Shown: positions 1 to 64,000 of the stretch, piece by piece | How positions within the stretch are numbered: position 1 is the stretch's first letter | Layout: the number at the start of each line of letters is the position of its first letter | NCBI GenBank assembly: GCA_964291405.2 | Contig: OZ219926.1 | Coordinates: 1-64,000 of the forward strand | Origin: Thermodesulfobacteriota bacterium | GTDB lineage: Bacteria; Desulfobacterota; Binatia; Bin18 | Length of the DNA: 64,000 nt | Direction: 5' to 3' | Program-made: the position numbers and the translations under genes | Notes under the pieces: generated by a model | The model's input: the letters and a program-made list of their open reading frames with translations, nothing else | What the model was told of the DNA's origin: nothing | Database searches by the model: none

Positions 1-2
1 CT

Positions 3-1943
3 AAAAAGGCGACGGGCGTGCCGGAAGAATTTCATATTGCCGGGCGTGGAGCGATCGAAGTCACCTTGTCGGAAGAGGAAGCACGCGACATGGAAACCTT
101 CTTACCCCTGACCTTGGTCGTGCTTCTGGTAACCTTATATTGTACGTATCGAAGCCTGCGCGGCGTCCTCCTGCCGCTGGCGGTCGTGGTCGTGTCGGTG
201 ATCTGGACCCTCGGGATTATGGCCGCGCTTGGTATTCCTATGTACTTTGTCACCTCCATAATGCCGGTCGTGCTCATGGCCATCGGCGTGGCGGATGGCA
301 TTCATATTCTCAGTCGCTATTACGAAGAGCTGTTGGAGCATCCGGATATTTCCTCAGCTGACGCCGTGATCGTGACTATGCGAGAGATGTGGCAGCCCGT
401 CATTTTGACCTCGCTGACCACCGCAGCGGGATTCTTATCCTTTCTGACTGCGACCGTTGTCCCTATCCGCTATTTTGGGGTGTTTAGTGGAGTGGGAATC
501 TTAGCCGCGATGCTCTTCTCGCTGACCTTTTTCCCGGCCATGTTGAGTTTGTTGTCGCCGACCGTCAGCCGGGGCCTGCGCAATCAAATGCGCCGGAGTG
601 GAGACCTGGCAGCCGCCGGCTGGGCAGCCAGCTTCTTGGCGCGCCTCGGTCGCGGTGTGGCACGGCGTCCACTGGTCGTGTGGGTGCCGGCCGCGCTCGT
701 TGTTGCGCTGTGCGTGCTCGGCACGCAGCGGATTGTAGTGAACTCGACCATGGTCGGGATGTTTCACCCATCCACGAGATGCGCGTTAGCGATAGGGTCC
801 TGCGCGATACATTTCAAGGCACCGTGCCTATCTATGTGGCGATCGAAGGGTATGAGGCTGATCGGCTCAAAGATCCGGTCCTGCTCGATCAACTGGACCG
901 CCTGCAAACGCGGGTGGAGCAGGATCCTGATGTGGGTGGCTCCTTGTCATTAGCGGAATACATCAAACGGATGAACCGGGTCATGAATGAAGATCGTGCA
1001 GAAATGGAAGTCATCCCGACCTCTCGTGACCTGGTTGCCCAGTATCTGCTGCTGTATTCGTTTTCGGGAGACCCGGATGATTTCGACGATGTCGTGGATT
1101 ATGACTACCAGCATGCCAACGTATCGGTCTATCTGCGCTCCGATAGGACCCGAGACGTCGAACGTGTCGTGCAGATTATCCGCGACTTTGCGGTCCAGGA
1201 ATTCGGCCAGATTGGAACCACCGACACGGACGCGCATGATCCGCTGGGACTCCGCTTGGGCCGCTGGTTGGCCGGCATTGATCCCACGGTGGCGGGGTGG
1301 GAGACGAACAGCGGCTTTCGGATCGGGATTGCGGGCAATGGCTACCTCCTGAACCGCCTGAGCGAACTGATTGTGTCCGGGCAACTGGCGAGTTTGGTGA
1401 CCTCGCTCGGCGCGGTCTTTCTGCTCACCACGGTCATGTTTCGCTCGTTCGTTGCCGGGCTGATTAATGTCCTGCCGATTAGCCTGGTGATGATTTTTAG
1501 CTTTGGGCTGCTGGGGCTGCTGAATATCCCGCTAGAGATTGGAAAATCGCTGACTGCCTCGATGACCATCGGGGATTGGCATCGATTATACGATTCACTT
1601 TCTGAGTAAGTATCGGGTCAAAGTCCGAGAGGGGCTCACAGACCCCACGCAGATTACAGCGGCCACGATGGCTACCTCGGGCAAGGCCATCTTTTTTAAT
1701 GCGGTCGTGGTTATCGGCGGCTTCCTGATTTTTCTCACCTCGAACTTCGAGTCCCTCTTTTACCTGGGTGTCATGCTTTCACTCAGTATGGGGGCCTGCT
1801 TGATTGTGTCGATGACGATCCTGCCGGCGATCTTGAATCGGTTTCAACCGTGTTTTGTGTATGGCGATAAATTAGCGCTCGCTGTGCCGCCGCAAACGGC
1901 CGACCGGATCATTTCAACGAGAGAAGAGGAGGAAGGAGCATGA
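3..1943 (+). pseudogene. MMPL/RND family transporter, 5'-truncated by the window edge and split by two compensating frameshifts (~772, ~1572)
   Basis: ORFs 18..953, 680..1609 and 1668..1943 join into one MMPL protein with both TM motifs (AIGVADGIHILSRY; reconstructed TIGIGIDYTIHFLSKYR). The shifts lie in a CC run (tccac) and a GGGG run. Could be sequencing error. Confidence 0.85.
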
Positions 1944-2043
1944 AAATTACTCCGTCCCTCTCTCTGAGGAGGGAGAAAGGGACGGCAACAAACGCCATTA
2001 ACATGCCGCTCGCAGCACTCCTCTAATCAAGTGGCTGGCATAT

Positions 2044-2349
2044 ATGAATGACACGGCAAGCGTCTTTATGGCTTGTGTTATGCCGGTGACCAGCCTGCTC
2101 ATGATTATGGGAGCTGAACTGGCCGGTCCCTCCCGAGGGACGATGGTGGGGCTTCTATCCGGCAGCGGGTTTTTGGGCTTCGCGGTTGCCTCCTCGTTAG
2201 GCGGCTTCCTTGTTGCCCAGATTGGCTATGGGGCGCTGTCCGTCGTACTGGCTGTGGTCACCGCAGCCAGTGGACTGTGCTTACTCTTTCTGCAACACAG
2301 CCGGGCCGAGCAGCGCGCTCGTGCCTATTTCGGCGCTGACACGCAATAG
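2044..2349 (+). pseudogene. C-terminal fragment of an MFS transporter
   Basis: Only about 3 hydrophobic helices, with an MFS-like C-terminal pattern (ELAGPSRGTMVGLLSGSGFLGFAVASSLGG). N-terminal part absent. Confidence 0.55.
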
Positions 2350-2493
2350 GCGCGAATGATACAAAAGGAAAATCTGGCCCACCCTCGATATAAGGACGAA
2401 TGAGTAAGCATAGTCGGGACAGGGGAGAGCATCAATAATCACTCAAAGAAGGCTGCGAGCAGATACCGCCCCATGAGGGGTAGATGCTCGGGC

Positions 2494-3663
2494 CTAAGGG
2501 GCGAGGCTTGTTGCAATATGTAACAGCAATATATCTGCCCCGCGTGGCCCAATGAGAGATATGCCGATCGGGCAACCATCAAGGGTACCCAACGGCAGGT
2601 TGACTTGAGGGAGACGGGCGAGGCCGGCGATACATAAGAGACTCAACGCCTGAGCCCGAAACGCCTCCAGCTCATCCGAAGGTGTATTCCGAAGCGGGGC
2701 AATGCCAGGGGCAGTCGGGAGACATAAGACGCTATCCTCTCCGAGGAACGCGTCCATTCGAGCTCCAATCTGTTCTCGCTTCTCCTTGGCGCCGTCCACC
2801 TCGGCTTGCTGAATTGTTGCTGTCCACTCGAAACGTTTATGAATATCCGGCCCGAAAGCAGGCTGGACTGCGCGAATCCAAGCGCCGTGATTGGCCCAGA
2901 TCTCCGCGCCTTGCAGGACACGGAAAAGCTGCATCCATTCCGAGAGTCCCCCAGGGTTGATGGTGACAGACTGTGCCGGACCAATAGCTTGGCTGAGTTT
3001 TGTGACTGCGGGTCGGAGTGCTGCGGTTACCACATTGCCTGCTAGAGCAAATGCGTCTGAGGCCAAGAGCAGTTGGCGTGGAGGCCGAGCGTCGCTCTGA
3101 TCGTCCAGGAGCACCCGACCGACCTTTTCCAAGAGTCTGGCGTCTCGGGTAAACCAACCAACGGTGTCAAAGCTTGATGCGAGGGGGGCTATCCAGTCGA
3201 GCGGAATACGCCCGTGGGTCGGTCGAAAACCAAATATCCCACAGTAGCTGGCTGGTAAACGGACCGAACCGCCACAGTCGGTTCCAATGGCAAAATCCAC
3301 CAGACCGCCAGCTACCGCGGCAGCCGAGCCACTGGAAGATCCTCCTGGGATACGACCCGCTGCGTTCGGATTCACCGGCGTGCCGTAGTGGACATTTTCA
3401 CCATTGAGACTGTAGGCCAGCTCATCCGTGTGCGTTTTGCCCACAATATGGGCACCTGCGTCGAGGAGACGTTGCACCGCAGGAGCTGTGGTCCCAGCTA
3501 CGGGGTGGGTCCGAAGCCAGTCTGGATTGCCCGCTCCAGTGGGGTGCCCCTTGATATGGAAGACGTCTTTTACCGCAAGAGACAGAGTAGCGAGCGGCCC
3601 TGTCTCTGAACCGGGAAGCGTGACGTGGGTGTGGTGACAGAATGCGCCTAAGGTGTCGTTCAT
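2494..3663 (-). CDS. Amidase signature family amidase
   Basis: VKD, GGSSSGSAAAVAGG and GTDCGGSVRLPAS motifs. Confidence 0.95.
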   Translation of the reverse strand: MNDTLGAFCHHTHVTLPGSETGPLATLSLAVKDVFHIKGHPTGAGNPDWLRTHPVAGTTAPAVQRLLDAGAHIVGKTHTDELAYSLNGENVHYGTPVNPNAAGRIPGGSSSGSAAAVAGGLVDFAIGTDCGGSVRLPASYCGIFGFRPTHGRIPLDWIAPLASSFDTVGWFTRDARLLEKVGRVLLDDQSDARPPRQLLLASDAFALAGNVVTAALRPAVTKLSQAIGPAQSVTINPGGLSEWMQLFRVLQGAEIWANHGAWIRAVQPAFGPDIHKRFEWTATIQQAEVDGAKEKREQIGARMDAFLGEDSVLCLPTAPGIAPLRNTPSDELEAFRAQALSLLCIAGLARLPQVNLPLGTLDGCPIGISLIGPRGADILLLHIATSLAP

Positions 3664-3670
3664 GGTAGCC

Positions 3671-4897
3671 TCAAGGCCGATGGAGTTCCGCCGGTTTTCT
3701 AGTGAATGTCTGCCGGCCGCGTTTGAAGCCGTACAGAGGGGCTACGACTTCTGCTACCGCGGCTTCAGGAGCCGTACAGTCCAGGACAACCAGATCGGCT
3801 GCTTTTCCGACTTCCACGCCATAGTCTTCGAGTCCCAGTATTTGGGCTGAATATTGAGTGATCATATCAAAGCAGGCCCGCACTTCTTCCTGATTATCGA
3901 CCTGGCAGATATTGGCATACAGGTTAGCCATGCGAATCAACGAACAGTCGCCAAACGGCGTGAAGGGATTGAGAACATTATTAGTCGAGAGCGAACAGGT
4001 AACGCCTCGCTGTATGAATTTATGCACCGGAGTCACGCCCCGAATAATATTGTGATCCTGGTGACGACCCATCAGGTAGAGGTCCGTCGCGGGCAGCACG
4101 GTGACCGCGACGCCGATATTCGCCAGACGCTGGGCGAGGGCGAAAAATCGTTCTGGAGAAATGGTTGACATCTTGGTCACATGGCCGACCGTGACCCGGC
4201 CCCCATAGCCAAACTTTTCCGTCAGATCGCACACATACTCAATATCCATCTCGTCCGAGGTATGGCCGAAGTCTAAATGCATATCGATATCAACGTTGAA
4301 CTCGCGAGCCAGTTCAAAGATGCGATCTATCTGACCGTGTGGATCAGTGTCCGTATAAGGGGCTGCCCCAATAACGCTCGCGCCCCGATTGAGGGCGGCA
4401 ACTAAAAGTTCATCGGTCCCTGGATTATTAAGCAAGCCTTCTTGCGGAAAGACACACACCTCAATATCCAGCGCCCACTTATATTCCTCGATGAGGGGGA
4501 GTACCCCGTCGAGTCCACGCAGCCCTATGCCTGGGTCAACCTCAAGGTGAGTACGCACCTGGGTGGTCCCGTGCAGTATGCATTTTTCTAAGGTGCCTGC
4601 TGCCCGCTGATGCACGTCTTCTGCCGTGAAAGCCTGTTTGGCTGCCGTGACTTGGGTCAGGACTTCTTCCAGATCACCTTCGGCCGACTGGCAGCGGTCC
4701 AGGATGCAGGATTTGTCCAAATGGATATGGGTTTCAATGAAACCTGGTGTGACTAAACGACCCCGCAGGTCAAGCTCACGCCCTTCGGCTGACAGCTTGG
4801 ATTCGATAGCTCCTATGCGGCCATTCTGGATACCAATATCAACGGTCGTTTGATCTTCCTGCCCGACAATGCGTCCATTTCTGAGAATAAGGTCCAT
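3671..4897 (-). CDS. Cytosine/creatinine deaminase-like metal-dependent amidohydrolase
   Basis: ETHIHLDK, DMHLDF, VGH and NNVLNPFTPFG motifs of the CodA-like family. Confidence 0.9.
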   Translation of the reverse strand: MDLILRNGRIVGQEDQTTVDIGIQNGRIGAIESKLSAEGRELDLRGRLVTPGFIETHIHLDKSCILDRCQSAEGDLEEVLTQVTAAKQAFTAEDVHQRAAGTLEKCILHGTTQVRTHLEVDPGIGLRGLDGVLPLIEEYKWALDIEVCVFPQEGLLNNPGTDELLVAALNRGASVIGAAPYTDTDPHGQIDRIFELAREFNVDIDMHLDFGHTSDEMDIEYVCDLTEKFGYGGRVTVGHVTKMSTISPERFFALAQRLANIGVAVTVLPATDLYLMGRHQDHNIIRGVTPVHKFIQRGVTCSLSTNNVLNPFTPFGDCSLIRMANLYANICQVDNQEEVRACFDMITQYSAQILGLEDYGVEVGKAADLVVLDCTAPEAAVAEVVAPLYGFKRGRQTFTRKPAELHRP

Positions 4898-5069
4898 TAC
4901 TGGTCTCCTTTTCCCTCGTAGTTCCCAGCGTACGGTTTCACCTAACTTTAGCGCTTTAGCGGAATGTATACCCTTTGGTTCTCGCTGACGACCGTCTACA
5001 AAAATGGCCTGGCTAGTTGTCCTTCTGAACTATCCACCCTACAATCCCTTCGACCACAAGGAGGGCGGC

Positions 5070-6482
5070 TTGGCTTCGCATATTACGCCACTCAAAACTG
5101 CGGATCTGCCACCGCGCACCCGCTCGTTCTGGCAATTGGCCGGGCCGGGGGCTGTCCTGGTCGGTCTTTCCATCGGCGCCGGCGAACTGGTGATGTGGCC
5201 GTGGATTACGGCCAAGTTTGGAGCCAGCATGGCCTGGGCCGCAGCCCTGGGTGTCTTTCTGCAACTCTGGGTCAATTTTGAGATCGGCCGCTGGACCATC
5301 GTCACCGGCGAAGCGCCGTATACCGGCTTTGCCCGGGTGTGGATGGGTTTTATCTACATCCTGCTGTTTCTGACTTTCGCCGGACTGTTCCTGCCCGGCT
5401 GGGCGCGGGTTTCCGGCGCGGCCCTGAAGGGCCTGATTTTCGGACCGGACGGCCCTGGAGCCGACTGGATGTGGACCGGCCTGACCTTTGTGTTGATCGC
5501 CGCCACACTCTTTGGCCCCAAAGTCATGTACCAGGCCATGGAACGGATCGTCATCGGCATGGTCGTCTTCATTACGCTAGGGCTGACTTTTGTGGCCTTC
5601 CAGGTCGGAACCATGGAACATGTGTCTGAGATGGCACGCGGGCTGGTGAATTTCGGTCACATCGAATTGACGGAGGATTTCCCCTTCAGCCGCTTTTTTG
5701 GGGCCGTGGTGTTCGCCGGCGCCGGAGGAGCTGGCAACCTGTGGTACGCCTTTTATTTACGCGACAAGAACATCGGCATGGGGGCGCGTATGCCTCGGCT
5801 CCAAAACCCGTTGCGGGGTGGGTCGAACGAGGAGGAGGCAACCGGCTATCTGTACCCGGAAACGGAAGCCAACCAACGCGCCTTCAAGGGCTGGTTTCGC
5901 TGGATACGCCTGGACCAGTGCCTGTTCTTCTGGGGGCTGAACAGCTTCACCATGTTCCTGTTTATGTTTGGGGTGCTGTGCGTCTTACGCCCCAGCGGCG
6001 TCGTTCCGGCCGAGGGACGTATTATCTGGGATATGTCGCTGATTCTGGAAAACTCCATGGGCGCGGTGGGATTTTATCTCTTTCTGGCAATCGGCATGGC
6101 CACGCTCTTCAGCACGCAGTTGGTCAGCGTCGACGGCAACGCCCGGGTCTGGTCCTATATCATCCGTACATCGTTTCCGTTTGGAGCAAAGATCGACCAG
6201 GCCAAATTGTACATTCCCTTTGCTGTCCTCTTTATGGTTGCCGGCACAGTCAGCACTTGGTTTTTTGAGCGTTTTGCCGTCACCGGGCTGGGCTTTCTGT
6301 TTAACGCCGCCCTGCTCAGCGGGCTGACCATGGCCCTGTATGTGCCGTTGATGTTGTATATGAATCTGCGCAATCTGCCGCCCTCGGCCCGACCGGGACC
6401 GGTGTCGATTGTCATGATGCTCATCGCGTCGGTGATATACGGGGGCTTTGCGCTGTACTCGCTGTGGATCACGGTTTTCTAA
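5070..6482 (+). CDS. Nramp-like family divalent metal/solute transporter
   Basis: GPGAVLVGLSIGAGE motif and many TM helices. TTG start at 5070 follows AAGGAGGG. Confidence 0.8.
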   Translation: MASHITPLKTADLPPRTRSFWQLAGPGAVLVGLSIGAGELVMWPWITAKFGASMAWAAALGVFLQLWVNFEIGRWTIVTGEAPYTGFARVWMGFIYILLFLTFAGLFLPGWARVSGAALKGLIFGPDGPGADWMWTGLTFVLIAATLFGPKVMYQAMERIVIGMVVFITLGLTFVAFQVGTMEHVSEMARGLVNFGHIELTEDFPFSRFFGAVVFAGAGGAGNLWYAFYLRDKNIGMGARMPRLQNPLRGGSNEEEATGYLYPETEANQRAFKGWFRWIRLDQCLFFWGLNSFTMFLFMFGVLCVLRPSGVVPAEGRIIWDMSLILENSMGAVGFYLFLAIGMATLFSTQLVSVDGNARVWSYIIRTSFPFGAKIDQAKLYIPFAVLFMVAGTVSTWFFERFAVTGLGFLFNAALLSGLTMALYVPLMLYMNLRNLPPSARPGPVSIVMMLIASVIYGGFALYSLWITVF

Positions 6483-6696
6483 ATCTCGTCCTGCCAGCCC
6501 ATACTGGGCCGCGGCTGGTACGATCCGGCTGAGGCGAGCAGGAAGGTTGCGGGGTGCGGCACTTCTGGGTAGAAGTTCCTCACTACGTTATATGGGGGCC
6601 GATATGTCACTGCTCATAAAAACGGCCGGACTCCTGCTGCTCTCTTTTGGCGGGATCATCTGCTGAGTCTGCACGAGCGGTGAGAGGGGAAAGAGT

Positions 6697-7398
6697 ATGG
6701 CTGGACCTGTGTGTTTGATTACTGGGGTGGGCCCCGGAACCGGAGCGTCGCTCAGCCGCCGCTTTGCCCAAGGCGGCTATCGCGTAGCTATGCTGGCCCG
6801 GACCCAGGAGCGTTTGTCGCAACTGGAAAAAGAAATTACAGGCTCGCGCGGCTATGTGTGCGACGTGTCTGACGAAGCCGCCGTCAACGCTACTGTCGCC
6901 CAGGTGAAAGAAGAAATGGGCCCGCCCGAAATCCTGATCCACAATGCGGTGGGTGGCGCGTTCGGAACCTTTCTCGAAATCGAGCCGCAAACGCTGTCCG
7001 ATAATTTCCAGGTCAATACAATGGGGCTGCTGTATCTGGCCAGGGCGGTCGCTCCGGATATGATCGAAGCCGGTAAGGGCGTTATCATATCCTCCGGAAA
7101 TACCTCTGCGTTACGCGGGAAGCCTCGTTTTGCCGGCTTTGCCCCGACCAAAGCCGCCCAGCGTATCCTTTCGGAATCCATGGCCCGCACCCTGGGGCCG
7201 CAGGGTATTCATGTCGCCTATATCGTCATCGATGCCGTGATCGACCTGGCCTGGACGCGCAAGATGCTGCCCGACAAGCCGGACGATTTTTTCATTCAGC
7301 CGTCAGCCATCGCCGATACCGCCTACCACGTCGCCCATCAGGACCGCTCGGGCTGGTCGTTCAATGTGGAAGTCCGGCCGTTTGGGGAGGAATGGTAG
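6697..7398 (+). CDS. Short-chain dehydrogenase/reductase
   Basis: TGVGPGTG Rossmann motif, HNA, FAPTK at the YxxxK position. Confidence 0.9.
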   Translation: MAGPVCLITGVGPGTGASLSRRFAQGGYRVAMLARTQERLSQLEKEITGSRGYVCDVSDEAAVNATVAQVKEEMGPPEILIHNAVGGAFGTFLEIEPQTLSDNFQVNTMGLLYLARAVAPDMIEAGKGVIISSGNTSALRGKPRFAGFAPTKAAQRILSESMARTLGPQGIHVAYIVIDAVIDLAWTRKMLPDKPDDFFIQPSAIADTAYHVAHQDRSGWSFNVEVRPFGEEW

Positions 7399-7420
7399 CG
7401 ACTGTTGCGGGCCGGCGGCT

Positions 7421-7894
7421 TTAATAGGGCCTCCCGTCTTTGTGCGTAAACGCCCAGGTGCCATCGGCTTCGGACTTTGCGCAGATATCATCGTCGGGAT
7501 AGACTACGTCATCTCCCGACGTTCGATCACCTATTTCAAGATACGTCACCGGATTTTCTGAACGATTCAGAAGATGGTGAGTGCTTCCCTCGCCCGCCTT
7601 AAATCCAACGTATTCTCCGGGTTTCATGACATATTCGCGGCTTCCGTAGACCAAGGTCGGGGTGCCGCTCAGTATATAGACGAATTCGTCCTGTTGAGAG
7701 TGCTGATGTTTCAACGCGGACATCGACCCTGGGGACAATGTGGTCAGGTTGACCCCAAAATCTTCTAACTCAAAAAAGTCACCAAGTTTTCTCTTGACCC
7801 GTCCATTCATCAGTGACGCATATGGCTCGGGGTAATTCGATGCCTTTGAACGCACCGGAGCCTCTGCCGCAGGTATTGGTCTCGGAGAACTCAT
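7421..7894 (-). CDS. Cupin domain protein
   Basis: HQHSQQDEFVYILSG and H-containing cupin motif 2. ATG at 7894 follows AGGAGGAG. Confidence 0.9.
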   Translation of the reverse strand: MSSPRPIPAAEAPVRSKASNYPEPYASLMNGRVKRKLGDFFELEDFGVNLTTLSPGSMSALKHQHSQQDEFVYILSGTPTLVYGSREYVMKPGEYVGFKAGEGSTHHLLNRSENPVTYLEIGDRTSGDDVVYPDDDICAKSEADGTWAFTHKDGRPY

Positions 7895-8094
7895 AAAATC
7901 TCCTCCTCTGGGCGGAGCATAGGGTAACCTTAGTGCCATACGGAAGGCCGGCCATTTGGCGAAGAGTAGTAGACACGGGTGAGGGCGGCATATAGATTTC
8001 TGAGCCGTCACATACATAAGGAAGGGCCTCCGTGTGACGGTCCTTTCCCCGTCCGTACCAGCCTTACAGAAAACCCTAAAGGAATACACCGGCG

Positions 8095-9837
8095 ATGGAA
8101 TCACAAACCGCGAACTCTTCGCACGGCGTCCGCTACCAACCGGACGAGCGGCCGCCGCGCGCGCTTGCCGTCGGTCTCGGCTTCCAGGCCGCTATCCTCA
8201 CCTTTACACCAATAATCACCTTGCCACTCGTCATAATGCAAGCGGCAGACCAGGGCGCAGCCTACACGTCATGGGCCATCTTTATGGCCGTACTCATCAG
8301 CGGGATCACCACGATCGTGCAGGCCGTGCGGGTCGGGCGGTTCGGGGCCGGACACATCCTGATCATGGGCACCTCTGCCTCTTTTATCGCCGTTTGTATC
8401 ACGGCGCTCACAGAGGGTGGGCCGGCGCTGCTCGCGACCCTGATTATCGTCGCATCGGCGATCCAGTTCGCCTTGGCAGCACGGTTGTCGTTGCTCCGAC
8501 GTTTTGTCACACCAGTCGTGTCCGGTACGCTTCTTGCCTTGATTGTTCTCACCGTTATTCCGGTCGTATTCGACATGATGACCAAGGTGCCCGAGGGCAC
8601 GCCGGCGTCCGCAGCTCCGGTGTGTGTCGTTGTAACCCTGAGCATCATCGCGGCTCTGACCCTACGCGCGCCGGGTTCCTGGCGGCTATGGGCTCCGGTC
8701 ATTGGGCTGGGCGGCGGCTGTATCGTTGCTGTGTTCTTCGGTCTCTATGATACACAGCGCGTTGCCGATGCAGCGTGGGTCGGCCTGCCGCATATCGCCT
8801 GGCCTGGCCTTGATCTCACATTTGACGGGCGCTTTTGGCTACTCCTGCCGTCGTTCGTCTTCGTAACTCTGATCGGGGCTGTCGACACGATTGCGGATAC
8901 CACCGCCATTCAGCACATCTCGTGGCGCGACCGGCGTACGGTTGATCTGCGTCTTGTCCAAGGCGCAGTCAATGCGGACGGTCTCGGTAATCTGTTGTCC
9001 GGCCTGGCCGGCACCATCCCGAACGCCACTTATTCAGCAAGCGTCTCTCTTGCCGAATTGACGGGAGTCGGCGCGCGTAGCGTCGGCGTGTATATCGGGC
9101 TCATCTTCATCGGGCTGGCCTTCCTGCCCAAAGTGACGGCCCTCCTGATCGCGATTCCTGCGCCTGTGGTCGGCGCGTATCTGTTCGTGCTGATAGCGCT
9201 GGTTTTTGTGCAGGCATTAAAGCTTATGGTGCAGGATGGGATCGACACTCGCATGTCGCTCATCGTCGGGATGGGGTTCTTGGTCGGAGTAGGCTTTCAG
9301 AGCCAGGCCCTTTTCACGGACTATCTGAGCGAGACCGTAAGCAAGATGCTCGAAGACGGCATGACGTCCGGTGGCCTGACCTTGCTCGTGCTGCTCCTGT
9401 TCATGGAGTTGACCGCGCCCCGGCGGAGCCGCCTTGCAATGGAATTGGATATTGCGGGCCTGCCCCAGCTTGACGCCTTCCTGCGTGCGTTGGCTACCCG
9501 TATGCGCTGGAACATTGCAGCCACGGAACGCCTCTGCTCCGCTGGAGAGGAAGCGCTGTTAAGTCTTGTCCATCAGGAGGAGGACGAGGCCGGCCGTGAG
9601 GGGCGGCATCTGCTTGTGGTAGCGCGGAACGACCACGGAACCGCGGAGCTGGACTTCATCGCCGCACTTGGAGAAGACAATCTGGAAGACCGTATGCTGA
9701 TTCTGAGAGAGCAGGTCGACAGACCGAACGAACGCGAACTCTCGCTCCGCCTGCTCCGGCACTTTGCGTCGTCCGTCCGACACCAGCAGTACCATGACAT
9801 CGACATCGTGACGGTACGCGTCGACGGCTCGGGGTAG
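8095..9837 (+). CDS. NCS2 xanthine/uracil permease with a ~130-aa C-terminal cytoplasmic extension
   Basis: SGITTIVQ, MGTSASF, ADGLGNLLSGL and TGVGARSVG NCS2 motifs, plus an extra soluble C-terminal domain. Confidence 0.9.
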   Translation: MESQTANSSHGVRYQPDERPPRALAVGLGFQAAILTFTPIITLPLVIMQAADQGAAYTSWAIFMAVLISGITTIVQAVRVGRFGAGHILIMGTSASFIAVCITALTEGGPALLATLIIVASAIQFALAARLSLLRRFVTPVVSGTLLALIVLTVIPVVFDMMTKVPEGTPASAAPVCVVVTLSIIAALTLRAPGSWRLWAPVIGLGGGCIVAVFFGLYDTQRVADAAWVGLPHIAWPGLDLTFDGRFWLLLPSFVFVTLIGAVDTIADTTAIQHISWRDRRTVDLRLVQGAVNADGLGNLLSGLAGTIPNATYSASVSLAELTGVGARSVGVYIGLIFIGLAFLPKVTALLIAIPAPVVGAYLFVLIALVFVQALKLMVQDGIDTRMSLIVGMGFLVGVGFQSQALFTDYLSETVSKMLEDGMTSGGLTLLVLLLFMELTAPRRSRLAMELDIAGLPQLDAFLRALATRMRWNIAATERLCSAGEEALLSLVHQEEDEAGREGRHLLVVARNDHGTAELDFIAALGEDNLEDRMLILREQVDRPNERELSLRLLRHFASSVRHQQYHDIDIVTVRVDGSG

Positions 9838-9845
9838 CCTTATAC

Positions 9846-10040
9846 ATCCCCTCCTCGGAGGGGTGCCGCGCTAGAGCAAAATTCACATTAGTGTAGCGTC
9901 CAACGGCCTTCGCGCGTTGCCCGATACGTAGGGTGCGCCCTGCGCACCGGGGAAAGGTGGTGCATGGGATGCACCCTACAGAACTCTGGAAAGCACCTCG
10001 CTACACCACGGAGGAAACTGCACTAGCGGCGGGATGGGTT
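9846..10040. repeat. CCCCTC..GAGGGG-family palindromic repeat interrupted by a MITE
   Basis: Removing the insert restores a near-identical match to the intact copy at ~55400-55434. Confidence 0.8.
9871..10026. mobile_element. ~150-bp MITE-like element, CTAG at both ends, imperfect 28-bp TIRs, with an internal GTAG-REP doublet
   Basis: CTAG at 9871-9874 and 10023-10026. TIR identity 19/28. Inverted REP pair at 9928-9948 and 9959-9979. Confidence 0.75.
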
Positions 10041-10129
10041 CTCCCCGACCCAATGGCCTACCACGTCTGGTGACCGCTGGTTCCTGGGAATGCGCATCGT
10101 ACGTCTCAGGGGAGGACGGTGCTCACCGC

Positions 10130-10981
10130 TCAAAGTCGCTGGCACTGCGGACAAAAATGCGTGCTACGCTGCCCGACCAGGGTGCGTTCAATCGGGGCCT
10201 GGCACCGCCGGCATGGCTTGCCCGTTCGGCCATAGACCCGGAAGAAATTCTGGTAGTTGCCCTCAGGATAAACCCAATCAATGGCCGCGCCGTTGTGCTT
10301 GACGCCGTCGTTCAGCGCCGCTCGAATGGCCTTATGCAGCGCCGCAACTTGACGATCGTTGAGGTCAGCGGCTCGGCAGAAGGGGTGGAGCTTGGCTCGC
10401 CAGAGCGCTTCGTCCGCATAAATGTTGCCCACCCCGGCAATAAAAGACTGATTCAGCAGCAACGCCTTGAGTCCGCCGGTTTTTTTCGCAACGAGCGGAC
10501 GAAAGCGCCGCAGCGTAAAGCCGGGTGCTAACGGTTCCGGGCCGAGATGGCCGGTCACGGTTTCGAGGTCGTCGACGCAATAGACCCGTCCAAACTTGCG
10601 TGCGTCATGAAAATGTAGAGCGTAGCCCGTGCTGAAATCGCAGGTGAAATGCACATGTTTATGCCGTGGATAGCCGGTTTCACGGACCTCGATCCGCCCG
10701 CTCATTTTGAGGTGGATGACGAGATACCGCACGGAGGCGTCTGCACCGGACCGCAAGGTCAAAACGATATATTTCCCGCGCCGTCCGAGGGATTCGATCC
10801 GGTGGCCAGGCAAGGCGCGGGTGACGGCTCGAATGGACGGTCGTATGGAATTCTGCCAATTCCCCCAGGCATGAGTGATCTCCGTCCCTATCAGAGAAGG
10901 GTAGGTTGGCAGTCCTGCCTCCGCGGGTTCACCGCGTGTGAGCTTACGGACAATGGTTTCCACTTCCGGTAGTTCGGGCAT
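10130..10981 (-). CDS. mutM: Formamidopyrimidine-DNA glycosylase
   Basis: N-terminal PELPEVE, HLKMSG, GVGNIYADEAL (H2TH) and C-terminal CxxC..CxxCQ zinc finger. Confidence 0.97.
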   Translation of the reverse strand: MPELPEVETIVRKLTRGEPAEAGLPTYPSLIGTEITHAWGNWQNSIRPSIRAVTRALPGHRIESLGRRGKYIVLTLRSGADASVRYLVIHLKMSGRIEVRETGYPRHKHVHFTCDFSTGYALHFHDARKFGRVYCVDDLETVTGHLGPEPLAPGFTLRRFRPLVAKKTGGLKALLLNQSFIAGVGNIYADEALWRAKLHPFCRAADLNDRQVAALHKAIRAALNDGVKHNGAAIDWVYPEGNYQNFFRVYGRTGKPCRRCQAPIERTLVGQRSTHFCPQCQRL

Positions 10982-11046
10982 AGCCTATAGCCTCTCCATT
11001 AAAAAGTTGATAGCTGAACGCCAAGGAACGAGGAGGAGATTCAGAC

Positions 11047-11400
11047 ATGGCAGTGAAAAAGTTTTCAAGCGCGTACTACGTGGTCAACAATATGGACCAG
11101 GCCGTCAATTTTTACCAGGATATCCTGGGTCTCGACGTCAAATTTCGTGATGGTAACCGCTGGACCCAGTTCGACGTGAATGGGGTCGGAGTGGCCCTGG
11201 CCGACCCGAGCGAAGGCTCGGTTCCTCCGGGCGGCGGAGCCACCGTGGTGCTTGAGGTCGAGGATCTCGGGGAAATGCGCGAGAAGCTGACCCAAAACGG
11301 CGTCACGGTCAACGAGACCGTAGACATGGGCGGGCACGGCAAATATTTCACCGCCGTGGACCCGGCCGGCAATATCGTCCAGATCTTCGCCCGCTCGTAG
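11047..11400 (+). CDS. VOC/glyoxalase family protein
   Basis: AVNFYQDILG and DPAGN motifs, RBS GAGGAG. Confidence 0.9.
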   Translation: MAVKKFSSAYYVVNNMDQAVNFYQDILGLDVKFRDGNRWTQFDVNGVGVALADPSEGSVPPGGGATVVLEVEDLGEMREKLTQNGVTVNETVDMGGHGKYFTAVDPAGNIVQIFARS

Positions 11401-11474
11401 AGGTGCAATATTCCTCTACCAAAGCCGTTCAAATCTGGTATGGAACACAAATCCCCCTGTCAGGAGAAGATGTC

Positions 11475-12527
11475 ATGAAACAACTCTGGTCGGACTGGAT
11501 GAAGAGCCTTGTTGTCATAGTGGGTCTTGGAGTGGTGGTGGGGCCGACTTCGGTTGCTTGGAGCCATGGAGATGGCACGGATAAAGTCCCGCTCTGGCAG
11601 TGGGAGCCGGAGCAGTTTCAGCAGCACGTGGCCACAGTCCGGAGCGGTAAAGACCTGACACCTGAGTCCTGGCCGGACGGGACGCGGGTGGCGGTGAGTT
11701 TGTCGTTTGACTTTGACACCGAGCCGGTCTGGATGGGATTTCAGGACCAGCAGAGCCCCTCGTATATGTCGCGGGGTGAGTATGGCGCCCGCTCGGGCAT
11801 GCCACGTATCTTCAACCTCTTGGACAAGCACGACATCCCGGCCACGTTTTTTATTCCTGCCATCTCAATGGTCCTGCACCCGCAGGTCATTGAGGAAATC
11901 AAGAAACACGCCGACTATGAGATCGGCTTTCACTCCTACGTGCACGAAAATCCGCTGACGCTGAGTGAAGCGGAAGAGCGCGCCGTGTATGAGAAAGCCA
12001 TGAAAATCTTTGTCGAAAGAGTGGGCAAACGACCGGCCGGCTTTCGGTCCGCCGCCTGGGACCTGACCCCGGCGACCATTCAGATCGTCAAGGAAATGGG
12101 CTTTTTATACGAGAGCAGCATGATGGCGGATGACCGGCCCTACACCCTGCTGGCCAACGGAGAAGAAACCGGACTGATTGAACTCCCGGTCGAATGGATC
12201 CTCGACGATTGGCCGTTATTTCAAATAAGCTGGCCGAGTCGGCACGTCAGTATCCGCAATGCCGACGACGTATACTCGATCTGGAGAGACGAATTTGACG
12301 GGGCCTATGAAGAAGGGTCCATGTATATTCTCACCATGCACCCCCAAGTCATTGGTCATCGCTACCGCATGAAAATGCTCGACAAGCTCGTCACCTATAT
12401 GAAGAGCAAACCCGGAGTCTGGTTCGCCACCCACGAACAGATCGCGCTCTATGTCAAAGAGCAAGCCGGACTGGGAGACGACGACACCTCGGCGGCAAAG
12501 CCCGCAGAGGAGCGGCCTGCCGGATAA
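11475..12527 (+). CDS. Secreted polysaccharide deacetylase (PuuE/HpPgdA-like CE4)
   Basis: Signal-peptide-like N-terminus; SFDFD, HSYVHE, GFRS and MHPQVIG motifs. Confidence 0.88.
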   Translation: MKQLWSDWMKSLVVIVGLGVVVGPTSVAWSHGDGTDKVPLWQWEPEQFQQHVATVRSGKDLTPESWPDGTRVAVSLSFDFDTEPVWMGFQDQQSPSYMSRGEYGARSGMPRIFNLLDKHDIPATFFIPAISMVLHPQVIEEIKKHADYEIGFHSYVHENPLTLSEAEERAVYEKAMKIFVERVGKRPAGFRSAAWDLTPATIQIVKEMGFLYESSMMADDRPYTLLANGEETGLIELPVEWILDDWPLFQISWPSRHVSIRNADDVYSIWRDEFDGAYEEGSMYILTMHPQVIGHRYRMKMLDKLVTYMKSKPGVWFATHEQIALYVKEQAGLGDDDTSAAKPAEERPAG

Positions 12528-12567
12528 GCATAAGGTCTGAGTTTGGATATGAATAAAGGGGGGAAGC

Positions 12568-14253
12568 ATGGCCTACGACCTGCTCATTACAGACGCTCAG
12601 ATTTGTGACGGCACTGGCGCGGCGCTCTTTCACGGTGCTGTCGGAGTCAAGGATGGGGTTATCACCGACGCTGGCTCGGCGTCCGGACCGGCAACGCGGA
12701 CAATCAACGCCGACGGCTGCGTGGTCGCACCGGGCTTTATCGATATCCATACTCACTACGACGCGCAGGTATCCTGGGACCCGCTGCTCACCTGTTCGGG
12801 CTGGCACGGGGTGACCAGCGTCCTGATGGGCAACTGCGGGGTTGGTGTTGCGCCGTGTCGCCCGCAGGAGAAAGAGATTGTCTCGTGGGACCTGGTCAAT
12901 GTGGAGGCCATGCCGCAAGAGGTACTGCTGAATGGCGTGGCCTGGGATGAGTGGGAGAGTTTCCCGCAGTATATGCAGGCCATCGGGCAACGCGGCACGG
13001 CCCTCAACGTGGGTTTTCTGGTGCCGTTATCCAGCTTTCGCTATTTTGTCATGGGCGCCGAAGCCTCCGAGCGGGAGGCAACTGACGCAGAACTCACCCG
13101 CATGACCGCTCTTTTTCGGGAAGCCATGCAGGCCGGGGCGTATGGCTACTCGCTGAGCCTGCTTGACCAGCACATCGGCTACCAGGGCAAACCGCTGGCG
13201 AGTCGTATGGCCACCCAGAAGGAACTCTGCGCGCTCGGTCGGGTGATGCAAGAGCTGGGCAAGGGCGTCATCGAGATCGCGCTGACCCGGAGCGTGAGCG
13301 TGTTGACCGACGAAGAGTTGGCGTTGCTGCTGGCCATGGCCGAAGCCAGCCAGCGCCCGATCACCTGGCTGGCGCTCCTGGGACGGTCGGACAAACCCGG
13401 CGTCTACCGGTCGGCCCTGGACCGCCTGCAACCTTTCTTCGACAAAGGGCTGCGGATTCCACCCCAGGTTACCCCGCGCCCCATCCAGCAGTACTACACC
13501 CTCAAGGTGCCCTTTATCTTTGCCAGCCTGCCGTCGTGGAAGGAGGCGTTCAATCGACCGGTTGCGGAACAGATCGCACTCTATCGGAAGCCGGAGTTCC
13601 GCGCGGCCTTTCGCCAGGACCTGCAAATAGGCGGCGCCATTTTCACCAACCAGTGGAATCAGGTTCACGTTGTCAAGGTGACGAAAGACCATAACACCCG
13701 GCATTTGAACAAAAGCATCGCGGACATTGCCGCGGAAACGCACAGCGACCCTGTTGATACGATCCTGGACTTGGCCATTGACGAAAACCTGGAGATGGGC
13801 ATTACGCTCTCGGTCATCAACACCAATCCTGACGAAGTGCGTGAGCTGATCACCCATCCCGACTGTCTCATCGGCCTGTCCGATGCTGGAGCGCATGTAG
13901 ACCAGCATTGCGACGCCGGGGTGCCGACCTATCTGCTCGGGGAGTGGGTGAGAAAGCGCCAGGCCATGACGCTTGAGGAGGGCGTGCGCCGTCTGACCTC
14001 GGAGCCGGCCCGGTTCCTCAATCAGCCCAAGAAGGGCCGTATTGCCGCGGGCCTTGATGCGGACCTCGTCATTTTTGATCCCGAGACGATCGGTCCTCAG
14101 CCTCCCGAATGGGTCAACGATCTGCCGGGAGAAAAGCCCCGTCTGATCGAACGGGCCACCGGCGTCCAGCATACCGTTGTCGGCGGTAATATCGTTTTCT
14201 CGGACAACGTCCACCAGGGCGGGCTGCCCGGTACGTTGCTCCAGCCGCTCTGA
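12568..14253 (+). CDS. N-acyl-D-amino-acid deacylase family amidohydrolase (paralog 1)
   Basis: PGFIDIHTHYD, GNCGVG and SDAGAH motifs. Confidence 0.92.
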   Translation: MAYDLLITDAQICDGTGAALFHGAVGVKDGVITDAGSASGPATRTINADGCVVAPGFIDIHTHYDAQVSWDPLLTCSGWHGVTSVLMGNCGVGVAPCRPQEKEIVSWDLVNVEAMPQEVLLNGVAWDEWESFPQYMQAIGQRGTALNVGFLVPLSSFRYFVMGAEASEREATDAELTRMTALFREAMQAGAYGYSLSLLDQHIGYQGKPLASRMATQKELCALGRVMQELGKGVIEIALTRSVSVLTDEELALLLAMAEASQRPITWLALLGRSDKPGVYRSALDRLQPFFDKGLRIPPQVTPRPIQQYYTLKVPFIFASLPSWKEAFNRPVAEQIALYRKPEFRAAFRQDLQIGGAIFTNQWNQVHVVKVTKDHNTRHLNKSIADIAAETHSDPVDTILDLAIDENLEMGITLSVINTNPDEVRELITHPDCLIGLSDAGAHVDQHCDAGVPTYLLGEWVRKRQAMTLEEGVRRLTSEPARFLNQPKKGRIAAGLDADLVIFDPETIGPQPPEWVNDLPGEKPRLIERATGVQHTVVGGNIVFSDNVHQGGLPGTLLQPL

Positions 14254-14259
14254 TGGAGC

Positions 14260-14290
14260 TGTCGGATTACGCTACGCGAATCCGACCTGC
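14260..14290. repeat. GTAG-type REP-like palindrome
   Basis: TGTCGGATTACGCTACGCGAATCCGACCTGC, similar to 27121-27149. Confidence 0.7.
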
Positions 14291-14298
14291 GGGACTTG

Positions 14299-14319
14299 AT
14301 CGACGTAAGCGACGCTCAT
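14299..14319 (-). pseudogene. 5' remnant of a VapC/PIN toxin (MSVAYVD...)
   Basis: ATG overlaps the antitoxin stop (ATGA). The first 7 codons resemble a VapC start, then the frame runs into the REP and stops. Confidence 0.65.
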
Positions 14320-14591
14320 GTGCCTCGCTCGGCGAGAAAGCGTCTGAGCGCGCCGCCTCGTCGCGCCACGGCCTTGAGCGGTTGTCTTTTTCCACTGGGA
14401 CGTGCCAGGAGACCCCGGCGTTCGTACTCCGTGAGACGCTCTTCGATCATTTCCGGTCCCCGTTGGAACGGGCGAATCTCGGCCACGGGATCTCCACGAT
14501 AAGAAACCGTGATAGTCTTTCCCTGACGCACCTGCCGGATGATCTCCGAGAATTGCGCCTTGACTTCGTCAGTAGAATATGCGGATCGCAT
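14316..14591 (-). CDS. Phd/YefM family antitoxin
   Basis: EVKAQFSEIIRQVRQGKTITVSYRGDPVAEIRP. Confidence 0.9.
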   Translation of the reverse strand: MRSAYSTDEVKAQFSEIIRQVRQGKTITVSYRGDPVAEIRPFQRGPEMIEERLTEYERRGLLARPSGKRQPLKAVARRGGALRRFLAERGT

Positions 14592-14608
14592 CGATGCAAT
14601 ATAACGAG

Positions 14609-14622
14609 CCAGACTAGTCTGG
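14609..14622. promoter_or_regulatory. Perfect 14-bp palindrome, probable antitoxin autoregulatory operator
   Basis: CCAGACTAGTCTGG, 17 nt upstream of the antitoxin ATG. Confidence 0.6.
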
Positions 14623-14726
14623 TAAAATACTATTGCTCAAGCCACGACAGGTGGATAAGAGCGGAGTGGGAGTGTAACCCACCCCCGTCGCTACGTGGCA
14701 CAAAGAGGAGGGGAGAGGGGATGACA

Positions 14727-15461
14727 CTACTCGCGGCCAAAATGCTTGAAGATGCCGGTGTAGGCCTTCTTCTCCGGCGGGCGGTAGGTTTTATATTTGC
14801 TGGTGGTCTTGCCCAATTCGACCAGCGACTCGGCCATCTTGACGGCACACACCACGCCGTCGAGGACGGGTATTTCAAGTTCCCGCTCCAGCTCATCTGC
14901 AAACTGGGTAAACCCGGCGCAGCCGAGTAGAATGGCCTCGGCATCATCTTCGTCCCGCGCCCGGCGCGCTTCGATACGCAGCTTTTCGAGCGCCCCGACC
15001 GGGTCTTTTTCCACATCAAGTACATACAGGGGAGAGGTACGGATACTCACTACTTTTTCCCGAAAGCCATACCCGGCGATCATTTCTTCGAGCATGGTGC
15101 GGGTCCGCGGAATTACCGTCACAATAGAGAAGCGTGCGGCCAGCATGGAGGCCATATACAGAGAGGCTTCGGCTATGCCGACAACCGGCTTGGTAGTGTA
15201 TTCACGCGTTGCGTGCAAACCTGGGTCACCATAACAGGCGATAATATAGGCGTCGCACCGCTCAGCCTCTCCCTTTTGAATTTCTTCGAGCAGGCCGGGG
15301 ATGCTCAGGTAGTCATCGTAGTAGGACTCGATGGAGGCCGGCCCGAATCGGGGGCTGACCGCTGTGATCCGGGTGCCCGGCCGGGCTACCGACTCACCGG
15401 CCGCACCGATTGCACGCGTCATTTCCTCGGAGGTGTTGGGATTGATGATCTTGATCTTCAT
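14727..15461 (-). CDS. Asp/Glu/hydantoin (allantoin) racemase
   Basis: INPNTS, IACYGDPG and LGCAG motifs with two catalytic Cys. Confidence 0.93.
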   Translation of the reverse strand: MKIKIINPNTSEEMTRAIGAAGESVARPGTRITAVSPRFGPASIESYYDDYLSIPGLLEEIQKGEAERCDAYIIACYGDPGLHATREYTTKPVVGIAEASLYMASMLAARFSIVTVIPRTRTMLEEMIAGYGFREKVVSIRTSPLYVLDVEKDPVGALEKLRIEARRARDEDDAEAILLGCAGFTQFADELERELEIPVLDGVVCAVKMAESLVELGKTTSKYKTYRPPEKKAYTGIFKHFGRE

Positions 15462-16684
15462 GCCAGTCCTTTCTGCCGGGCCAATAGTGCCACCGTGTCA
15501 GCCAAAATATCTGCACCCAGACAGATATCTTCCGCACTGGTGTCCTCCGCGACATCGTGGCTGCGGCCGCCGATGCTGGGGATAAAAAGCATAGCGGTTG
15601 GGACATAGCGACTCAGGACCATGGCATCGTGCCCGGCTCCGCTGGGCATACGCAGGGCCGGAACGGCCCGCTGCCGGGTCGCGGCCTCAAGGGTATCGAC
15701 CAGGGTGGCGTCCATATCTGCCGGGGCGATACTCAGCAGATGGGCCACCTCAGCGCTCACGCCCTGTTGCCCATGAAACGCGGCGACCGCTGCATTGATT
15801 TCAGCTTCCAGACGATCAAGCACTTCCGGCCGAGGATCGCGGAACTCGACCAGGACCTGAGCCGAACTGGGCACGACATTACCGGCACCCGGTTCAAAAA
15901 CAATATGGCCCAAATTCCATACGCTCAGCTCGCTGCCGGCATTTGCAAACCGGTTGAGCAGTTCGGCGCAGAGACGAATCAGGACGGCCCCGGCGTCTTT
16001 GCGTAAATGCATGGGCGTTGTGCCGGCGTGGTCGGCCTGACCGGTACAGGTGATGCGGCTGCGGCGAATGCCGACGATGGCGGTCACCAGGCCGATTTTT
16101 TGTCCTTCGACCTCAAGCCGCGGCCCCTGTTCAATATGGCCTTCAAAATAGGCCAGATGGCGACCCGGATCGATCCGGGCGCGGGGTTGTCCGGCGTACC
16201 CGGCTTCGGTTAGAGCGTGTGTGAGTGAGACGCCGTGCGTATTTTTTGCGTCTTCAATATCCACGTCAGACAACTCGCCGCAAAACGACAAGCTGCCGGC
16301 CAGGGCCCGATACGTTCCTTCTTCATCGGCAAAGGAGATCACGTCAACGCCGAGACCGGACAGGGCGTTCGATTCGTTCCGTGCTCGGGCGACCTCCAGG
16401 CCGTACAGCACCCCCATCGCGCCATCCAGCCAGCCGCCTTTTGGTACGGAGTCGGTATGTGAGCCAATCAGCACGGCCGTGTCCACCCCACGTGTCCGTC
16501 CGTACACATTCCCAATCCCGTCGATCTTCGCATCAAGGCCGGCCTCGCGCATCTGCTCGACCAGCCACTGCCGTGCGGCTCGATCTTCGGGCGTAAAGGA
16601 CAGCCGATTCACCCCGGTGCCGACTTTTCCGAATTGGGCGAGCTGTGTGAGACTGTTCAGCAGGCGGGCGTGATTGAGTTGCAT
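15458..16684 (-). CDS. M20 family N-carbamoyl-L-amino-acid/allantoate amidohydrolase
   Basis: GSHTDSVPKGGWLDG, DEEG, HIEQG, HAGTTPM and SGAGHDA motifs. Overlaps the racemase start. Confidence 0.93.
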   Translation of the reverse strand: MQLNHARLLNSLTQLAQFGKVGTGVNRLSFTPEDRAARQWLVEQMREAGLDAKIDGIGNVYGRTRGVDTAVLIGSHTDSVPKGGWLDGAMGVLYGLEVARARNESNALSGLGVDVISFADEEGTYRALAGSLSFCGELSDVDIEDAKNTHGVSLTHALTEAGYAGQPRARIDPGRHLAYFEGHIEQGPRLEVEGQKIGLVTAIVGIRRSRITCTGQADHAGTTPMHLRKDAGAVLIRLCAELLNRFANAGSELSVWNLGHIVFEPGAGNVVPSSAQVLVEFRDPRPEVLDRLEAEINAAVAAFHGQQGVSAEVAHLLSIAPADMDATLVDTLEAATRQRAVPALRMPSGAGHDAMVLSRYVPTAMLFIPSIGGRSHDVAEDTSAEDICLGADILADTVALLARQKGLA

Positions 16685-16924
16685 GGATAGCACCTTATGG
16701 GAAAAGGCTATCTCACGGAAATACGAGAAAGTCCATCCCGCGCTTTCTGAGAGTGTCTCAGTGATCATGGCGAGAGGCCGCCAGGTTGACTTTTGTGATG
16801 TTTTGTTTAGGGAGTGGACTGTTGACCCGACGGCTGCAGGCTTCATATATCCAGCTCGGAATCACCCCAGTCTCGCCAAGAGGCATCGGGCAAAGCGTTT
16901 GGGGAGAACTTTGGAGGAATCGAC

Positions 16925-17341
16925 ATGACCGAAGAACAACACGACCGGGACAAAACGGCCATCGCCGAGCTGATCGCGCGGTATAATTTCGCTATTGACC
17001 ACGAAGACTATCAGGGCTGGGCAGACTGCTTTGCTCTGGACGGTGTCTTTGACGGGGTGATCGGCAAATTTGACGCCCACCGGGAACTCGACCGCTTTAC
17101 CGCCGAGGTCAAACGGCTGGCGGCCGAGAGTCCCAAGCTGCGCCACTATGTGACCAATATTCTGACCGAGGTGGACGGCGATACGGCCCGCTCGAAGTGT
17201 TTTTTGCTGCTGACCTCAACCACCAAAGAGGGCGGCAGCCGGGTGGCCATGGCCGGGGAGTACGAAGACCGGCTGGTCAAACATGAGGGTCAGTGGCTGT
17301 TTTCGTACCGCAAGGTCCATATTGACGGGGCGCTGGGATAA
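16925..17341 (+). CDS. SnoaL-like/NTF2 family protein
   Basis: IAELIARYNFAID, RHYVTN and GEYEDRLVK patterns. Confidence 0.88.
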   Translation: MTEEQHDRDKTAIAELIARYNFAIDHEDYQGWADCFALDGVFDGVIGKFDAHRELDRFTAEVKRLAAESPKLRHYVTNILTEVDGDTARSKCFLLLTSTTKEGGSRVAMAGEYEDRLVKHEGQWLFSYRKVHIDGALG

Positions 17342-17422
17342 GCGCGCCGCCCCTAATCGTCTCGGGGGTTATGTTTTTGACATAATGCATCAATTAGTCT
17401 CATCCTCTATAACGGGTAAAAC

Positions 17423-17707
17423 ATGTCGACGTATAAAGCCCTGTATAAATTCCTCGACCACGGCGTCCATGCCGAAGTATTGGATTTTCCGGGCACGATC
17501 ACCTGTGGCGCAACCCTGGAGGAAGCCCGACGGTTGCTGGCAAGCGCCCTGGCGGACATGGCCGAGACGAATCTGCTACGGGGTGAGCCTTTACCCCAGC
17601 CCGACTCCTCACTGACCGATCCGGAGGCTGACATAGAAGAGCCTATTCACCTGCTGTTGACTGCGGCGTCTCATGTCAGAGTCGTTCCTCAGTCGCCCGC
17701 ACCATGA
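17423..17707 (+). CDS. hicB: HicB family antitoxin
   Basis: DFPGTITCGATLEEARRLLASAL...GEPLPQP. Confidence 0.88.
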   Translation: MSTYKALYKFLDHGVHAEVLDFPGTITCGATLEEARRLLASALADMAETNLLRGEPLPQPDSSLTDPEADIEEPIHLLLTAASHVRVVPQSPAP

Positions 17708-17892
17708 AACGGCGCGATCTGCCGCGACACTTGAGTCAACACGGCTGTCGGTTCGTGCGGGAAGGGGGAGAACATTCGATCTGGGAGAATCCGGCCACCA
17801 ATCGCCGGACTTCGGTTCCGCGTCATCGTGAGATTCTCGAATTCACGGCTGCGCGGATTTGCAAGCAACTCGACATCCCTGTGCCCTCATGA
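17704..17892 (+). CDS. hicA: HicA family toxin
   Basis: REGGEHSIW and VPRHREI motifs, ATGA overlap with hicB. Confidence 0.9.
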   Translation: MKRRDLPRHLSQHGCRFVREGGEHSIWENPATNRRTSVPRHREILEFTAARICKQLDIPVPS

Positions 17893-19689
17893 GTCTGGCT
17901 TCCGCTCGCGTCGAAGCTGCTCCGTCCCCTCACGGTCCAACTGCATCTCTTCGGTAATCACGACGCCATATTCGCGCCGGGCGGTGTCTCGGGTGTAGTA
18001 TTCGTCCAATACATCCTCCAGGACCTGCTGCGGGTCACGCAGGTAGGGGTCGCCGTAGCCGCCGCCGGTAGCACCAATGGTAATTAAGCGCTCTCCGGCT
18101 TTGACGCTGCGATAGGGGACCTTTGAGGGCAGGGCGACTTCTTCGTGATTGAGGGTCTTCAAGGTCAGGGTGCCGGGGATGCCCGTGCTGCCTCCGTCAA
18201 ACCCCCAGGCGCCATAGACAAAACCGTCGGCCTCAACCGACGTGCCGCCGTCACTCAGATAATGCAGCTCCTTGATCGACCCCATACCGCCCCGCCACTG
18301 CCCGGGCGCACACGCATCCTCGCGTAGTTCGTAGCGTTCGACCCGGAGCGGCACGTGGGACTCAACGTCTTCAATAGGGTTATTGCGGGTGTTGGCATAC
18401 AGCGTATCAACGGTGTCCATGCCGTCGTGACCGTACCGACCACCGTAGCTGCCCTCAAAAATTTCCAGATGCACCCAAGGGCTGTTGTTCTGCCGCATCC
18501 CACTTGAGGCAATGGCCTTGAGGTTGCCGATGCCGGCACTGACCTGGCGGGGAACGGCCTGGGCCAGGGCCTTCATAACGGTATCGCTTAAGACATTGCC
18601 GGTGACAAAACGGGCAATAGTCGGGGCCGGAAAAACAGGGTTGGCCAGCGTGCCGCGCGGCGCAATGATCTGAATGGGCCGGTAGAGTCCGGCGTTTTGC
18701 GGCAGGTCGCCGTAGATTTCGGTGTCGAGCAGGACCGAGCGCAGCACCAGCCAGATGGCGACGTCAACCGTGCCAATCAGTGGCATATTGATAGGCCGGT
18801 CCGATACCTGCGGCGCGGTGCCGGTCAGGTCTACGCTCAGCTCCGATCCGCTGACCGTCAGAGTCACGCAAATGGGCAGATTACGCCGGCCCGGGTCGGG
18901 ATCGTCAATATAGCCATCCATATGGCCGGTGGCCGTATAGCTGCCATCCGGAATCTGGTCAATCGCCTGCCGCATCAAGCGCTCGGAGTAATCAAACAGG
19001 AAGGCACAGGCCGCTTCGACCGTGTGGAGCCCGTAGCGCTCGATGAGTTCGATATAGCGTTCAGCACCGATGCGACAGGCCGCGATCTGGGCCTCCATAT
19101 CGCCCACCACCAGATCGGAGATGCGGATATTATCGCGCAACAACTGCCACACCGCAGCGTTCCGGTTGCCCTGCTCATACACTTTGATCGCCTTGAACTG
19201 TAAACCCTCGGCATAGGCGTCAAACGCCTCGACAATGCCGGTGCTGCCCGGGGTCTGACAGCCGATATCGAGATGGTGGGCCGTGGTGACGGAAAAGCCG
19301 ACGAGATCACCTCGATAGAAAACCGGCACGCAAAACCCGACATCCGGGCCGTGGCTGGCCCCGCCGTACGGGTCGTTATGCATGATAACGTCGCCGGGCA
19401 GGATGGACTCTCCCCGCTTGGCGAGCGCGTCGAGCATTCCGCGCACATAGCCGGGAATAGGGCCGGACTGGAGGGGGGTGCTCTGCTTTGACTCGCATAA
19501 TTGTTCGCCACGTGCATTAACCAGGGCCGTGCCGAAATCCTCGGACTCCCGAATAATGCTCGAATACGACATACGCATGAGCTTATAGCCCATCTCCACC
19601 GCGATATTCTCCAACGCACCCAGGATGACGCTGGCCGTAATCGGATCAATGTCGCACCCTTCGGGGGCGTTGTCTGCTGGGGTTCTCAT
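17887..19689 (-). CDS. Hydantoinase B/oxoprolinase family subunit (B1)
   Basis: NDPYGGASHGPD, HHLDIG and GGGYGDP motifs. Confidence 0.93.
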   Translation of the reverse strand: MRTPADNAPEGCDIDPITASVILGALENIAVEMGYKLMRMSYSSIIRESEDFGTALVNARGEQLCESKQSTPLQSGPIPGYVRGMLDALAKRGESILPGDVIMHNDPYGGASHGPDVGFCVPVFYRGDLVGFSVTTAHHLDIGCQTPGSTGIVEAFDAYAEGLQFKAIKVYEQGNRNAAVWQLLRDNIRISDLVVGDMEAQIAACRIGAERYIELIERYGLHTVEAACAFLFDYSERLMRQAIDQIPDGSYTATGHMDGYIDDPDPGRRNLPICVTLTVSGSELSVDLTGTAPQVSDRPINMPLIGTVDVAIWLVLRSVLLDTEIYGDLPQNAGLYRPIQIIAPRGTLANPVFPAPTIARFVTGNVLSDTVMKALAQAVPRQVSAGIGNLKAIASSGMRQNNSPWVHLEIFEGSYGGRYGHDGMDTVDTLYANTRNNPIEDVESHVPLRVERYELREDACAPGQWRGGMGSIKELHYLSDGGTSVEADGFVYGAWGFDGGSTGIPGTLTLKTLNHEEVALPSKVPYRSVKAGERLITIGATGGGYGDPYLRDPQQVLEDVLDEYYTRDTARREYGVVITEEMQLDREGTEQLRRERKPDS

Positions 19690-21764
19690 GCTGCCCCTCC
19701 TATCTGAATGAGCAGATTCCCGTGGGGGTCGAGCCGAAAGGTACAATCCGGCGGAACCACGGTGGTCGAGTCTGTTTGCAGGATGACCGCCGGACCGGTA
19801 ACCACCTCTTCGACCGGGAGCTGTTCGCGTCGGTAAAAAGCAGTCTCCAGACTGCGCAGCTCATTCTGAACCCGAAACACCGACGGCTGGGTTTTGACCA
19901 ACGCAGCCTGGAGCGAGCCTGAGCCGGATGAAGACGCGGCGTGGATTCTCTGCGCCTGGCCAACTCCGACCAGACGGATAGTTACGATTTCAATCGGGCT
20001 GTCCACAAAGAAATGACCGTACTCCAACTCGTGCTGCCGGTGAAAACGGTCAGTGATGCTGTTGAGCGCGGCGGCATCGAGCGGGCCTTCGGGTACGGTG
20101 ACCCGCAACTCATAGCCCTGGCCGACATAGCGCACATCGGCAAAACGCGTGAACGTGACCGCGGCCTGGGCGATACCGTCATCGCGGAACTGCTGGTGCA
20201 ATTCGTTTTGCATCTGCATAAACGCCGTGTTGAGCCGGGGCAGATCAAAATCGGTCGAGACCTGAAAGGCGGTCCGGGTCGCATCGTATTTGACATCCGT
20301 GGTGAGCAGGCCAACGGCCGAGGTGATACCGGGGTAGGGGGGGATGATGCACTCCGGAATGCCCAGCAGGCGGGCGACCTCCGCGCCGTGGAGCGGACCG
20401 GCCCCACCAAAGGCCACCAGCGCATAGGCGCGCGGGTCTATGCCTTTCTGTACGGTGCGCGAACGTATGGCATTGGCCATATTGCTGTTGAGAATCGTGA
20501 CGATCCCTTCGGCCGCTTCAAGCTCGGACATCCCAAGCTGGTCCGCCAGGGCCTGAATGGCCCGCCTGGCGACGGCTGCATCAAGCGCCATGGCACCGCC
20601 GAGAAAATTACCCGTGTCCAGCCGACCCAGGAGAATATTGGCGTCCGTGACCGTGGGCTGGGTCCCCCCGCGACCATAGGCCGCCGGGCCCGGCTGGGAG
20701 CCGGCGCTCTGCGGCCCGACGCGAAAACCGCCGCCTGGGTCAATCTGGGCAATGCTGCCGCCGCCCGCGCCAATGGTGTGGATGTCGATCATCGGGACCA
20801 GGACCGGATAGCCGGCTATCCAGGTATCGCGGGCCGTGGCCTCGCTGAATTGCCCGTCCGTCACCACGCCGATATCGGCGCTGGTACCGCCCACATCAAA
20901 GGTAATGAGTCGGGTGCGCTGCGACCGCTCGCCTGTCCAGGCTCCGCCGAGCACGCCTGCGGCCGGGCCGGACAGTAAGGTCAGGGCGGGTTTTTGGGCA
21001 ACCACCCGGGGTGTGGCCAGCCCGCCGTTGGAGCGAATAATACGCAGCTCGGCTCCAATCCCGGCGCGGCGTAAGCGCTGCTCCAATTGCGACACATAGC
21101 GGTGGACGGTAGGGCCGATAAAGGCGTTAATAGCCGTCGTGGTAAACCGTTCAAACTCACGGAACTGGGGGGAGAGGGCGGCCGAGGTGGTGACAAAGAC
21201 CTCGGGGTATTCTTCGAGAATGATCTCACGAGCGCGATTTTCATGCTCGGCGTTGAGATACGAGAACAAAAAACAGACGGCAATCGATTCCACTCCAGCG
21301 TCTTTGAGCTCACGGGCCGCCTGACGGACCGCGGCTTCATCTAACGGAATCAGAACCTCACCATACGGCGGAACGAGCCGCTCCGGAACGCCCTTGCGAT
21401 GGCGGCGGCGGACCAGGGGGCGGTCCTGCCAGGGAATCTCCTGTTGGATGGAGTAGTGATGGGGCCGCTGGTGACGACCGATGTGGAGAATATCGCGGTA
21501 ACCCTGGGTGGTCATCATGCCCGCGGTCGCGCCTTTATATTCCAGCAGGGCATTGGTTGCGATCGTAGTCCCGTGGTAGATCAGAGCGATACTGTCGAGC
21601 GGGATGGTCTGGTGGTGGCACAGCTCGGTGATCGCGCGCATGACCCCTAGCGAAGGGTCATCTGGGGACGTCGGCACTTTATGGATGGCCAACCGGTCCG
21701 TCCGAGTGTCGGCAAAGACTGCGTCGGTGAATGTCCCGCCTACGTCAACCCCAATGAGTCTCAT
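19686..21764 (-). CDS. Hydantoinase A/oxoprolinase family ATP-binding subunit (A1)
   Basis: DVGGTFTD, HGTTIATN, SGPAAG, DVGGTS and GAGGGS motifs. Confidence 0.95.
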   Translation of the reverse strand: MRLIGVDVGGTFTDAVFADTRTDRLAIHKVPTSPDDPSLGVMRAITELCHHQTIPLDSIALIYHGTTIATNALLEYKGATAGMMTTQGYRDILHIGRHQRPHHYSIQQEIPWQDRPLVRRRHRKGVPERLVPPYGEVLIPLDEAAVRQAARELKDAGVESIAVCFLFSYLNAEHENRAREIILEEYPEVFVTTSAALSPQFREFERFTTTAINAFIGPTVHRYVSQLEQRLRRAGIGAELRIIRSNGGLATPRVVAQKPALTLLSGPAAGVLGGAWTGERSQRTRLITFDVGGTSADIGVVTDGQFSEATARDTWIAGYPVLVPMIDIHTIGAGGGSIAQIDPGGGFRVGPQSAGSQPGPAAYGRGGTQPTVTDANILLGRLDTGNFLGGAMALDAAVARRAIQALADQLGMSELEAAEGIVTILNSNMANAIRSRTVQKGIDPRAYALVAFGGAGPLHGAEVARLLGIPECIIPPYPGITSAVGLLTTDVKYDATRTAFQVSTDFDLPRLNTAFMQMQNELHQQFRDDGIAQAAVTFTRFADVRYVGQGYELRVTVPEGPLDAAALNSITDRFHRQHELEYGHFFVDSPIEIVTIRLVGVGQAQRIHAASSSGSGSLQAALVKTQPSVFRVQNELRSLETAFYRREQLPVEEVVTGPAVILQTDSTTVVPPDCTFRLDPHGNLLIQIGGAA

Positions 21765-21804
21765 GCGTCGCTCCCGAGGGTTACTCTAGCGAGTTTCTTC
21801 CGGC

Positions 21805-21854
21805 TTGACAAAAGACCGGCCCGTATCGTATGAGCTTGGAATGAACATTCACTC
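21805..21854 (+). promoter_or_regulatory. Putative sigma70 promoter plus imperfect palindromic TetR-type operator
   Basis: TTGACA at 21805, weak -10 (TATGAG) at 21829 and GAATGAACATTCACTC at 21839-21854, between divergent genes. Confidence 0.5.
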
Positions 21855-21896
21855 AGTTTCTGTCGCGCACCGGACACTGGCGAAAGGCGCTCCGCA

Positions 21897-22625
21897 GTGA
21901 ATTCTCAGGTCTTACGCAAAAAACGTAAATCTCCGTCTCAGGTAACCGACGAAAAGCGGCTGCAAGAAGGACAAGAACGCATTGCCGCCGCGGCACTCAA
22001 TCTCTTTCTCCAGAGCGGCTATCACAACACCAGCGTCCGTGAGATTGCCCAAAAAGCCGGGCTCAGTGTAGGCTCGGTTTTCAACTATTTTACCAGTAAG
22101 GAAGAGATCCTCTTTTTTCTGCTCTCTTACGGCCAGATTCGGACCGAGTCCGGGTTTCAAAAACAGCGGGCCGAGTTTGAGCGGCTCAAGCGGGATGGCG
22201 CCAGTCCACAGGATCTGTTTTTGCGGGCCTACGAGCAGTACGCCGCGCTGACTGACGAATTGCGGCGTAACACGGTCCTGGCCTATCAGGAAACAAAGTC
22301 GCTGACGTTGGCGGAACGTAAACGCTTTCTCCAGGGCGAAGAACGGATTCAGCATTTTTTCGAGGAGATTATTGCCTATGGGATAGACCAGGGGGTATTT
22401 CCGGACGGGAATGTTCGACTCAAGGCCCACTGCTTATTGGTGCTGGCCCAGTCTTGGGCCGTGCGGCATTGGGCGCTCAGCAGCTTTACTAAGCTCGACG
22501 AGTATTTGGAGCCCTTAAAGTCGATTGCCCTGGGAATTCTTGAGACCGACTCCCAGCAGGTACCTGCTCTGATCGCAGCGCAGGACGGCAAGGATCTCGC
22601 GCTCTCACGAGAGATGACAAGCTGA
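21897..22625 (+). CDS. TetR/AcrR family transcriptional regulator
   Basis: GYHNTSVREIAQKAGLSVGSVFNYFTSKEEIL HTH. Confidence 0.95.
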   Translation: MNSQVLRKKRKSPSQVTDEKRLQEGQERIAAAALNLFLQSGYHNTSVREIAQKAGLSVGSVFNYFTSKEEILFFLLSYGQIRTESGFQKQRAEFERLKRDGASPQDLFLRAYEQYAALTDELRRNTVLAYQETKSLTLAERKRFLQGEERIQHFFEEIIAYGIDQGVFPDGNVRLKAHCLLVLAQSWAVRHWALSSFTKLDEYLEPLKSIALGILETDSQQVPALIAAQDGKDLALSREMTS

Positions 22626-22775
22626 GATCATATGCGGTACAGCAGACTCCAGTGCCTCGACTCACCTCTTCCTGACACCCCCTGTGCGGTTGCTAGTGTG
22701 CTGTACGGGGACTTCGGGGAACCCTAGGAATAAAGGAGGGGAGGGCCACTGGCCCTCCTTCCTGGGGGCAGCAGT

Positions 22776-24023
22776 ATGGATGGATTTCTGTTTGATGTCA
22801 AAGTCCTGGAACTCGCAGACGAAAAGGGGGAGTTCTGCGGCAAGTTGCTGGCCGGGGCTGGCGCGGATGTGCTCAAAATCGAGCCGCCGGGCGGCCAAGC
22901 CACGCGTGAGATCGGGCCCTTTTATCACGACCAGCTCCACCCCGAACGCAGTCTGTATTTCTGGCACTATAATTTCGGCAAGCGCGGCATTACGCTCGAT
23001 ATTGAGTCGCCGCCGGGAACAGACCTGCTCAAGCAACTCATTGCGGAGGCAGACGTCCTGATTGATGCCCAGCTACCGGGCGCGCTAGAGAAACTCGGGC
23101 TGGACTGGAACGCCCTGCAGGCGCTCAATCCGCGATTGATTTATGTGCTCCTGTCCCCGTTTGGCAACAGTGGTCCGTGGCGTGACTATAAAGCCACCGA
23201 TCTGGTCCATCTGGCGCTGGGCGGACAAATGATGTGTTGCGGCTACAGTCCCACAGACGACGGCAGCTACGACACCCCGCCCATTGCCCCACAGATGTGG
23301 CACGCCTATCACATCGCCGGCAACCAGGCGTTTATTGCTACCGTTGGCGCGCTGATTGGGCGCGAGATGACTGAAGTCGGAGAGATGATCGAGCTGCCTA
23401 TTCACCAGGCCGTCAGCGTCTGCACCGAGATCGATGTCCCGCACTGGATTTATGGCCAGACACCATGCTACCGCCAGACGGGGCGACATGCCCAACCGGC
23501 CATTGGACCTGAGGTGCAGTTCCCGACCAAAGACGGACGGTATTCCATTATCCTGCCCAATCCGTTTCCGGGCGGATATGAAACCCTGGTCGGGTTCCTG
23601 GAGGGCAAGGGCAAGGCCGGTGACCTGAACGAAGACAAATATAAGGAACCCAAGAATCGCCGGGGACGCGCCTTTACCGAGCATTTCGCCGATATCCAGG
23701 CGGCGTGCGTGGCCGATTTTGACATGGAAGAGATCTGGCATGGGGCCCAGGAACTGGGCATTCCCTGGTCGCCCATTCGACTGCCGGAAGAAAACCCCGA
23801 CGATGTCCAGTGGCAAACCCGCGCCACATTTTCTCAGGTTGAACATCCCGAGCTGGGCGAATCCTACACTTATACGGGTGCGCCTATGCTGCCGAATGAA
23901 TGTGCCTGGCGGCAAGGCCCGCGGGCGCCGCTCATCGGTGAGCATAATCGGGAGGTCTTGTGTGAGCAACTCGGGTTGAGTGCGGAAGAGGTCGCGGACT
24001 TACAGGACAAAGGAATCGTGTAG
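22776..24023 (+). CDS. Family III CoA-transferase subunit (CaiB/BaiF, BbsE-like)
   Basis: GADVLKIEPPGG, NFGKRGITLD and APLIGEHN motifs. Confidence 0.92.
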   Translation: MDGFLFDVKVLELADEKGEFCGKLLAGAGADVLKIEPPGGQATREIGPFYHDQLHPERSLYFWHYNFGKRGITLDIESPPGTDLLKQLIAEADVLIDAQLPGALEKLGLDWNALQALNPRLIYVLLSPFGNSGPWRDYKATDLVHLALGGQMMCCGYSPTDDGSYDTPPIAPQMWHAYHIAGNQAFIATVGALIGREMTEVGEMIELPIHQAVSVCTEIDVPHWIYGQTPCYRQTGRHAQPAIGPEVQFPTKDGRYSIILPNPFPGGYETLVGFLEGKGKAGDLNEDKYKEPKNRRGRAFTEHFADIQAACVADFDMEEIWHGAQELGIPWSPIRLPEENPDDVQWQTRATFSQVEHPELGESYTYTGAPMLPNECAWRQGPRAPLIGEHNREVLCEQLGLSAEEVADLQDKGIV

Positions 24024-24030
24024 GGTGGGC

Positions 24031-25329
24031 GTGAAAAAAAGAAGACCTTTGGAAGGTGTGCGGATTGCAGACCTGACCTGGCTGCTGGCCGGGGCGGGCG
24101 GGCCACGCTTATTGGCCAGCCTTGGGGCCGAGGTCATTCGGATTGAATGGCGCGACCGGCTGGATTTTCTGCGCTATATGCCGCCGTTTGCCTCCCGCAC
24201 GAAAGAGAGCACGGAAAAGGCCGGAGCCATGGACCTGACCGGCCTGGATACCGGCAAGGTCCAGAGCGTCAATCGTGGTGGGTATTTTAACGATATCAAT
24301 GCCGGCAAATATGGGATCAGTCTGAATATGAAAGCGCCTCAAGGCCGCGAGCTGTTCAAAAAGCTGGTTGCGGTCAGTGATGTGGTGGTTGAAGCATTTA
24401 CGGCTGAGACCATGCAAAAATGGGGACTCGGCTATGACACCCTCAAGGCTATTAAGCCGGATATTATTTATATGCAGCAGCCCGGTTGGGGCCACAAAGG
24501 TCCCTACGTGAAATACGCTTCCTACGGACCGATTGCCCAGGCCGTGAGTGGCCTGACCGAACAGTCGGGTTTGCCCGCACCCCATCCTCCTGCCGGCTGG
24601 GGATTTTCGTATATGGATTGGAGTGGCGCGTATTATTGCGCCATGACCATTCTGATGGCCCTGTACTATAAAAAAAGGACGGGTAAGGGCCAGTACCTGG
24701 ACTGCTCGCAAGTAGAACCCGGCATTGGCATGACCGGCACCGCGGTGCTGGATCACGCGGTCAATGGCCGCCACTATCAGCGTACCGGCAATCGTTCGCC
24801 CTATACACCCGCAGCGCCGCACGGAGCCTATCCCTGCGCTGGCGATGATCGCTGGATTGCCATCGCCGTCACGTCCGAAGAAGAATGGCAAGCACTGGTG
24901 CGCACCATGAGCAACCCCGACTGGGCGGCCCAGGACCGGTTTGCCTCGTTGGACGAGAGAGCCAAGCACCAGGACGAGTTGGACCGTTTAGTGAGTGCCT
25001 GGACGCAGGAGCAGGAGCCCTTTGGCCTGCAAGGGCGTTTACAGGCCGCCGGTGTTCCGGCCGGTGTGTGTCAGACTGCGCAGGATCGGATCGAACGCGA
25101 CCCGCAGCTCAAACACCTGAACTGGCTGCTGCCCCTGGAGCACAGCGAGATCGGGACCTGGCCGATCAAGGATATTCCGTTTCATTTTGCCAACGGGCTG
25201 GTGAGTCAGGGCGGACCGACCGAACGCGCTGCGCCGTGCTATGCGGAAGATAATGAATATGTCTATAAAGAATTGCTCGGCTTGAGCCAGGCAGAAATGG
25301 ACGCGTTTCAGGACGAAGGGATAATTTAA
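24031..25329 (+). CDS. Family III CoA-transferase subunit (CaiB/BaiF, BbsF-like)
   Basis: PLEGVRIADLT, GAEVIRIE and SYMD (probable catalytic Asp). Start uncertain. Confidence 0.92.
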   Translation: MKKRRPLEGVRIADLTWLLAGAGGPRLLASLGAEVIRIEWRDRLDFLRYMPPFASRTKESTEKAGAMDLTGLDTGKVQSVNRGGYFNDINAGKYGISLNMKAPQGRELFKKLVAVSDVVVEAFTAETMQKWGLGYDTLKAIKPDIIYMQQPGWGHKGPYVKYASYGPIAQAVSGLTEQSGLPAPHPPAGWGFSYMDWSGAYYCAMTILMALYYKKRTGKGQYLDCSQVEPGIGMTGTAVLDHAVNGRHYQRTGNRSPYTPAAPHGAYPCAGDDRWIAIAVTSEEEWQALVRTMSNPDWAAQDRFASLDERAKHQDELDRLVSAWTQEQEPFGLQGRLQAAGVPAGVCQTAQDRIERDPQLKHLNWLLPLEHSEIGTWPIKDIPFHFANGLVSQGGPTERAAPCYAEDNEYVYKELLGLSQAEMDAFQDEGII

Positions 25330-25352
25330 CCGTAAAGCTAGGAGGGTGTGTC

Positions 25353-27035
25353 ATGTCGTACGATCTCGTCATCAAAAACGGAACCGTGGTGGATGGAACC
25401 GGCGCAGAACGCTACCGGGCCGATATCGCGGTGGCCAACGGAAAAATTGCGGAAATCGGTAAAGTCTCGGACGGAGCCAAGAAGGTTGTGGATGCCTCCG
25501 ACCTGATTGTGGCACCCGGCTTTGTCGATCCGCATACCCATTATGACGCCCAGATTTGCTGGGACCCGCTGATCACGTCCTCTTCCTGGCATGGGGTCAC
25601 GAGTCTGGTGATGGGCAATTGTGGGGTCGGCCTGGCTCCGTGCAAACCCGAGGTGCATGAAATCGCGGCCTGGGATTTAGTCAACGTGGAAGCCATCCCG
25701 TTTGACGTGCTGGGCAAAGGCGTAACCTGGGATTGGGTCACCTTCCCCGAATATATGAATGCGGCCGAAAAGCGTGGGAGCGGTATTAACATCGGCTTTA
25801 TGGCCGCGTTGACTCCGTTCCGCCACTTTGTGATGGGCGAAGAGTCGATGGAGCGGGGCGCCACACAAGAGGAAATCGTACAGATTAAGGCCCTGATTAA
25901 AGAGGCGGTGGCTGCCGGCGCCTTTGGCTTTTCGACCACAAACGTTGCTCAGCACATCGGCTACAAAGGCCGTCCGATTGCCTGCCGTAACGCCAGTTGG
26001 GACGAACTCAAGGCATACTGCAACGCACTCAAGGAACTCGGCAAGGGCAGTATTGAACTCGCCCTGACCAATAATGTCTCTATTGTTGACGAAACCGAGC
26101 ACGCCTTATTGGATATGCTCCTGACCGAAAGCGGTAGGAAGGTCACCTGGCTGGCGCTGCTGAACCGGGACGATCAGCCGGATGCAGCCATGAATACCCT
26201 GCGCACGATTGAGCCGCTGTTCGAGAAGGGCGCCATTCCGCAGGTGACCTGCCGTCCGCTCATTATTCAGATCGACCTGCGCAAACCGTTCATCTTCGCC
26301 AATCTGCCGTGTTGGAAGCCGGCCTTCGACCAGCCGATTGAGAAGCAGAAGGCGTTCTACAGAGATGAATCCTTCCGGGCCGCATTCCGCAAAGAGATGG
26401 AGTCGCCCAAGGTGTTCTCAGGCAAATGGGAACGCGCGATCATCCATGAGGTCGGCAGTCCCGCCATGCAGTCCCTGATTGGCAAGAGCGTGGCCGAGAT
26501 TGCCAGAGAGCGCGGTAAAGACGGGCTCGATACCTTCCTGGACCTGTGCATCGAGGATGACCTGCAACTCCAGTATACCTATGAGCTGTTCAACGCCGAC
26601 GAAGACCGCATCCCTGAGCTGATTACGCACGATCAGGTCATGGTCGGCCTGTCAGACGGTGGAGCCCATGTGGATATGCTGTGTGACGCCGGCTACTGCA
26701 CCTATCTGCTCGGCACCTGGGTGCGGGACCGACAAGCCATGACGCTGGAGCACGCGGTGAGGCGGATTACCTCCGAGCCGGCCGCGTTCTACGGCATGAC
26801 CACGCGGGGCAAGATCGCAACAGGCATGGCGGCCGATTTTGCGATTTTTGACTACAACACGGTGGGCTCGGCCCGTCGCGGCGAAATGCGGGCCGACCTG
26901 CCCGGTGGCGGGCGGCGCTTGGTCATGCCGGCCCAGGGCGTGCAGTACACGATCGTGAACGGAGAAGTGCTGTTCGACGATGGCAAACATACCGGGACCA
27001 TGCCGGGCCAGGTGCTGCGTTCGGGTCAAGTCTAG
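25353..27035 (+). CDS. N-acyl-D-amino-acid deacylase family amidohydrolase (paralog 2)
   Basis: PGFVDPHTHYD, GNCGVG and SDGGAH motifs; clearly homologous to 12568..14253. Confidence 0.92.
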   Translation: MSYDLVIKNGTVVDGTGAERYRADIAVANGKIAEIGKVSDGAKKVVDASDLIVAPGFVDPHTHYDAQICWDPLITSSSWHGVTSLVMGNCGVGLAPCKPEVHEIAAWDLVNVEAIPFDVLGKGVTWDWVTFPEYMNAAEKRGSGINIGFMAALTPFRHFVMGEESMERGATQEEIVQIKALIKEAVAAGAFGFSTTNVAQHIGYKGRPIACRNASWDELKAYCNALKELGKGSIELALTNNVSIVDETEHALLDMLLTESGRKVTWLALLNRDDQPDAAMNTLRTIEPLFEKGAIPQVTCRPLIIQIDLRKPFIFANLPCWKPAFDQPIEKQKAFYRDESFRAAFRKEMESPKVFSGKWERAIIHEVGSPAMQSLIGKSVAEIARERGKDGLDTFLDLCIEDDLQLQYTYELFNADEDRIPELITHDQVMVGLSDGGAHVDMLCDAGYCTYLLGTWVRDRQAMTLEHAVRRITSEPAAFYGMTTRGKIATGMAADFAIFDYNTVGSARRGEMRADLPGGGRRLVMPAQGVQYTIVNGEVLFDDGKHTGTMPGQVLRSGQV

Positions 27036-27047
27036 TCTTTTCCTGCT

Positions 27048-27070
27048 CCCTCTCCCTCAGGGGGAGAGGG
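27048..27070. repeat. CCCTCTCCC..GGGAGAGGG hairpin repeat
   Basis: Related copies at ~1956-1981 and ~28900-28920. Confidence 0.65.
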
Positions 27071-27120
27071 AGGTCTGCCACGAGCGCGCTCCGGTCACCC
27101 ACCAAATGAACCCCTTGCGT

Positions 27121-27149
27121 TGTCGGATTACACTGCGCTAATCCGACCT
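27121..27149. repeat. GTAG-type REP (reverse orientation)
   Basis: TGTCGGATTACACTGCGCTAATCCGACCTAC. Confidence 0.75.
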
Positions 27150-27189
27150 ACAGTGATGCTGTCAGAACTCTAAACTAAAGGAGGGGAAC

Positions 27190-27636
27190 ATGCTGACTCG
27201 TTTATTTCACGTCAATATCTGTGTCCGCGATATGGAGCGGTCCATCAGTTTTTACGAAAAACTCGGGTTCAACAAGGTCAACGACTTTACGCTTGAAGAC
27301 CCGACGGTCGGTGAGGCGCTTGGTCTCGATGCCCGGAAGCTGCGCGGCGTGTTCATGCGCCTCGGAGACGATGAGAACGCTCCGGTTCTGGACCTGGTCC
27401 AGTTTATCGATCCGCCCCCACAGGGCGAGCCATACCCGTCGCTCAATAATATCGGGATTTGTCGTATTGCCTTCGACGTGGACGATATTGACAAGACCTA
27501 TGCCGACCTTCAGGAAATGCAGGTTGAATTTTTAGCCCCACTCAAAAAAATAGAAGGGCCGGGAGGCGCGGAGATTGGGGTCGTCTGCTTCAAAGACCCG
27601 GACGGAGCCATTCTTGAGCTGATCAGCGGGATGTAG
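27190..27636 (+). CDS. VOC/glyoxalase family protein
   Basis: HVNICVRDMERSISFYEKLGF and DPDG..LELI motifs. Confidence 0.9.
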   Translation: MLTRLFHVNICVRDMERSISFYEKLGFNKVNDFTLEDPTVGEALGLDARKLRGVFMRLGDDENAPVLDLVQFIDPPPQGEPYPSLNNIGICRIAFDVDDIDKTYADLQEMQVEFLAPLKKIEGPGGAEIGVVCFKDPDGAILELISGM

Positions 27637-27672
27637 CCCGGTTATTCGATATGCAGGTTTCGCTTTTCCCGC

Positions 27673-27773
27673 TCCCCTCTTGGGAGGGGTGCCGAAGGCG
27701 GGGTGGGTTTCCTCCAGTCGAATACGAGGCAGCACCCACCCCGGCGCTCCGCGCTACCCCTCCGAGGAGGGGA
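27673..27773. repeat. Inverted doublet of the CCCCTC..GAGGGG repeat
   Basis: TCCCCTCTTGGGAGGGGTGCCGAAGGCGGGGTGGG followed by an inverted copy. Confidence 0.8.
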
Positions 27774-27805
27774 TAGGATTTATGAAAGCTGGAGAACCTG
27801 AGCAT

Positions 27806-28891
27806 ATGTCAACACAGCAGCCCCGCGAGCAGATAGACCCGGACAAACTCAAGGCTGGCGGCCAAAAGGTCTTTGGCCTGCTGAGCGGTGCGTTAATCTC
27901 GGCTATGATCCACCTGGGCGACCGACTCGGGCTGTACCGTGCGCTGCATGGCGCCGGGCCAGTGACCAGCGAGGGCCTTGCCGAAAAAACGGGCTTGAGC
28001 GAACGCTGGGTGCGGGAGTGGCTCCGAGGACAGGCGGCGGCCCAATTGCTTGAGTATTCAGAGGAGGGGCATTTTTCTCTCTCGCCGGAAATGGCCATGA
28101 TTCTTGCGGACGAGGACAGTCCCAAGTTTGCCGCGGGTATTTTCAGCGATTTTCCGCAACGCATGGCCATATTGGAGAAACTGCCCGAGGCATTTCGCAC
28201 CGGTCTGGGGCTGCCCTACGACGCGCGTGGGTCAGAGGGCGCGCGGGGCATTGAGCGGGTCTTTGCCCCCTGGTATCGGCACTCGCTGATCCCCATTGTG
28301 CTGCCCGCCCTGGACGGTGTCGAGTCTCGGTTGCAAGCTGGTGCAAAGGTGGCGGACGTGGGCTGCGGTGCCGGGGTTGCGCTGGTTCAAATGGCTACGG
28401 CCTTTCCGCAGGCCGACTTCCACGGCTATGACATCTCGGAGCACGCGCTGGCTCGCGCCAACGCGAACAAGGATGAGGCCGGGCTGACCAACCTGCGGTT
28501 TCACCATGCGGCCCAGGACGGGTTGCCGGCTGATGCGAGTTTTGACTTCATCACCACCTTTGACTGCATCCATGATATGACCCATCCGGCGGAAGCCATT
28601 CGGGCTATTCGGTCGGCGCTCAAGCCGGATGGAACCTGGCTGATTGCCGATATCAAGAGCGCCCCGACGTTTGAGGAAAATCTGAAGCGCCCCATGACCG
28701 GTCTGATGTACGCCTTCTCGGTGATGGGCTGCATGTCCTCGGCCTTATCCGAGCCGGGCGGCGCCGGCCTGGGTACCCTGGGCTTTAACGAAGAGGTGGC
28801 GCGGAGCATGACGCGCGACGCCGGGTTCAGCCGCTTCACCCGCCACGACTTTGACAATCCGTTCAACGCCTATTATGAAGTGCGGCCCTGA
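27806..28891 (+). CDS. Class I SAM-dependent methyltransferase with N-terminal winged helix (Rv2258c-like)
   Basis: LGDRLGLYRAL, ERWVREWL, VADVGCGAG and FDCIHDM motifs. Confidence 0.9.
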   Translation: MSTQQPREQIDPDKLKAGGQKVFGLLSGALISAMIHLGDRLGLYRALHGAGPVTSEGLAEKTGLSERWVREWLRGQAAAQLLEYSEEGHFSLSPEMAMILADEDSPKFAAGIFSDFPQRMAILEKLPEAFRTGLGLPYDARGSEGARGIERVFAPWYRHSLIPIVLPALDGVESRLQAGAKVADVGCGAGVALVQMATAFPQADFHGYDISEHALARANANKDEAGLTNLRFHHAAQDGLPADASFDFITTFDCIHDMTHPAEAIRAIRSALKPDGTWLIADIKSAPTFEENLKRPMTGLMYAFSVMGCMSSALSEPGGAGLGTLGFNEEVARSMTRDAGFSRFTRHDFDNPFNAYYEVRP

Positions 28892-28941
28892 CGAGAAAAC
28901 CCTCTCCCCGTGGGAGAAGGTGCAAACATGAGGAGGAACGT

Positions 28942-29343
28942 ATGGAAAAGGAATTCCTGAATCCCGCCGGTCTGCCCGTTTTGCCGGGCTTCTCTCAGGT
29001 TGTGACCGCAACCGAGGGAAAAATTGTTTTCATCTCGGGCCAGGTCGCCTTGAACGCAAACAACGAGGTGGTGGGCAAGGGCGACCTGCGCGCCCAGGTC
29101 GTCCAAACCCTTGAAAACCTCAAAGGGGCGCTGGCCGCGGTTGGGGCCACGTTTGACGACGTGCTGAAGACCAATACGTATATTGTCAACTATACGCCTG
29201 ACATGATCGGCATGTTCCGTGAGGTTCGCAGCCAGTATCTGCCCCAGGAAAAACCACCGGCCAGCACCCTCATCGGCGTTCAGGCGCTGGTGCTTGAAGA
29301 CCTGCTCGTTGAGATTGAGGCCTTTGCTCTGCTCAAGGCTTGA
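28942..29343 (+). CDS. RidA/YjgF family protein
   Basis: FISGQV, PASTLIGV and VEIEA motifs. Confidence 0.92.
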   Translation: MEKEFLNPAGLPVLPGFSQVVTATEGKIVFISGQVALNANNEVVGKGDLRAQVVQTLENLKGALAAVGATFDDVLKTNTYIVNYTPDMIGMFREVRSQYLPQEKPPASTLIGVQALVLEDLLVEIEAFALLKA

Positions 29344-29393
29344 GGCTGGCGCGTATGCGCTTCTCCTTTGTTCTGAGCCCTGCATGACCCGGC

Positions 29394-31490
29394 ATGTCTA
29401 CTCCTGCAAGCCTGCGCGTTGCCTTTGACATTGGCGGAACCTTCACCGATGTCGTCATAGCCGGTGCCGACAGCCAGCTTCTGACCTATAAAATCTTGAC
29501 CCTGCCTGATTCGGTTGGCGCGGACGTTGGACGCTGCATTGCCGATGCCGAACGCCAGCACCCGGAGAGCTCTATTGCGAGCCTCGTCCACGGCACGACC
29601 ATCGCTTCCAACGCGGTCCTGGAAGAACAGGGCGCACGGACCGGTCTGATCACCACCACAGGCTTTCGGGACGAATTGGAAATCCGCCGCCTGGGACGCC
29701 CCAGTGTCTACAACGTGTTTTGGCAGCGTACGCCGCCTTTGATCCCACGTCGTCGCCGACTTGAAGTCAGCGAACGCATGACCGTTCTGGGCGAGGTAGA
29801 AACGCCGCTCAACGACGAAGAGGTGCGTCAGGCCATACGCAGCCTCAAACGCCAGAGTGTCGAAGCCATTGCCGTGGCCTTTCTGCATTCCTACGTCAAT
29901 CCCAGCCATGAACAACAGACCGTAGCTCTTATCCGCGAGATATTCCCGGAAGTCATGGTTTGCTCCTCAGCCGACATCCTGCCCGAGGTTCGCGAGTACG
30001 AACGTACCTCCACCACGGCGCTGAACGCCTACCTCATGCCCGTGGTCGGACGCTATCTGGACCAGGTGGAGACGCAGCTCCGGGACTATCCTCCAGCCCT
30101 GCAAATCATGCAGTCCAACGGAGGGATCATGAGCGCCGCGCACGCCCGTCACCGCCCGGTGCATATGATTGAATCCGGTCCTGCAGCCGGTGCCCTGGCC
30201 GCGGCCGGCTTGGCGCGGGAAATCGGTCTGGCTCAGGCGGTCGCGTTTGATATGGGCGGGACAACCGCCAAAGGGTGCCTGATAGAAAATGGCCAGCCGG
30301 TTGAAACCGCCGAAGGCGAGGTCGGGGCGGGCATCAACCGAGCCGGGCGGCTGAGCAAGGGTGCCGGCTATGCGCTGCGCGTTCCCGCGTACGATATTGT
30401 CGAGGTCGGCGCAGGAGGAGGCAGCCTGGCCTGGGTAGACGATGGTGGCGCGCTGCGCGTCGGGCCCCGTAGCGCCGGTGCCGTCCCCGGACCGGCCTGC
30501 TATGGCCGGGGCGGAACCGAGCCGACCATCACCGACGCCAACGTGGTCCTGGGCTATATGAACCCGGACAGCATCGCCGGTGGGACCGTCCCCATTGATG
30601 CCACTGCCGCGCAGACCGCCATACAGGCACGATTAGGCGCACGTCTCGGTTTGTCGGTCCACGAGCTTGCCTTTGGGATTCATCAGGTAGCTGACGCGAC
30701 CATGACGCGCGCCATCCGTGCGGTCACGACCGAGCGGGGTCGTGATCCACGCGAGTTTACCCTGATAGCCTTCGGAGGGTCAGGCCCGCTGCACGCGGCG
30801 ACGCTGGCCGATAATCTGGGCATGTCGCGGGTGTATATTCCGTCTTTCCCTGGGGTGTTCAGCGCGCTGGGTCTGTTGGTGGCCGACCTGCGTTCTGACT
30901 ATGTGCAGAGTGTTCCGCAGGAGCTGGACACTGTTGATCCTACGGCTCTACTCCGGGAATTTGACGCGCTGGTGGCCCGTGCGGAGCAGGATGCTCACAA
31001 TGAGCAGCGTGAGCAGGATGGTCTCACCTATGAACGCCTGATCGATTTACGCTATCAGCGCCAGTCGTCGGAACTGACCCTTCGGGTTCCGGCTCAGGTT
31101 GAAGCCGCTGACATAAGGCAGGTGCTGGCCGAAAGCTTTCATGCCGCGCATGAACAAACGTATGGATATCGCCGTGAAGACGATACTATTGCCATCGTCA
31201 GCGTCCGCCTGAAGGCAACCGTCCGGACGCCTAGCCTGTCCTTCAGCGAATTGGGCGCGTATTTCAGGCAATCGGCAAAAAAGGCAACTCAGTTGGGCTC
31301 CCGACGCGCGTATTTCGGCCCGCAGCAGGGTGAACTCGATACCCGGATTCTCGGCCGAGGGGACCTGCTCGAACAGGTTGTCGCCGGTCCCCTGATTGTC
31401 GAAGAGTTTGACACCACGGTCGTAGTCCCTCCGCGCTGGCAGGCGAGTGTCGATGCGTATGGGAATATTGTCTTGCAGGTCGTGAAGTGA
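29394..31490 (+). CDS. Hydantoinase A/oxoprolinase family subunit (A2)
   Basis: DIGGTFTD, HGTTIASN, ESGPAAG and DMGGTT motifs. Confidence 0.95.
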   Translation: MSTPASLRVAFDIGGTFTDVVIAGADSQLLTYKILTLPDSVGADVGRCIADAERQHPESSIASLVHGTTIASNAVLEEQGARTGLITTTGFRDELEIRRLGRPSVYNVFWQRTPPLIPRRRRLEVSERMTVLGEVETPLNDEEVRQAIRSLKRQSVEAIAVAFLHSYVNPSHEQQTVALIREIFPEVMVCSSADILPEVREYERTSTTALNAYLMPVVGRYLDQVETQLRDYPPALQIMQSNGGIMSAAHARHRPVHMIESGPAAGALAAAGLAREIGLAQAVAFDMGGTTAKGCLIENGQPVETAEGEVGAGINRAGRLSKGAGYALRVPAYDIVEVGAGGGSLAWVDDGGALRVGPRSAGAVPGPACYGRGGTEPTITDANVVLGYMNPDSIAGGTVPIDATAAQTAIQARLGARLGLSVHELAFGIHQVADATMTRAIRAVTTERGRDPREFTLIAFGGSGPLHAATLADNLGMSRVYIPSFPGVFSALGLLVADLRSDYVQSVPQELDTVDPTALLREFDALVARAEQDAHNEQREQDGLTYERLIDLRYQRQSSELTLRVPAQVEAADIRQVLAESFHAAHEQTYGYRREDDTIAIVSVRLKATVRTPSLSFSELGAYFRQSAKKATQLGSRRAYFGPQQGELDTRILGRGDLLEQVVAGPLIVEEFDTTVVVPPRWQASVDAYGNIVLQVVK

Positions 31491-31819
31491 AATTACCCAA
31501 TCGACGCAACGCCTACATTCCCCAAGGGAAATTATCAAGATACCTACTCTCTCCTACGCACGCGGTTGGCAAAGCAAAGGCTAAGTTCTTTCAGGCGATT
31601 GGTTTTAGTGTAGCTAGAGAGGAAGACCTCAAGCAGCAACTCTTAACTATTGCCCGTACTAACGAGGTGACAAGTGTCTCGTGATCAACTCATGGGATAA
31701 AATACGTCATTGAAGAGACACTGGAAACAAAGGCAAAGAGGAAAGTCCGTATTCGTACTGTTTGGATCGTTGAAGGACAACGGGATAATCCTCGCTTTGT
31801 CACTGCCTACCCGTTATAG
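31487..31819 (+). pseudogene. DUF6883-like putative toxin with an in-frame TGA at 31682
   Basis: KLSRYLLSPTHAVGKAKAKFF continues in frame past the TGA as STHGIKYVIE...RTVWIVE...PRFVTAYPL*. Confidence 0.8.
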
Positions 31820-31841
31820 ATAAGAGAAAAGGAAGGAATCT

Positions 31842-32072
31842 ATGTTCCAAGAGCTTGATACGGTCGTTCTTACTCATAATGTTGAAAATTATGGGCTCAA
31901 GGAAGGCGATATCAGCGTCGTGGTGCATTGCTACCAGGATGGTCAAGGGCTTGAGGTTGAGTTTGTGACAGCGGAAGGGAAGACGATAGCACTATTAACG
32001 CTGACTCCATCCGACGTTCGCCTCATGCGAGAGCGAGAAATTTTGCACGTACGCGAACTTTCAGCCGCATAA
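31842..32072 (+). CDS. DUF4926 family protein (putative antitoxin)
   Basis: ELDTVVL..GLKEGD...VVH...EVEFV...GKT pattern, strong RBS. Confidence 0.85.
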   Translation: MFQELDTVVLTHNVENYGLKEGDISVVVHCYQDGQGLEVEFVTAEGKTIALLTLTPSDVRLMREREILHVRELSAA

Positions 32073-32096
32073 GAGGCAAGTGAAGGAAGAAGGTTC

Positions 32097-33842
32097 ATGG
32101 CAACTGCATTTGACCCCATTCTTATCGAAGTCATGAAAAACGAGCTGACCGCGGTTGCCGAAGAGATGGGCATTACCATGAAGCGGACGGCGCGCTCGCT
32201 GGGCGCCAAGGAGGGCTCTGATTTTTCTACTGCGCTGGTCGATGCCCAGGGCCGGTTGATCGCCCAGGGCCTGACCATCGGTGTCCACCTCGGCTACATC
32301 ATGGGAGTCATGCCGTGGGTGCTGAAGAAATTTGGCGACGACCTTCACTCCGGCGATGTGATTGTCTCAAACGACCCCTACGGTGGGGTGTCTCACTTCC
32401 CGGACATCGTTCTGATCATGCCGATTTTCTGGCAGGAACAACTGGTCGGCTTTGCGGCCATTGTGGAACACCATACCGATATTGGCGGGCGCTTCCCCGG
32501 CGGCATGGGCATCGCCAGTGCTGAGGTCTACGAAGAAGGGGTGTGTATTCCGGGGGTCAAGCTCTTTAGTCTAGGCGAGCTGAATCATGACTTAGTCGAT
32601 ATGATTGCCGCCAACGTCCGGGCACCTGAGGATGTGCGTGGCGACCTGGACGCTCAGGCCGCGGCCTGCCGGCGCGGTGCACAGGGAGTCCAGGAGTTGC
32701 TCGACCGCCACGGGCTGGAACAATTTGCGGCCTGCAACGAACAGTTGCGCCAGTACAGCGAACGGGCTATGCGGGCCTGCATTGCGGCCATTCCGGATGG
32801 CTCGTATACATGTACGGACCTGTTTGAAGATGACGGCTTGGGTGGGGAAGGGGTCAACTTGCGTCTTACGGTGACCGTTGCCGACGAGTCCGTTCGGGTG
32901 GACTTTGACGGCACCGGCCCACAGGTTCGTAGCGCGATCAACGTCCCCTTTAATCTCACCCGCGCCTGTGTGTACGTGGCCTTTCGGTCCATCCTTGAGA
33001 CGGATGCACCGGCAAACTCGGGTCTGATGGCTCCCATTCAGGTGACTGCTCCCGAGGGCTGTGTGGTCAATCCGCAATTTCCCGGCGCGGTCGGCGCGCG
33101 CGGGATGCTGATGTGGCGGATTATCGACATGATATTTGCCGCCCTGGCCCAGGCCATTCCCGACAAAGTCTATGCCGCGGGCGAGGGCGGGGCGAATTTG
33201 CTGGTGTATACGCCCCAGGTCGAGGCGGGCGTGCCGTCCATGCTGCTGGATATTTACACCTCGGGCTGGGGCGCGCGGCCCGATAGCGACGGTGTGGAAG
33301 GCGTCACTCCTATGGCTGCCGGCGGCGCCATGCGCAGCATTCCCGCGGAAATGATCGAGCGTGAATGTCCGGTTATGTTGGACGGATTCGGCTTTTTGCC
33401 GGACACCGGCGGCCCAGGGCAATATCGCGGAGCCCTGTCCGTGTATCGCAAATGGCGCTTTCTGGGCGATGGCCGGGTAATGCTCCGAACCTGTCGGGTC
33501 AAATCCGTCCCGTATGGGTTGGCCGGTGGAAAAGACGGCACCCCGTTTGCTGCCAGGCTGCGTTCCGGCGAAGCAGAAACCCAACTCCCACACGAAATGC
33601 TCATCGATACCGAGGTACGATCCGGAGAAACCCTGCTGCATGTCCAACCGGGTGCAGGTGGCTATGGCGACCCGCTCGCGCGTGACCCCCAGCTCGTCCT
33701 CGACGATGTGTTAGACGAGAAGATCTCGCCCGCGTACGCCGAGCGGGAATACGGGGTCGCCATTGACGAGAACACGGAGCAGGTTGACTGGAACCGGACG
33801 ACGCAACTTCGCGCGACATTGCGGTCTGACCTGGAGGCCTGA
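32097..33842 (+). CDS. Hydantoinase B/oxoprolinase family subunit (B2)
   Basis: NDPYGGVSHFPD, HHTDIGG and GGYGDP motifs. Confidence 0.94.
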   Translation: MATAFDPILIEVMKNELTAVAEEMGITMKRTARSLGAKEGSDFSTALVDAQGRLIAQGLTIGVHLGYIMGVMPWVLKKFGDDLHSGDVIVSNDPYGGVSHFPDIVLIMPIFWQEQLVGFAAIVEHHTDIGGRFPGGMGIASAEVYEEGVCIPGVKLFSLGELNHDLVDMIAANVRAPEDVRGDLDAQAAACRRGAQGVQELLDRHGLEQFAACNEQLRQYSERAMRACIAAIPDGSYTCTDLFEDDGLGGEGVNLRLTVTVADESVRVDFDGTGPQVRSAINVPFNLTRACVYVAFRSILETDAPANSGLMAPIQVTAPEGCVVNPQFPGAVGARGMLMWRIIDMIFAALAQAIPDKVYAAGEGGANLLVYTPQVEAGVPSMLLDIYTSGWGARPDSDGVEGVTPMAAGGAMRSIPAEMIERECPVMLDGFGFLPDTGGPGQYRGALSVYRKWRFLGDGRVMLRTCRVKSVPYGLAGGKDGTPFAARLRSGEAETQLPHEMLIDTEVRSGETLLHVQPGAGGYGDPLARDPQLVLDDVLDEKISPAYAEREYGVAIDENTEQVDWNRTTQLRATLRSDLEA

Positions 33843-33893
33843 CGGGAGACTGGACGGCCCGCCGCGTCAGACGCGTGGCCTGAGAGGAGAGCT

Positions 33894-35642
33894 ATGGCAT
33901 TTGATCCTATTCTGGTTGAGGTCGTGAAAAACGAGTTGGCCGCCATCACCGAAGAAATGGCGATTGCGGTGTGGAAAACCGGCCGCTCGGCTATGGTCAA
34001 AACCGGAGATTTTGCCACCGCTATCTGCGACGGCCAAGGCCGGTTAATCGGCCAGGGCTATGCGGCTCCGTTTCAACTGGCGTTCTTTATTGCGGTGATG
34101 CCCCACATCCTCAGAAAATACGGAGAAGACTTTGCGCCCGGCGATGTCATTGTGGTGAACGACCCGTATGCCGGTGTCACCCATATGCCGGACGTAATGA
34201 TCATTGCGCCCACGTTCTGGCAGGGGCAGCGGGTCGCCTTTACCTTAGCCTATTCGCACCACACCGATATTGGCGGGCGCTTTCCGGGCGGGTTCAGCAG
34301 CCAGTGTACGGAGACCTTTGAAGAAGGGCTCCGCCTGCCGCCGATCAAACTGTATAAAGGTGGGGAGCGCAACGAAGCCCTTCTGGAGACGATTCTGGCC
34401 AATGTTCGGGTATCCGACGAATGGCTGGGAGACGTGGAGGCGAAAATCGCGGGCTGCTGGCGCGGCGAGCAAGAACTGAAACGTCTACTCGAAAAATACG
34501 GCTTGGACACATTCAACTCGTGCTGTGACTATTTGATTGCCTATGCGGAAAAGGCCACCCGGGCGGCCATCAAGGAGATTCCTCCGGGCGAGTATGTGTA
34601 TGAGGATGCCTTTGAAGACGATGGTTTTGGCTCCGATGGTGTGGCCCTGCCGATCAAGGTGACCCTGCGCGCACAGGGCGAAACCTTGAGCGTTGACTTC
34701 ACCGGCACCAGCCCGCAGGCGCGCGGCGCGATCAACCTGCCGCTGAGCATGACGGAAGCGACGGTGTATGGCGCGGTCAAGAGTATTGTCAGCCCGGAGG
34801 TGTTAACCAATGTCGGCTTCATTCGGCCTATACAGGTCGTTGCGCCGGTCGGCACCCTGGTAAACCCGCGTTTTCCTGCCGCGGTCGGCGGCCGTGCCCC
34901 CTTATTCTTTCGGGTTTTTGATATGCTGTTCCGTGCCCTGGCTCAGGCATTGCCCGACCGGGTTCCCATCCCCGGAGAGGGTGGGGACGTGTTGCACTTC
35001 ACTGGTGAGAAGGAAGACGGGACACCGTTTGCGGTCATGGATATTTTCTTTGGTGGCTGGGGTGGACGTCCGCACAAGGACGGGATTGATGGCGTGGCGC
35101 CTATGGCCTTCGGGTCCTACGGAACGATTCCGGCGGAACTGCTCGAACGCGAATTTCCGCTGGTCGTTGACGGGTTTGGCTATGTGCCGGATACGGGCGG
35201 CGCCGGCAAGCATCGGGGCTCGGTGTCCATCTATAAACAGTGGCGCTTCCTGAGCCCCGGAAAAGTCATGGTTCGCACCAACCGTCTCATTCGGGCCTCC
35301 GGGGGGCTGGCCGGTGGCGCGCCCGGCTCGCTGTCCAAGAATATTCTGAACCCCGAAACAGAGAGCCGGGAACTGCCGCGCAAAGCCCATCTGCATATGG
35401 ATGTGAAACCGGGCGATCGTATCCACCACATCGTGTCCGGCTCGGGCGGCCACGGCAATCCCTTGGAGCGCGGTCCCGCCCAGGTGCTGGCCGACGTGCA
35501 GGACGAAAAGCTGTCTGTCGCGCAGGCGCGAGATCAGTATGGGGTGGTGATTGATGCGGCTGCGGCTGCGGCTGCGGTGAATATGCCGGAAACCGAGGCA
35601 CTGCGAGCCGCTCGCTTGCAACCAGTTGCGGCAGCAGACTAG
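33894..35642 (+). CDS. Hydantoinase B/oxoprolinase family subunit (B3)
   Basis: NDPYAGVTHMPD, HHTDIGG and GGHGNP motifs. Confidence 0.94.
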   Translation: MAFDPILVEVVKNELAAITEEMAIAVWKTGRSAMVKTGDFATAICDGQGRLIGQGYAAPFQLAFFIAVMPHILRKYGEDFAPGDVIVVNDPYAGVTHMPDVMIIAPTFWQGQRVAFTLAYSHHTDIGGRFPGGFSSQCTETFEEGLRLPPIKLYKGGERNEALLETILANVRVSDEWLGDVEAKIAGCWRGEQELKRLLEKYGLDTFNSCCDYLIAYAEKATRAAIKEIPPGEYVYEDAFEDDGFGSDGVALPIKVTLRAQGETLSVDFTGTSPQARGAINLPLSMTEATVYGAVKSIVSPEVLTNVGFIRPIQVVAPVGTLVNPRFPAAVGGRAPLFFRVFDMLFRALAQALPDRVPIPGEGGDVLHFTGEKEDGTPFAVMDIFFGGWGGRPHKDGIDGVAPMAFGSYGTIPAELLEREFPLVVDGFGYVPDTGGAGKHRGSVSIYKQWRFLSPGKVMVRTNRLIRASGGLAGGAPGSLSKNILNPETESRELPRKAHLHMDVKPGDRIHHIVSGSGGHGNPLERGPAQVLADVQDEKLSVAQARDQYGVVIDAAAAAAAVNMPETEALRAARLQPVAAAD

Positions 35643-35679
35643 TCGAGAGCTGGGCTGGCTGTCCTCTAAGAAGTCTTCC

Positions 35680-35790
35680 CTACTCGGACTGTCGTTCCTT
35701 CCGGCGTAATCCACTGTCCAGGAAGAAAATAAGAAAGCCTATGGCAGCAATGCCTAACATCACGAGAAAGACGATGCCTAATGGGTTCAT
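35680..35790 (-). CDS. 36-aa single-TM peptide (MNPLGIVFLVMLGIAAIGFLIFFLDSGLRRKERQSE), absent from the ORF track
   Basis: ATG overlaps the upstream stop (ATGA), GGAGG lies just upstream, and a hydrophobic helix is followed by a basic tail. Confidence 0.6.
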   Translation of the reverse strand: MNPLGIVFLVMLGIAAIGFLIFFLDSGLRRKERQSE

Positions 35791-35993
35791 GAAGAGACCT
35801 CCATTCCATCAAATAAATAGCCGAGAAGCGCAAATGCGAAGGTTGCAAGTACCCCAAGGCCAATAACCCAGGGCTGGACAATCTCTGGCTTGGTGATTGG
35901 TCCAAGAACGAGGGCTGCCAGAGCAATCTTGGCGGCATCCCAAAAGAATTTCGCCATGTTATCTTTTTGCTTCTCGTTGCGAAGAATCCCCAT
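35787..35993 (-). CDS. Small two-TM membrane protein (DUF6722-like)
   Basis: KQKDNMAKFFWDAAKIALAALVLG...ALLGYLF; AT-richer than the flanks. Confidence 0.65.
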   Translation of the reverse strand: MGILRNEKQKDNMAKFFWDAAKIALAALVLGPITKPEIVQPWVIGLGVLATFAFALLGYLFDGMEVSS

Positions 35994-36073
35994 TTTTCGT
36001 CCCGTCGTCTTCAACAGAGCTATGCTCACCATACACCGTTTGGATAGACGATTCGATATGGTATAGGCTCCCC

Positions 36074-38119
36074 ATGCGTATAGGCTTTGATATTGGCGGA
36101 ACCTTCACCGACGTTATTGTAGTTGGCGACGACGGACGCCTGTTCACCACAAAGGTGCTCTCGCTGCTCGATCGGGTGGGCGAAGATATCGTCCGCTGCG
36201 TGCATGAGGTCGATGCGCAGGCCCAGGTCGAGGGCTTCGTCCACGGTACGACCATTGCCTCGAACGCCGTCATCGAAGAGACCACCGCGCGGACCGGACT
36301 GATCACCACCCAGGGCTTTCGGGACGAGCTCGAAATGCGCGGGCAGCGACGGCCCAATATCTATGATGCGGACTGGGACCGCCTGCCTCCTCTCGTGCCC
36401 CGTTCCCTGCGTTTGGAAGTCCAGGAGCGCATCCTGGGTAACGGCCATATTGAGCGCCCGCTCGATCCGACGCAAGCCCGAGTGGTGATCGACCAGCTTC
36501 TGGCCGCCGGAGTGGAAACGATTGCCGTTTGCCTGGTGAATTCCTATCTCAACCCTACGCACGAACGGCAGTTGGGACAGCTTATCGCTGAGGTAGCTCC
36601 GGATATGGTGGTGTGTCTATCGTGCGATATCCACCCCGAGATTCGCGAGTACGAACGCACCAGTACGACTGTCATTAACGCCTCGCTGATTCCGGTCGTT
36701 GATCGCTATCTCAGCCGACTGGAACGACACCTTTCGACCTATAGCGAGCGCGTTCTGATTATGCAGTCCAACGGCGGTATCATGAGTGCCCAGGCCGCCC
36801 GGCGCCGGCCCGCGTATATGATTGAGTCGGGCCCAGCTGCCGGCGTGCTGGCTGCGGCGCGCTTCGCCCATGAGACGCAGCAGGATCAGGTGCTCGCGTT
36901 TGACATGGGGGGGACGACCGCCAAAGCCTGTTTGATCGAAAACGGCGTGCCACTTGAGAAGCCGGGCGGGGAGATCGGAGGTGGCGCCACTATGACCACG
37001 CGTTTATTTGGCGGCGGTGGACATGCCCTGCGCGTCCCCTCGCTCGATATCGTGGAAGTGGGCGCTGGAGGCGGTAGTATTGCCTGGATAGATGACGGGG
37101 GCGCGTTACGGGTCGGTCCCCAGAGCGCAAGCGCGGACCCTGGCCCGGCCTGTTATGGCCGGGGCGGAACCGAGCCTACGGTAACTGATGCCAATGTGGT
37201 GCTGGGCTACATGAACCCTGAGGCTATCGCTGGTGCAACCTTGGCTATCGACTGCCAGGCCGCCTGGACTGCGGTTGAGCAAAAAATCGCTCAACCGCTC
37301 AATGTGGAAGTCCTGGCTGCAGCCTATGGTATCACCCAGGTGGCAAACGCGACCATGATGCGCGCCCTGCGGGCCGTTTCGACCGAACGTGGGCGAGACC
37401 CGCGTGACTTTACCCTGATCGCATTCGGCGGAGCCGGGCCGATGCACGCCGCCGCCCTGGCGGACAGCCTGAGTATGACGCGAGTTCAGATTCCGCTCTA
37501 CCCAGGCTTATTCAGCGCGTTTGGACTCCTCTTGGCGGACTATCGCCACGACTATATCCGTAGCGTGGCTGTGGCCTTGGACCAGCTCGACCCGCAGGCC
37601 GTGCTGCGTCACTACCAGGAGCTTGAGACCCAGGCGCGGGCCGAGTTGGCCGCAGAAGGCATTGCCGCGGATCAGATTCGTTTTGAGCGTCAGGTCGATC
37701 TCAAGTACGGCTATCAGGTCGCGGAGCTGAGCCTGCCTTTTCCCGACGTATCAGTCGCGGACATGCAGGACCGCCTGGCCCAACTCTTCACCGAAGCGCA
37801 CCGCCAGGCGTTTGGCTATGATCGAGCCGATACGATTGAGCTTGTCAGCGTCCGGCTGCGAGCCATAGCCTCCTCCGGCCCTCTACGCCTGACCGAGTTG
37901 ACTGGAACCGGGAACACCCCTACGTCTCCGGCCTCCCGCACGGCGTATTTCGGTCCCCAGGTAGGCGAATGCCAGGCCGCGGTATATCAGCGAACCGCTC
38001 TTGAACAGGCGCGGAGCGGGCCGCTCATTGTAGAAGAACCGGATACCACGGTGGTTGTACCGCCCGGCTGGACAGTCCAGTATGACGTAAGCGGGAATCT
38101 GCTCTTGCAGCATGAATAA
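36074..38119 (+). CDS. Hydantoinase A/oxoprolinase family subunit (A3)
   Basis: MRIGFDIGGTFTD and ESGPAAG motifs; close paralog of A2. Confidence 0.95.
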   Translation: MRIGFDIGGTFTDVIVVGDDGRLFTTKVLSLLDRVGEDIVRCVHEVDAQAQVEGFVHGTTIASNAVIEETTARTGLITTQGFRDELEMRGQRRPNIYDADWDRLPPLVPRSLRLEVQERILGNGHIERPLDPTQARVVIDQLLAAGVETIAVCLVNSYLNPTHERQLGQLIAEVAPDMVVCLSCDIHPEIREYERTSTTVINASLIPVVDRYLSRLERHLSTYSERVLIMQSNGGIMSAQAARRRPAYMIESGPAAGVLAAARFAHETQQDQVLAFDMGGTTAKACLIENGVPLEKPGGEIGGGATMTTRLFGGGGHALRVPSLDIVEVGAGGGSIAWIDDGGALRVGPQSASADPGPACYGRGGTEPTVTDANVVLGYMNPEAIAGATLAIDCQAAWTAVEQKIAQPLNVEVLAAAYGITQVANATMMRALRAVSTERGRDPRDFTLIAFGGAGPMHAAALADSLSMTRVQIPLYPGLFSAFGLLLADYRHDYIRSVAVALDQLDPQAVLRHYQELETQARAELAAEGIAADQIRFERQVDLKYGYQVAELSLPFPDVSVADMQDRLAQLFTEAHRQAFGYDRADTIELVSVRLRAIASSGPLRLTELTGTGNTPTSPASRTAYFGPQVGECQAAVYQRTALEQARSGPLIVEEPDTTVVVPPGWTVQYDVSGNLLLQHE

Positions 38120-38148
38120 CGTCCGGTCGTTTTTTGCTTCAGAACGAG

Positions 38149-38299
38149 AACCCACCCCGCCGCTGTACGGCACAAAGAGGAAACGTGTCCTTCAACAGAA
38201 CAGGTAGATGTCGACACGTTTCCTCTTTCCCTCCCAAGAGGGGATGGGAGAAGCACAAAATCCCCTCCTCGGAGGGGTGGCCGAAGGCCGGGGTGGGTT
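38149..38299. repeat. CCCCTC..GAGGGG doublet with a 55-bp hairpin insert (38174-38228)
   Basis: Perfect 16-bp IR AAAGAGGAAACGTGTC/GACACGTTTCCTCTTT; second copy at ~51061-51117. Confidence 0.8.
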
Positions 38300-38324
38300 C
38301 CTGCCGTACTGAAGGGTAACTTTT

Positions 38325-40592
38325 GTGAGGCCGACATCCACTCCGGTAGTCAAAGATTTGGTCCTGATTGGCGGTGGCCACAGTCATGTCACTGTGCTGA
38401 AACGCTTCGGCATGAAGCCGTTGCCGGGTGTACGCGTGACGCTGATTTGCCGCGATACGCACGCGCCGTATTCCGGCATGTTACCCGGCTATATTGCCGG
38501 GCATTATACCTTCGATCAGGCCCATATCGATCTTGGACCGCTGTCCCGGTTCGCTGGAGCACGATTTTTTCACGATGAAGTGATCGACCTGGACCTGACC
38601 AACAAGCAGGTTGTGTGTCGCACCCGGCCGCCCGTGGCCTATGATGCCTTGTCCATTAATATCGGGGCCACGCCCGCTGTCGCACATATACCCGGTGCCG
38701 GGCACACCGGTGTGGCCGTCAAGCCCATAGACGGTTTTTGGCGGCATTGGGAACAGCTCCGCGAGCGCTGTCTGGCCCGGACCGCACGCACGACAATCGG
38801 CGTTATCGGCGGTGGAGCCGGGAGCGTGGAACTCTTGCTGGCCGTCCAATATCGCCTCGAACGCCTGCTCGCCCAGCAAAACCGGTCGGCCGACCATCTC
38901 GTTTTCTACCTCATCAGCGGGACACAAGAGATTCTGCCGACCCACAACCCACGCGTCCGGGCCGCGTTTCGGCGTATTCTTAAGCAGCGTGGTGTCGAGG
39001 TCCGAACGGATTGTCTCGTCACCGGCGCTGCCGAAGGTTGTGTGCGTTTTGCCGATGGCACCCAACTCGCTCTGGACGAGATGCTGTGGGTCACCACGGC
39101 CGGTGCCGCTGGCTGGCCGGGAGAGGCCGGCCTGGCCACAGACGAGCAGGGTTTTATCGCAGTGCAGGACACGCTCCAGTCCGTTTCCCATCCCGAGGTC
39201 TTTGCCGCCGGAGATATTGCCGCGGTCGTCAACCATCCCCGCCCAAAATCCGGCGTGTTCGCCGTACGCCAGGGCCCGCCGTTGGCGAAGAATCTCCGCC
39301 GTTTCCTGCGAGGCCAAACGGTCAAAGCTTTTGCGCCGCAAAAACAGTTTCTGAGCCTGATCTCTACCGGAGACCAATATGCGGTGGCCTCACGGTCGCG
39401 CTGGGCGTGTGAGGGGAGATGGGTCTGGAAGTGGAAAGACTGGATCGACCGGCGCTTTATCCGCAAATACAATGAGCTACCGGATATGCCCGACGACGAG
39501 CCAGCCCAGGTAGAGCAGGGACTGGCCGATGCGCACGTCCTCAAAGAGATTTCCGCCTTTGCCATGCGGTGCGGCGGCTGTGGGTCCAAGATCGGCAGTA
39601 CCGTCCTGAACCAGGCTCTAGCGCGCCTTGAGCCGGTTGACCGCTCTGATGTCATTGTCGGCCTGCACGCGCCGGACGATGCGGCAGTGGTCACCGTCCC
39701 GCCCGGAAAAGCGATGGTGCAGACCGTTGATTTTTTCCGGGCCTTTATTGAAGACCCGTTTGTCTTCGGCCAAATCGCGGCCACCCACGCCCTGGGTGAT
39801 ATCTTTGCCATGGGCGCGGAGCCACAGACCGCCCTGGCCATGGTCACCATCCCGTACGGTTTGGAACACAAGGTGCAGGACCAACTCACCCAGCTCATGG
39901 CCGGGGCCTTGGAGGTCCTCAACCGGGAACATACGGCTCTGGTTGGCGGGCATACCAGTGAGGGCAGCGAACTGGCGCTTGGATTTGCCATCAACGGTCT
40001 GGCAAGTCAGGAGGCCGTGCTGAAAAAAAGCGGTATGCAACCGGGACAAGCCCTGATTCTGACCAAGGCGCTGGGAACCGGCGCGCTGTTTGCCGCAGAC
40101 ATGCGACACCAAGCCAAAGGCCGCTGGATCGAAGCCGCGCTCGTCTCCATGCGACAGTCAAATCGGGCCGGAGCAGACTGCCTGCGTCAGTACGGCGCAA
40201 CCGCCATGACCGACGTGACCGGATTCGGCCTGCTGGGCCATCTGGTCGAAATGGTCCGGGCCTCGGCCGTTGACGCGGTTCTCAATATGGAACGGCTGCC
40301 GATCCTGCCCGGTGCTCTGGAGGTCGTTCTGCAGGGTATTTTTTCGTCCCTACAACCGCAGAATATTCGGCTGCGGCGAGCCATTCGCGAGGTGGAGCGG
40401 GCGACCCAACACCCGTACTACGCTCTGCTGTTCGACCCGCAGACCGCCGGCGGACTCCTGGCCAGCATCCCGGCCGAGCAGGCCCGGGCGTGTATCCGGG
40501 AGCTTCAGGTTCTCGGCTATCAGGACGCGGCTATTATCGGCACGGTGCAGGCGCAGGGTGATGCGCTTGAGCCGATTACGCTGCAAGTATAA
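38325..40592 (+). CDS. selD: Selenide, water dikinase fused to an N-terminal NADH dehydrogenase-like flavoprotein domain
   Basis: GGGHSH, YSGMLPG and FAAGD (Ndh-like); [31 protein letters not shown] and DPQTAGGLL (SelD). Confidence 0.95.
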
Positions 40593-40758
40593 GCCTTCAA
40601 GCAAGAGTTGTTAGGTGGGCTGAATATGTGTAGCCTGCGTCCAAAAGTACTGTTCAAGACTTCCATCGTTTCGAGACGGGATGAGGAAGCTTTCAGGTAT
40701 CCGATAGCAATACCGAGTAGCTGCCGACGGTGCAGATACAAGGCAATACGTCGATCTT

Positions 40759-42099
40759 ATGGAACAGATTAGGATAAAAAACTTTCGCTGCTTCCGCGAA
40801 GAGCAGACCGCACGCCTGGCACCCCTGACCCTGCTCATGGGAGAGAACAGCACCGGCAAAACCTCGTTCATGGCGCTGATCCGGGCGCTGTGGGATGTCT
40901 TCTACCGGTCCAGAGTTCCTGATTTTAAGGAAGAGCCGTATGACCTGGGCAGCTTCGATGAAATCGCCCATCATCGGGGAGGACGAGGGGGCCGTGCGGA
41001 TGCTTTTAAGGCGGGCTTTGACCTCGCTCTTGAAGATCGGGAGGGAGCAAGGGATGAACATGGCCACTTCGAGATAACTTTCGAAAAGAAAGGGACCGTG
41101 CCGGTTCCGGTGAGAAGATACCTTGCCTATAAAGATGTCTGGGTTGAAGAGCGACTCGAAGACTCACCTTATAACATTGGCTTCGGGATATCGAAGCGTG
41201 TCTGGAAACAGGAACTCACCAATATCGGGCGTATTCTTGCTGACACCGACGACGATACTCTGCTTCCCTTTTCTTCTCTTCTGCAGCGTTTACAATTGTT
41301 CTCCCAAGATTCCGACTCGCCCGGCTCACCTACCAATGAAGAGTGGAAACGAATCGAAAGACTTGCTGATCGTCTTAGATGGACGCTCTCCCGCCGTAGT
41401 TTCAACATCGGACCCTATGCCAGTGCTCCGGTCCGCTCCAAACCGCATCGAACCTATGACCCTGCACGCCCGACACGAGACCCCGTAGGCGACTACATTC
41501 CCATGTATCTCGCCAACATACATTTTCAAAACAAGGCAGAATGGAACGCTCTCAAAGACGCGCTCGAAGAATTTGGGAAAGAGGCTGGTCTGTTCGATGA
41601 AATCTCGATCAAACAGCTAGGGAAGAATGAAAGTGAGCCATTTCAGATCCAGGTCAGAAAATTCGGAAGCAAATCCAAGGGACCGCATCGCAATCTGATC
41701 GATGTCGGTTACGGTGTCAGCCAAGCACTGCCAGTCATCACCGAACTGCTGCGCCGCGACGCTCCGCCGATATTTCTGTTGCAGCAACCGGAAGTGCATC
41801 TCCACCCCAGTGCCCAGGCGGCCCTCGGAAGCCTATTCTGCCAGATCGCTGGACAAAAGCGGCAGCTCATAGTCGAAACGCACAGTGACCACCTGCTCGA
41901 TCGGGTGCGTATGGACGTGCGCGACGACAAGACGAAATTAAAGCCTGAAGACGTTTCCATCTTGTACTTTGAGCGTGACGATCTGGATGTTCGCATTCAT
42001 TCACTGCGATTTGATGAACAGGGAAACGTCTTGGACGCTCCGCCGAGCTACCGGCAGTTCTTCATGGAAGAGATGCGAAGGTCTTTATGGAAGAGATGA
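40759..42099 (+). CDS. ABC/AAA_21-type ATPase with DUF3696-like C-terminus
   Basis: IKNFRCF, Walker A GENSTGKT, signature VGYGVSQ, LLQQPEVHLHP and ETHS. Confidence 0.9.
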   Translation: MEQIRIKNFRCFREEQTARLAPLTLLMGENSTGKTSFMALIRALWDVFYRSRVPDFKEEPYDLGSFDEIAHHRGGRGGRADAFKAGFDLALEDREGARDEHGHFEITFEKKGTVPVPVRRYLAYKDVWVEERLEDSPYNIGFGISKRVWKQELTNIGRILADTDDDTLLPFSSLLQRLQLFSQDSDSPGSPTNEEWKRIERLADRLRWTLSRRSFNIGPYASAPVRSKPHRTYDPARPTRDPVGDYIPMYLANIHFQNKAEWNALKDALEEFGKEAGLFDEISIKQLGKNESEPFQIQVRKFGSKSKGPHRNLIDVGYGVSQALPVITELLRRDAPPIFLLQQPEVHLHPSAQAALGSLFCQIAGQKRQLIVETHSDHLLDRVRMDVRDDKTKLKPEDVSILYFERDDLDVRIHSLRFDEQGNVLDAPPSYRQFFMEEMRRSLWKR

Positions 42100-42119
42100 A
42101 GTTTACAGGGGGCTGAATA

Positions 42120-42611
42120 ATGTGTGCAATTGTTGACGCCAACGTAGCTCACGAGGTGTTCGGAGACAGCCCGCCGCCTGCAGCAGAGAAATTCTTTGAG
42201 TGGCTCGAAAGGGGAAGTCGCCGGCTGGTTGTTGGTGGCAAGTTGCTCAAGGAGCTTGAAGATACTTCGCCAGACTTCAGACGCTGGGGGCCGACGGCCC
42301 AACTTTCTGGAAAAATGATAACCGTGGATGAAAGAGAAGTTGAGGCGAAAACACAGCAAATCGAACGTGAGGGTGTAATCAAGTCAGATGACCCTCATGT
42401 TCTTGCCTTGGCCCAAGTCAGTGGAGCCCGGCTATTATATTCTAACGACCAAGACCTCAGCGACGATTTCAGAGATAGAAGGTTCATCGATAGACCGCAA
42501 GGGAAAGTTTATACAACACGCAGAGATAGAAATGCTCCTCCAGCGCAGGATAATACGAGATTCCGTTCTACCCATCGGGAGTTGTTAAAAAGGAATGTCT
42601 GCCCAATCTGA
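42120..42611 (+). CDS. PIN-like domain protein
   Basis: IVDANV, SDDPHVLALA and LYSNDQDL acidic triad pattern. Confidence 0.7.
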   Translation: MCAIVDANVAHEVFGDSPPPAAEKFFEWLERGSRRLVVGGKLLKELEDTSPDFRRWGPTAQLSGKMITVDEREVEAKTQQIEREGVIKSDDPHVLALAQVSGARLLYSNDQDLSDDFRDRRFIDRPQGKVYTTRRDRNAPPAQDNTRFRSTHRELLKRNVCPI

Positions 42612-42666
42612 TTGATTTCAGTCCAACTCGCCCTGCATCTGTAAATCCTAAGTCAAGGCTTCAAAC

Positions 42667-42839
42667 ACGCTCTGCTGTTCGACCCGCAGACCGCCGGCGG
42701 ACTTTTGGCCAGCATCCCAGCCGAGCAGGCCCAGGCGTGTATCCGGGAGCTTCAGACTCTCGACTATCAGGACGCGGCCCTTATCGGCACCGTACAAGCG
42801 CAGAGCGATGCGCTTGAGCCGATTACGCTGCAAGTATAA
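42667..42839 (+). repeat. Diverged direct repeat of the last 173 bp of selD (40420-40592)
   Basis: Colinear, same length, and ends in the same GCTGCAAGTATAA including the stop codon. Confidence 0.95.
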
Positions 42840-42890
42840 CCGCCTGTGTTACAATCCGGTCGGACCTGACAAATCACTGGAGGTGTCTGT

Positions 42891-43709
42891 ATGCTTCACG
42901 GTCTCTCGGCGATATTTTTATATTCAGCGCTATCGATATCTTTCGTTTTTGAGGGTGGTAGTACGGAAAAGATGGGAACAGGATTCTTTATCAAGAATGA
43001 ATCCAACTCCTTTTTTGTTACAAATAGGCATGTAATTAGTTGTGGAGAGAAATTGGGGAAAATTCAGCGTATTATCATTGAAGGCAAATCTGGCAGTGGA
43101 GAACCACAGTACAAGGATGACTTTGTTTTTGACGCCCATGAGTGGAACGTAGAATTCCCCGAAAATAACGATGACGACATTGCTGTTCTGTATGGAGTTA
43201 GTGGTCGGCAAGAAGGGCAGCCAGTTCTCATTGACAGGGAAATGCTTGTTACCGAGTCATACTTTGAAGATGAAGGCAACCTAGGCGTGTATGATTATGT
43301 CGCGGTACCTGGGTTTCATCCAGGGTACGATCCTACTACTAATCGACCTCTCTTTCGCGGCGGTAACATATCTAGCGATCCAAGGTACGGTCACTCTTTG
43401 CGCATCAAAACCAGATTCGATAATTGCGAGGAGAACTTCGAGAGCAAGTACTATAAAAACCTAGTTGTCTATGAGACTTTTTCCTATCCCGGATCGTCAG
43501 GAAGTCCGGTGTTTGCACTCCAGAAAGGTATAAAGCCAGGTAAAGGGCTATCTTTTCCCGCATATAGGCCAACGAAACTAATAGGCATTCAGTCTGTGAT
43601 GAGATCTACAAATCTAGGAAAACAGACAGGCTTACACCATAGTGGCCTTTCCTATTTCTTCAAATCCTCCGCAATCCTTGAAATCCTTGACTCAATTCCA
43701 AAGAGATAG
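42891..43709 (+). CDS. Trypsin-like serine protease, no clear signal peptide
   Basis: GTGFF, TNRHV, DIAVL and PGSSGSPV triad; low GC. Confidence 0.88.
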   Translation: MLHGLSAIFLYSALSISFVFEGGSTEKMGTGFFIKNESNSFFVTNRHVISCGEKLGKIQRIIIEGKSGSGEPQYKDDFVFDAHEWNVEFPENNDDDIAVLYGVSGRQEGQPVLIDREMLVTESYFEDEGNLGVYDYVAVPGFHPGYDPTTNRPLFRGGNISSDPRYGHSLRIKTRFDNCEENFESKYYKNLVVYETFSYPGSSGSPVFALQKGIKPGKGLSFPAYRPTKLIGIQSVMRSTNLGKQTGLHHSGLSYFFKSSAILEILDSIPKR

Positions 43710-43734
43710 TGCACGTAAGGGTAGGGCTGTCTTC

Positions 43735-43857
43735 TCACCGCTCCAATGCCGTCACAATCTCCCTAAAACGAGCAAGCCCGGACTCCAGGTTTTCAATGAT
43801 TTCGGTTGCCAGTTCATCGGGCTCAGGCAGATTATCGAAGTCGGCCAGACTTTTCCT
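43735..43857 (-). pseudogene. 3' remnant of a type I restriction-modification methyltransferase (HsdM)
   Basis: KSLADFDNLPEPDELATEIIENLESGLARFREIVTAL resembles the helical tail of HsdM proteins. Confidence 0.7.
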
Positions 43858-44606
43858 TATCGGACGTAGCGTCTGGATCGAGTACTGTTTGGAATGCGGG
43901 GCTGAAGTGCTCGCTGATTCCATATCCGCAAGGCGGAGATACACTTCTCACACTTGCAAGACCATGGATCGTGAAAGGACACTGTCATGATGATGCGATC
44001 CCAGATGAGAAACGCCCAGTAATGCCATTTACCAAAGGCCGCCTCTAAAACGCGAAAACGATAGTCAAAGATACCAGGATATCGGCCGTGCGTTTCATCA
44101 TTAGGAAGTTCTTTCATAGCTAGAAAATGGTCTGGGGGCTGCTCCGTTGGAGAAGTCTCGGTGCATTTGAGTTCGATATCTTCCGGTAGAATAGTGCTGT
44201 GATGGTGGAAATACAGGCCGCGTACGATTTTCCACGCTACTCGCGCTACACGGGTACCATCTTGACGCATTATGACGCGACCTGCTGGGAGATGTAGGCC
44301 GCTGGGCCGGGTTTCAAATTGGCGAAGTATTTTCTTCGCTAATTTCCGTTTCTTCGTACCCTTCCGAGAGTTCTCGAAAAATTGTTTGTATATGGCGTCT
44401 CCTGCCTCTGAGCCTAGTGCAAACGGAACCGTCGTTGCTATGAAATACTCCTCATCAGACGAGTAGAACGCGTTACAGTCTTTGTGAACCGGAATGGTGA
44501 TCAACTGGCTGAGGTTGTGTCGCTTCCTGATTTCTCGGGCGAACAGCGCCCGTGGCGGACAATGGTCATCACTATTATCTGGACGTGACAATGGATGGCC
44601 ACACAA
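43857..44606 (-). CDS. HNH-like Zn-binding hypothetical protein (start uncertain)
   Basis: The frame extends upstream to CYLCG; DHCPPRALF and PVHKDCN resemble an HNH core. Confidence 0.6.
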   Translation of the reverse strand: MCGHPLSRPDNSDDHCPPRALFAREIRKRHNLSQLITIPVHKDCNAFYSSDEEYFIATTVPFALGSEAGDAIYKQFFENSRKGTKKRKLAKKILRQFETRPSGLHLPAGRVIMRQDGTRVARVAWKIVRGLYFHHHSTILPEDIELKCTETSPTEQPPDHFLAMKELPNDETHGRYPGIFDYRFRVLEAAFGKWHYWAFLIWDRIIMTVSFHDPWSCKCEKCISALRIWNQRALQPRIPNSTRSRRYVR

Positions 44607-44698
44607 ATAGCAGAGTGTGGGATCCTTTTGACGGATTGATTCTTTCAGTCTGTTACCTCTTCTGCGCTCTTCGATGGTGTTGACTTGGCAGGCTCTAC

Positions 44699-44741
44699 AT
44701 CCCCTCTTGGGAGGGGTGCCGCGTCAGCGGCGGGGTGGGTT
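44699..44741. repeat. CCCCTC..GAGGGG-family repeat at the right edge of the accessory island
   Basis: ATCCCCTCTTGGGAGGGGTGCCGCGTCAGCGGCGGGGTGGGTT. Confidence 0.8.
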
Positions 44742-44750
44742 GTCCCCTAT

Positions 44751-45284
44751 TTACGTATAGGCTCTGAGAAAAAAGAAGACGAGCACGCCGGTGACCGAGA
44801 CGTAGAGCCAAATCGGGAAAGTGTAGCGCGCGATCTTCTTGTGGGACTCAAACTGTTTGCGGGCCGCATGGTAGAGCGTGGTGAAGACCAGGGGCAGGGC
44901 GACAATGGACAGCACGATGTGGCTGATCAGGATGAAAAAATACAGCAGCCGAATCGGTCCCTGGCCGGGAAAAGGGGTATCGCCATGAAAATGGTGATAC
45001 ACGATATAACTCACCAGAAAGAGGACTGAGAACACGAGCGCGGCCAGCATACAGCGTATATGCCTGTCCCGGTTGCCGCGCTTGATATTGACAAACCCGC
45101 CGATCAAACAGCAGGCGCACAGCGCGTTAAAACAGGCGTTGGCCGCCGGGAGGTAGGTCACCCACTCTCCCTCTGCCGTGGCCGCCGGCTTATAGTAAAT
45201 CAACCAGATCAAAAATCCGCTCAGGAGCAAGCCGAGGAGCAAAAACCAGGAAAACGGGTTGCGCGTCACGACCGGTGTTGGCAT
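44751..45284 (-). CDS. DUF420 family membrane protein
   Basis: FLVSYIVYH, ILISHIVLS and HKKIARYTFPIWLYVSVTGVLV motifs. Confidence 0.92.
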   Translation of the reverse strand: MPTPVVTRNPFSWFLLLGLLLSGFLIWLIYYKPAATAEGEWVTYLPAANACFNALCACCLIGGFVNIKRGNRDRHIRCMLAALVFSVLFLVSYIVYHHFHGDTPFPGQGPIRLLYFFILISHIVLSIVALPLVFTTLYHAARKQFESHKKIARYTFPIWLYVSVTGVLVFFFLRAYT

Positions 45285-45394
45285 GGGCTCGAAGCTAACG
45301 AGGGAAGGGATGGAGATCAAGTCTCCGCGTATCGCGCCCGCCGCACTATTCCGCTAGAATGCCGCACCACCAGAACAAAGCGAAGGAGGACGGT

Positions 45395-46180
45395 ATGCAG
45401 TTTGTCAGTCTGGAAGAAGCCAAGCAGGCATCGGGTCTGCGCCTGACGTTTGTGGCCAATGCGCCGAGCCCGTGGGGAGAAGCGATCAAGGGTATGCTCA
45501 AGACCAAGAATATTCCCTATACCGCCACGCTCTATATGCCCGGTGACCCTGCGGCCAATAAGGGCCTGGTGGAGTGGACGGGCGAAGATAGCGCGCCGTC
45601 CGCCATGTATGAAGACGAAGCGCCCCGGTCCGGCTGGGCGGAGATCCTGCTCCTGCTCGAACGCCTCCAGCCCGAGCCCAGCCTCATTCCGGCTGACCCG
45701 GAGCAACGCGCGCTGATGTTCGGGCTCTCGTATGAAATCTGCGGCGAAATGGGCCTGGGCTGGTCCACTCGTCTCATGATGTGTGATGCCGCCATAGACC
45801 CGAATGTCGACTATCCGATTCCGGCCGAGATGGGCCACTATCTTGGGGCGAAATACGGCTATCGGCCCGGCATCGGCCCGGAGGCGACCAAACGGGTGAC
45901 CGACATACTGACCCTCCTGTCTGCCCGCCTCAAAGCCGAGCAGGCAAAGGGCAACCGCTTCCTCATGGGTGAACACGTCACGGCCCTGGACTTCTACTGG
46001 GCCACGTTTTGCGCTCTGATGAAACCGCTGCCACCCGAGCACTGCAATATCATGGAGGTGTTGCGCGCGGCCTTAGAGTTCCCCAACCCGGCGATTGAAA
46101 AAGCGCTCGACCCCGCCCTGATCGAGCATCGGGACTTTATGTATAACGAGTACCTCGGGCTGCCCATGGTGCTTTCGTAA
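45395..46180 (+). CDS. Glutathione S-transferase-like protein
   Basis: SPWGEAIKGML, LERLQPEPSLIP and FLMGEHVTALDFY motifs, RBS AAGGAGG. Confidence 0.8.
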   Translation: MQFVSLEEAKQASGLRLTFVANAPSPWGEAIKGMLKTKNIPYTATLYMPGDPAANKGLVEWTGEDSAPSAMYEDEAPRSGWAEILLLLERLQPEPSLIPADPEQRALMFGLSYEICGEMGLGWSTRLMMCDAAIDPNVDYPIPAEMGHYLGAKYGYRPGIGPEATKRVTDILTLLSARLKAEQAKGNRFLMGEHVTALDFYWATFCALMKPLPPEHCNIMEVLRAALEFPNPAIEKALDPALIEHRDFMYNEYLGLPMVLS

Positions 46181-46218
46181 CACGACCGGGAGACACGAGC
46201 GTCTCCCGCTTCATTTCC

Positions 46219-46707
46219 ATGCCCATCCCCGAACGGTATAACCGCGGCTACAACCTTGGCGTTGGCGGCGCGGTCGTGCGTGACAGCCGTCTGCTGCTCG
46301 TGCGCCGGGCCTCACGACGGGGCAGGGGGAACTGGCAGGTGCCGGGTGGCTTTGTCGAGCCGGACGAAACCATTGAGCAGGCCGTTGTCCGTGAGGTCCG
46401 GGAGGAAGCCGGCGTGACCGGAGAGGTGCAGGGCGTCATCGGGCTGCGGAATCGGTGTGATTCCGACATCGGCAACAGCCTGTACATCGTCCTGCTGATG
46501 AAACCGCTGAGCGGTGAGCCGCAACCCGATATGGAAGAGGTTGACCGCGCCGAGTATCTGACCCTGGAGCAGATTGAGCAATTGGAGCAGGTGCCGCCCA
46601 TTAACAGGGAGATCGCCAGCCGCGTGCTCTCCCAGGAAAAATGCCTGCTGGCCCCGCAAGAGCTGATTCATCTGAACGGCAAACCCTACACACTCTTTGT
46701 TGGGTAG
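46219..46707 (+). CDS. NUDIX hydrolase
   Basis: Nudix box GGFVEPDETIEQAVVREVREEAGV. Confidence 0.95.
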   Translation: MPIPERYNRGYNLGVGGAVVRDSRLLLVRRASRRGRGNWQVPGGFVEPDETIEQAVVREVREEAGVTGEVQGVIGLRNRCDSDIGNSLYIVLLMKPLSGEPQPDMEEVDRAEYLTLEQIEQLEQVPPINREIASRVLSQEKCLLAPQELIHLNGKPYTLFVG

Positions 46708-46768
46708 TTTCCACGCCTCGATATTGCTCCTATCATATTGGAGAATAGTGAGCTGTAGTCAAAAACGA
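46705..46768 (+). repeat. Direct repeat copy 1 flanking the spondin gene
   Basis: TAGTTTCCACGCCTCGATATT...TAGTCAAAAACGA. Confidence 0.85.
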
Positions 46769-46787
46769 GTATGCTGGCTCTCTCAAT

Positions 46788-48764
46788 ATGCCCATGAACA
46801 AAAACATACTGCTCGTGATTTTTGCTCTCCTGTTGATTGTGGGGCCGGCCGCCATTGCCCACGCACAATCGGCCACCTATCGGGTGACCTTTGAGGGCAA
46901 ATGGACCACCAGTGTCACCCCTGGCGGAGTACCCGGCGGGGCACATTTCACGACGTTGATCGGTGCCGTGCATAACGACCAGGTCACCTTCTGGCGCAAT
47001 GGGGGCACGGCCAGTGCGGGGATCGAGAGTATGGCGGAGATTGGAGGTACGAGCACTCTCAAGGCCGAAATCAACGCCAGCTCGCACGCGCTCAGCGTTA
47101 TTGAGCGGGGGGGTAATATCGGTGAGACCGCCACCGCCACGGTCAATATCACAGTCACTCCCGATCATCCCCTGGTCACCCTAGTCTCAATGGTGGCTCC
47201 GAGTCCGGACTGGTTCGTGGGTGTCTCCGGCCTGTCATTGCGTGAAAGCAACAACTGGCTGGCGTCGAAGACGGTGGACCTGTTTCCGTACGATGCGGGC
47301 ACCGAGGACGGCACGGAGTTCTCGCTGAGCAACCCCGCCACCGATCCACGGGGGACGATCACCAGCATTAAGGGAACGGGCAAGTTCTCGAACGAGCCGA
47401 TTGCCACACTCACCTTCACCCTTCAGACAACGCCACCTCCGCCACCACCACCACCTCCGCCGCCCCCGCCGCCCCCGCCGCCGCCGAGCACAGGCGGCGG
47501 CGGGGGGAGCAGTCGGGACGACCACGGCAACACACCCGCGCGGGCAACCGCAGTCTCCCTCGATGAGACCGCGCCCTGGAGTTCGTCGACTGCCGGACAG
47601 ATCAACACTAGGCGCGATGTGGATTATTTCACTCTCACCACTCTATATGCCGGGGTGCTAGTCGTCGGGACCATCGGCTCGACCGATACCAAGGGCACGG
47701 TCTGGCAAGATGGTGAAGAACTGGCCATGGCAGACAGTGGAGGCGTGCGGCAGAACTTTCGGCTGCATGTCCGCGTAGAGGCCGGACCGGTGGTGATCGC
47801 CGTGACAGGCAATGGCCGCCGGACCGGGTCCTATACCTTACAGACCACCCTGCTGGCGGGCTATCTGGAGAACCCTGGGCCGGGGTCCTTTCAGAGTGGG
47901 ATTGGGGTGCTGTCAGGCTGGGTGTGTGACGCCGGGGAGATTGAGATCGAAATTGGAGACTCCGAACGACAGGTGGCAGCATATGGCACCGAGCGGGTGG
48001 ACACGGAAGAGACCTGTGGCGATACGAACAACGGCTTTGGGCTGTTATTCAACTGGAACCGGCTGGACGACGGGGAATATACGGTCGTGGCGCGGGTGAA
48101 TGGCGTCGAGTTGGGGAGAGTCACCGTGGATGGGATTGAGTTAGGTCAAGCCACGGTGACCGTGACGACTTTGGGCACAGAGTTCTTAAAGGACGTAGCG
48201 GGCGAGTGTATGGTGGAGAACTTCCCGATGGACGGAGAGATGGTCCGGCTGGTGTGGCAGCAGACGAACCAGAACTTCATGATAGCGGGTGAGAGTGCGC
48301 CGAGTGGGGAGAATTGGGCGGGGATGCCAGGTATCGGGTATCTGGAGAACCCCGGCCCCAATTCCTTTCAGAGTGGTCTTGGGGTGATCTCGGGCTGGGT
48401 CTGTGAGGCCGAGACGGTCGAGATCGAGCTGGGGAACCTCGGGCGACAGGTGGCGGCGTATGGAACCGAGCGGGTGGACACGGAAGCAACCTGTGGCGAT
48501 ACGGACAATGGCTTTGGGTTGTTGTTCAACTGGAACCGGTTGGGGACTGGGGAACACACGGTTGTGGCTTGGGTGGATGAGGTGGAATTGGGCCGGGCTA
48601 CGGTGCTGGTGACTACACTGGGGGAAGGGGTGGAGGAAGAGTTTCTGCGGGAGGCTGAGGGGGAATGTGTGATAGAGGAGTTCCCGACTGCTGGGGAAAT
48701 GGTCACGCTGGAGTGGCAGCAAGGGCTGCAAAATTTTGTGATTATCTCGTACGACTCTGAATAG
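46788..48764 (+). CDS. Secreted spondin_N domain protein with poly-Pro/Gly linker, PPC-like domain and two tandem C-terminal repeat domains
   Basis: Signal peptide (AHA|Q), ATYRVTF, SMVAPSPDWFVG, YDAGTEDG, an 18-Pro run and 2x GYLENPGPxSFQSG..SGWVC. Confidence 0.9.
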   Translation: MPMNKNILLVIFALLLIVGPAAIAHAQSATYRVTFEGKWTTSVTPGGVPGGAHFTTLIGAVHNDQVTFWRNGGTASAGIESMAEIGGTSTLKAEINASSHALSVIERGGNIGETATATVNITVTPDHPLVTLVSMVAPSPDWFVGVSGLSLRESNNWLASKTVDLFPYDAGTEDGTEFSLSNPATDPRGTITSIKGTGKFSNEPIATLTFTLQTTPPPPPPPPPPPPPPPPPPSTGGGGGSSRDDHGNTPARATAVSLDETAPWSSSTAGQINTRRDVDYFTLTTLYAGVLVVGTIGSTDTKGTVWQDGEELAMADSGGVRQNFRLHVRVEAGPVVIAVTGNGRRTGSYTLQTTLLAGYLENPGPGSFQSGIGVLSGWVCDAGEIEIEIGDSERQVAAYGTERVDTEETCGDTNNGFGLLFNWNRLDDGEYTVVARVNGVELGRVTVDGIELGQATVTVTTLGTEFLKDVAGECMVENFPMDGEMVRLVWQQTNQNFMIAGESAPSGENWAGMPGIGYLENPGPNSFQSGLGVISGWVCEAETVEIELGNLGRQVAAYGTERVDTEATCGDTDNGFGLLFNWNRLGTGEHTVVAWVDEVELGRATVLVTTLGEGVEEEFLREAEGECVIEEFPTAGEMVTLEWQQGLQNFVIISYDSE

Positions 48765-48823
48765 TTTCCACGCCTCGATATTTTTCTGATTACATTAAAA
48801 ATGATGAGTATAGTCAAAAACGA
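48762..48823 (+). repeat. Direct repeat copy 2 flanking the spondin gene
   Basis: TAGTTTCCACGCCTCGATATT...TAGTCAAAAACGA. Confidence 0.85.
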
Positions 48824-48884
48824 ACATTCCGGGCTGTAGGAGCCGCCGAGCTTATGCTAACCCTAATGGCAAAAGGGGAAATCT

Positions 48885-49703
48885 GTGAGCATGACTCCGC
48901 AACAAGAAAGGCTTGAACTGCGTGGAGATGGCGCGGCGCAGGACGTCCTTCAATTGTGCTACCATCGGGCTGGCCAGGGTCTGCCGCTGGTATGGCTCCA
49001 CTGGCTGTGGGGCGAGCCGGGCTGGATGGACTACCACCAACGGTTAGCCGAACGTTTTCAGGTGTTTGTTCCCGACCTGCCGGGCTATGGGCAATCCACA
49101 TTGCCGGAGTGGGCGAAGACGCCGCATGACTTAGCGGTGTTGCTGCTGCAATTCTTTGATGCGCTGTCGCTCAAACGGCCGATTGTCGTCGGCTCGTGCC
49201 TCGGTGGATGGGTCGGGGCCGAACTCGCCCTGCTCAGACCGGAGCGAATTGCCCAGTTGGTTTTGATTAGCCCGCTCGGCTTAGTGCAGGACTGGACCAA
49301 GGTCCCCAATCTCTTCTATACGGACCCGGCCCGCCTGCCGCAGTATCTTTTTCCGGACGCAGCTCTGGAGAAGGCTTCACTGTATGTTCCAGACCTGAGT
49401 AACTGGACCGACGCATTCATCAACAACCGAAACGCGAGTATCCGACTGGTGTTTGACCCCTACCTCCACAGTCGCAGCCTCCGCCATCACTTGCATCTTT
49501 TGACTACCCCAACGCTTGTCGTCTGGGGCGAGCAGGACCCCCTCTTGGCACCAGCGCACGCCGCGCTGTGGACCGCGTCGCTACCGCAGGCTCACAGCGT
49601 GATGATTCCGGGGGCGGGACATCTCCCGTATGTGGAGGATTGCGAGGCCGTTATCCAGGCTATTCGCACCTTCATTCCGACACATGAGAGGGGAGGAGCA
49701 TGA
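48885..49703 (+). CDS. Alpha/beta hydrolase with Cys at the nucleophile elbow
   Basis: PDLPGYG, VGSCLGG, WGEQD and AGHLP motifs. Confidence 0.88.
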   Translation: MSMTPQQERLELRGDGAAQDVLQLCYHRAGQGLPLVWLHWLWGEPGWMDYHQRLAERFQVFVPDLPGYGQSTLPEWAKTPHDLAVLLLQFFDALSLKRPIVVGSCLGGWVGAELALLRPERIAQLVLISPLGLVQDWTKVPNLFYTDPARLPQYLFPDAALEKASLYVPDLSNWTDAFINNRNASIRLVFDPYLHSRSLRHHLHLLTTPTLVVWGEQDPLLAPAHAALWTASLPQAHSVMIPGAGHLPYVEDCEAVIQAIRTFIPTHERGGA

Positions 49704-50857
49704 GAGTCTTTAATATGGTGCTGTTTGGCTGGCCGCATCTGCCCGACGATGCTCCCGTTGGCACGCCTGGATCGTATCCCCTTTCGAATCAGTATTTCGA
49801 TCCGGTCCAGGGAAACGCATTACTTCAACAAGAGCTGGACCGGATCACGCTCAGTGATGAGCTTGGGTTGGATGGCTTCACCTGTCAGGAGCATCATGGC
49901 GGCGGTGGATTTTGTGCCATGGTGCCCTCGACGCACCTCATGGCAGCAGCCGTCTCACAACGTACCAAACATCTTCAAGTGGCGGTCACTGGCACCTGCA
50001 TTCCGTTACACCACCCGCTTGCCATTGCGGAAGAGGTGGCCATGCTGGATCACCTGAGTAATGGACGTTTCATTTGGGGGGCGCTGCGTGGCTTTCCGAC
50101 CGAATACCTGTCCTACAACGTCAACCCGGCGGAATCTCAGGCTCGGTTTCGGGAAGGGTTTTCCTTAGTCCTGAAAGCGCTTTCGAGTGAGGGGCCGTTT
50201 GATTTTGACGGCCAGTTTTACCGCGTCCGGGACTATAATATCTGGCCCAAGCCCTTGCAGCAGCCCTATCCGAAAATCTGGATGGCGGCCAATAGCCTGG
50301 ACTCGCTCGATTTTGCGGTCAAGAATCGCACCTATATTGCCACGCCGTGGGTCAGTATCGAGCGGACGCGCTCGGTGCACGAGACGTATTATCGGCTGGC
50401 TCAAGAGCAAAGCATCACCATCCCCGAGGATTTTGATGACATGTTTGCCTCGATCTGCGCGCTATACGTTGGCGAGAGCGATAAAAAGGCGCGCCAGGAG
50501 GCTGAAACGCATTTAGAATACCACTTCTTCCGCGCGCTGGCGTCGTTTGATATCGGCACTGTCTCGCTTATCCCTGGGCATATGAGTGTCAATGGTATGC
50601 GCGATTGGCTCAAGAACGTCACGAGTAAAGACACGGGCAAGGCCATGGGCTATAGCGTCGATGAAGGAATTGAGAATGGGACGGTCATTTTAGGCGGCCC
50701 GGAAAGTGTGATCGCCCAAATCAAACGTCAACGCGAAGAGGGCAAACGCGGAACCTTACTGGCGATGTTTCAGTTTGGTTCCCTACCGGATGAACTCGCG
50801 ACGCAGAGCCTGCGCCTCTTTGCCCAAGAGGTCTTGCCTAAGATTCGAGCCATTTGA
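49700..50857 (+). CDS. Luciferase-like (LLM class) flavin-dependent monooxygenase
   Basis: QEHH, IAEEVAMLDHLSNGR and PKPLQQPYP motifs. Confidence 0.93.
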   Translation: MRVFNMVLFGWPHLPDDAPVGTPGSYPLSNQYFDPVQGNALLQQELDRITLSDELGLDGFTCQEHHGGGGFCAMVPSTHLMAAAVSQRTKHLQVAVTGTCIPLHHPLAIAEEVAMLDHLSNGRFIWGALRGFPTEYLSYNVNPAESQARFREGFSLVLKALSSEGPFDFDGQFYRVRDYNIWPKPLQQPYPKIWMAANSLDSLDFAVKNRTYIATPWVSIERTRSVHETYYRLAQEQSITIPEDFDDMFASICALYVGESDKKARQEAETHLEYHFFRALASFDIGTVSLIPGHMSVNGMRDWLKNVTSKDTGKAMGYSVDEGIENGTVILGGPESVIAQIKRQREEGKRGTLLAMFQFGSLPDELATQSLRLFAQEVLPKIRAI

Positions 50858-50938
50858 GGACGCGTCGTTCCACCCTCCGTCAAAACCGACCGCCCCGCCT
50901 TGGCCTTCGCCACTCTCTTCCCCGGCTAGCGCGCTATC

Positions 50939-51126
50939 TTGCATCACACGCCCCAAGAGGAGAGTTTTCCTATCCCCTCCTTGGAGGAGTGGCCGTAGGC
51001 CGGGGTGGGTTGCCCTTGCATGGGCCGTGCGTCTGACCCACCCCGCCGCTGACGCGGCACATAAGGGGAAATGTGTCCTTACAACAGAGCAGGTAGATGT
51101 TGACACGTTTCCCTTTTCTCTCCCAA
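50939..51126. repeat. Composite repeat cluster: orphan TIR, CCCCTC..GAGGGG units and second copy of the hairpin insert
   Basis: 51036-51126 aligns with 38150-38237. Confidence 0.75.
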
Positions 51127-51329
51127 GACGTGTGATGCAAATTACATTGCTCGGCGGCCCCTCGCTCCTCTGCGCAGTTCCTGTCTGCGACAGGGGCCAG
51201 GAGTGCGGGCTGGAAGCCCGCACGCGGCCAAGATGGCCGCTCTCCCAGACAGCATGAGGGAGAGCGGCCCGGGGCGGGGGCCGCCGGACCGGCTCCGGGA
51301 GGCTCACGACACAATATGCATCACACGTC
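51127..51329. mobile_element. ~200-bp MITE-like element with 17-bp TIRs
   Basis: GACGTGTGATGCAAATT ... AATATGCATCACACGTC (16/17 match), internal GC-rich hairpins, no TSD seen. Confidence 0.65.
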
Positions 51330-51398
51330 ACTGGGTAGGTGGCCTGGGCTCTTGCTGGTGTCCTGGACGGTGGGCGTGTGGAACTCTATCGTAGCCCT

Positions 51399-52682
51399 AT
51401 GGCAGGCCAGGGTGACGGGCGCAGCGAGGGAGAGTCTGCGTTTTTTTATGGCTGGTGGATTGTCGTGACATGCTTTGTCAGCATGTCGATGGCCGGTGGT
51501 GTTGGTAATCTGTCCTTCCCCGTCTTTCTCAAACCGCTAACCGCGGAGTTCGGGTGGACCCGGGCTCAGGTCTCCGGCGGGATTTCGGCCTTTATGTTGG
51601 CCATTGCCCTCACCGCTCCCTTTGTCGGGCGCGCGGTGGGGCTGTATGGGCCGCGGGCGGTCATGATTCCGGCGGCCGTATTGGTGGGCCTGTGCCTGAT
51701 GCTGCTGTCTCAGATGACGGCCCTGTGGCAACTCTATGTGCTGCGTCTCGGGGTGGGGGTTGGGTTTACGGCTCTGGCCCACGTGCCGGTCAACATCGTT
51801 ATTTCACGCTGGTTTACGCGCAAGCGCGGTCGGGCCATGGGCACGGCCATGATCGGCACCCCGGTTGGCGGACTGCTGATGACGCCCTTTGCCTCGTGGT
51901 GTATCGAGTGGGTGGACTGGCGTCTCACCTTGTTGATCCTGGGCGGCCTGCTGTGGCTTATCCTGGTTCCGGTGTTGTTTGGGCTGCTGCGAGATACGCC
52001 GGCTGACCTGGGTCTGTTGCCGGACGGCGAGACGAGACCGGCCACGGACGACACACCGATCGATCCTGGCGTAGGGGAGGGGATATCCGCCCGCGATACG
52101 CTCCGCACCGGCCGTTTCTGGGCACTCATCGGCATCTATTTTCTGGCCTATGGCTGTCTCTTTTCCGTGATGATTCACCAGTACCCCTATTTTACGGATC
52201 AAGGCTTTTCCACCCAGTACGCGGCCCTGCTGGTGAGTGTGCTGCTCAGCGCGTCCGTGCTCAGCGGCCTGGGTTTTGGCTGGGCGAGTGATCGTTATGA
52301 CCCGATGCAACTGGCGGCGACCTGTTATGCCCTGGGTGGTATCGGCATAGCCCTGCTCTTATGGGCGTCTCCCGTATTTTCCGTGGTCGGCTTTGTTATC
52401 TGCTTCGGCTTCTTCTTTGGTGGCACCACCCCGCTGACCGCCCTCGTGACCGGGCGCATGTTCGGTATGAAGGCGCACGGTGTGATCTACGGTTTCTATC
52501 AGACCGTTATCTGTCTCAGCGGCTTCGTTGGCCCGACTCTCATGGGCTTTATCTACGACACGACCGGAAGCTATCAACTCGGGTTTAGCGGTATTGGCAT
52601 CGGTCTGTTGTGTGCTGCCGCGTTGATGCTGGTCGTGCGGGCGAGAACCATACTCCTTCCCGTGTCTGTCGCATCCACCTGA
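51399..52682 (+). CDS. MFS transporter
   Basis: FFYGWWIV, EFGWTRA, RWFTRKRGRAMG and GWASDRY motifs, about 12 TM. Confidence 0.93.
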   Translation: MAGQGDGRSEGESAFFYGWWIVVTCFVSMSMAGGVGNLSFPVFLKPLTAEFGWTRAQVSGGISAFMLAIALTAPFVGRAVGLYGPRAVMIPAAVLVGLCLMLLSQMTALWQLYVLRLGVGVGFTALAHVPVNIVISRWFTRKRGRAMGTAMIGTPVGGLLMTPFASWCIEWVDWRLTLLILGGLLWLILVPVLFGLLRDTPADLGLLPDGETRPATDDTPIDPGVGEGISARDTLRTGRFWALIGIYFLAYGCLFSVMIHQYPYFTDQGFSTQYAALLVSVLLSASVLSGLGFGWASDRYDPMQLAATCYALGGIGIALLLWASPVFSVVGFVICFGFFFGGTTPLTALVTGRMFGMKAHGVIYGFYQTVICLSGFVGPTLMGFIYDTTGSYQLGFSGIGIGLLCAAALMLVVRARTILLPVSVAST

Positions 52683-52753
52683 ACAAACAGATCGGATTTT
52701 CCTCTTGTGGCTCAAATCTCCGGCTGATACAACTTTTTGCACAAGGATTAAGG

Positions 52754-52844
52754 AACCCACCCCGGCCCTACGGGCCACCCCTCCAAGGAGGGGAGCGGCA
52801 TTCATCTCCTCTTGGGAGGGGTGCTGCGAAGCAGCGGGGTGGGT
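52754..52844. repeat. Inverted doublet of the CCCCTC..GAGGGG repeat
   Basis: AACCCACCCCGGCCCTACGGGCCACCCCTCC... followed by an inverted copy. Confidence 0.8.
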
Positions 52845-52885
52845 GCCCGATGTTCGTTCCGAGCCGTCAATGAGGAGGGCCTGTT

Positions 52886-54103
52886 ATGAAGAGTCATTGG
52901 TTTCATTTAATGCCGTATCAAGATCTGCCCGAAGACTTCAGGGAAAAACATCCGAGTGTGTGGGTGGATGTTTCAAGTGAATTATTCGATCCTGCTCGGG
53001 GCCATCAATTTTACAACGAATATCTGGATCAACTGGAGTTTGCCGACAGCCTGGGGTTTGACGGCATTTGCGTGAACGAGCATCATGCCAACGCCTACGG
53101 CCTGATGCCATCACCCAATCTCATTCTGGCCGCGCTTGCCCGTCGAACGTCCAAGGCTGCCCTGATTGTGCTGGGCAACTCGATTGCGCTGTACAACCCG
53201 CCGATTCGCATTGCCGAAGAAATGGCCATGCTCGACTGCATATCGGGTGGCCGTTTTGTGGGCGGCTTTCCAGTCGGCACATCGATGGACACCAATTTTG
53301 CCTACGGCCAGACTCCTCTGACGCTACGTGAGAAATATCGGGAAGGCCACGATCTGATCATCAAGGCCTGGACCGAGCCCGAGCCGTTTGCCTTTAACGG
53401 CAAATACAACCAACTCCGCTATGTCAATATCTGGCCTCGCCCGGTTCAAAAACCGCATCCACCGGTGTGGATTCCAGGCGGCGGCAGCGTCGAGACCTGG
53501 GACTGGGTGGCCGAGCATGACTATATGTATGCCTTCCTGAGTTATTTCGGCTACGAGCCGGCCACGCAGGTGATGCGGGGCTATTGGGAGGCGGTAGACC
53601 GGGCCGGCCGGGACCGGAATCCCTACCGCGCCGGCTATCTACAATTCATCGGCGTGTCCGAGACGGACGCACAAGCGGAAAAGGACTATGCGGAGGCGGC
53701 CTCGTATTTCTACCACCGCTGTCTGCACGTTCCCGATCATTGGGCTGCCGCGCCAGGCTATTTGACGCTCAAGACCATCAAGTCGCTCAAATCGCCCTTC
53801 AGCTTCGAGCAGTTGGCCGACCTCAAATGGAAAGATTTTGTTGAGCAGGGCTATGTGATTGCCGGCTCTCCGGCAACTGTGCGCGAGCGGCTGGTGGAAG
53901 TCATTAAGGAAATGAATGTCGGACAGCTTTTCTCCCTCCTCCATTTTGGCAACCTGAGTCGCGAGCTAACCCGGAAGAATACGGAACTGTACGCTAGAGA
54001 GGTACTGCCGTTTCTGCGCGAGCAGTTGTGGAACGAGTGGGAAGACCGCTGGGCACCGCATCCGATGAATGAGGAAGATCGCATGCCGGTCGCGGCCCTC
54101 TAG
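52886..54103 (+). CDS. Luciferase-like (LLM class) flavin-dependent monooxygenase
   Basis: NEHH, IAEEMAMLDCISGGR and WPRPVQKPHPP motifs. Confidence 0.94.
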   Translation: MKSHWFHLMPYQDLPEDFREKHPSVWVDVSSELFDPARGHQFYNEYLDQLEFADSLGFDGICVNEHHANAYGLMPSPNLILAALARRTSKAALIVLGNSIALYNPPIRIAEEMAMLDCISGGRFVGGFPVGTSMDTNFAYGQTPLTLREKYREGHDLIIKAWTEPEPFAFNGKYNQLRYVNIWPRPVQKPHPPVWIPGGGSVETWDWVAEHDYMYAFLSYFGYEPATQVMRGYWEAVDRAGRDRNPYRAGYLQFIGVSETDAQAEKDYAEAASYFYHRCLHVPDHWAAAPGYLTLKTIKSLKSPFSFEQLADLKWKDFVEQGYVIAGSPATVRERLVEVIKEMNVGQLFSLLHFGNLSRELTRKNTELYAREVLPFLREQLWNEWEDRWAPHPMNEEDRMPVAAL

Positions 54104-54135
54104 GACGCCGGCCCCCTGAATGGAGATCGTTTGGA

Positions 54136-54909
54136 ATGCAAGAAGTGAAGGTTGCTATTCGGAATGGAAAATTTACCACCTCAATGCAGTGGGGCGGCAA
54201 TGGCGAGCCGCTCCTGTTCCTGCACGGTGCCGGTGGCCCCATGGTTGGCGCCCCGTTTCTCGAGGAACTCGCCCAGAATTTTACCGTCTACGCGCCGGCC
54301 CATCCCGGCTTTGGCCCTGGAACGGGTATTGAGCATATTGACGACGTGATTGACTTTGCCCTGTACTACCACGATTTTCTCGACGAGTTGCAGATCGATA
54401 GCCCGCATATCGTCGGCCACTCGTTGGGTGGCATGTTGGCCGCGGAGATCGCCGCGCTCGCCCCGTACCGGATCAATCGACTCGTGCTGGTCTGCCCGGC
54501 AGGACTGTGGCTCGATGACACTCCCATTCCGGATTTCTTTACCTTTAACCCGCAGCAGATGGTCGAACATGTGTTTCACGACCCCAGCGGTCCCATGAGC
54601 CAAATGTTCACCGAGCAGTTGCAATCCCCCGAAGCCCAACTCGAGATGTATAAATGCCTGGCCTCAACCGGGAAATTCCTGTGGCCGATTCCCGATAAAG
54701 GGCTCAAGAAGCGCATCCACCGGCTGCAACTGCCGACCCTGTTACTGTGGGGAGAATCCGATAAGCTCATTCCCCCGGTCTATGGGGGAGCGTTTCAACG
54801 CGCCATTCCCGGTTCGCGGTTGGTCCACTTCGCGAGTTCGGGTCATATGATTATGCTGGAGGAACAAGAGGCTTTTGTTGACGCGGTCTCGGACTTTTTA
54901 TTGGAGTAA
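54136..54909 (+). CDS. Alpha/beta hydrolase
   Basis: LHGAGG, GHSLGG, WGESD and SGHM motifs. Confidence 0.93.
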   Translation: MQEVKVAIRNGKFTTSMQWGGNGEPLLFLHGAGGPMVGAPFLEELAQNFTVYAPAHPGFGPGTGIEHIDDVIDFALYYHDFLDELQIDSPHIVGHSLGGMLAAEIAALAPYRINRLVLVCPAGLWLDDTPIPDFFTFNPQQMVEHVFHDPSGPMSQMFTEQLQSPEAQLEMYKCLASTGKFLWPIPDKGLKKRIHRLQLPTLLLWGESDKLIPPVYGGAFQRAIPGSRLVHFASSGHMIMLEEQEAFVDAVSDFLLE

Positions 54910-54926
54910 CCCGAAAGGAGGGGAAT

Positions 54927-55307
54927 ATGATCAAGGCGAAATCGATCCGTCATACTGGGGTGCCGGTCTCGGATGTGAGAAAGGCAAAGAGATTCTATGG
55001 AGAGATTCTCGGCTTGGGTGAGATTGAGCGACCCAAGATCAAGGGCGTGCCTGGAGCCTGGTATGAGGTGGACGGAACCCAGGTGCATATCATTGGCCAG
55101 CGCAACACGATGGCCGACAAGGATATTCCGGGCATCGGGACCCATATCGCGGTCCAGGTCGAAGACCTCGAAGAGGCCAAACGCGTCCTCAAGAGAAGGC
55201 GGGTGAAGTTCCAGGAATTTGCTCCGCCGCCCAGTATGGGTTTGGCCCCGGTGGTCTTTGTGCGTGACCCGGACGGCAATGTCGTCGAGCTGCGGGCGGA
55301 AGCCTAA
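54927..55307 (+). CDS. VOC/glyoxalase family protein
   Basis: HTGVPV, FYGEILGL and RDPDGNVVEL motifs. Confidence 0.9.
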   Translation: MIKAKSIRHTGVPVSDVRKAKRFYGEILGLGEIERPKIKGVPGAWYEVDGTQVHIIGQRNTMADKDIPGIGTHIAVQVEDLEEAKRVLKRRRVKFQEFAPPPSMGLAPVVFVRDPDGNVVELRAEA

Positions 55308-55342
55308 ACGTACTGCCCCCTGAGCGGAATACGGTCGAGAGA

Positions 55343-55434
55343 AACCCACCCCGGCCCTACGGGCCACCCCTCCCAAGAAGGGAGCTTTTTTATCTCCTCC
55401 TTGGAGGGGTGCCGCGCTAGCGGCGGGGTGGGTC
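55343..55434. repeat. Inverted doublet of the CCCCTC..GAGGGG repeat (intact reference copy)
   Basis: Near-identical to 52754-52844; contains the unsplit GCCGCGCTAGCGGC. Confidence 0.8.
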
Positions 55435-55468
55435 TCTTTGTCTCAAGGCACAAGCAGGGAGAGGTCTG

Positions 55469-55954
55469 ATGCTGATCGAAATTTATCCAAAACCCGACGG
55501 CATGCAGCATATCAATCTCATGTTTTGCGAGGCCGAGCCTGACCCCGAGGACGGCTGGGTGCGCTCTCATATTGACGCGTTTCCCACCCCGCCCAAGCGG
55601 ATTTTCGAAGAGGAACGGGCCGGCCGGACATATACCACCCTCCAGTACGGCCAGTGTGTCATCGGGCATTCCATGTTCTATATCGAAAAGCACAAGGGCG
55701 TAGTGGACAAGCTGCTCGGGGTCTGCACGAGCGAGCTTGAGCGGGCCGCCCTGGACCAGCTTACCCGCAATGCGATTATCTCCCGCCTCGCGCTGGAACT
55801 GGATAAACACGCCCGGTTTTCGGTTGACGAGCAGGGCAATTTGACCATTGCCCTCAAGGAGATAGATGAGGCCGAGATTCACAAACGCCTGGGTGAGCTG
55901 ATAGCCGAAGAAACCCCTGTGCGGCCTGTCGAATCCATAGGAAGTGAGGCCTGA
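55469..55954 (+). CDS. Hypothetical protein
   Basis: Good RBS (GGAGAGG), host-like codon usage, overlaps the next SDR. Confidence 0.75.
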   Translation: MLIEIYPKPDGMQHINLMFCEAEPDPEDGWVRSHIDAFPTPPKRIFEEERAGRTYTTLQYGQCVIGHSMFYIEKHKGVVDKLLGVCTSELERAALDQLTRNAIISRLALELDKHARFSVDEQGNLTIALKEIDEAEIHKRLGELIAEETPVRPVESIGSEA

Positions 55955-56708
55955 CGTGGCAGGGGTGGAGGGAAGAGTCGCGTTTATAACCGGAGCCGGG
56001 TCGGGTATCGGGCGCGCGACCGCGCGGGTCTTGGCTACAGGCGGCGCCGATATAGCGGTGACGGATATCAACTTGGCCGGGGCTGAGGAAACGGCTCAGG
56101 CCGTCGCTGAACTGGGCCGCAAGGCGCTCGCCCTTCAGGTCGATGTATCAGACCTCCATGCGGTTGACTCGGCAACGGCACAGGCGCGCCAGGAGTTGGG
56201 CGCGATTGATATTCTGTTCAGCAACGCCGGTATCGGAACCCAGGTCGCGTTTACGGACATGACTGAGGAGGACTGGGACCAGATGTTCGACGTTCATCTC
56301 AATGGGACGTATCACTGCTTTCGCGCGGTCTTACCTGAGATGAAAACGGCCGGCTGGGGCCGGTTGATCAGTACCTCCTCTATGGGGGCTTTTACCGGAG
56401 GAGTCCGTTTGGCCCATTACTGTGCGGCCAAGGCCGGTATTGCCGGACTCACGGTTGCCATGGCCAGTGAACTGGCGCGAACGGGCATTACGGTCAATGC
56501 CGTCGCTCCCGGTGTGATTGATACTCCGATGGTCCGTCAGAGTCCTGAACGTTGGGTCAAGAATATGACCAAGACCATTCCGATGCGCAAACTGGGACAA
56601 CCCGAGGACATCGCCCATGCCGCCGCTTATTTAGCCTCGGAAGAAGCCGGATTCATGACCGGTCAGATTCTCAGCCCGAACGGCGGCTCGTATATGAAGT
56701 GGTGTTAG
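55944..56708 (+). CDS. SDR family oxidoreductase (FabG-like)
   Basis: TGAGSGIG, SNAG and YCAAK motifs. Confidence 0.93.
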   Translation: MRPDVAGVEGRVAFITGAGSGIGRATARVLATGGADIAVTDINLAGAEETAQAVAELGRKALALQVDVSDLHAVDSATAQARQELGAIDILFSNAGIGTQVAFTDMTEEDWDQMFDVHLNGTYHCFRAVLPEMKTAGWGRLISTSSMGAFTGGVRLAHYCAAKAGIAGLTVAMASELARTGITVNAVAPGVIDTPMVRQSPERWVKNMTKTIPMRKLGQPEDIAHAAAYLASEEAGFMTGQILSPNGGSYMKWC

Positions 56709-56709
56709 G

Positions 56710-57465
56710 ATGCGACTGGCAGGAAAAACCGCACTGATAACCGGGGCCGGGTCGGGCCTGGGCCAAGCAACCGCCCAGCTTTTTGCTCAGGAGGGAGCGC
56801 ACGTCATTGTGGCTGACATCAGTCAGCGCCGCGCGGAGGCTGTCGCTGCCGAGATCAATAAAACAAACGCTTCTCCGGCCATAGGCATTCAGGCTGATGT
56901 GACCCAGAGTCAGGTCGTCCGCGATCTGGTTGAACAGGCCAAGAGCGAATATGGGCCGATCAACATCTTGGTGAACAATGCCGGGATTGCCCAGATCAAG
57001 GACCTGCTCGATATCACGCCTGAAGACTGGCAGCGCATGGTCGACGTCCACATGAAAGGAACCTTTTTGTGCACGCGGTCTGTGATCGGAGATATGATCG
57101 CCGCTCAGTGGGGGAGGGTGATTAACACCGCCTCTGTTGCCGGCATGACCGGAGGTCCGCAAAACGCGCACTACGCCGCGGCAAAGGCCGCCATTATCGG
57201 TTTTACCCGCTCGCTGGCCCTGGAGTACGCGCGGTCGGGCATTACCGTAAACGCGGTTGCCCCCGGATTGATTGAAACGCCCATGGTCAAACAAGGCACC
57301 GATCCTGCCGCCGAGAAGGTTGTGGATTTCTTTATCCGTCGCATTCCCATGCGCCAGATGGGCACACCCGCAGACATTGCCGCGGCCCATTTGTACCTGG
57401 CCTCGGACGATGCCGCCTATGTGACCGGACAGGTGCTGAGCCCGAACGGCGGCTATCTGGTGTAA
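56710..57465 (+). CDS. SDR family oxidoreductase (FabG-like)
   Basis: TGAGSGLG, NNAG and YAAAK motifs. Confidence 0.93.
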   Translation: MRLAGKTALITGAGSGLGQATAQLFAQEGAHVIVADISQRRAEAVAAEINKTNASPAIGIQADVTQSQVVRDLVEQAKSEYGPINILVNNAGIAQIKDLLDITPEDWQRMVDVHMKGTFLCTRSVIGDMIAAQWGRVINTASVAGMTGGPQNAHYAAAKAAIIGFTRSLALEYARSGITVNAVAPGLIETPMVKQGTDPAAEKVVDFFIRRIPMRQMGTPADIAAAHLYLASDDAAYVTGQVLSPNGGYLV

Positions 57466-57511
57466 GGCGTTTTTCCTTGACGTTTACGGACGCTGGTTGT
57501 AGCGTGGCGGT

Positions 57512-58447
57512 GTGAACGAAGCTTTTGAACACCGTTCGCTGGTTGACCGCACCCTGCTGCGCACCTTTCAGCAACGCCAGGACTTACCCTCCATTCTCCG
57601 GCTGACCCTCCATCTGTCCGCTTTCCTGCTGTGTGCGTACGGCGTGCTGCTCGTCACTCCGTATTCTCACGTTGCGGCAGGCTTGCTCTCGGTCGTGCTG
57701 AGTGGGATCTGGGCCTCATTGTTCGCTCCCTTTCATGAGTGTACGCATCAGACCGCCTTTAAGTCCGCCTGGCTGAACTCTCTGGGCGCATGGCTCAGCG
57801 GCTTCCCCTTTGGCATGGCACCGGCGGTGTACCGAGCCTTCCATTTCGATCATCATCGCTACACCCAATATGCCGATAAGGACCCCGAGCTGTTGTTCTT
57901 GGGAGGACAACCGGTGTCCTGGCCGACCCGATGGAAAAACTGGCTGCTCATGATTAGCGGCTGGGGCCTTATTCAGTTCAAAACAGGCGCTTTGGTGCGC
58001 TTTCCTTTCCTGGCTTATGAGAAATGGGAGGCTTTCGCGCCCTGGGCGCCGCTCGACCAGCGTCCCACATTGGCCTGGCAATCGGGGGTGATCGCCCTCT
58101 TTTGGGCCGGGCTGATTGTCGCGGCCTGTATCGGGCCCGCGGGTATGGGTTGGGTGCTGTTTGCGGGTCTTCTCAGCCATATGTTTCAAGCCATATGGGT
58201 GACCACCGAGCATACGGGATTGCCGAACGAAGGCTCTATTCTGGCGCGAACGCGTACCATGCAGACCCGGCCGTTTTTCAGCTGGTGGCTGTGGAATATG
58301 AACTTTCATGCCGAGCACCATGCCTGGCCGGCGGTCCCGTGGTATCGGCTGCCCGCCCTGCACCAGGAAGTGGCAGAACACCTCGACGCCACGGAGCGCG
58401 GCTACGCCCGGCTCCAGTTCAAGGTCTGGAGCAAGGTCGGGGTGTAA
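57512..58447 (+). CDS. Fatty acid desaturase family membrane oxygenase
   Basis: His boxes HECTH, HFDHH and HAEHH. Confidence 0.92.
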   Translation: MNEAFEHRSLVDRTLLRTFQQRQDLPSILRLTLHLSAFLLCAYGVLLVTPYSHVAAGLLSVVLSGIWASLFAPFHECTHQTAFKSAWLNSLGAWLSGFPFGMAPAVYRAFHFDHHRYTQYADKDPELLFLGGQPVSWPTRWKNWLLMISGWGLIQFKTGALVRFPFLAYEKWEAFAPWAPLDQRPTLAWQSGVIALFWAGLIVAACIGPAGMGWVLFAGLLSHMFQAIWVTTEHTGLPNEGSILARTRTMQTRPFFSWWLWNMNFHAEHHAWPAVPWYRLPALHQEVAEHLDATERGYARLQFKVWSKVGV

Positions 58448-58495
58448 TGTCGGTTGAGAGCTGACCGCGACGACCCCTCTATGCTCTCCGCTGAG

Positions 58496-58523
58496 GTAGG
58501 GGCGATTCATGAATCGCCCCTAC
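58496..58523. repeat. GTAG-type REP, perfect 28-bp palindrome
   Basis: GTAGGGGCGATTCATGAATCGCCCCTAC. Confidence 0.8.
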
Positions 58524-58637
58524 GGGGTTAGCATGACAACCCGTCGTCGTATCTGCACCATTCCCCGCTCACCTTGACCCTCCGAAACCCAGCGTCTAGG
58601 CTCAAGCCAACCGCACATCAGGAGGTTAGGAATTACG

Positions 58638-59801
58638 ATGCTCACCGCACCGACGCGCTTTTTTACTGAAGATCATGAGATATTCCGTGAACAGGTTCGT
58701 AATTTTGTGACCAAGGAGGTCCATCCGCATATTGACCAGTGGGAAGAGGAGGCGCTTTTTCCAAAGTCGCTCTACCAGCGCATGGGTGAACTCGGGTTTC
58801 TGGGTATCCGCCACCCCGTGGAGTACGGGGGCAGTGCCGGGGATATCTGGATGACGCTCGTCTTTTGTGAGGAGTTGTGTCGCTGCCGGGCCTTGGGCTT
58901 ACCAACCAGCGTGCTGGTTCATACCGACATGTCTTCGACCCATATCGCGCGCAACGGTACGGCAGAGCAGAAAGAAAAATACCTGCGGCCCATGATTACG
59001 GGCGAGGCGGTCTGCGCCATCGGCGTGACGGAACCCTCGGGCGGGTCCGACGTTGCCAGCATCCGTACCACGGCAGTAAAAGATGGCGACTCTTACGTTA
59101 TCAACGGCGCCAAGATTTTTATCACCAACTCCGTGCACGCCGATGTCTTTTGCGTGGCTGCCAAGACCGACAAAGATGCCCAGGCGCGTGGTATCTCCAT
59201 GTTTCTTGTTGAGCGCGACACCCCCGGGTTCAGCTTGGCCAAAAAGCTGGACAAAATGGGCTGCCACAGTTCGGATACCGGCGAGTTGGTCTTTGAAGAT
59301 GTCCGCGTTCCACGTCACCATCTCTTGGGAGAGGAGGGCAAGGGATTTTATTATATTATGCAGAATTTTCAGGACGAGCGCCTGATTGCGGCCAGTATGG
59401 CCGTGAGCGCGGCCCAGCAAGCCCTCGAAGATACGCTCAGATACACGCGTGAGCGGCAGACGTTTGGCAAGCGGGTGTTTGATCATCAGGTCATATCCCA
59501 TGGCTTGGCGGATATGGCAACCGAATTGGAAGCCGCCCGTCAGTTGACCTATTACGCGGCCGATGTGCTGGCGAGCGGGCGTGACTGTAGTACCGAAGTC
59601 TCGATGGCAAAGCTGTATGGCTGTAACGTGGCCAACAAGGTCGCCTATGAGTGCGTTCAGATGCACGGTGGCTACGGCTATATGAAAGAATTTGCGGTTG
59701 AACGGTTCTACCGCGACATCCGTCAGACCACAATTGCCGGAGGGTCCGCCGAGATTATGAAGGAAATCATCGTCAAGCGCGGGCTGGACCGGGACCTATA
59801 G
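58638..59801 (+). CDS. Acyl-CoA dehydrogenase
   Basis: VTEPSGGSD, INGAKIFITN, QMHGGYGY and IAGGSAEIMK motifs. Confidence 0.96.
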   Translation: MLTAPTRFFTEDHEIFREQVRNFVTKEVHPHIDQWEEEALFPKSLYQRMGELGFLGIRHPVEYGGSAGDIWMTLVFCEELCRCRALGLPTSVLVHTDMSSTHIARNGTAEQKEKYLRPMITGEAVCAIGVTEPSGGSDVASIRTTAVKDGDSYVINGAKIFITNSVHADVFCVAAKTDKDAQARGISMFLVERDTPGFSLAKKLDKMGCHSSDTGELVFEDVRVPRHHLLGEEGKGFYYIMQNFQDERLIAASMAVSAAQQALEDTLRYTRERQTFGKRVFDHQVISHGLADMATELEAARQLTYYAADVLASGRDCSTEVSMAKLYGCNVANKVAYECVQMHGGYGYMKEFAVERFYRDIRQTTIAGGSAEIMKEIIVKRGLDRDL

Positions 59802-59907
59802 GGATTTTATGGGAGGTAGACTCTATTGATATAGACGAATTTGATCCATACATTTGACAATGAACGATGGACAGGGAGGGCATTCGCTCAGGTGCTCGTA
59901 AAAAAGA

Positions 59908-60525
59908 ATGAAGGCGCCCAGCATGACAACGCCTGATACAGATACAATTGATCCGAGTTCCTTTCCTCGGGAGATACAGCAGCCTGAAAAATTTCTGGTG
60001 CCGTTTGACCCTGTTGCCCTAGCAGCAGGACAGATAGGTGAAGACTCTTTCACGTTCCGAGGTGGTGAGCAGGTAGAACTCTCGGAGATGGAAAGGGCGT
60101 TGACTCAACCCCTTGAGCCTATTGAAACGTCTGACGACGATATTAAGTCCCAAGCCCATCAATTCCACGATACCATACTCGCTTATGAGCGTCGCATCAA
60201 AGTTCTGAAGGAGCAAGCGGAGCTTGATGGATATTCGCTCAACTTTGCTTCCGAAGGCGCCTTTTTTGATTTCCTACAAAAAAACCTGATTATAAGACGT
60301 GGGCGACTTGTCCTTATGGAAAACGGTAATCTTCGAGCAATTTGGAAAAGTGAGAGGGAGACTCATATCGGACTTCAGTTTCTAGCCAACCAATCCATCC
60401 AGTATGTCATATTCACACGCCGAAAACCTCAGCTTCCTGTTTCGAGAGTAAGCGGGCGAGATACAATGGATGGCATAATGAAGCAGATTGAGGCGTTCGA
60501 CTTGGGTGATGTACTGTACACATGA
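59908..60525 (+). CDS. Hypothetical protein (possible antitoxin/partner)
   Basis: Low-GC 205-aa ORF, ATGA-coupled to the next gene. Confidence 0.7.
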   Translation: MKAPSMTTPDTDTIDPSSFPREIQQPEKFLVPFDPVALAAGQIGEDSFTFRGGEQVELSEMERALTQPLEPIETSDDDIKSQAHQFHDTILAYERRIKVLKEQAELDGYSLNFASEGAFFDFLQKNLIIRRGRLVLMENGNLRAIWKSERETHIGLQFLANQSIQYVIFTRRKPQLPVSRVSGRDTMDGIMKQIEAFDLGDVLYT

Positions 60526-60986
60526 CCGGAGATCAGATCCCCGACGCTCATCATATCGTTCGATATGTGAGACCGACACTTGTTGATGGTGAGGCCGTCG
60601 ATGGTAGCGCGTTTCTTCTGAGATCAAACGAAGAGAGGCTCTCTGTAAACTGGCTGGAAGTATTCGGGGGTAATGATGAGCATCGCCAACTCGGTGAAGT
60701 CCGACGCCTGTTCAGACTGAGACTGGCGAGAAACGGGCGGTTTGCAAAACTCAATGTGGGGGCGACGAAGCAGTACGTCTCAGAAGCTGCAGAGGAACTA
60801 GGGATTGTTGCCGCAGAGGAACTAGGGGTTGTTGAAGCGCCCTTGTCCCCCACAGACGAATTCGAAGCCGACCCCTCCCATGCCGAGATCATCGGCCTTC
60901 CGCCAGGAGAGAGCGATGAGGCGATGCTTGTCGGCGACTTGATCGCCGAGTGTGTTATCTACCTTCGCCCAGGAAGAACTGACTGA
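60522..60986 (+). CDS. Hypothetical protein with RES/ADP-ribosyltransferase-like motif spacing
   Basis: IVRY...AFLLR..E..LSVNW...SHAEIIG. Confidence 0.55.
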   Translation: MTGDQIPDAHHIVRYVRPTLVDGEAVDGSAFLLRSNEERLSVNWLEVFGGNDEHRQLGEVRRLFRLRLARNGRFAKLNVGATKQYVSEAAEELGIVAAEELGVVEAPLSPTDEFEADPSHAEIIGLPPGESDEAMLVGDLIAECVIYLRPGRTD

Positions 60987-61048
60987 AGGTATATACGTCG
61001 GCACCCTGAGCACCGCTCCTGCTGGAGGGACCACTTGTGTGTGGCGAT

Positions 61049-64000
61049 TCATGTCGAGTCAGCGAGCGATCCAGCCAAGGCTATAGCTCTGGCGCGGACA
61101 TGAAACCAGGAGTCGATTGGCAGGACTCTTTCTATCTCATCAAGGTGGCCGAGGAATATCTGTAGGGATCTTTTCGGAGGCGGAGGTAAATGGGTCGCGA
61201 TGCGAGCCAGTCCTTCTTCAAGCCACTTGAACCATTCATCGTGTTCCTCATAGGCGGCAGCGGCTTGTAACAGGATTTGTAGGGTTCTTGCAATTTCTTC
61301 TGTGGACAGTCTTGGAACAATTCTTACAATCGCATCCACGGTCCCATTCGCCAAAGGCGTGCTGCGGTTTGTCGCCGCGACCATGCTAGCTGATTCCAAA
61401 AGCCTCAGATTCTCAAGTGGCTTGGTCGAGGCGTTCGTATCTCCCATCGTCCTTATGGTTTCCCATATGCGGTCCAGTTCCGGTTTACCCAAAGCAGAGA
61501 GCTGAGAAGCCGTTGCGAACCATTGCAGAAGGAACAGCTCAGTGCCGTCCGTCCGTGCTTCAAGCTTCTCAATGACCTCTTGTGGAAGGGGTTCCGTCGG
61601 TCGCTTATGGCCTTCAAGCGGTCCAGGCAGCCCGAGGACAAGCGGTTGTCCTCGATCGTCGGTCTGAGTGCGTGCGCGGCGAACGTCCTCCGACCGCGGT
61701 ACATAGCGCCCTTCGCGTTCATGGCGTGATGTAAGGACATAGAGCCGACTAAGGATTTCATTCCGCAATAGAATGTGGCTTGCAAAAAGCATCGGCTCCT
61801 GCCTAGCCTGCACGAAAGCCGCATAAGTCCCGGCCGCGGTCATGTTGCCGTAGAGCCATTTCTGAAAATTGTCGATCTCGACGAGAAAGGATGGCTCCAT
61901 CATAATACGAGCAATCAGGCCCGCCTGCATCCATGCGCCCATCCGCTTCCAGTAGCCGGGATACGTGGCCCCATTTTCCAGAAGATTGAGTCGATTGAGC
62001 ACGAATTCGTAGAGCATCTGAAGCAGGCTGTAGATATCAACGCCTTCCGGCTGTCCGAATTTCTCGTCCAAGAGCGTGGTAACGGCCATAGCCGCGAACT
62101 CGCGAAAACGTTCGTCTTCCTGGCGATACAGCGCGACGTCGAGCGCGCCGAGCAACGAGAACGGATTGCTTGTCGCGTGACATGAAGAAAGCGCATCCCA
62201 CACGCCGTCATTGTCAAGTTCGGTTACCCACTGCCCGGGGGTCAAGTCGTCGCGCAGCGCGCCGAGGCAACAGATATCGAGTCCAACCCGAACATCGCGG
62301 TTCAAGAGTGCTTTTCGGTAGGGCACGAGCAGGTCGCGAAAGTAGGATTCAGGTTCTTGCGCGTCAGGGTTTGGACCGATGAATCGTTCAAAATAAGATA
62401 GGGATTGCGGGACAAGGTCTGTCACATTGAAGGACGAATCCTGTTGTATTTTTTGGAGCAGTCTGGCCTGAACAACCGCGACGCCGTTCGTAGACTCCTC
62501 AAATATCGCGGCCAGCTCCTGGTCGGTGAGCTGGCGTGAGGTAATGGAGTCGAGAAGCTCACGAAAATCTGTCGCGGTCGGTCCAAGACGGTCAATGATC
62601 GTCCCAAGCGCATCACGCCGCACTTCCGGGCTTGGTGAGAGGAGAGCCCAGTCTGGCACCTGGGTCTGCTGGGTCACCCCCTCGTCATCAGTCCATTTCA
62701 CGACTACCTGCTGGTCATCGCCCTGGAGATCGACCAACACCCCCTTTCCGGCAACATCTTGAACGACGCTCTCCTGCTTTGTGGCGGAGACTTCCCTCGC
62801 GGCCGCAAACAGCTTGCTATTGACCAATTTGATATCCGGTCCTACCGAGAAGACGAGGTTCGTTTCAAAACCGCATCGGCGCGCAAACTCCGCATCTTGG
62901 GCGATGACCAGTCTACGAGCATCCTTCGGCAACTGCTCCAAAAAAAGATTTCCGTACATCTCTTGATTGTTTTCAAGGGCTGAAATCCCATTGGAGACCT
63001 CCAGCAGTGTCTTCTTGATTAAGTCCGCATTGGCGGGGCGTAGAGGATCAAGGATGAAGCGTTCGAGCCAACGCGTATAATGAGCTCGGCGGTCTTGCGC
63101 CCTGATAGTCGTGGGTAAAAGGAGGTTTCCTAAACGCAGAGATAACAGGTCTCGCATCCAACTGGCATAACGATCCTCTGCAATGTGCCGGGGTTTCCCA
63201 ATATCCACGTGCATCAGATAACGCCATACCCAGTTAGATTGCATTGTTGCCTGTTCTATAGTCAACGATTCGTCTTCCCACACGCGGTCGATACTGGCTT
63301 TGCCCACACGATGCAGGTTGATGGACAGGGCTAGCGTTTCCTCTGGAGTCAGGACACTGAGGGAATATATGCGGGCCATGGTCTGACGGAGAGTCTTCAG
63401 CTCTGCGCTTTCTTTCAATTGACCATTGTTCACTTGCGCCACTGTCAGCCAATGTGCCAATTCGTCAGACTCAAGCGGGATGAAGACAAAACCTCCCTGT
63501 CGAAGCTTGTGTCGTGCTGTCCAGTGATCGCCAACACTGATGCGTCCCTGAGAAACGAGGGAGCGCAAAACGTCCAACACGCAAACAAGAGGAACGGACT
63601 GTTCTGAAGGTTCGGTCAAGATCAGGTGCCTATTGATAAAACGATCATCAATACAGAGCGCATCGCAGGCGGCGATACCCGCCATCAAAGAGGTCGTCGC
63701 CTGTAGTCGGATTTCGCGTTTCTCAATCTGCTCGTCCTGATCAGTCGTGCGAGGTAGGAAGGAAGCTGCTCCCAAATCCACCGCATTGCGTAAGACATCT
63801 CGAATCCGTTCTATCTTTGTCACGAGATCAGCGCCTATATCGCCCGCTCCGATGAGTGCGGTCATTTCTTCCAGGACAGCCGGATGGATTCGAATATCCA
63901 GACCAGCAGCGGCCATGGGCTGCAACATAACGGCGTTTTGCAAGTAGGAGAGGGTGGTTCGATCGAGGTAAATCGGGCCTTGGAGGATTGGCGATGAGAG
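61049..64000 (-). CDS. Large (>980 aa) protein, 5'-truncated, with a PIN-like segment
   Basis: The frame stays open to the window edge (LSSPILQGPIYLDRTTLSYLQ...). IYLD and LCIDDRFIN motifs, followed by a long helical region. Confidence 0.75.
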   Translation of the reverse strand, partial: LSSPILQGPIYLDRTTLSYLQNAVMLQPMAAAGLDIRIHPAVLEEMTALIGAGDIGADLVTKIERIRDVLRNAVDLGAASFLPRTTDQDEQIEKREIRLQATTSLMAGIAACDALCIDDRFINRHLILTEPSEQSVPLVCVLDVLRSLVSQGRISVGDHWTARHKLRQGGFVFIPLESDELAHWLTVAQVNNGQLKESAELKTLRQTMARIYSLSVLTPEETLALSINLHRVGKASIDRVWEDESLTIEQATMQSNWVWRYLMHVDIGKPRHIAEDRYASWMRDLLSLRLGNLLLPTTIRAQDRRAHYTRWLERFILDPLRPANADLIKKTLLEVSNGISALENNQEMYGNLFLEQLPKDARRLVIAQDAEFARRCGFETNLVFSVGPDIKLVNSKLFAAAREVSATKQESVVQDVAGKGVLVDLQGDDQQVVVKWTDDEGVTQQTQVPDWALLSPSPEVRRDALGTIIDRLGPTATDFRELLDSITSRQLTDQELAAIFEESTNGVAVVQARLLQKIQQDSSFNVTDLVPQSLSYFERFIGPNPDAQEPESYFRDLLVPYRKALLNRDVRVGLDICCLGALRDDLTPGQWVTELDNDGVWDALSSCHATSNPFSLLGALDVALYRQEDERFREFAAMAVTTLLDEKFGQPEGVDIYSLLQMLYEFVLNRLNLLENGATYPGYWKRMGAWMQAGLIARIMMEPSFLVEIDNFQKWLYGNMTAAGTYAAFVQARQEPMLFASHILLRNEILSRLYVLTSRHEREGRYVPRSEDVRRARTQTDDRGQPLVLGLPGPLEGHKRPTEPLPQEVIEKLEARTDGTELFLLQWFATASQLSALGKPELDRIWETIRTMGDTNASTKPLENLRLLESASMVAATNRSTPLANGTVDAIVRIVPRLSTEEIARTLQILLQAAAAYEEHDEWFKWLEEGLARIATHLPPPPKRSLQIFLGHLDEIERVLPIDSWFHVRARAIALAGSLADST

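Follow-up and report, generated by a model that had tools for sequence, protein, structure and literature searches.

The window (i.e., the whole 64,000-nucleotide stretch of DNA analysed here) carries a pair of genes that probably serves in defence by abortive infection and that shares the design of HEC-03 but belongs to a separate subfamily; in this module an ABC ATPase would restrain a PIN-domain RNase until infection. Both open reading frames are on the forward strand, that of the ATPase at 40759–42099 (446 aa) and that of the PIN protein at 42120–42611 (163 aa), and are separated by the 20 nt that an earlier note on this sequence had given. The note had read the pair as a soluble ABC-ATPase sensor with a PIN effector, and this reading is supported, as are the fold class of the proteins, the strict linkage of their genes and the association of the family with defence loci.

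In the mechanism that we propose, the ABC ATPase would oligomerise and bind ATP, and the ATP-bound oligomer would hold the PIN RNase via a C-terminal DUF3696-like tail (a contact that we modelled in a homologous pair, from which restraint is a presumed consequence). A phage product or some other infection signal may then act on the ATPase, by which the PIN protein would be freed or activated; it would cut host RNA, presumably tRNA or rRNA if it resembles VapC and AriB, and translation would halt. The PARIS system, as described in PMC12409363, offers a precedent both for restraint and release and for RNA cleavage that stops translation. The pair would probably have an anti-phage effect.

Pfam and PADLOC matches, predicted fold and substitution pattern all mark the first gene product as a soluble ABC ATPase of the OLD/DUF3696 type, the putative sensor and restraining subunit. 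Its Pfam matches to AAA_15 (E 5e-23) and AAA_21 (E 2e-17) are well above cut-off, and that to DUF3696 (PF12476; 20.9 bits) is slightly below the cut-off of 22. The structural model matches SMC/Rad50 heads, but is of such low confidence (pTM 0.57, with pLDDT below 50 in the P-loop region) that its fold ranking cannot tell ABC families apart. Each of the motifs recognised in the earlier note is present: a Walker A (GENSTGKT, residues 28–35), a signature-like motif (GYGVSQ, residues 317–322), an H-loop (ETHS, residues 373–376) and a variant Walker B (LLQQPE, residues 340–345; 41776–41793), in which both acidic positions are Gln. Because QQPE recurs in 120 of the 120 closest ATPase proteins, and in all 82 of the ATPase reading frames with a readable motif from 79 loci and the window, the Walker B of the window is no local mutation. 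The gene has a dN/dS of 0.18 relative to its relative in locus L002. A 67% identical ATPase paralog (P0145) was also noticed, and may represent a second copy in the same genome.

The partner is a PIN-domain, VapC-like putative RNase and the putative effector, an assignment based on its Pfam match (25.1 bits, cut-off 23.6), fold searches, conservation and dN/dS (0.13–0.18 versus relatives). Its acidic residues are D6, E45, D91 and D110, plus D116; the D...DD...D pattern reported previously was confirmed, but had overlooked E45. Among 121 diverse homologues, drawn at the 50% cluster level, these acids are present in 121 (D6), 120 (E45), 121 (D91), 117 (D110, with Glu in three more) and 120 (D116), and the RNase site looks intact at the level of sequence. 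H93 is present in all 121, and cysteines near each end of the protein are almost invariant (C2, 42123–42125, in 120 of 121; C161, 42600–42602, in 119 of 121), making a disulfide or a metal site possible. With the AlphaFold2 model of the protein (mean pLDDT 69), VapC-family structures top both fold searches, which supports the PIN fold that the earlier note had proposed: VIA aligned 119–132 residues with VapC folds at Z 8.2–8.4 and an rmsd of 3.2–4.0 Å, and Foldseek returned no match at E ≤0.001, its best being at E 1.2e-3. A search of PDB sequences with the PIN profile yielded nothing significant (best match a VapC, E 0.17). Only two longer homologues occurred among 8000 candidates, and neither was recognised as a fusion of the PIN domain to another effector.

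The family is large, and its two genes are inseparable in the loci that we analysed. At 90% clustering, 2051 of 2106 candidates were PIN relatives, and at 50% clustering there were 1871. A GTDB scan with the PIN protein (one genome per species), which sampled the closer PIN relatives, confirmed 476 of 511 stretches, and the best 80 of these 476, chosen by PIN only, form the loci considered below. An ATPase homologue is directly upstream of the PIN gene in 79 of the 79 loci with enough upstream DNA, such that the linkage, whose loss would have spoken against a functional pair, is conserved; the 80th locus (L001) ends inside the ATPase gene. The commonest gap between the two genes is 3 nt (37 of 77 loci). 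In three of the 79 loci (L010, L053 and L054) the ATPase is frameshifted beside an intact PIN match, which is unexpected if the free PIN protein is toxic, unless these are assembly errors. Sequence identities of ATPases and PINs are correlated (Mantel r 0.62), but we do not take this as co-evolution, because linked genes share their history. Hosts span 12 phyla (six of the 80 loci come without a phylum), and among those named are Ca. Synechococcus spongiarum and Ca. Entotheonella, lineages of sponge symbionts, although the record titles state no source. We found no description of this clade in the literature, although the supplements to published work may list it; the ABC-ATPase classification of Krishnan et al. 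2020 would be the likeliest place.

The earlier note could not match an ABC ATPase with a PIN protein to any named system, but such a system exists, and we rejected the view that the combination is new and unnamed: HEC-03 (Payne et al. 2024, preprint, 10.1101/2024.01.29.577857) has the same architecture and is described in the preprint as an Hma-embedded ABC ATPase with a VapC-like PIN. According to that source, the two HEC-03 genes cloned together gave E. coli protection against phages and lowered plaquing, neither gene could be spared, and induction appeared to be toxic; whether the ATPase acts through ATP binding or hydrolysis is a question that the preprint leaves open. (In PADLOC 2.0 the labels are swapped relative to the preprint, HEC-03A being the PIN model of 159 positions and HEC-03B the ATPase model of 458.)

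The resemblance to HEC-03 extends to the two adjacent genes, an ABC ATPase and a VapC-like PIN, and, for the family, to occurrence inside Hma systems. Our HEC-03-type reference consists of plasmid loci that match the profiles (L081–L083) and two that were grouped with them by tblastn (L087 and L088); those that match the profiles share the gene order of the window (ATPase, then PIN) and its DUF3696-type ATPase. Similarity of the proteins is, however, remote. The best PADLOC match of the window ATPase is NsnB (165 bits, E 7e-49, profile positions 2–330 of 345), followed by the HEC-03 ATPase model PDLC04148 (106.8 bits, best stretch 257–439), on which L081 reaches 445 bits over its full length; a DUF3696 ATPase with an unrelated partner (L086) also attains 107.7 bits. 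The window PIN has no match to the HEC-03 PIN profile PDLC04147 at E 0.1, and matches were obtained for none of its 87 close homologues and for only two of the 121 diverse ones (best E 0.03), in contrast to the 84–95 bits of the PINs of L081–L083. The PADLOC comparison foreseen in the earlier note therefore returned the HEC-03 ATPase (107 bits), but neither at the score of a member nor with a PIN match.

Direct comparison indicates that both partners are remote homologues of the HEC-03-type proteins, the ATPases being 24% identical over 480 columns (E 1e-29) and the PIN profiles aligning over 108 columns with their acids in register (E 4.5e-4, probability 33%). The Walker B motif is QQPE throughout the window's subfamily and, where it could be read, EQPE or EEPE in HEC-03-type loci. 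An ATPase tree of 21 rows (LG+G4) sets apart the QQPE clade (100/100), Menshen (100/99) and the HEC-03-type ATPases (88/89) without resolving the branching order at its base, and it does not reject a joint clade of QQPE and HEC-03 ATPases (AU p 0.146); a quick 36-row version of the tree carried long-branch warnings. A further difference is a gene annotated as RNA ligase family directly after the PIN gene in four of the five HEC-03-type plasmid loci (L081:4289–4990, L082:4297–4989, L087:4001–4693 and L088:4082–4681), which goes unmentioned in the available part of the HEC-03 account and whose product could repair or modify PIN-cut RNA; none was found among 55 downstream reading frames scanned at QQPE loci. 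From these comparisons, the pair is most likely of HEC-03 design and a subfamily apart.

The fixed QQ motif bears on how such a pair would operate. Nucleotides control the nucleases of Septu and Gabija, and it is conceivable, if somewhat unlikely in our estimation, that the pair has the same defence role but that its ATPase is a hydrolysis-dead nucleotide sensor, whose ATP-bound dimers hold the PIN until infection lowers the level of ATP or NTP, with no phage protein as the trigger of release. In every member read, both Walker B acids are Gln while the Walker A, signature and H-loop are conserved, and an E-to-Q substitution in Rad50 stops hydrolysis and keeps binding (as cited in PMC12673091). 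The same source reports that retron-Eco7 PtuA loses its ATPase activity with D395A and its defence with E396Q; as these are the changes equivalent to the QQ motif, the window ATPase would be expected to hydrolyse ATP slowly or not at all. The PtuA effects count against our main reading, in that a QQ Walker B could mean another mode of action. On the other hand, Gln or Asn in place of the second-position Glu is common to HEC-03-type and Menshen ATPases, leaving only the first position as special; the invariant E345 could supply a catalytic base; and the large variable insert of the ATPase looks like a sensor surface, as our preferred reading, release by an infection signal, would have it.

The contact that this release would undo was modelled in a natural homologous pair, that of L068, whose ATPase is 56% and PIN 49% identical to those of the window. 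Folded as two ATPases with one PIN, in line with the multimer modelling that the earlier note had in mind, the PIN docks on the C-terminal tail of the ATPase with a complex score of 0.71, against 0.45 for the best of three controls; the mark used was reached by 116 of 157 solved pairs and two of 215 mismatched pairs, but the job is unlike this calibration set, and likeness to solved ATPase–nuclease complexes may raise its score. With an unrelated protein as its partner, the PIN still reached 0.45. Contacts agree to at least 98% between runs, and the partner pLDDT is at least 82. In window numbering, the interface joins the ATPase tail (residues ~420–443) and helix 377–384 to PIN residues ~26–33 and 54–70, and those tail positions that take part are fully or almost fully conserved. 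This DUF3696-like tail (42016–42087) is the predicted PIN-binding site, and its G422, N423, P428, Y431, F434, F435, E438 and S442 are invariant in 92 sequences. The confident interface excludes the catalytic acids of the PIN, and inhibition by binding is therefore left unexplained by the model.

A similar arrangement occurs in Menshen. Its NsnB, which the window ATPase matches best in PADLOC and over nearly the full length, likewise has a degenerate Walker B: EN in PMC12065111, and ENPE or DSPE in the Menshen loci where we could read the motif. In the published account, DUF3696 tails grip an inactive PIN, and the tail-to-PIN mode of our model is the one proposed there for NsnB–NsnC; in both systems, then, a DUF3696 tail is predicted to grip a PIN-fold domain. 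However, NsnC is described there as a fusion of a separate nuclease with a PIN that is itself inactive, whereas the window PIN is a single domain with its catalytic acids. NsnA (ParB/DUF262) was not detected among 70 co-oriented upstream reading frames, the long ones being searched by their last 520 aa (10 of the 80 loci have no such frame), and the gene upstream of the window pair is selD. We therefore rejected membership in Menshen, given the absence of NsnA and a PIN that is single-domain with an intact active site.

PARIS (AriAB), Septu and retron-PtuAB resemble the pair in that a soluble ABC ATPase controls a separate nuclease, but their effectors are TOPRIM or HNH proteins instead of a PIN, and the similarity of their ATPases to that of the window is weak and at the level of motifs. 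With PDC-M55, an untested PADLOC candidate that goes unmentioned in the main text of the Payne et al. preprint, the window ATPase has a partial match (PDC-M55A, 105 bits), and the PIN matches no PDC-M55 profile. Pairs of an OLD-ABC and a PIN are mentioned beside BREX systems in PMC12839542, as are PINs near Dnd ABC-ATPases in PMC10853773.

The PIN fold and four-acid active site are shared with VapBC, and this likeness to a VapC toxin is one reason to consider that the genes are a selfish toxin–antitoxin (addiction) pair without any real anti-phage effect, which spreads among co-living bacteria and for which Hma islands are a genomic sink. Copies are for the most part solitary and at unrelated positions in the chromosome, the family is found across 12 phyla, and two diverged QQPE ATPase–PIN pairs lie in tandem inside one Hma system in each of two loci (L062:6509–10468 and L075:6512–10468), all as might be anticipated of such an element. 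We nevertheless judge it quite improbable. Where VapBC has the small DNA-binding antitoxin VapB upstream, 79 of 79 loci have an ATPase, and a 446-aa ABC ATPase is no VapB-type antitoxin; PIN homologues at E 0.01 are absent from 72,556 plasmids and 50,697 phages; and the systems that come closest in architecture, HEC-03 and Menshen, have been tested as defence systems. The PIN differs from VapC also in its near-invariant terminal cysteines and in an extra C-terminal helix.

The commonest neighbouring families of the pair are a methylase, an ATPase and an SNF2 helicase, whose representatives match HmaB, HmaC and HmaA, along with HEC-01A/B. The association with defence loci that the earlier note had proposed to test was thereby supported: in 11 of the 80 loci (a raw count) the pair is situated between hmaB and hmaC, the same position in which HEC-03 was discovered, and in five more it is with one of these. 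A 3' remnant of hmaB lies upstream in six of the 65 loci without an hmaB gene, compared with none of 320 control windows. Counting against our main reading, some 59 of the 80 loci are, like the window, free of both Hma genes and hmaB remnants, and are mostly among metabolic genes. The alternative that the host island is a Gao-type DUF499/DUF1156 restriction-like system was rejected, as the HmaA, HmaB and HmaC profiles score far higher and the representatives are far under the cut-offs of the NCBIfam antiphage DUF1156/DUF499 models. Two other pairs came to light: an Hma-embedded DUF3696 ATPase (EQPE) with a PIN at L004:2861–4746, a further unnamed subfamily whose PIN is distantly related (27 bits) and matches no PADLOC profile, and a similar ATPase with a PIN-like partner behind a DNA methylase in L091.

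The window copy is itself outside any Hma system, but the spacer before it retains a collapsed DUF4276/HEC-01B gene (40593–40701, forward strand) in two pieces: one of 25 codons, 60% identical to the DUF4276 reading frames of L016, L026 and L028 (E 0.001 over 8376 reading frames), and one matching the C-terminus of the same three. Since a DUF4276/HEC-01B gene directly precedes the pair in L016, L020, L026 and L028, these pieces imply that the window copy descends from an Hma island. (A 15-nt likeness of 40617 to the start of the PIN gene falls inside this fossil and was rejected as a PIN remnant.) Such fossils of Hma-island DNA upstream of orphan copies, the window's included, and the recurrent hmaB–hmaC position are what would be expected were the pair a backup guard of Hma, as PrrC is for its restriction enzyme, that works only with HmaABC and is an inert passenger elsewhere. 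But orphans are the majority, they are mostly intact and under purifying selection (dN/dS 0.13–0.18), and HEC-03 acted as a cloned pair; we consider dependence on Hma very improbable.

How the window copy left its island is suggested by its surroundings. Upstream is an intact host gene, an oxidoreductase–SelD (selenide, water dikinase) fusion (38325–40592, forward strand; TIGR00476, 305 bits, and TIGR03169, 491 bits, both above cut-off), and the insertion begins immediately past its stop codon, with a GC content of 51.5% compared with 61.7% in the preceding gene. The earlier note had described a repeat-bounded cassette, and the direct repeats are real (173 nt, 92% identical, both on the forward strand), but the left copy (40420–40592) is the 3' end of selD and the right copy (42667–42839) is a second selD 3' end, in frame to its stop. 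The pair is indeed the only cargo between them insofar as co-oriented reading frames of at least 80 aa in gene frames are concerned; short overlapping frames are also present. Locus L001, 91–94% identical to the window over the region at the nucleotide level, matches it up to 42661, lacks 42662–44733 and with it the right repeat copy, and resumes at 44734, with 5 nt of microhomology at the junction. Because the repeat is coding selD sequence and its right copy is missing in L001, it represents the scar of an insertion rather than a conserved boundary of the cassette. For the same reasons, and since inspection by eye of the 46 reading frames of at least 250 aa in the window revealed no integrase or transposase, we rejected the repeat as an end of a self-mobile element.

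The two selD copies differ at eight synonymous and six non-synonymous sites (dN/dS 0.24, Fisher p 0.01), and their dS (0.21) is similar to that between the window and L001 (0.16); the right copy probably came from the selD allele of another strain. On the simplest reading, the selD regions of two strains recombined and left both ends, such that the window copy would have departed from an Hma/HEC-01 island and been placed behind selD by recombination with the DNA of a related strain. Bounding repeats occur at five of 79 cassettes (the window included) and 13 of 3786 control intervals (binomial p 0.0002, or 0.003 with two related loci counted once), and are an occasional scar, not a component of the system.

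The DNA missing from L001 (42662–44733) is a second low-GC insert (47.7% for 42840–44733). It includes a trypsin-like serine protease (42891–43709, forward strand; Pfam Trypsin_2, and PADLOC PDC-S45 at E 3e-13) and, on the reverse strand (43857–44606), a 249-aa reading frame with hypothetical or HNH-like proteins as its neighbours in the Atlas. Defence cargo may thus tend to insert at the 3' end of selD, which would make this site a hot spot. A palindromic repeat of REP- or MITE-like character is dispersed through intergenic DNA, at 38146–38299, 44692–44744, ~27673–27778, 52754–52827 and 55372–55440, and also in L001. Elsewhere, the window encodes a secreted-looking 658-aa protein in which a eukaryote-like Spondin_N domain is combined with a poly-proline linker and, at the C-terminus, a module present in duplicate (46788–48764), several clustered paralogs of hydantoinase/oxoprolinase A and B (17887–21764 and 29394–38119) and, near its end, a large 964-aa reading frame on the reverse strand (61049–63943).

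The architecture was already known and the kind of system is not new; what is distinct is the subfamily, by its PIN profile, its ATPase clade and its QQ Walker B. A broader scheme, which we regard as speculative and on balance unlikely, is that the QQPE clade is a hydrolysis-dead ABC pseudo-ATPase that, gated by ATP, serves as the antitoxin of an active PIN RNase, and retains the two-gene state from which Menshen could have arisen, through inactivation of the PIN to an adaptor and addition of a nuclease and a DUF262 sensor. The clade would then have escaped the PADLOC 2.0 profiles while spreading over at least 12 phyla, which apparently live in a single habitat associated with hosts, and redox or metal control may come in addition from its pair of terminal cysteines.

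To HEC-03, a tested but mechanistically unstudied system, the present analysis adds a large subfamily that would go undetected with the PADLOC 2.0 profiles. The predicted contact of tail and PIN joins HEC-03-type pairs and Menshen in one structural scheme, and the fixed QQ Walker B amounts to a natural ATP-trap mutation, which allows a direct test of whether it is the binding or the hydrolysis of ATP that drives these sensors.
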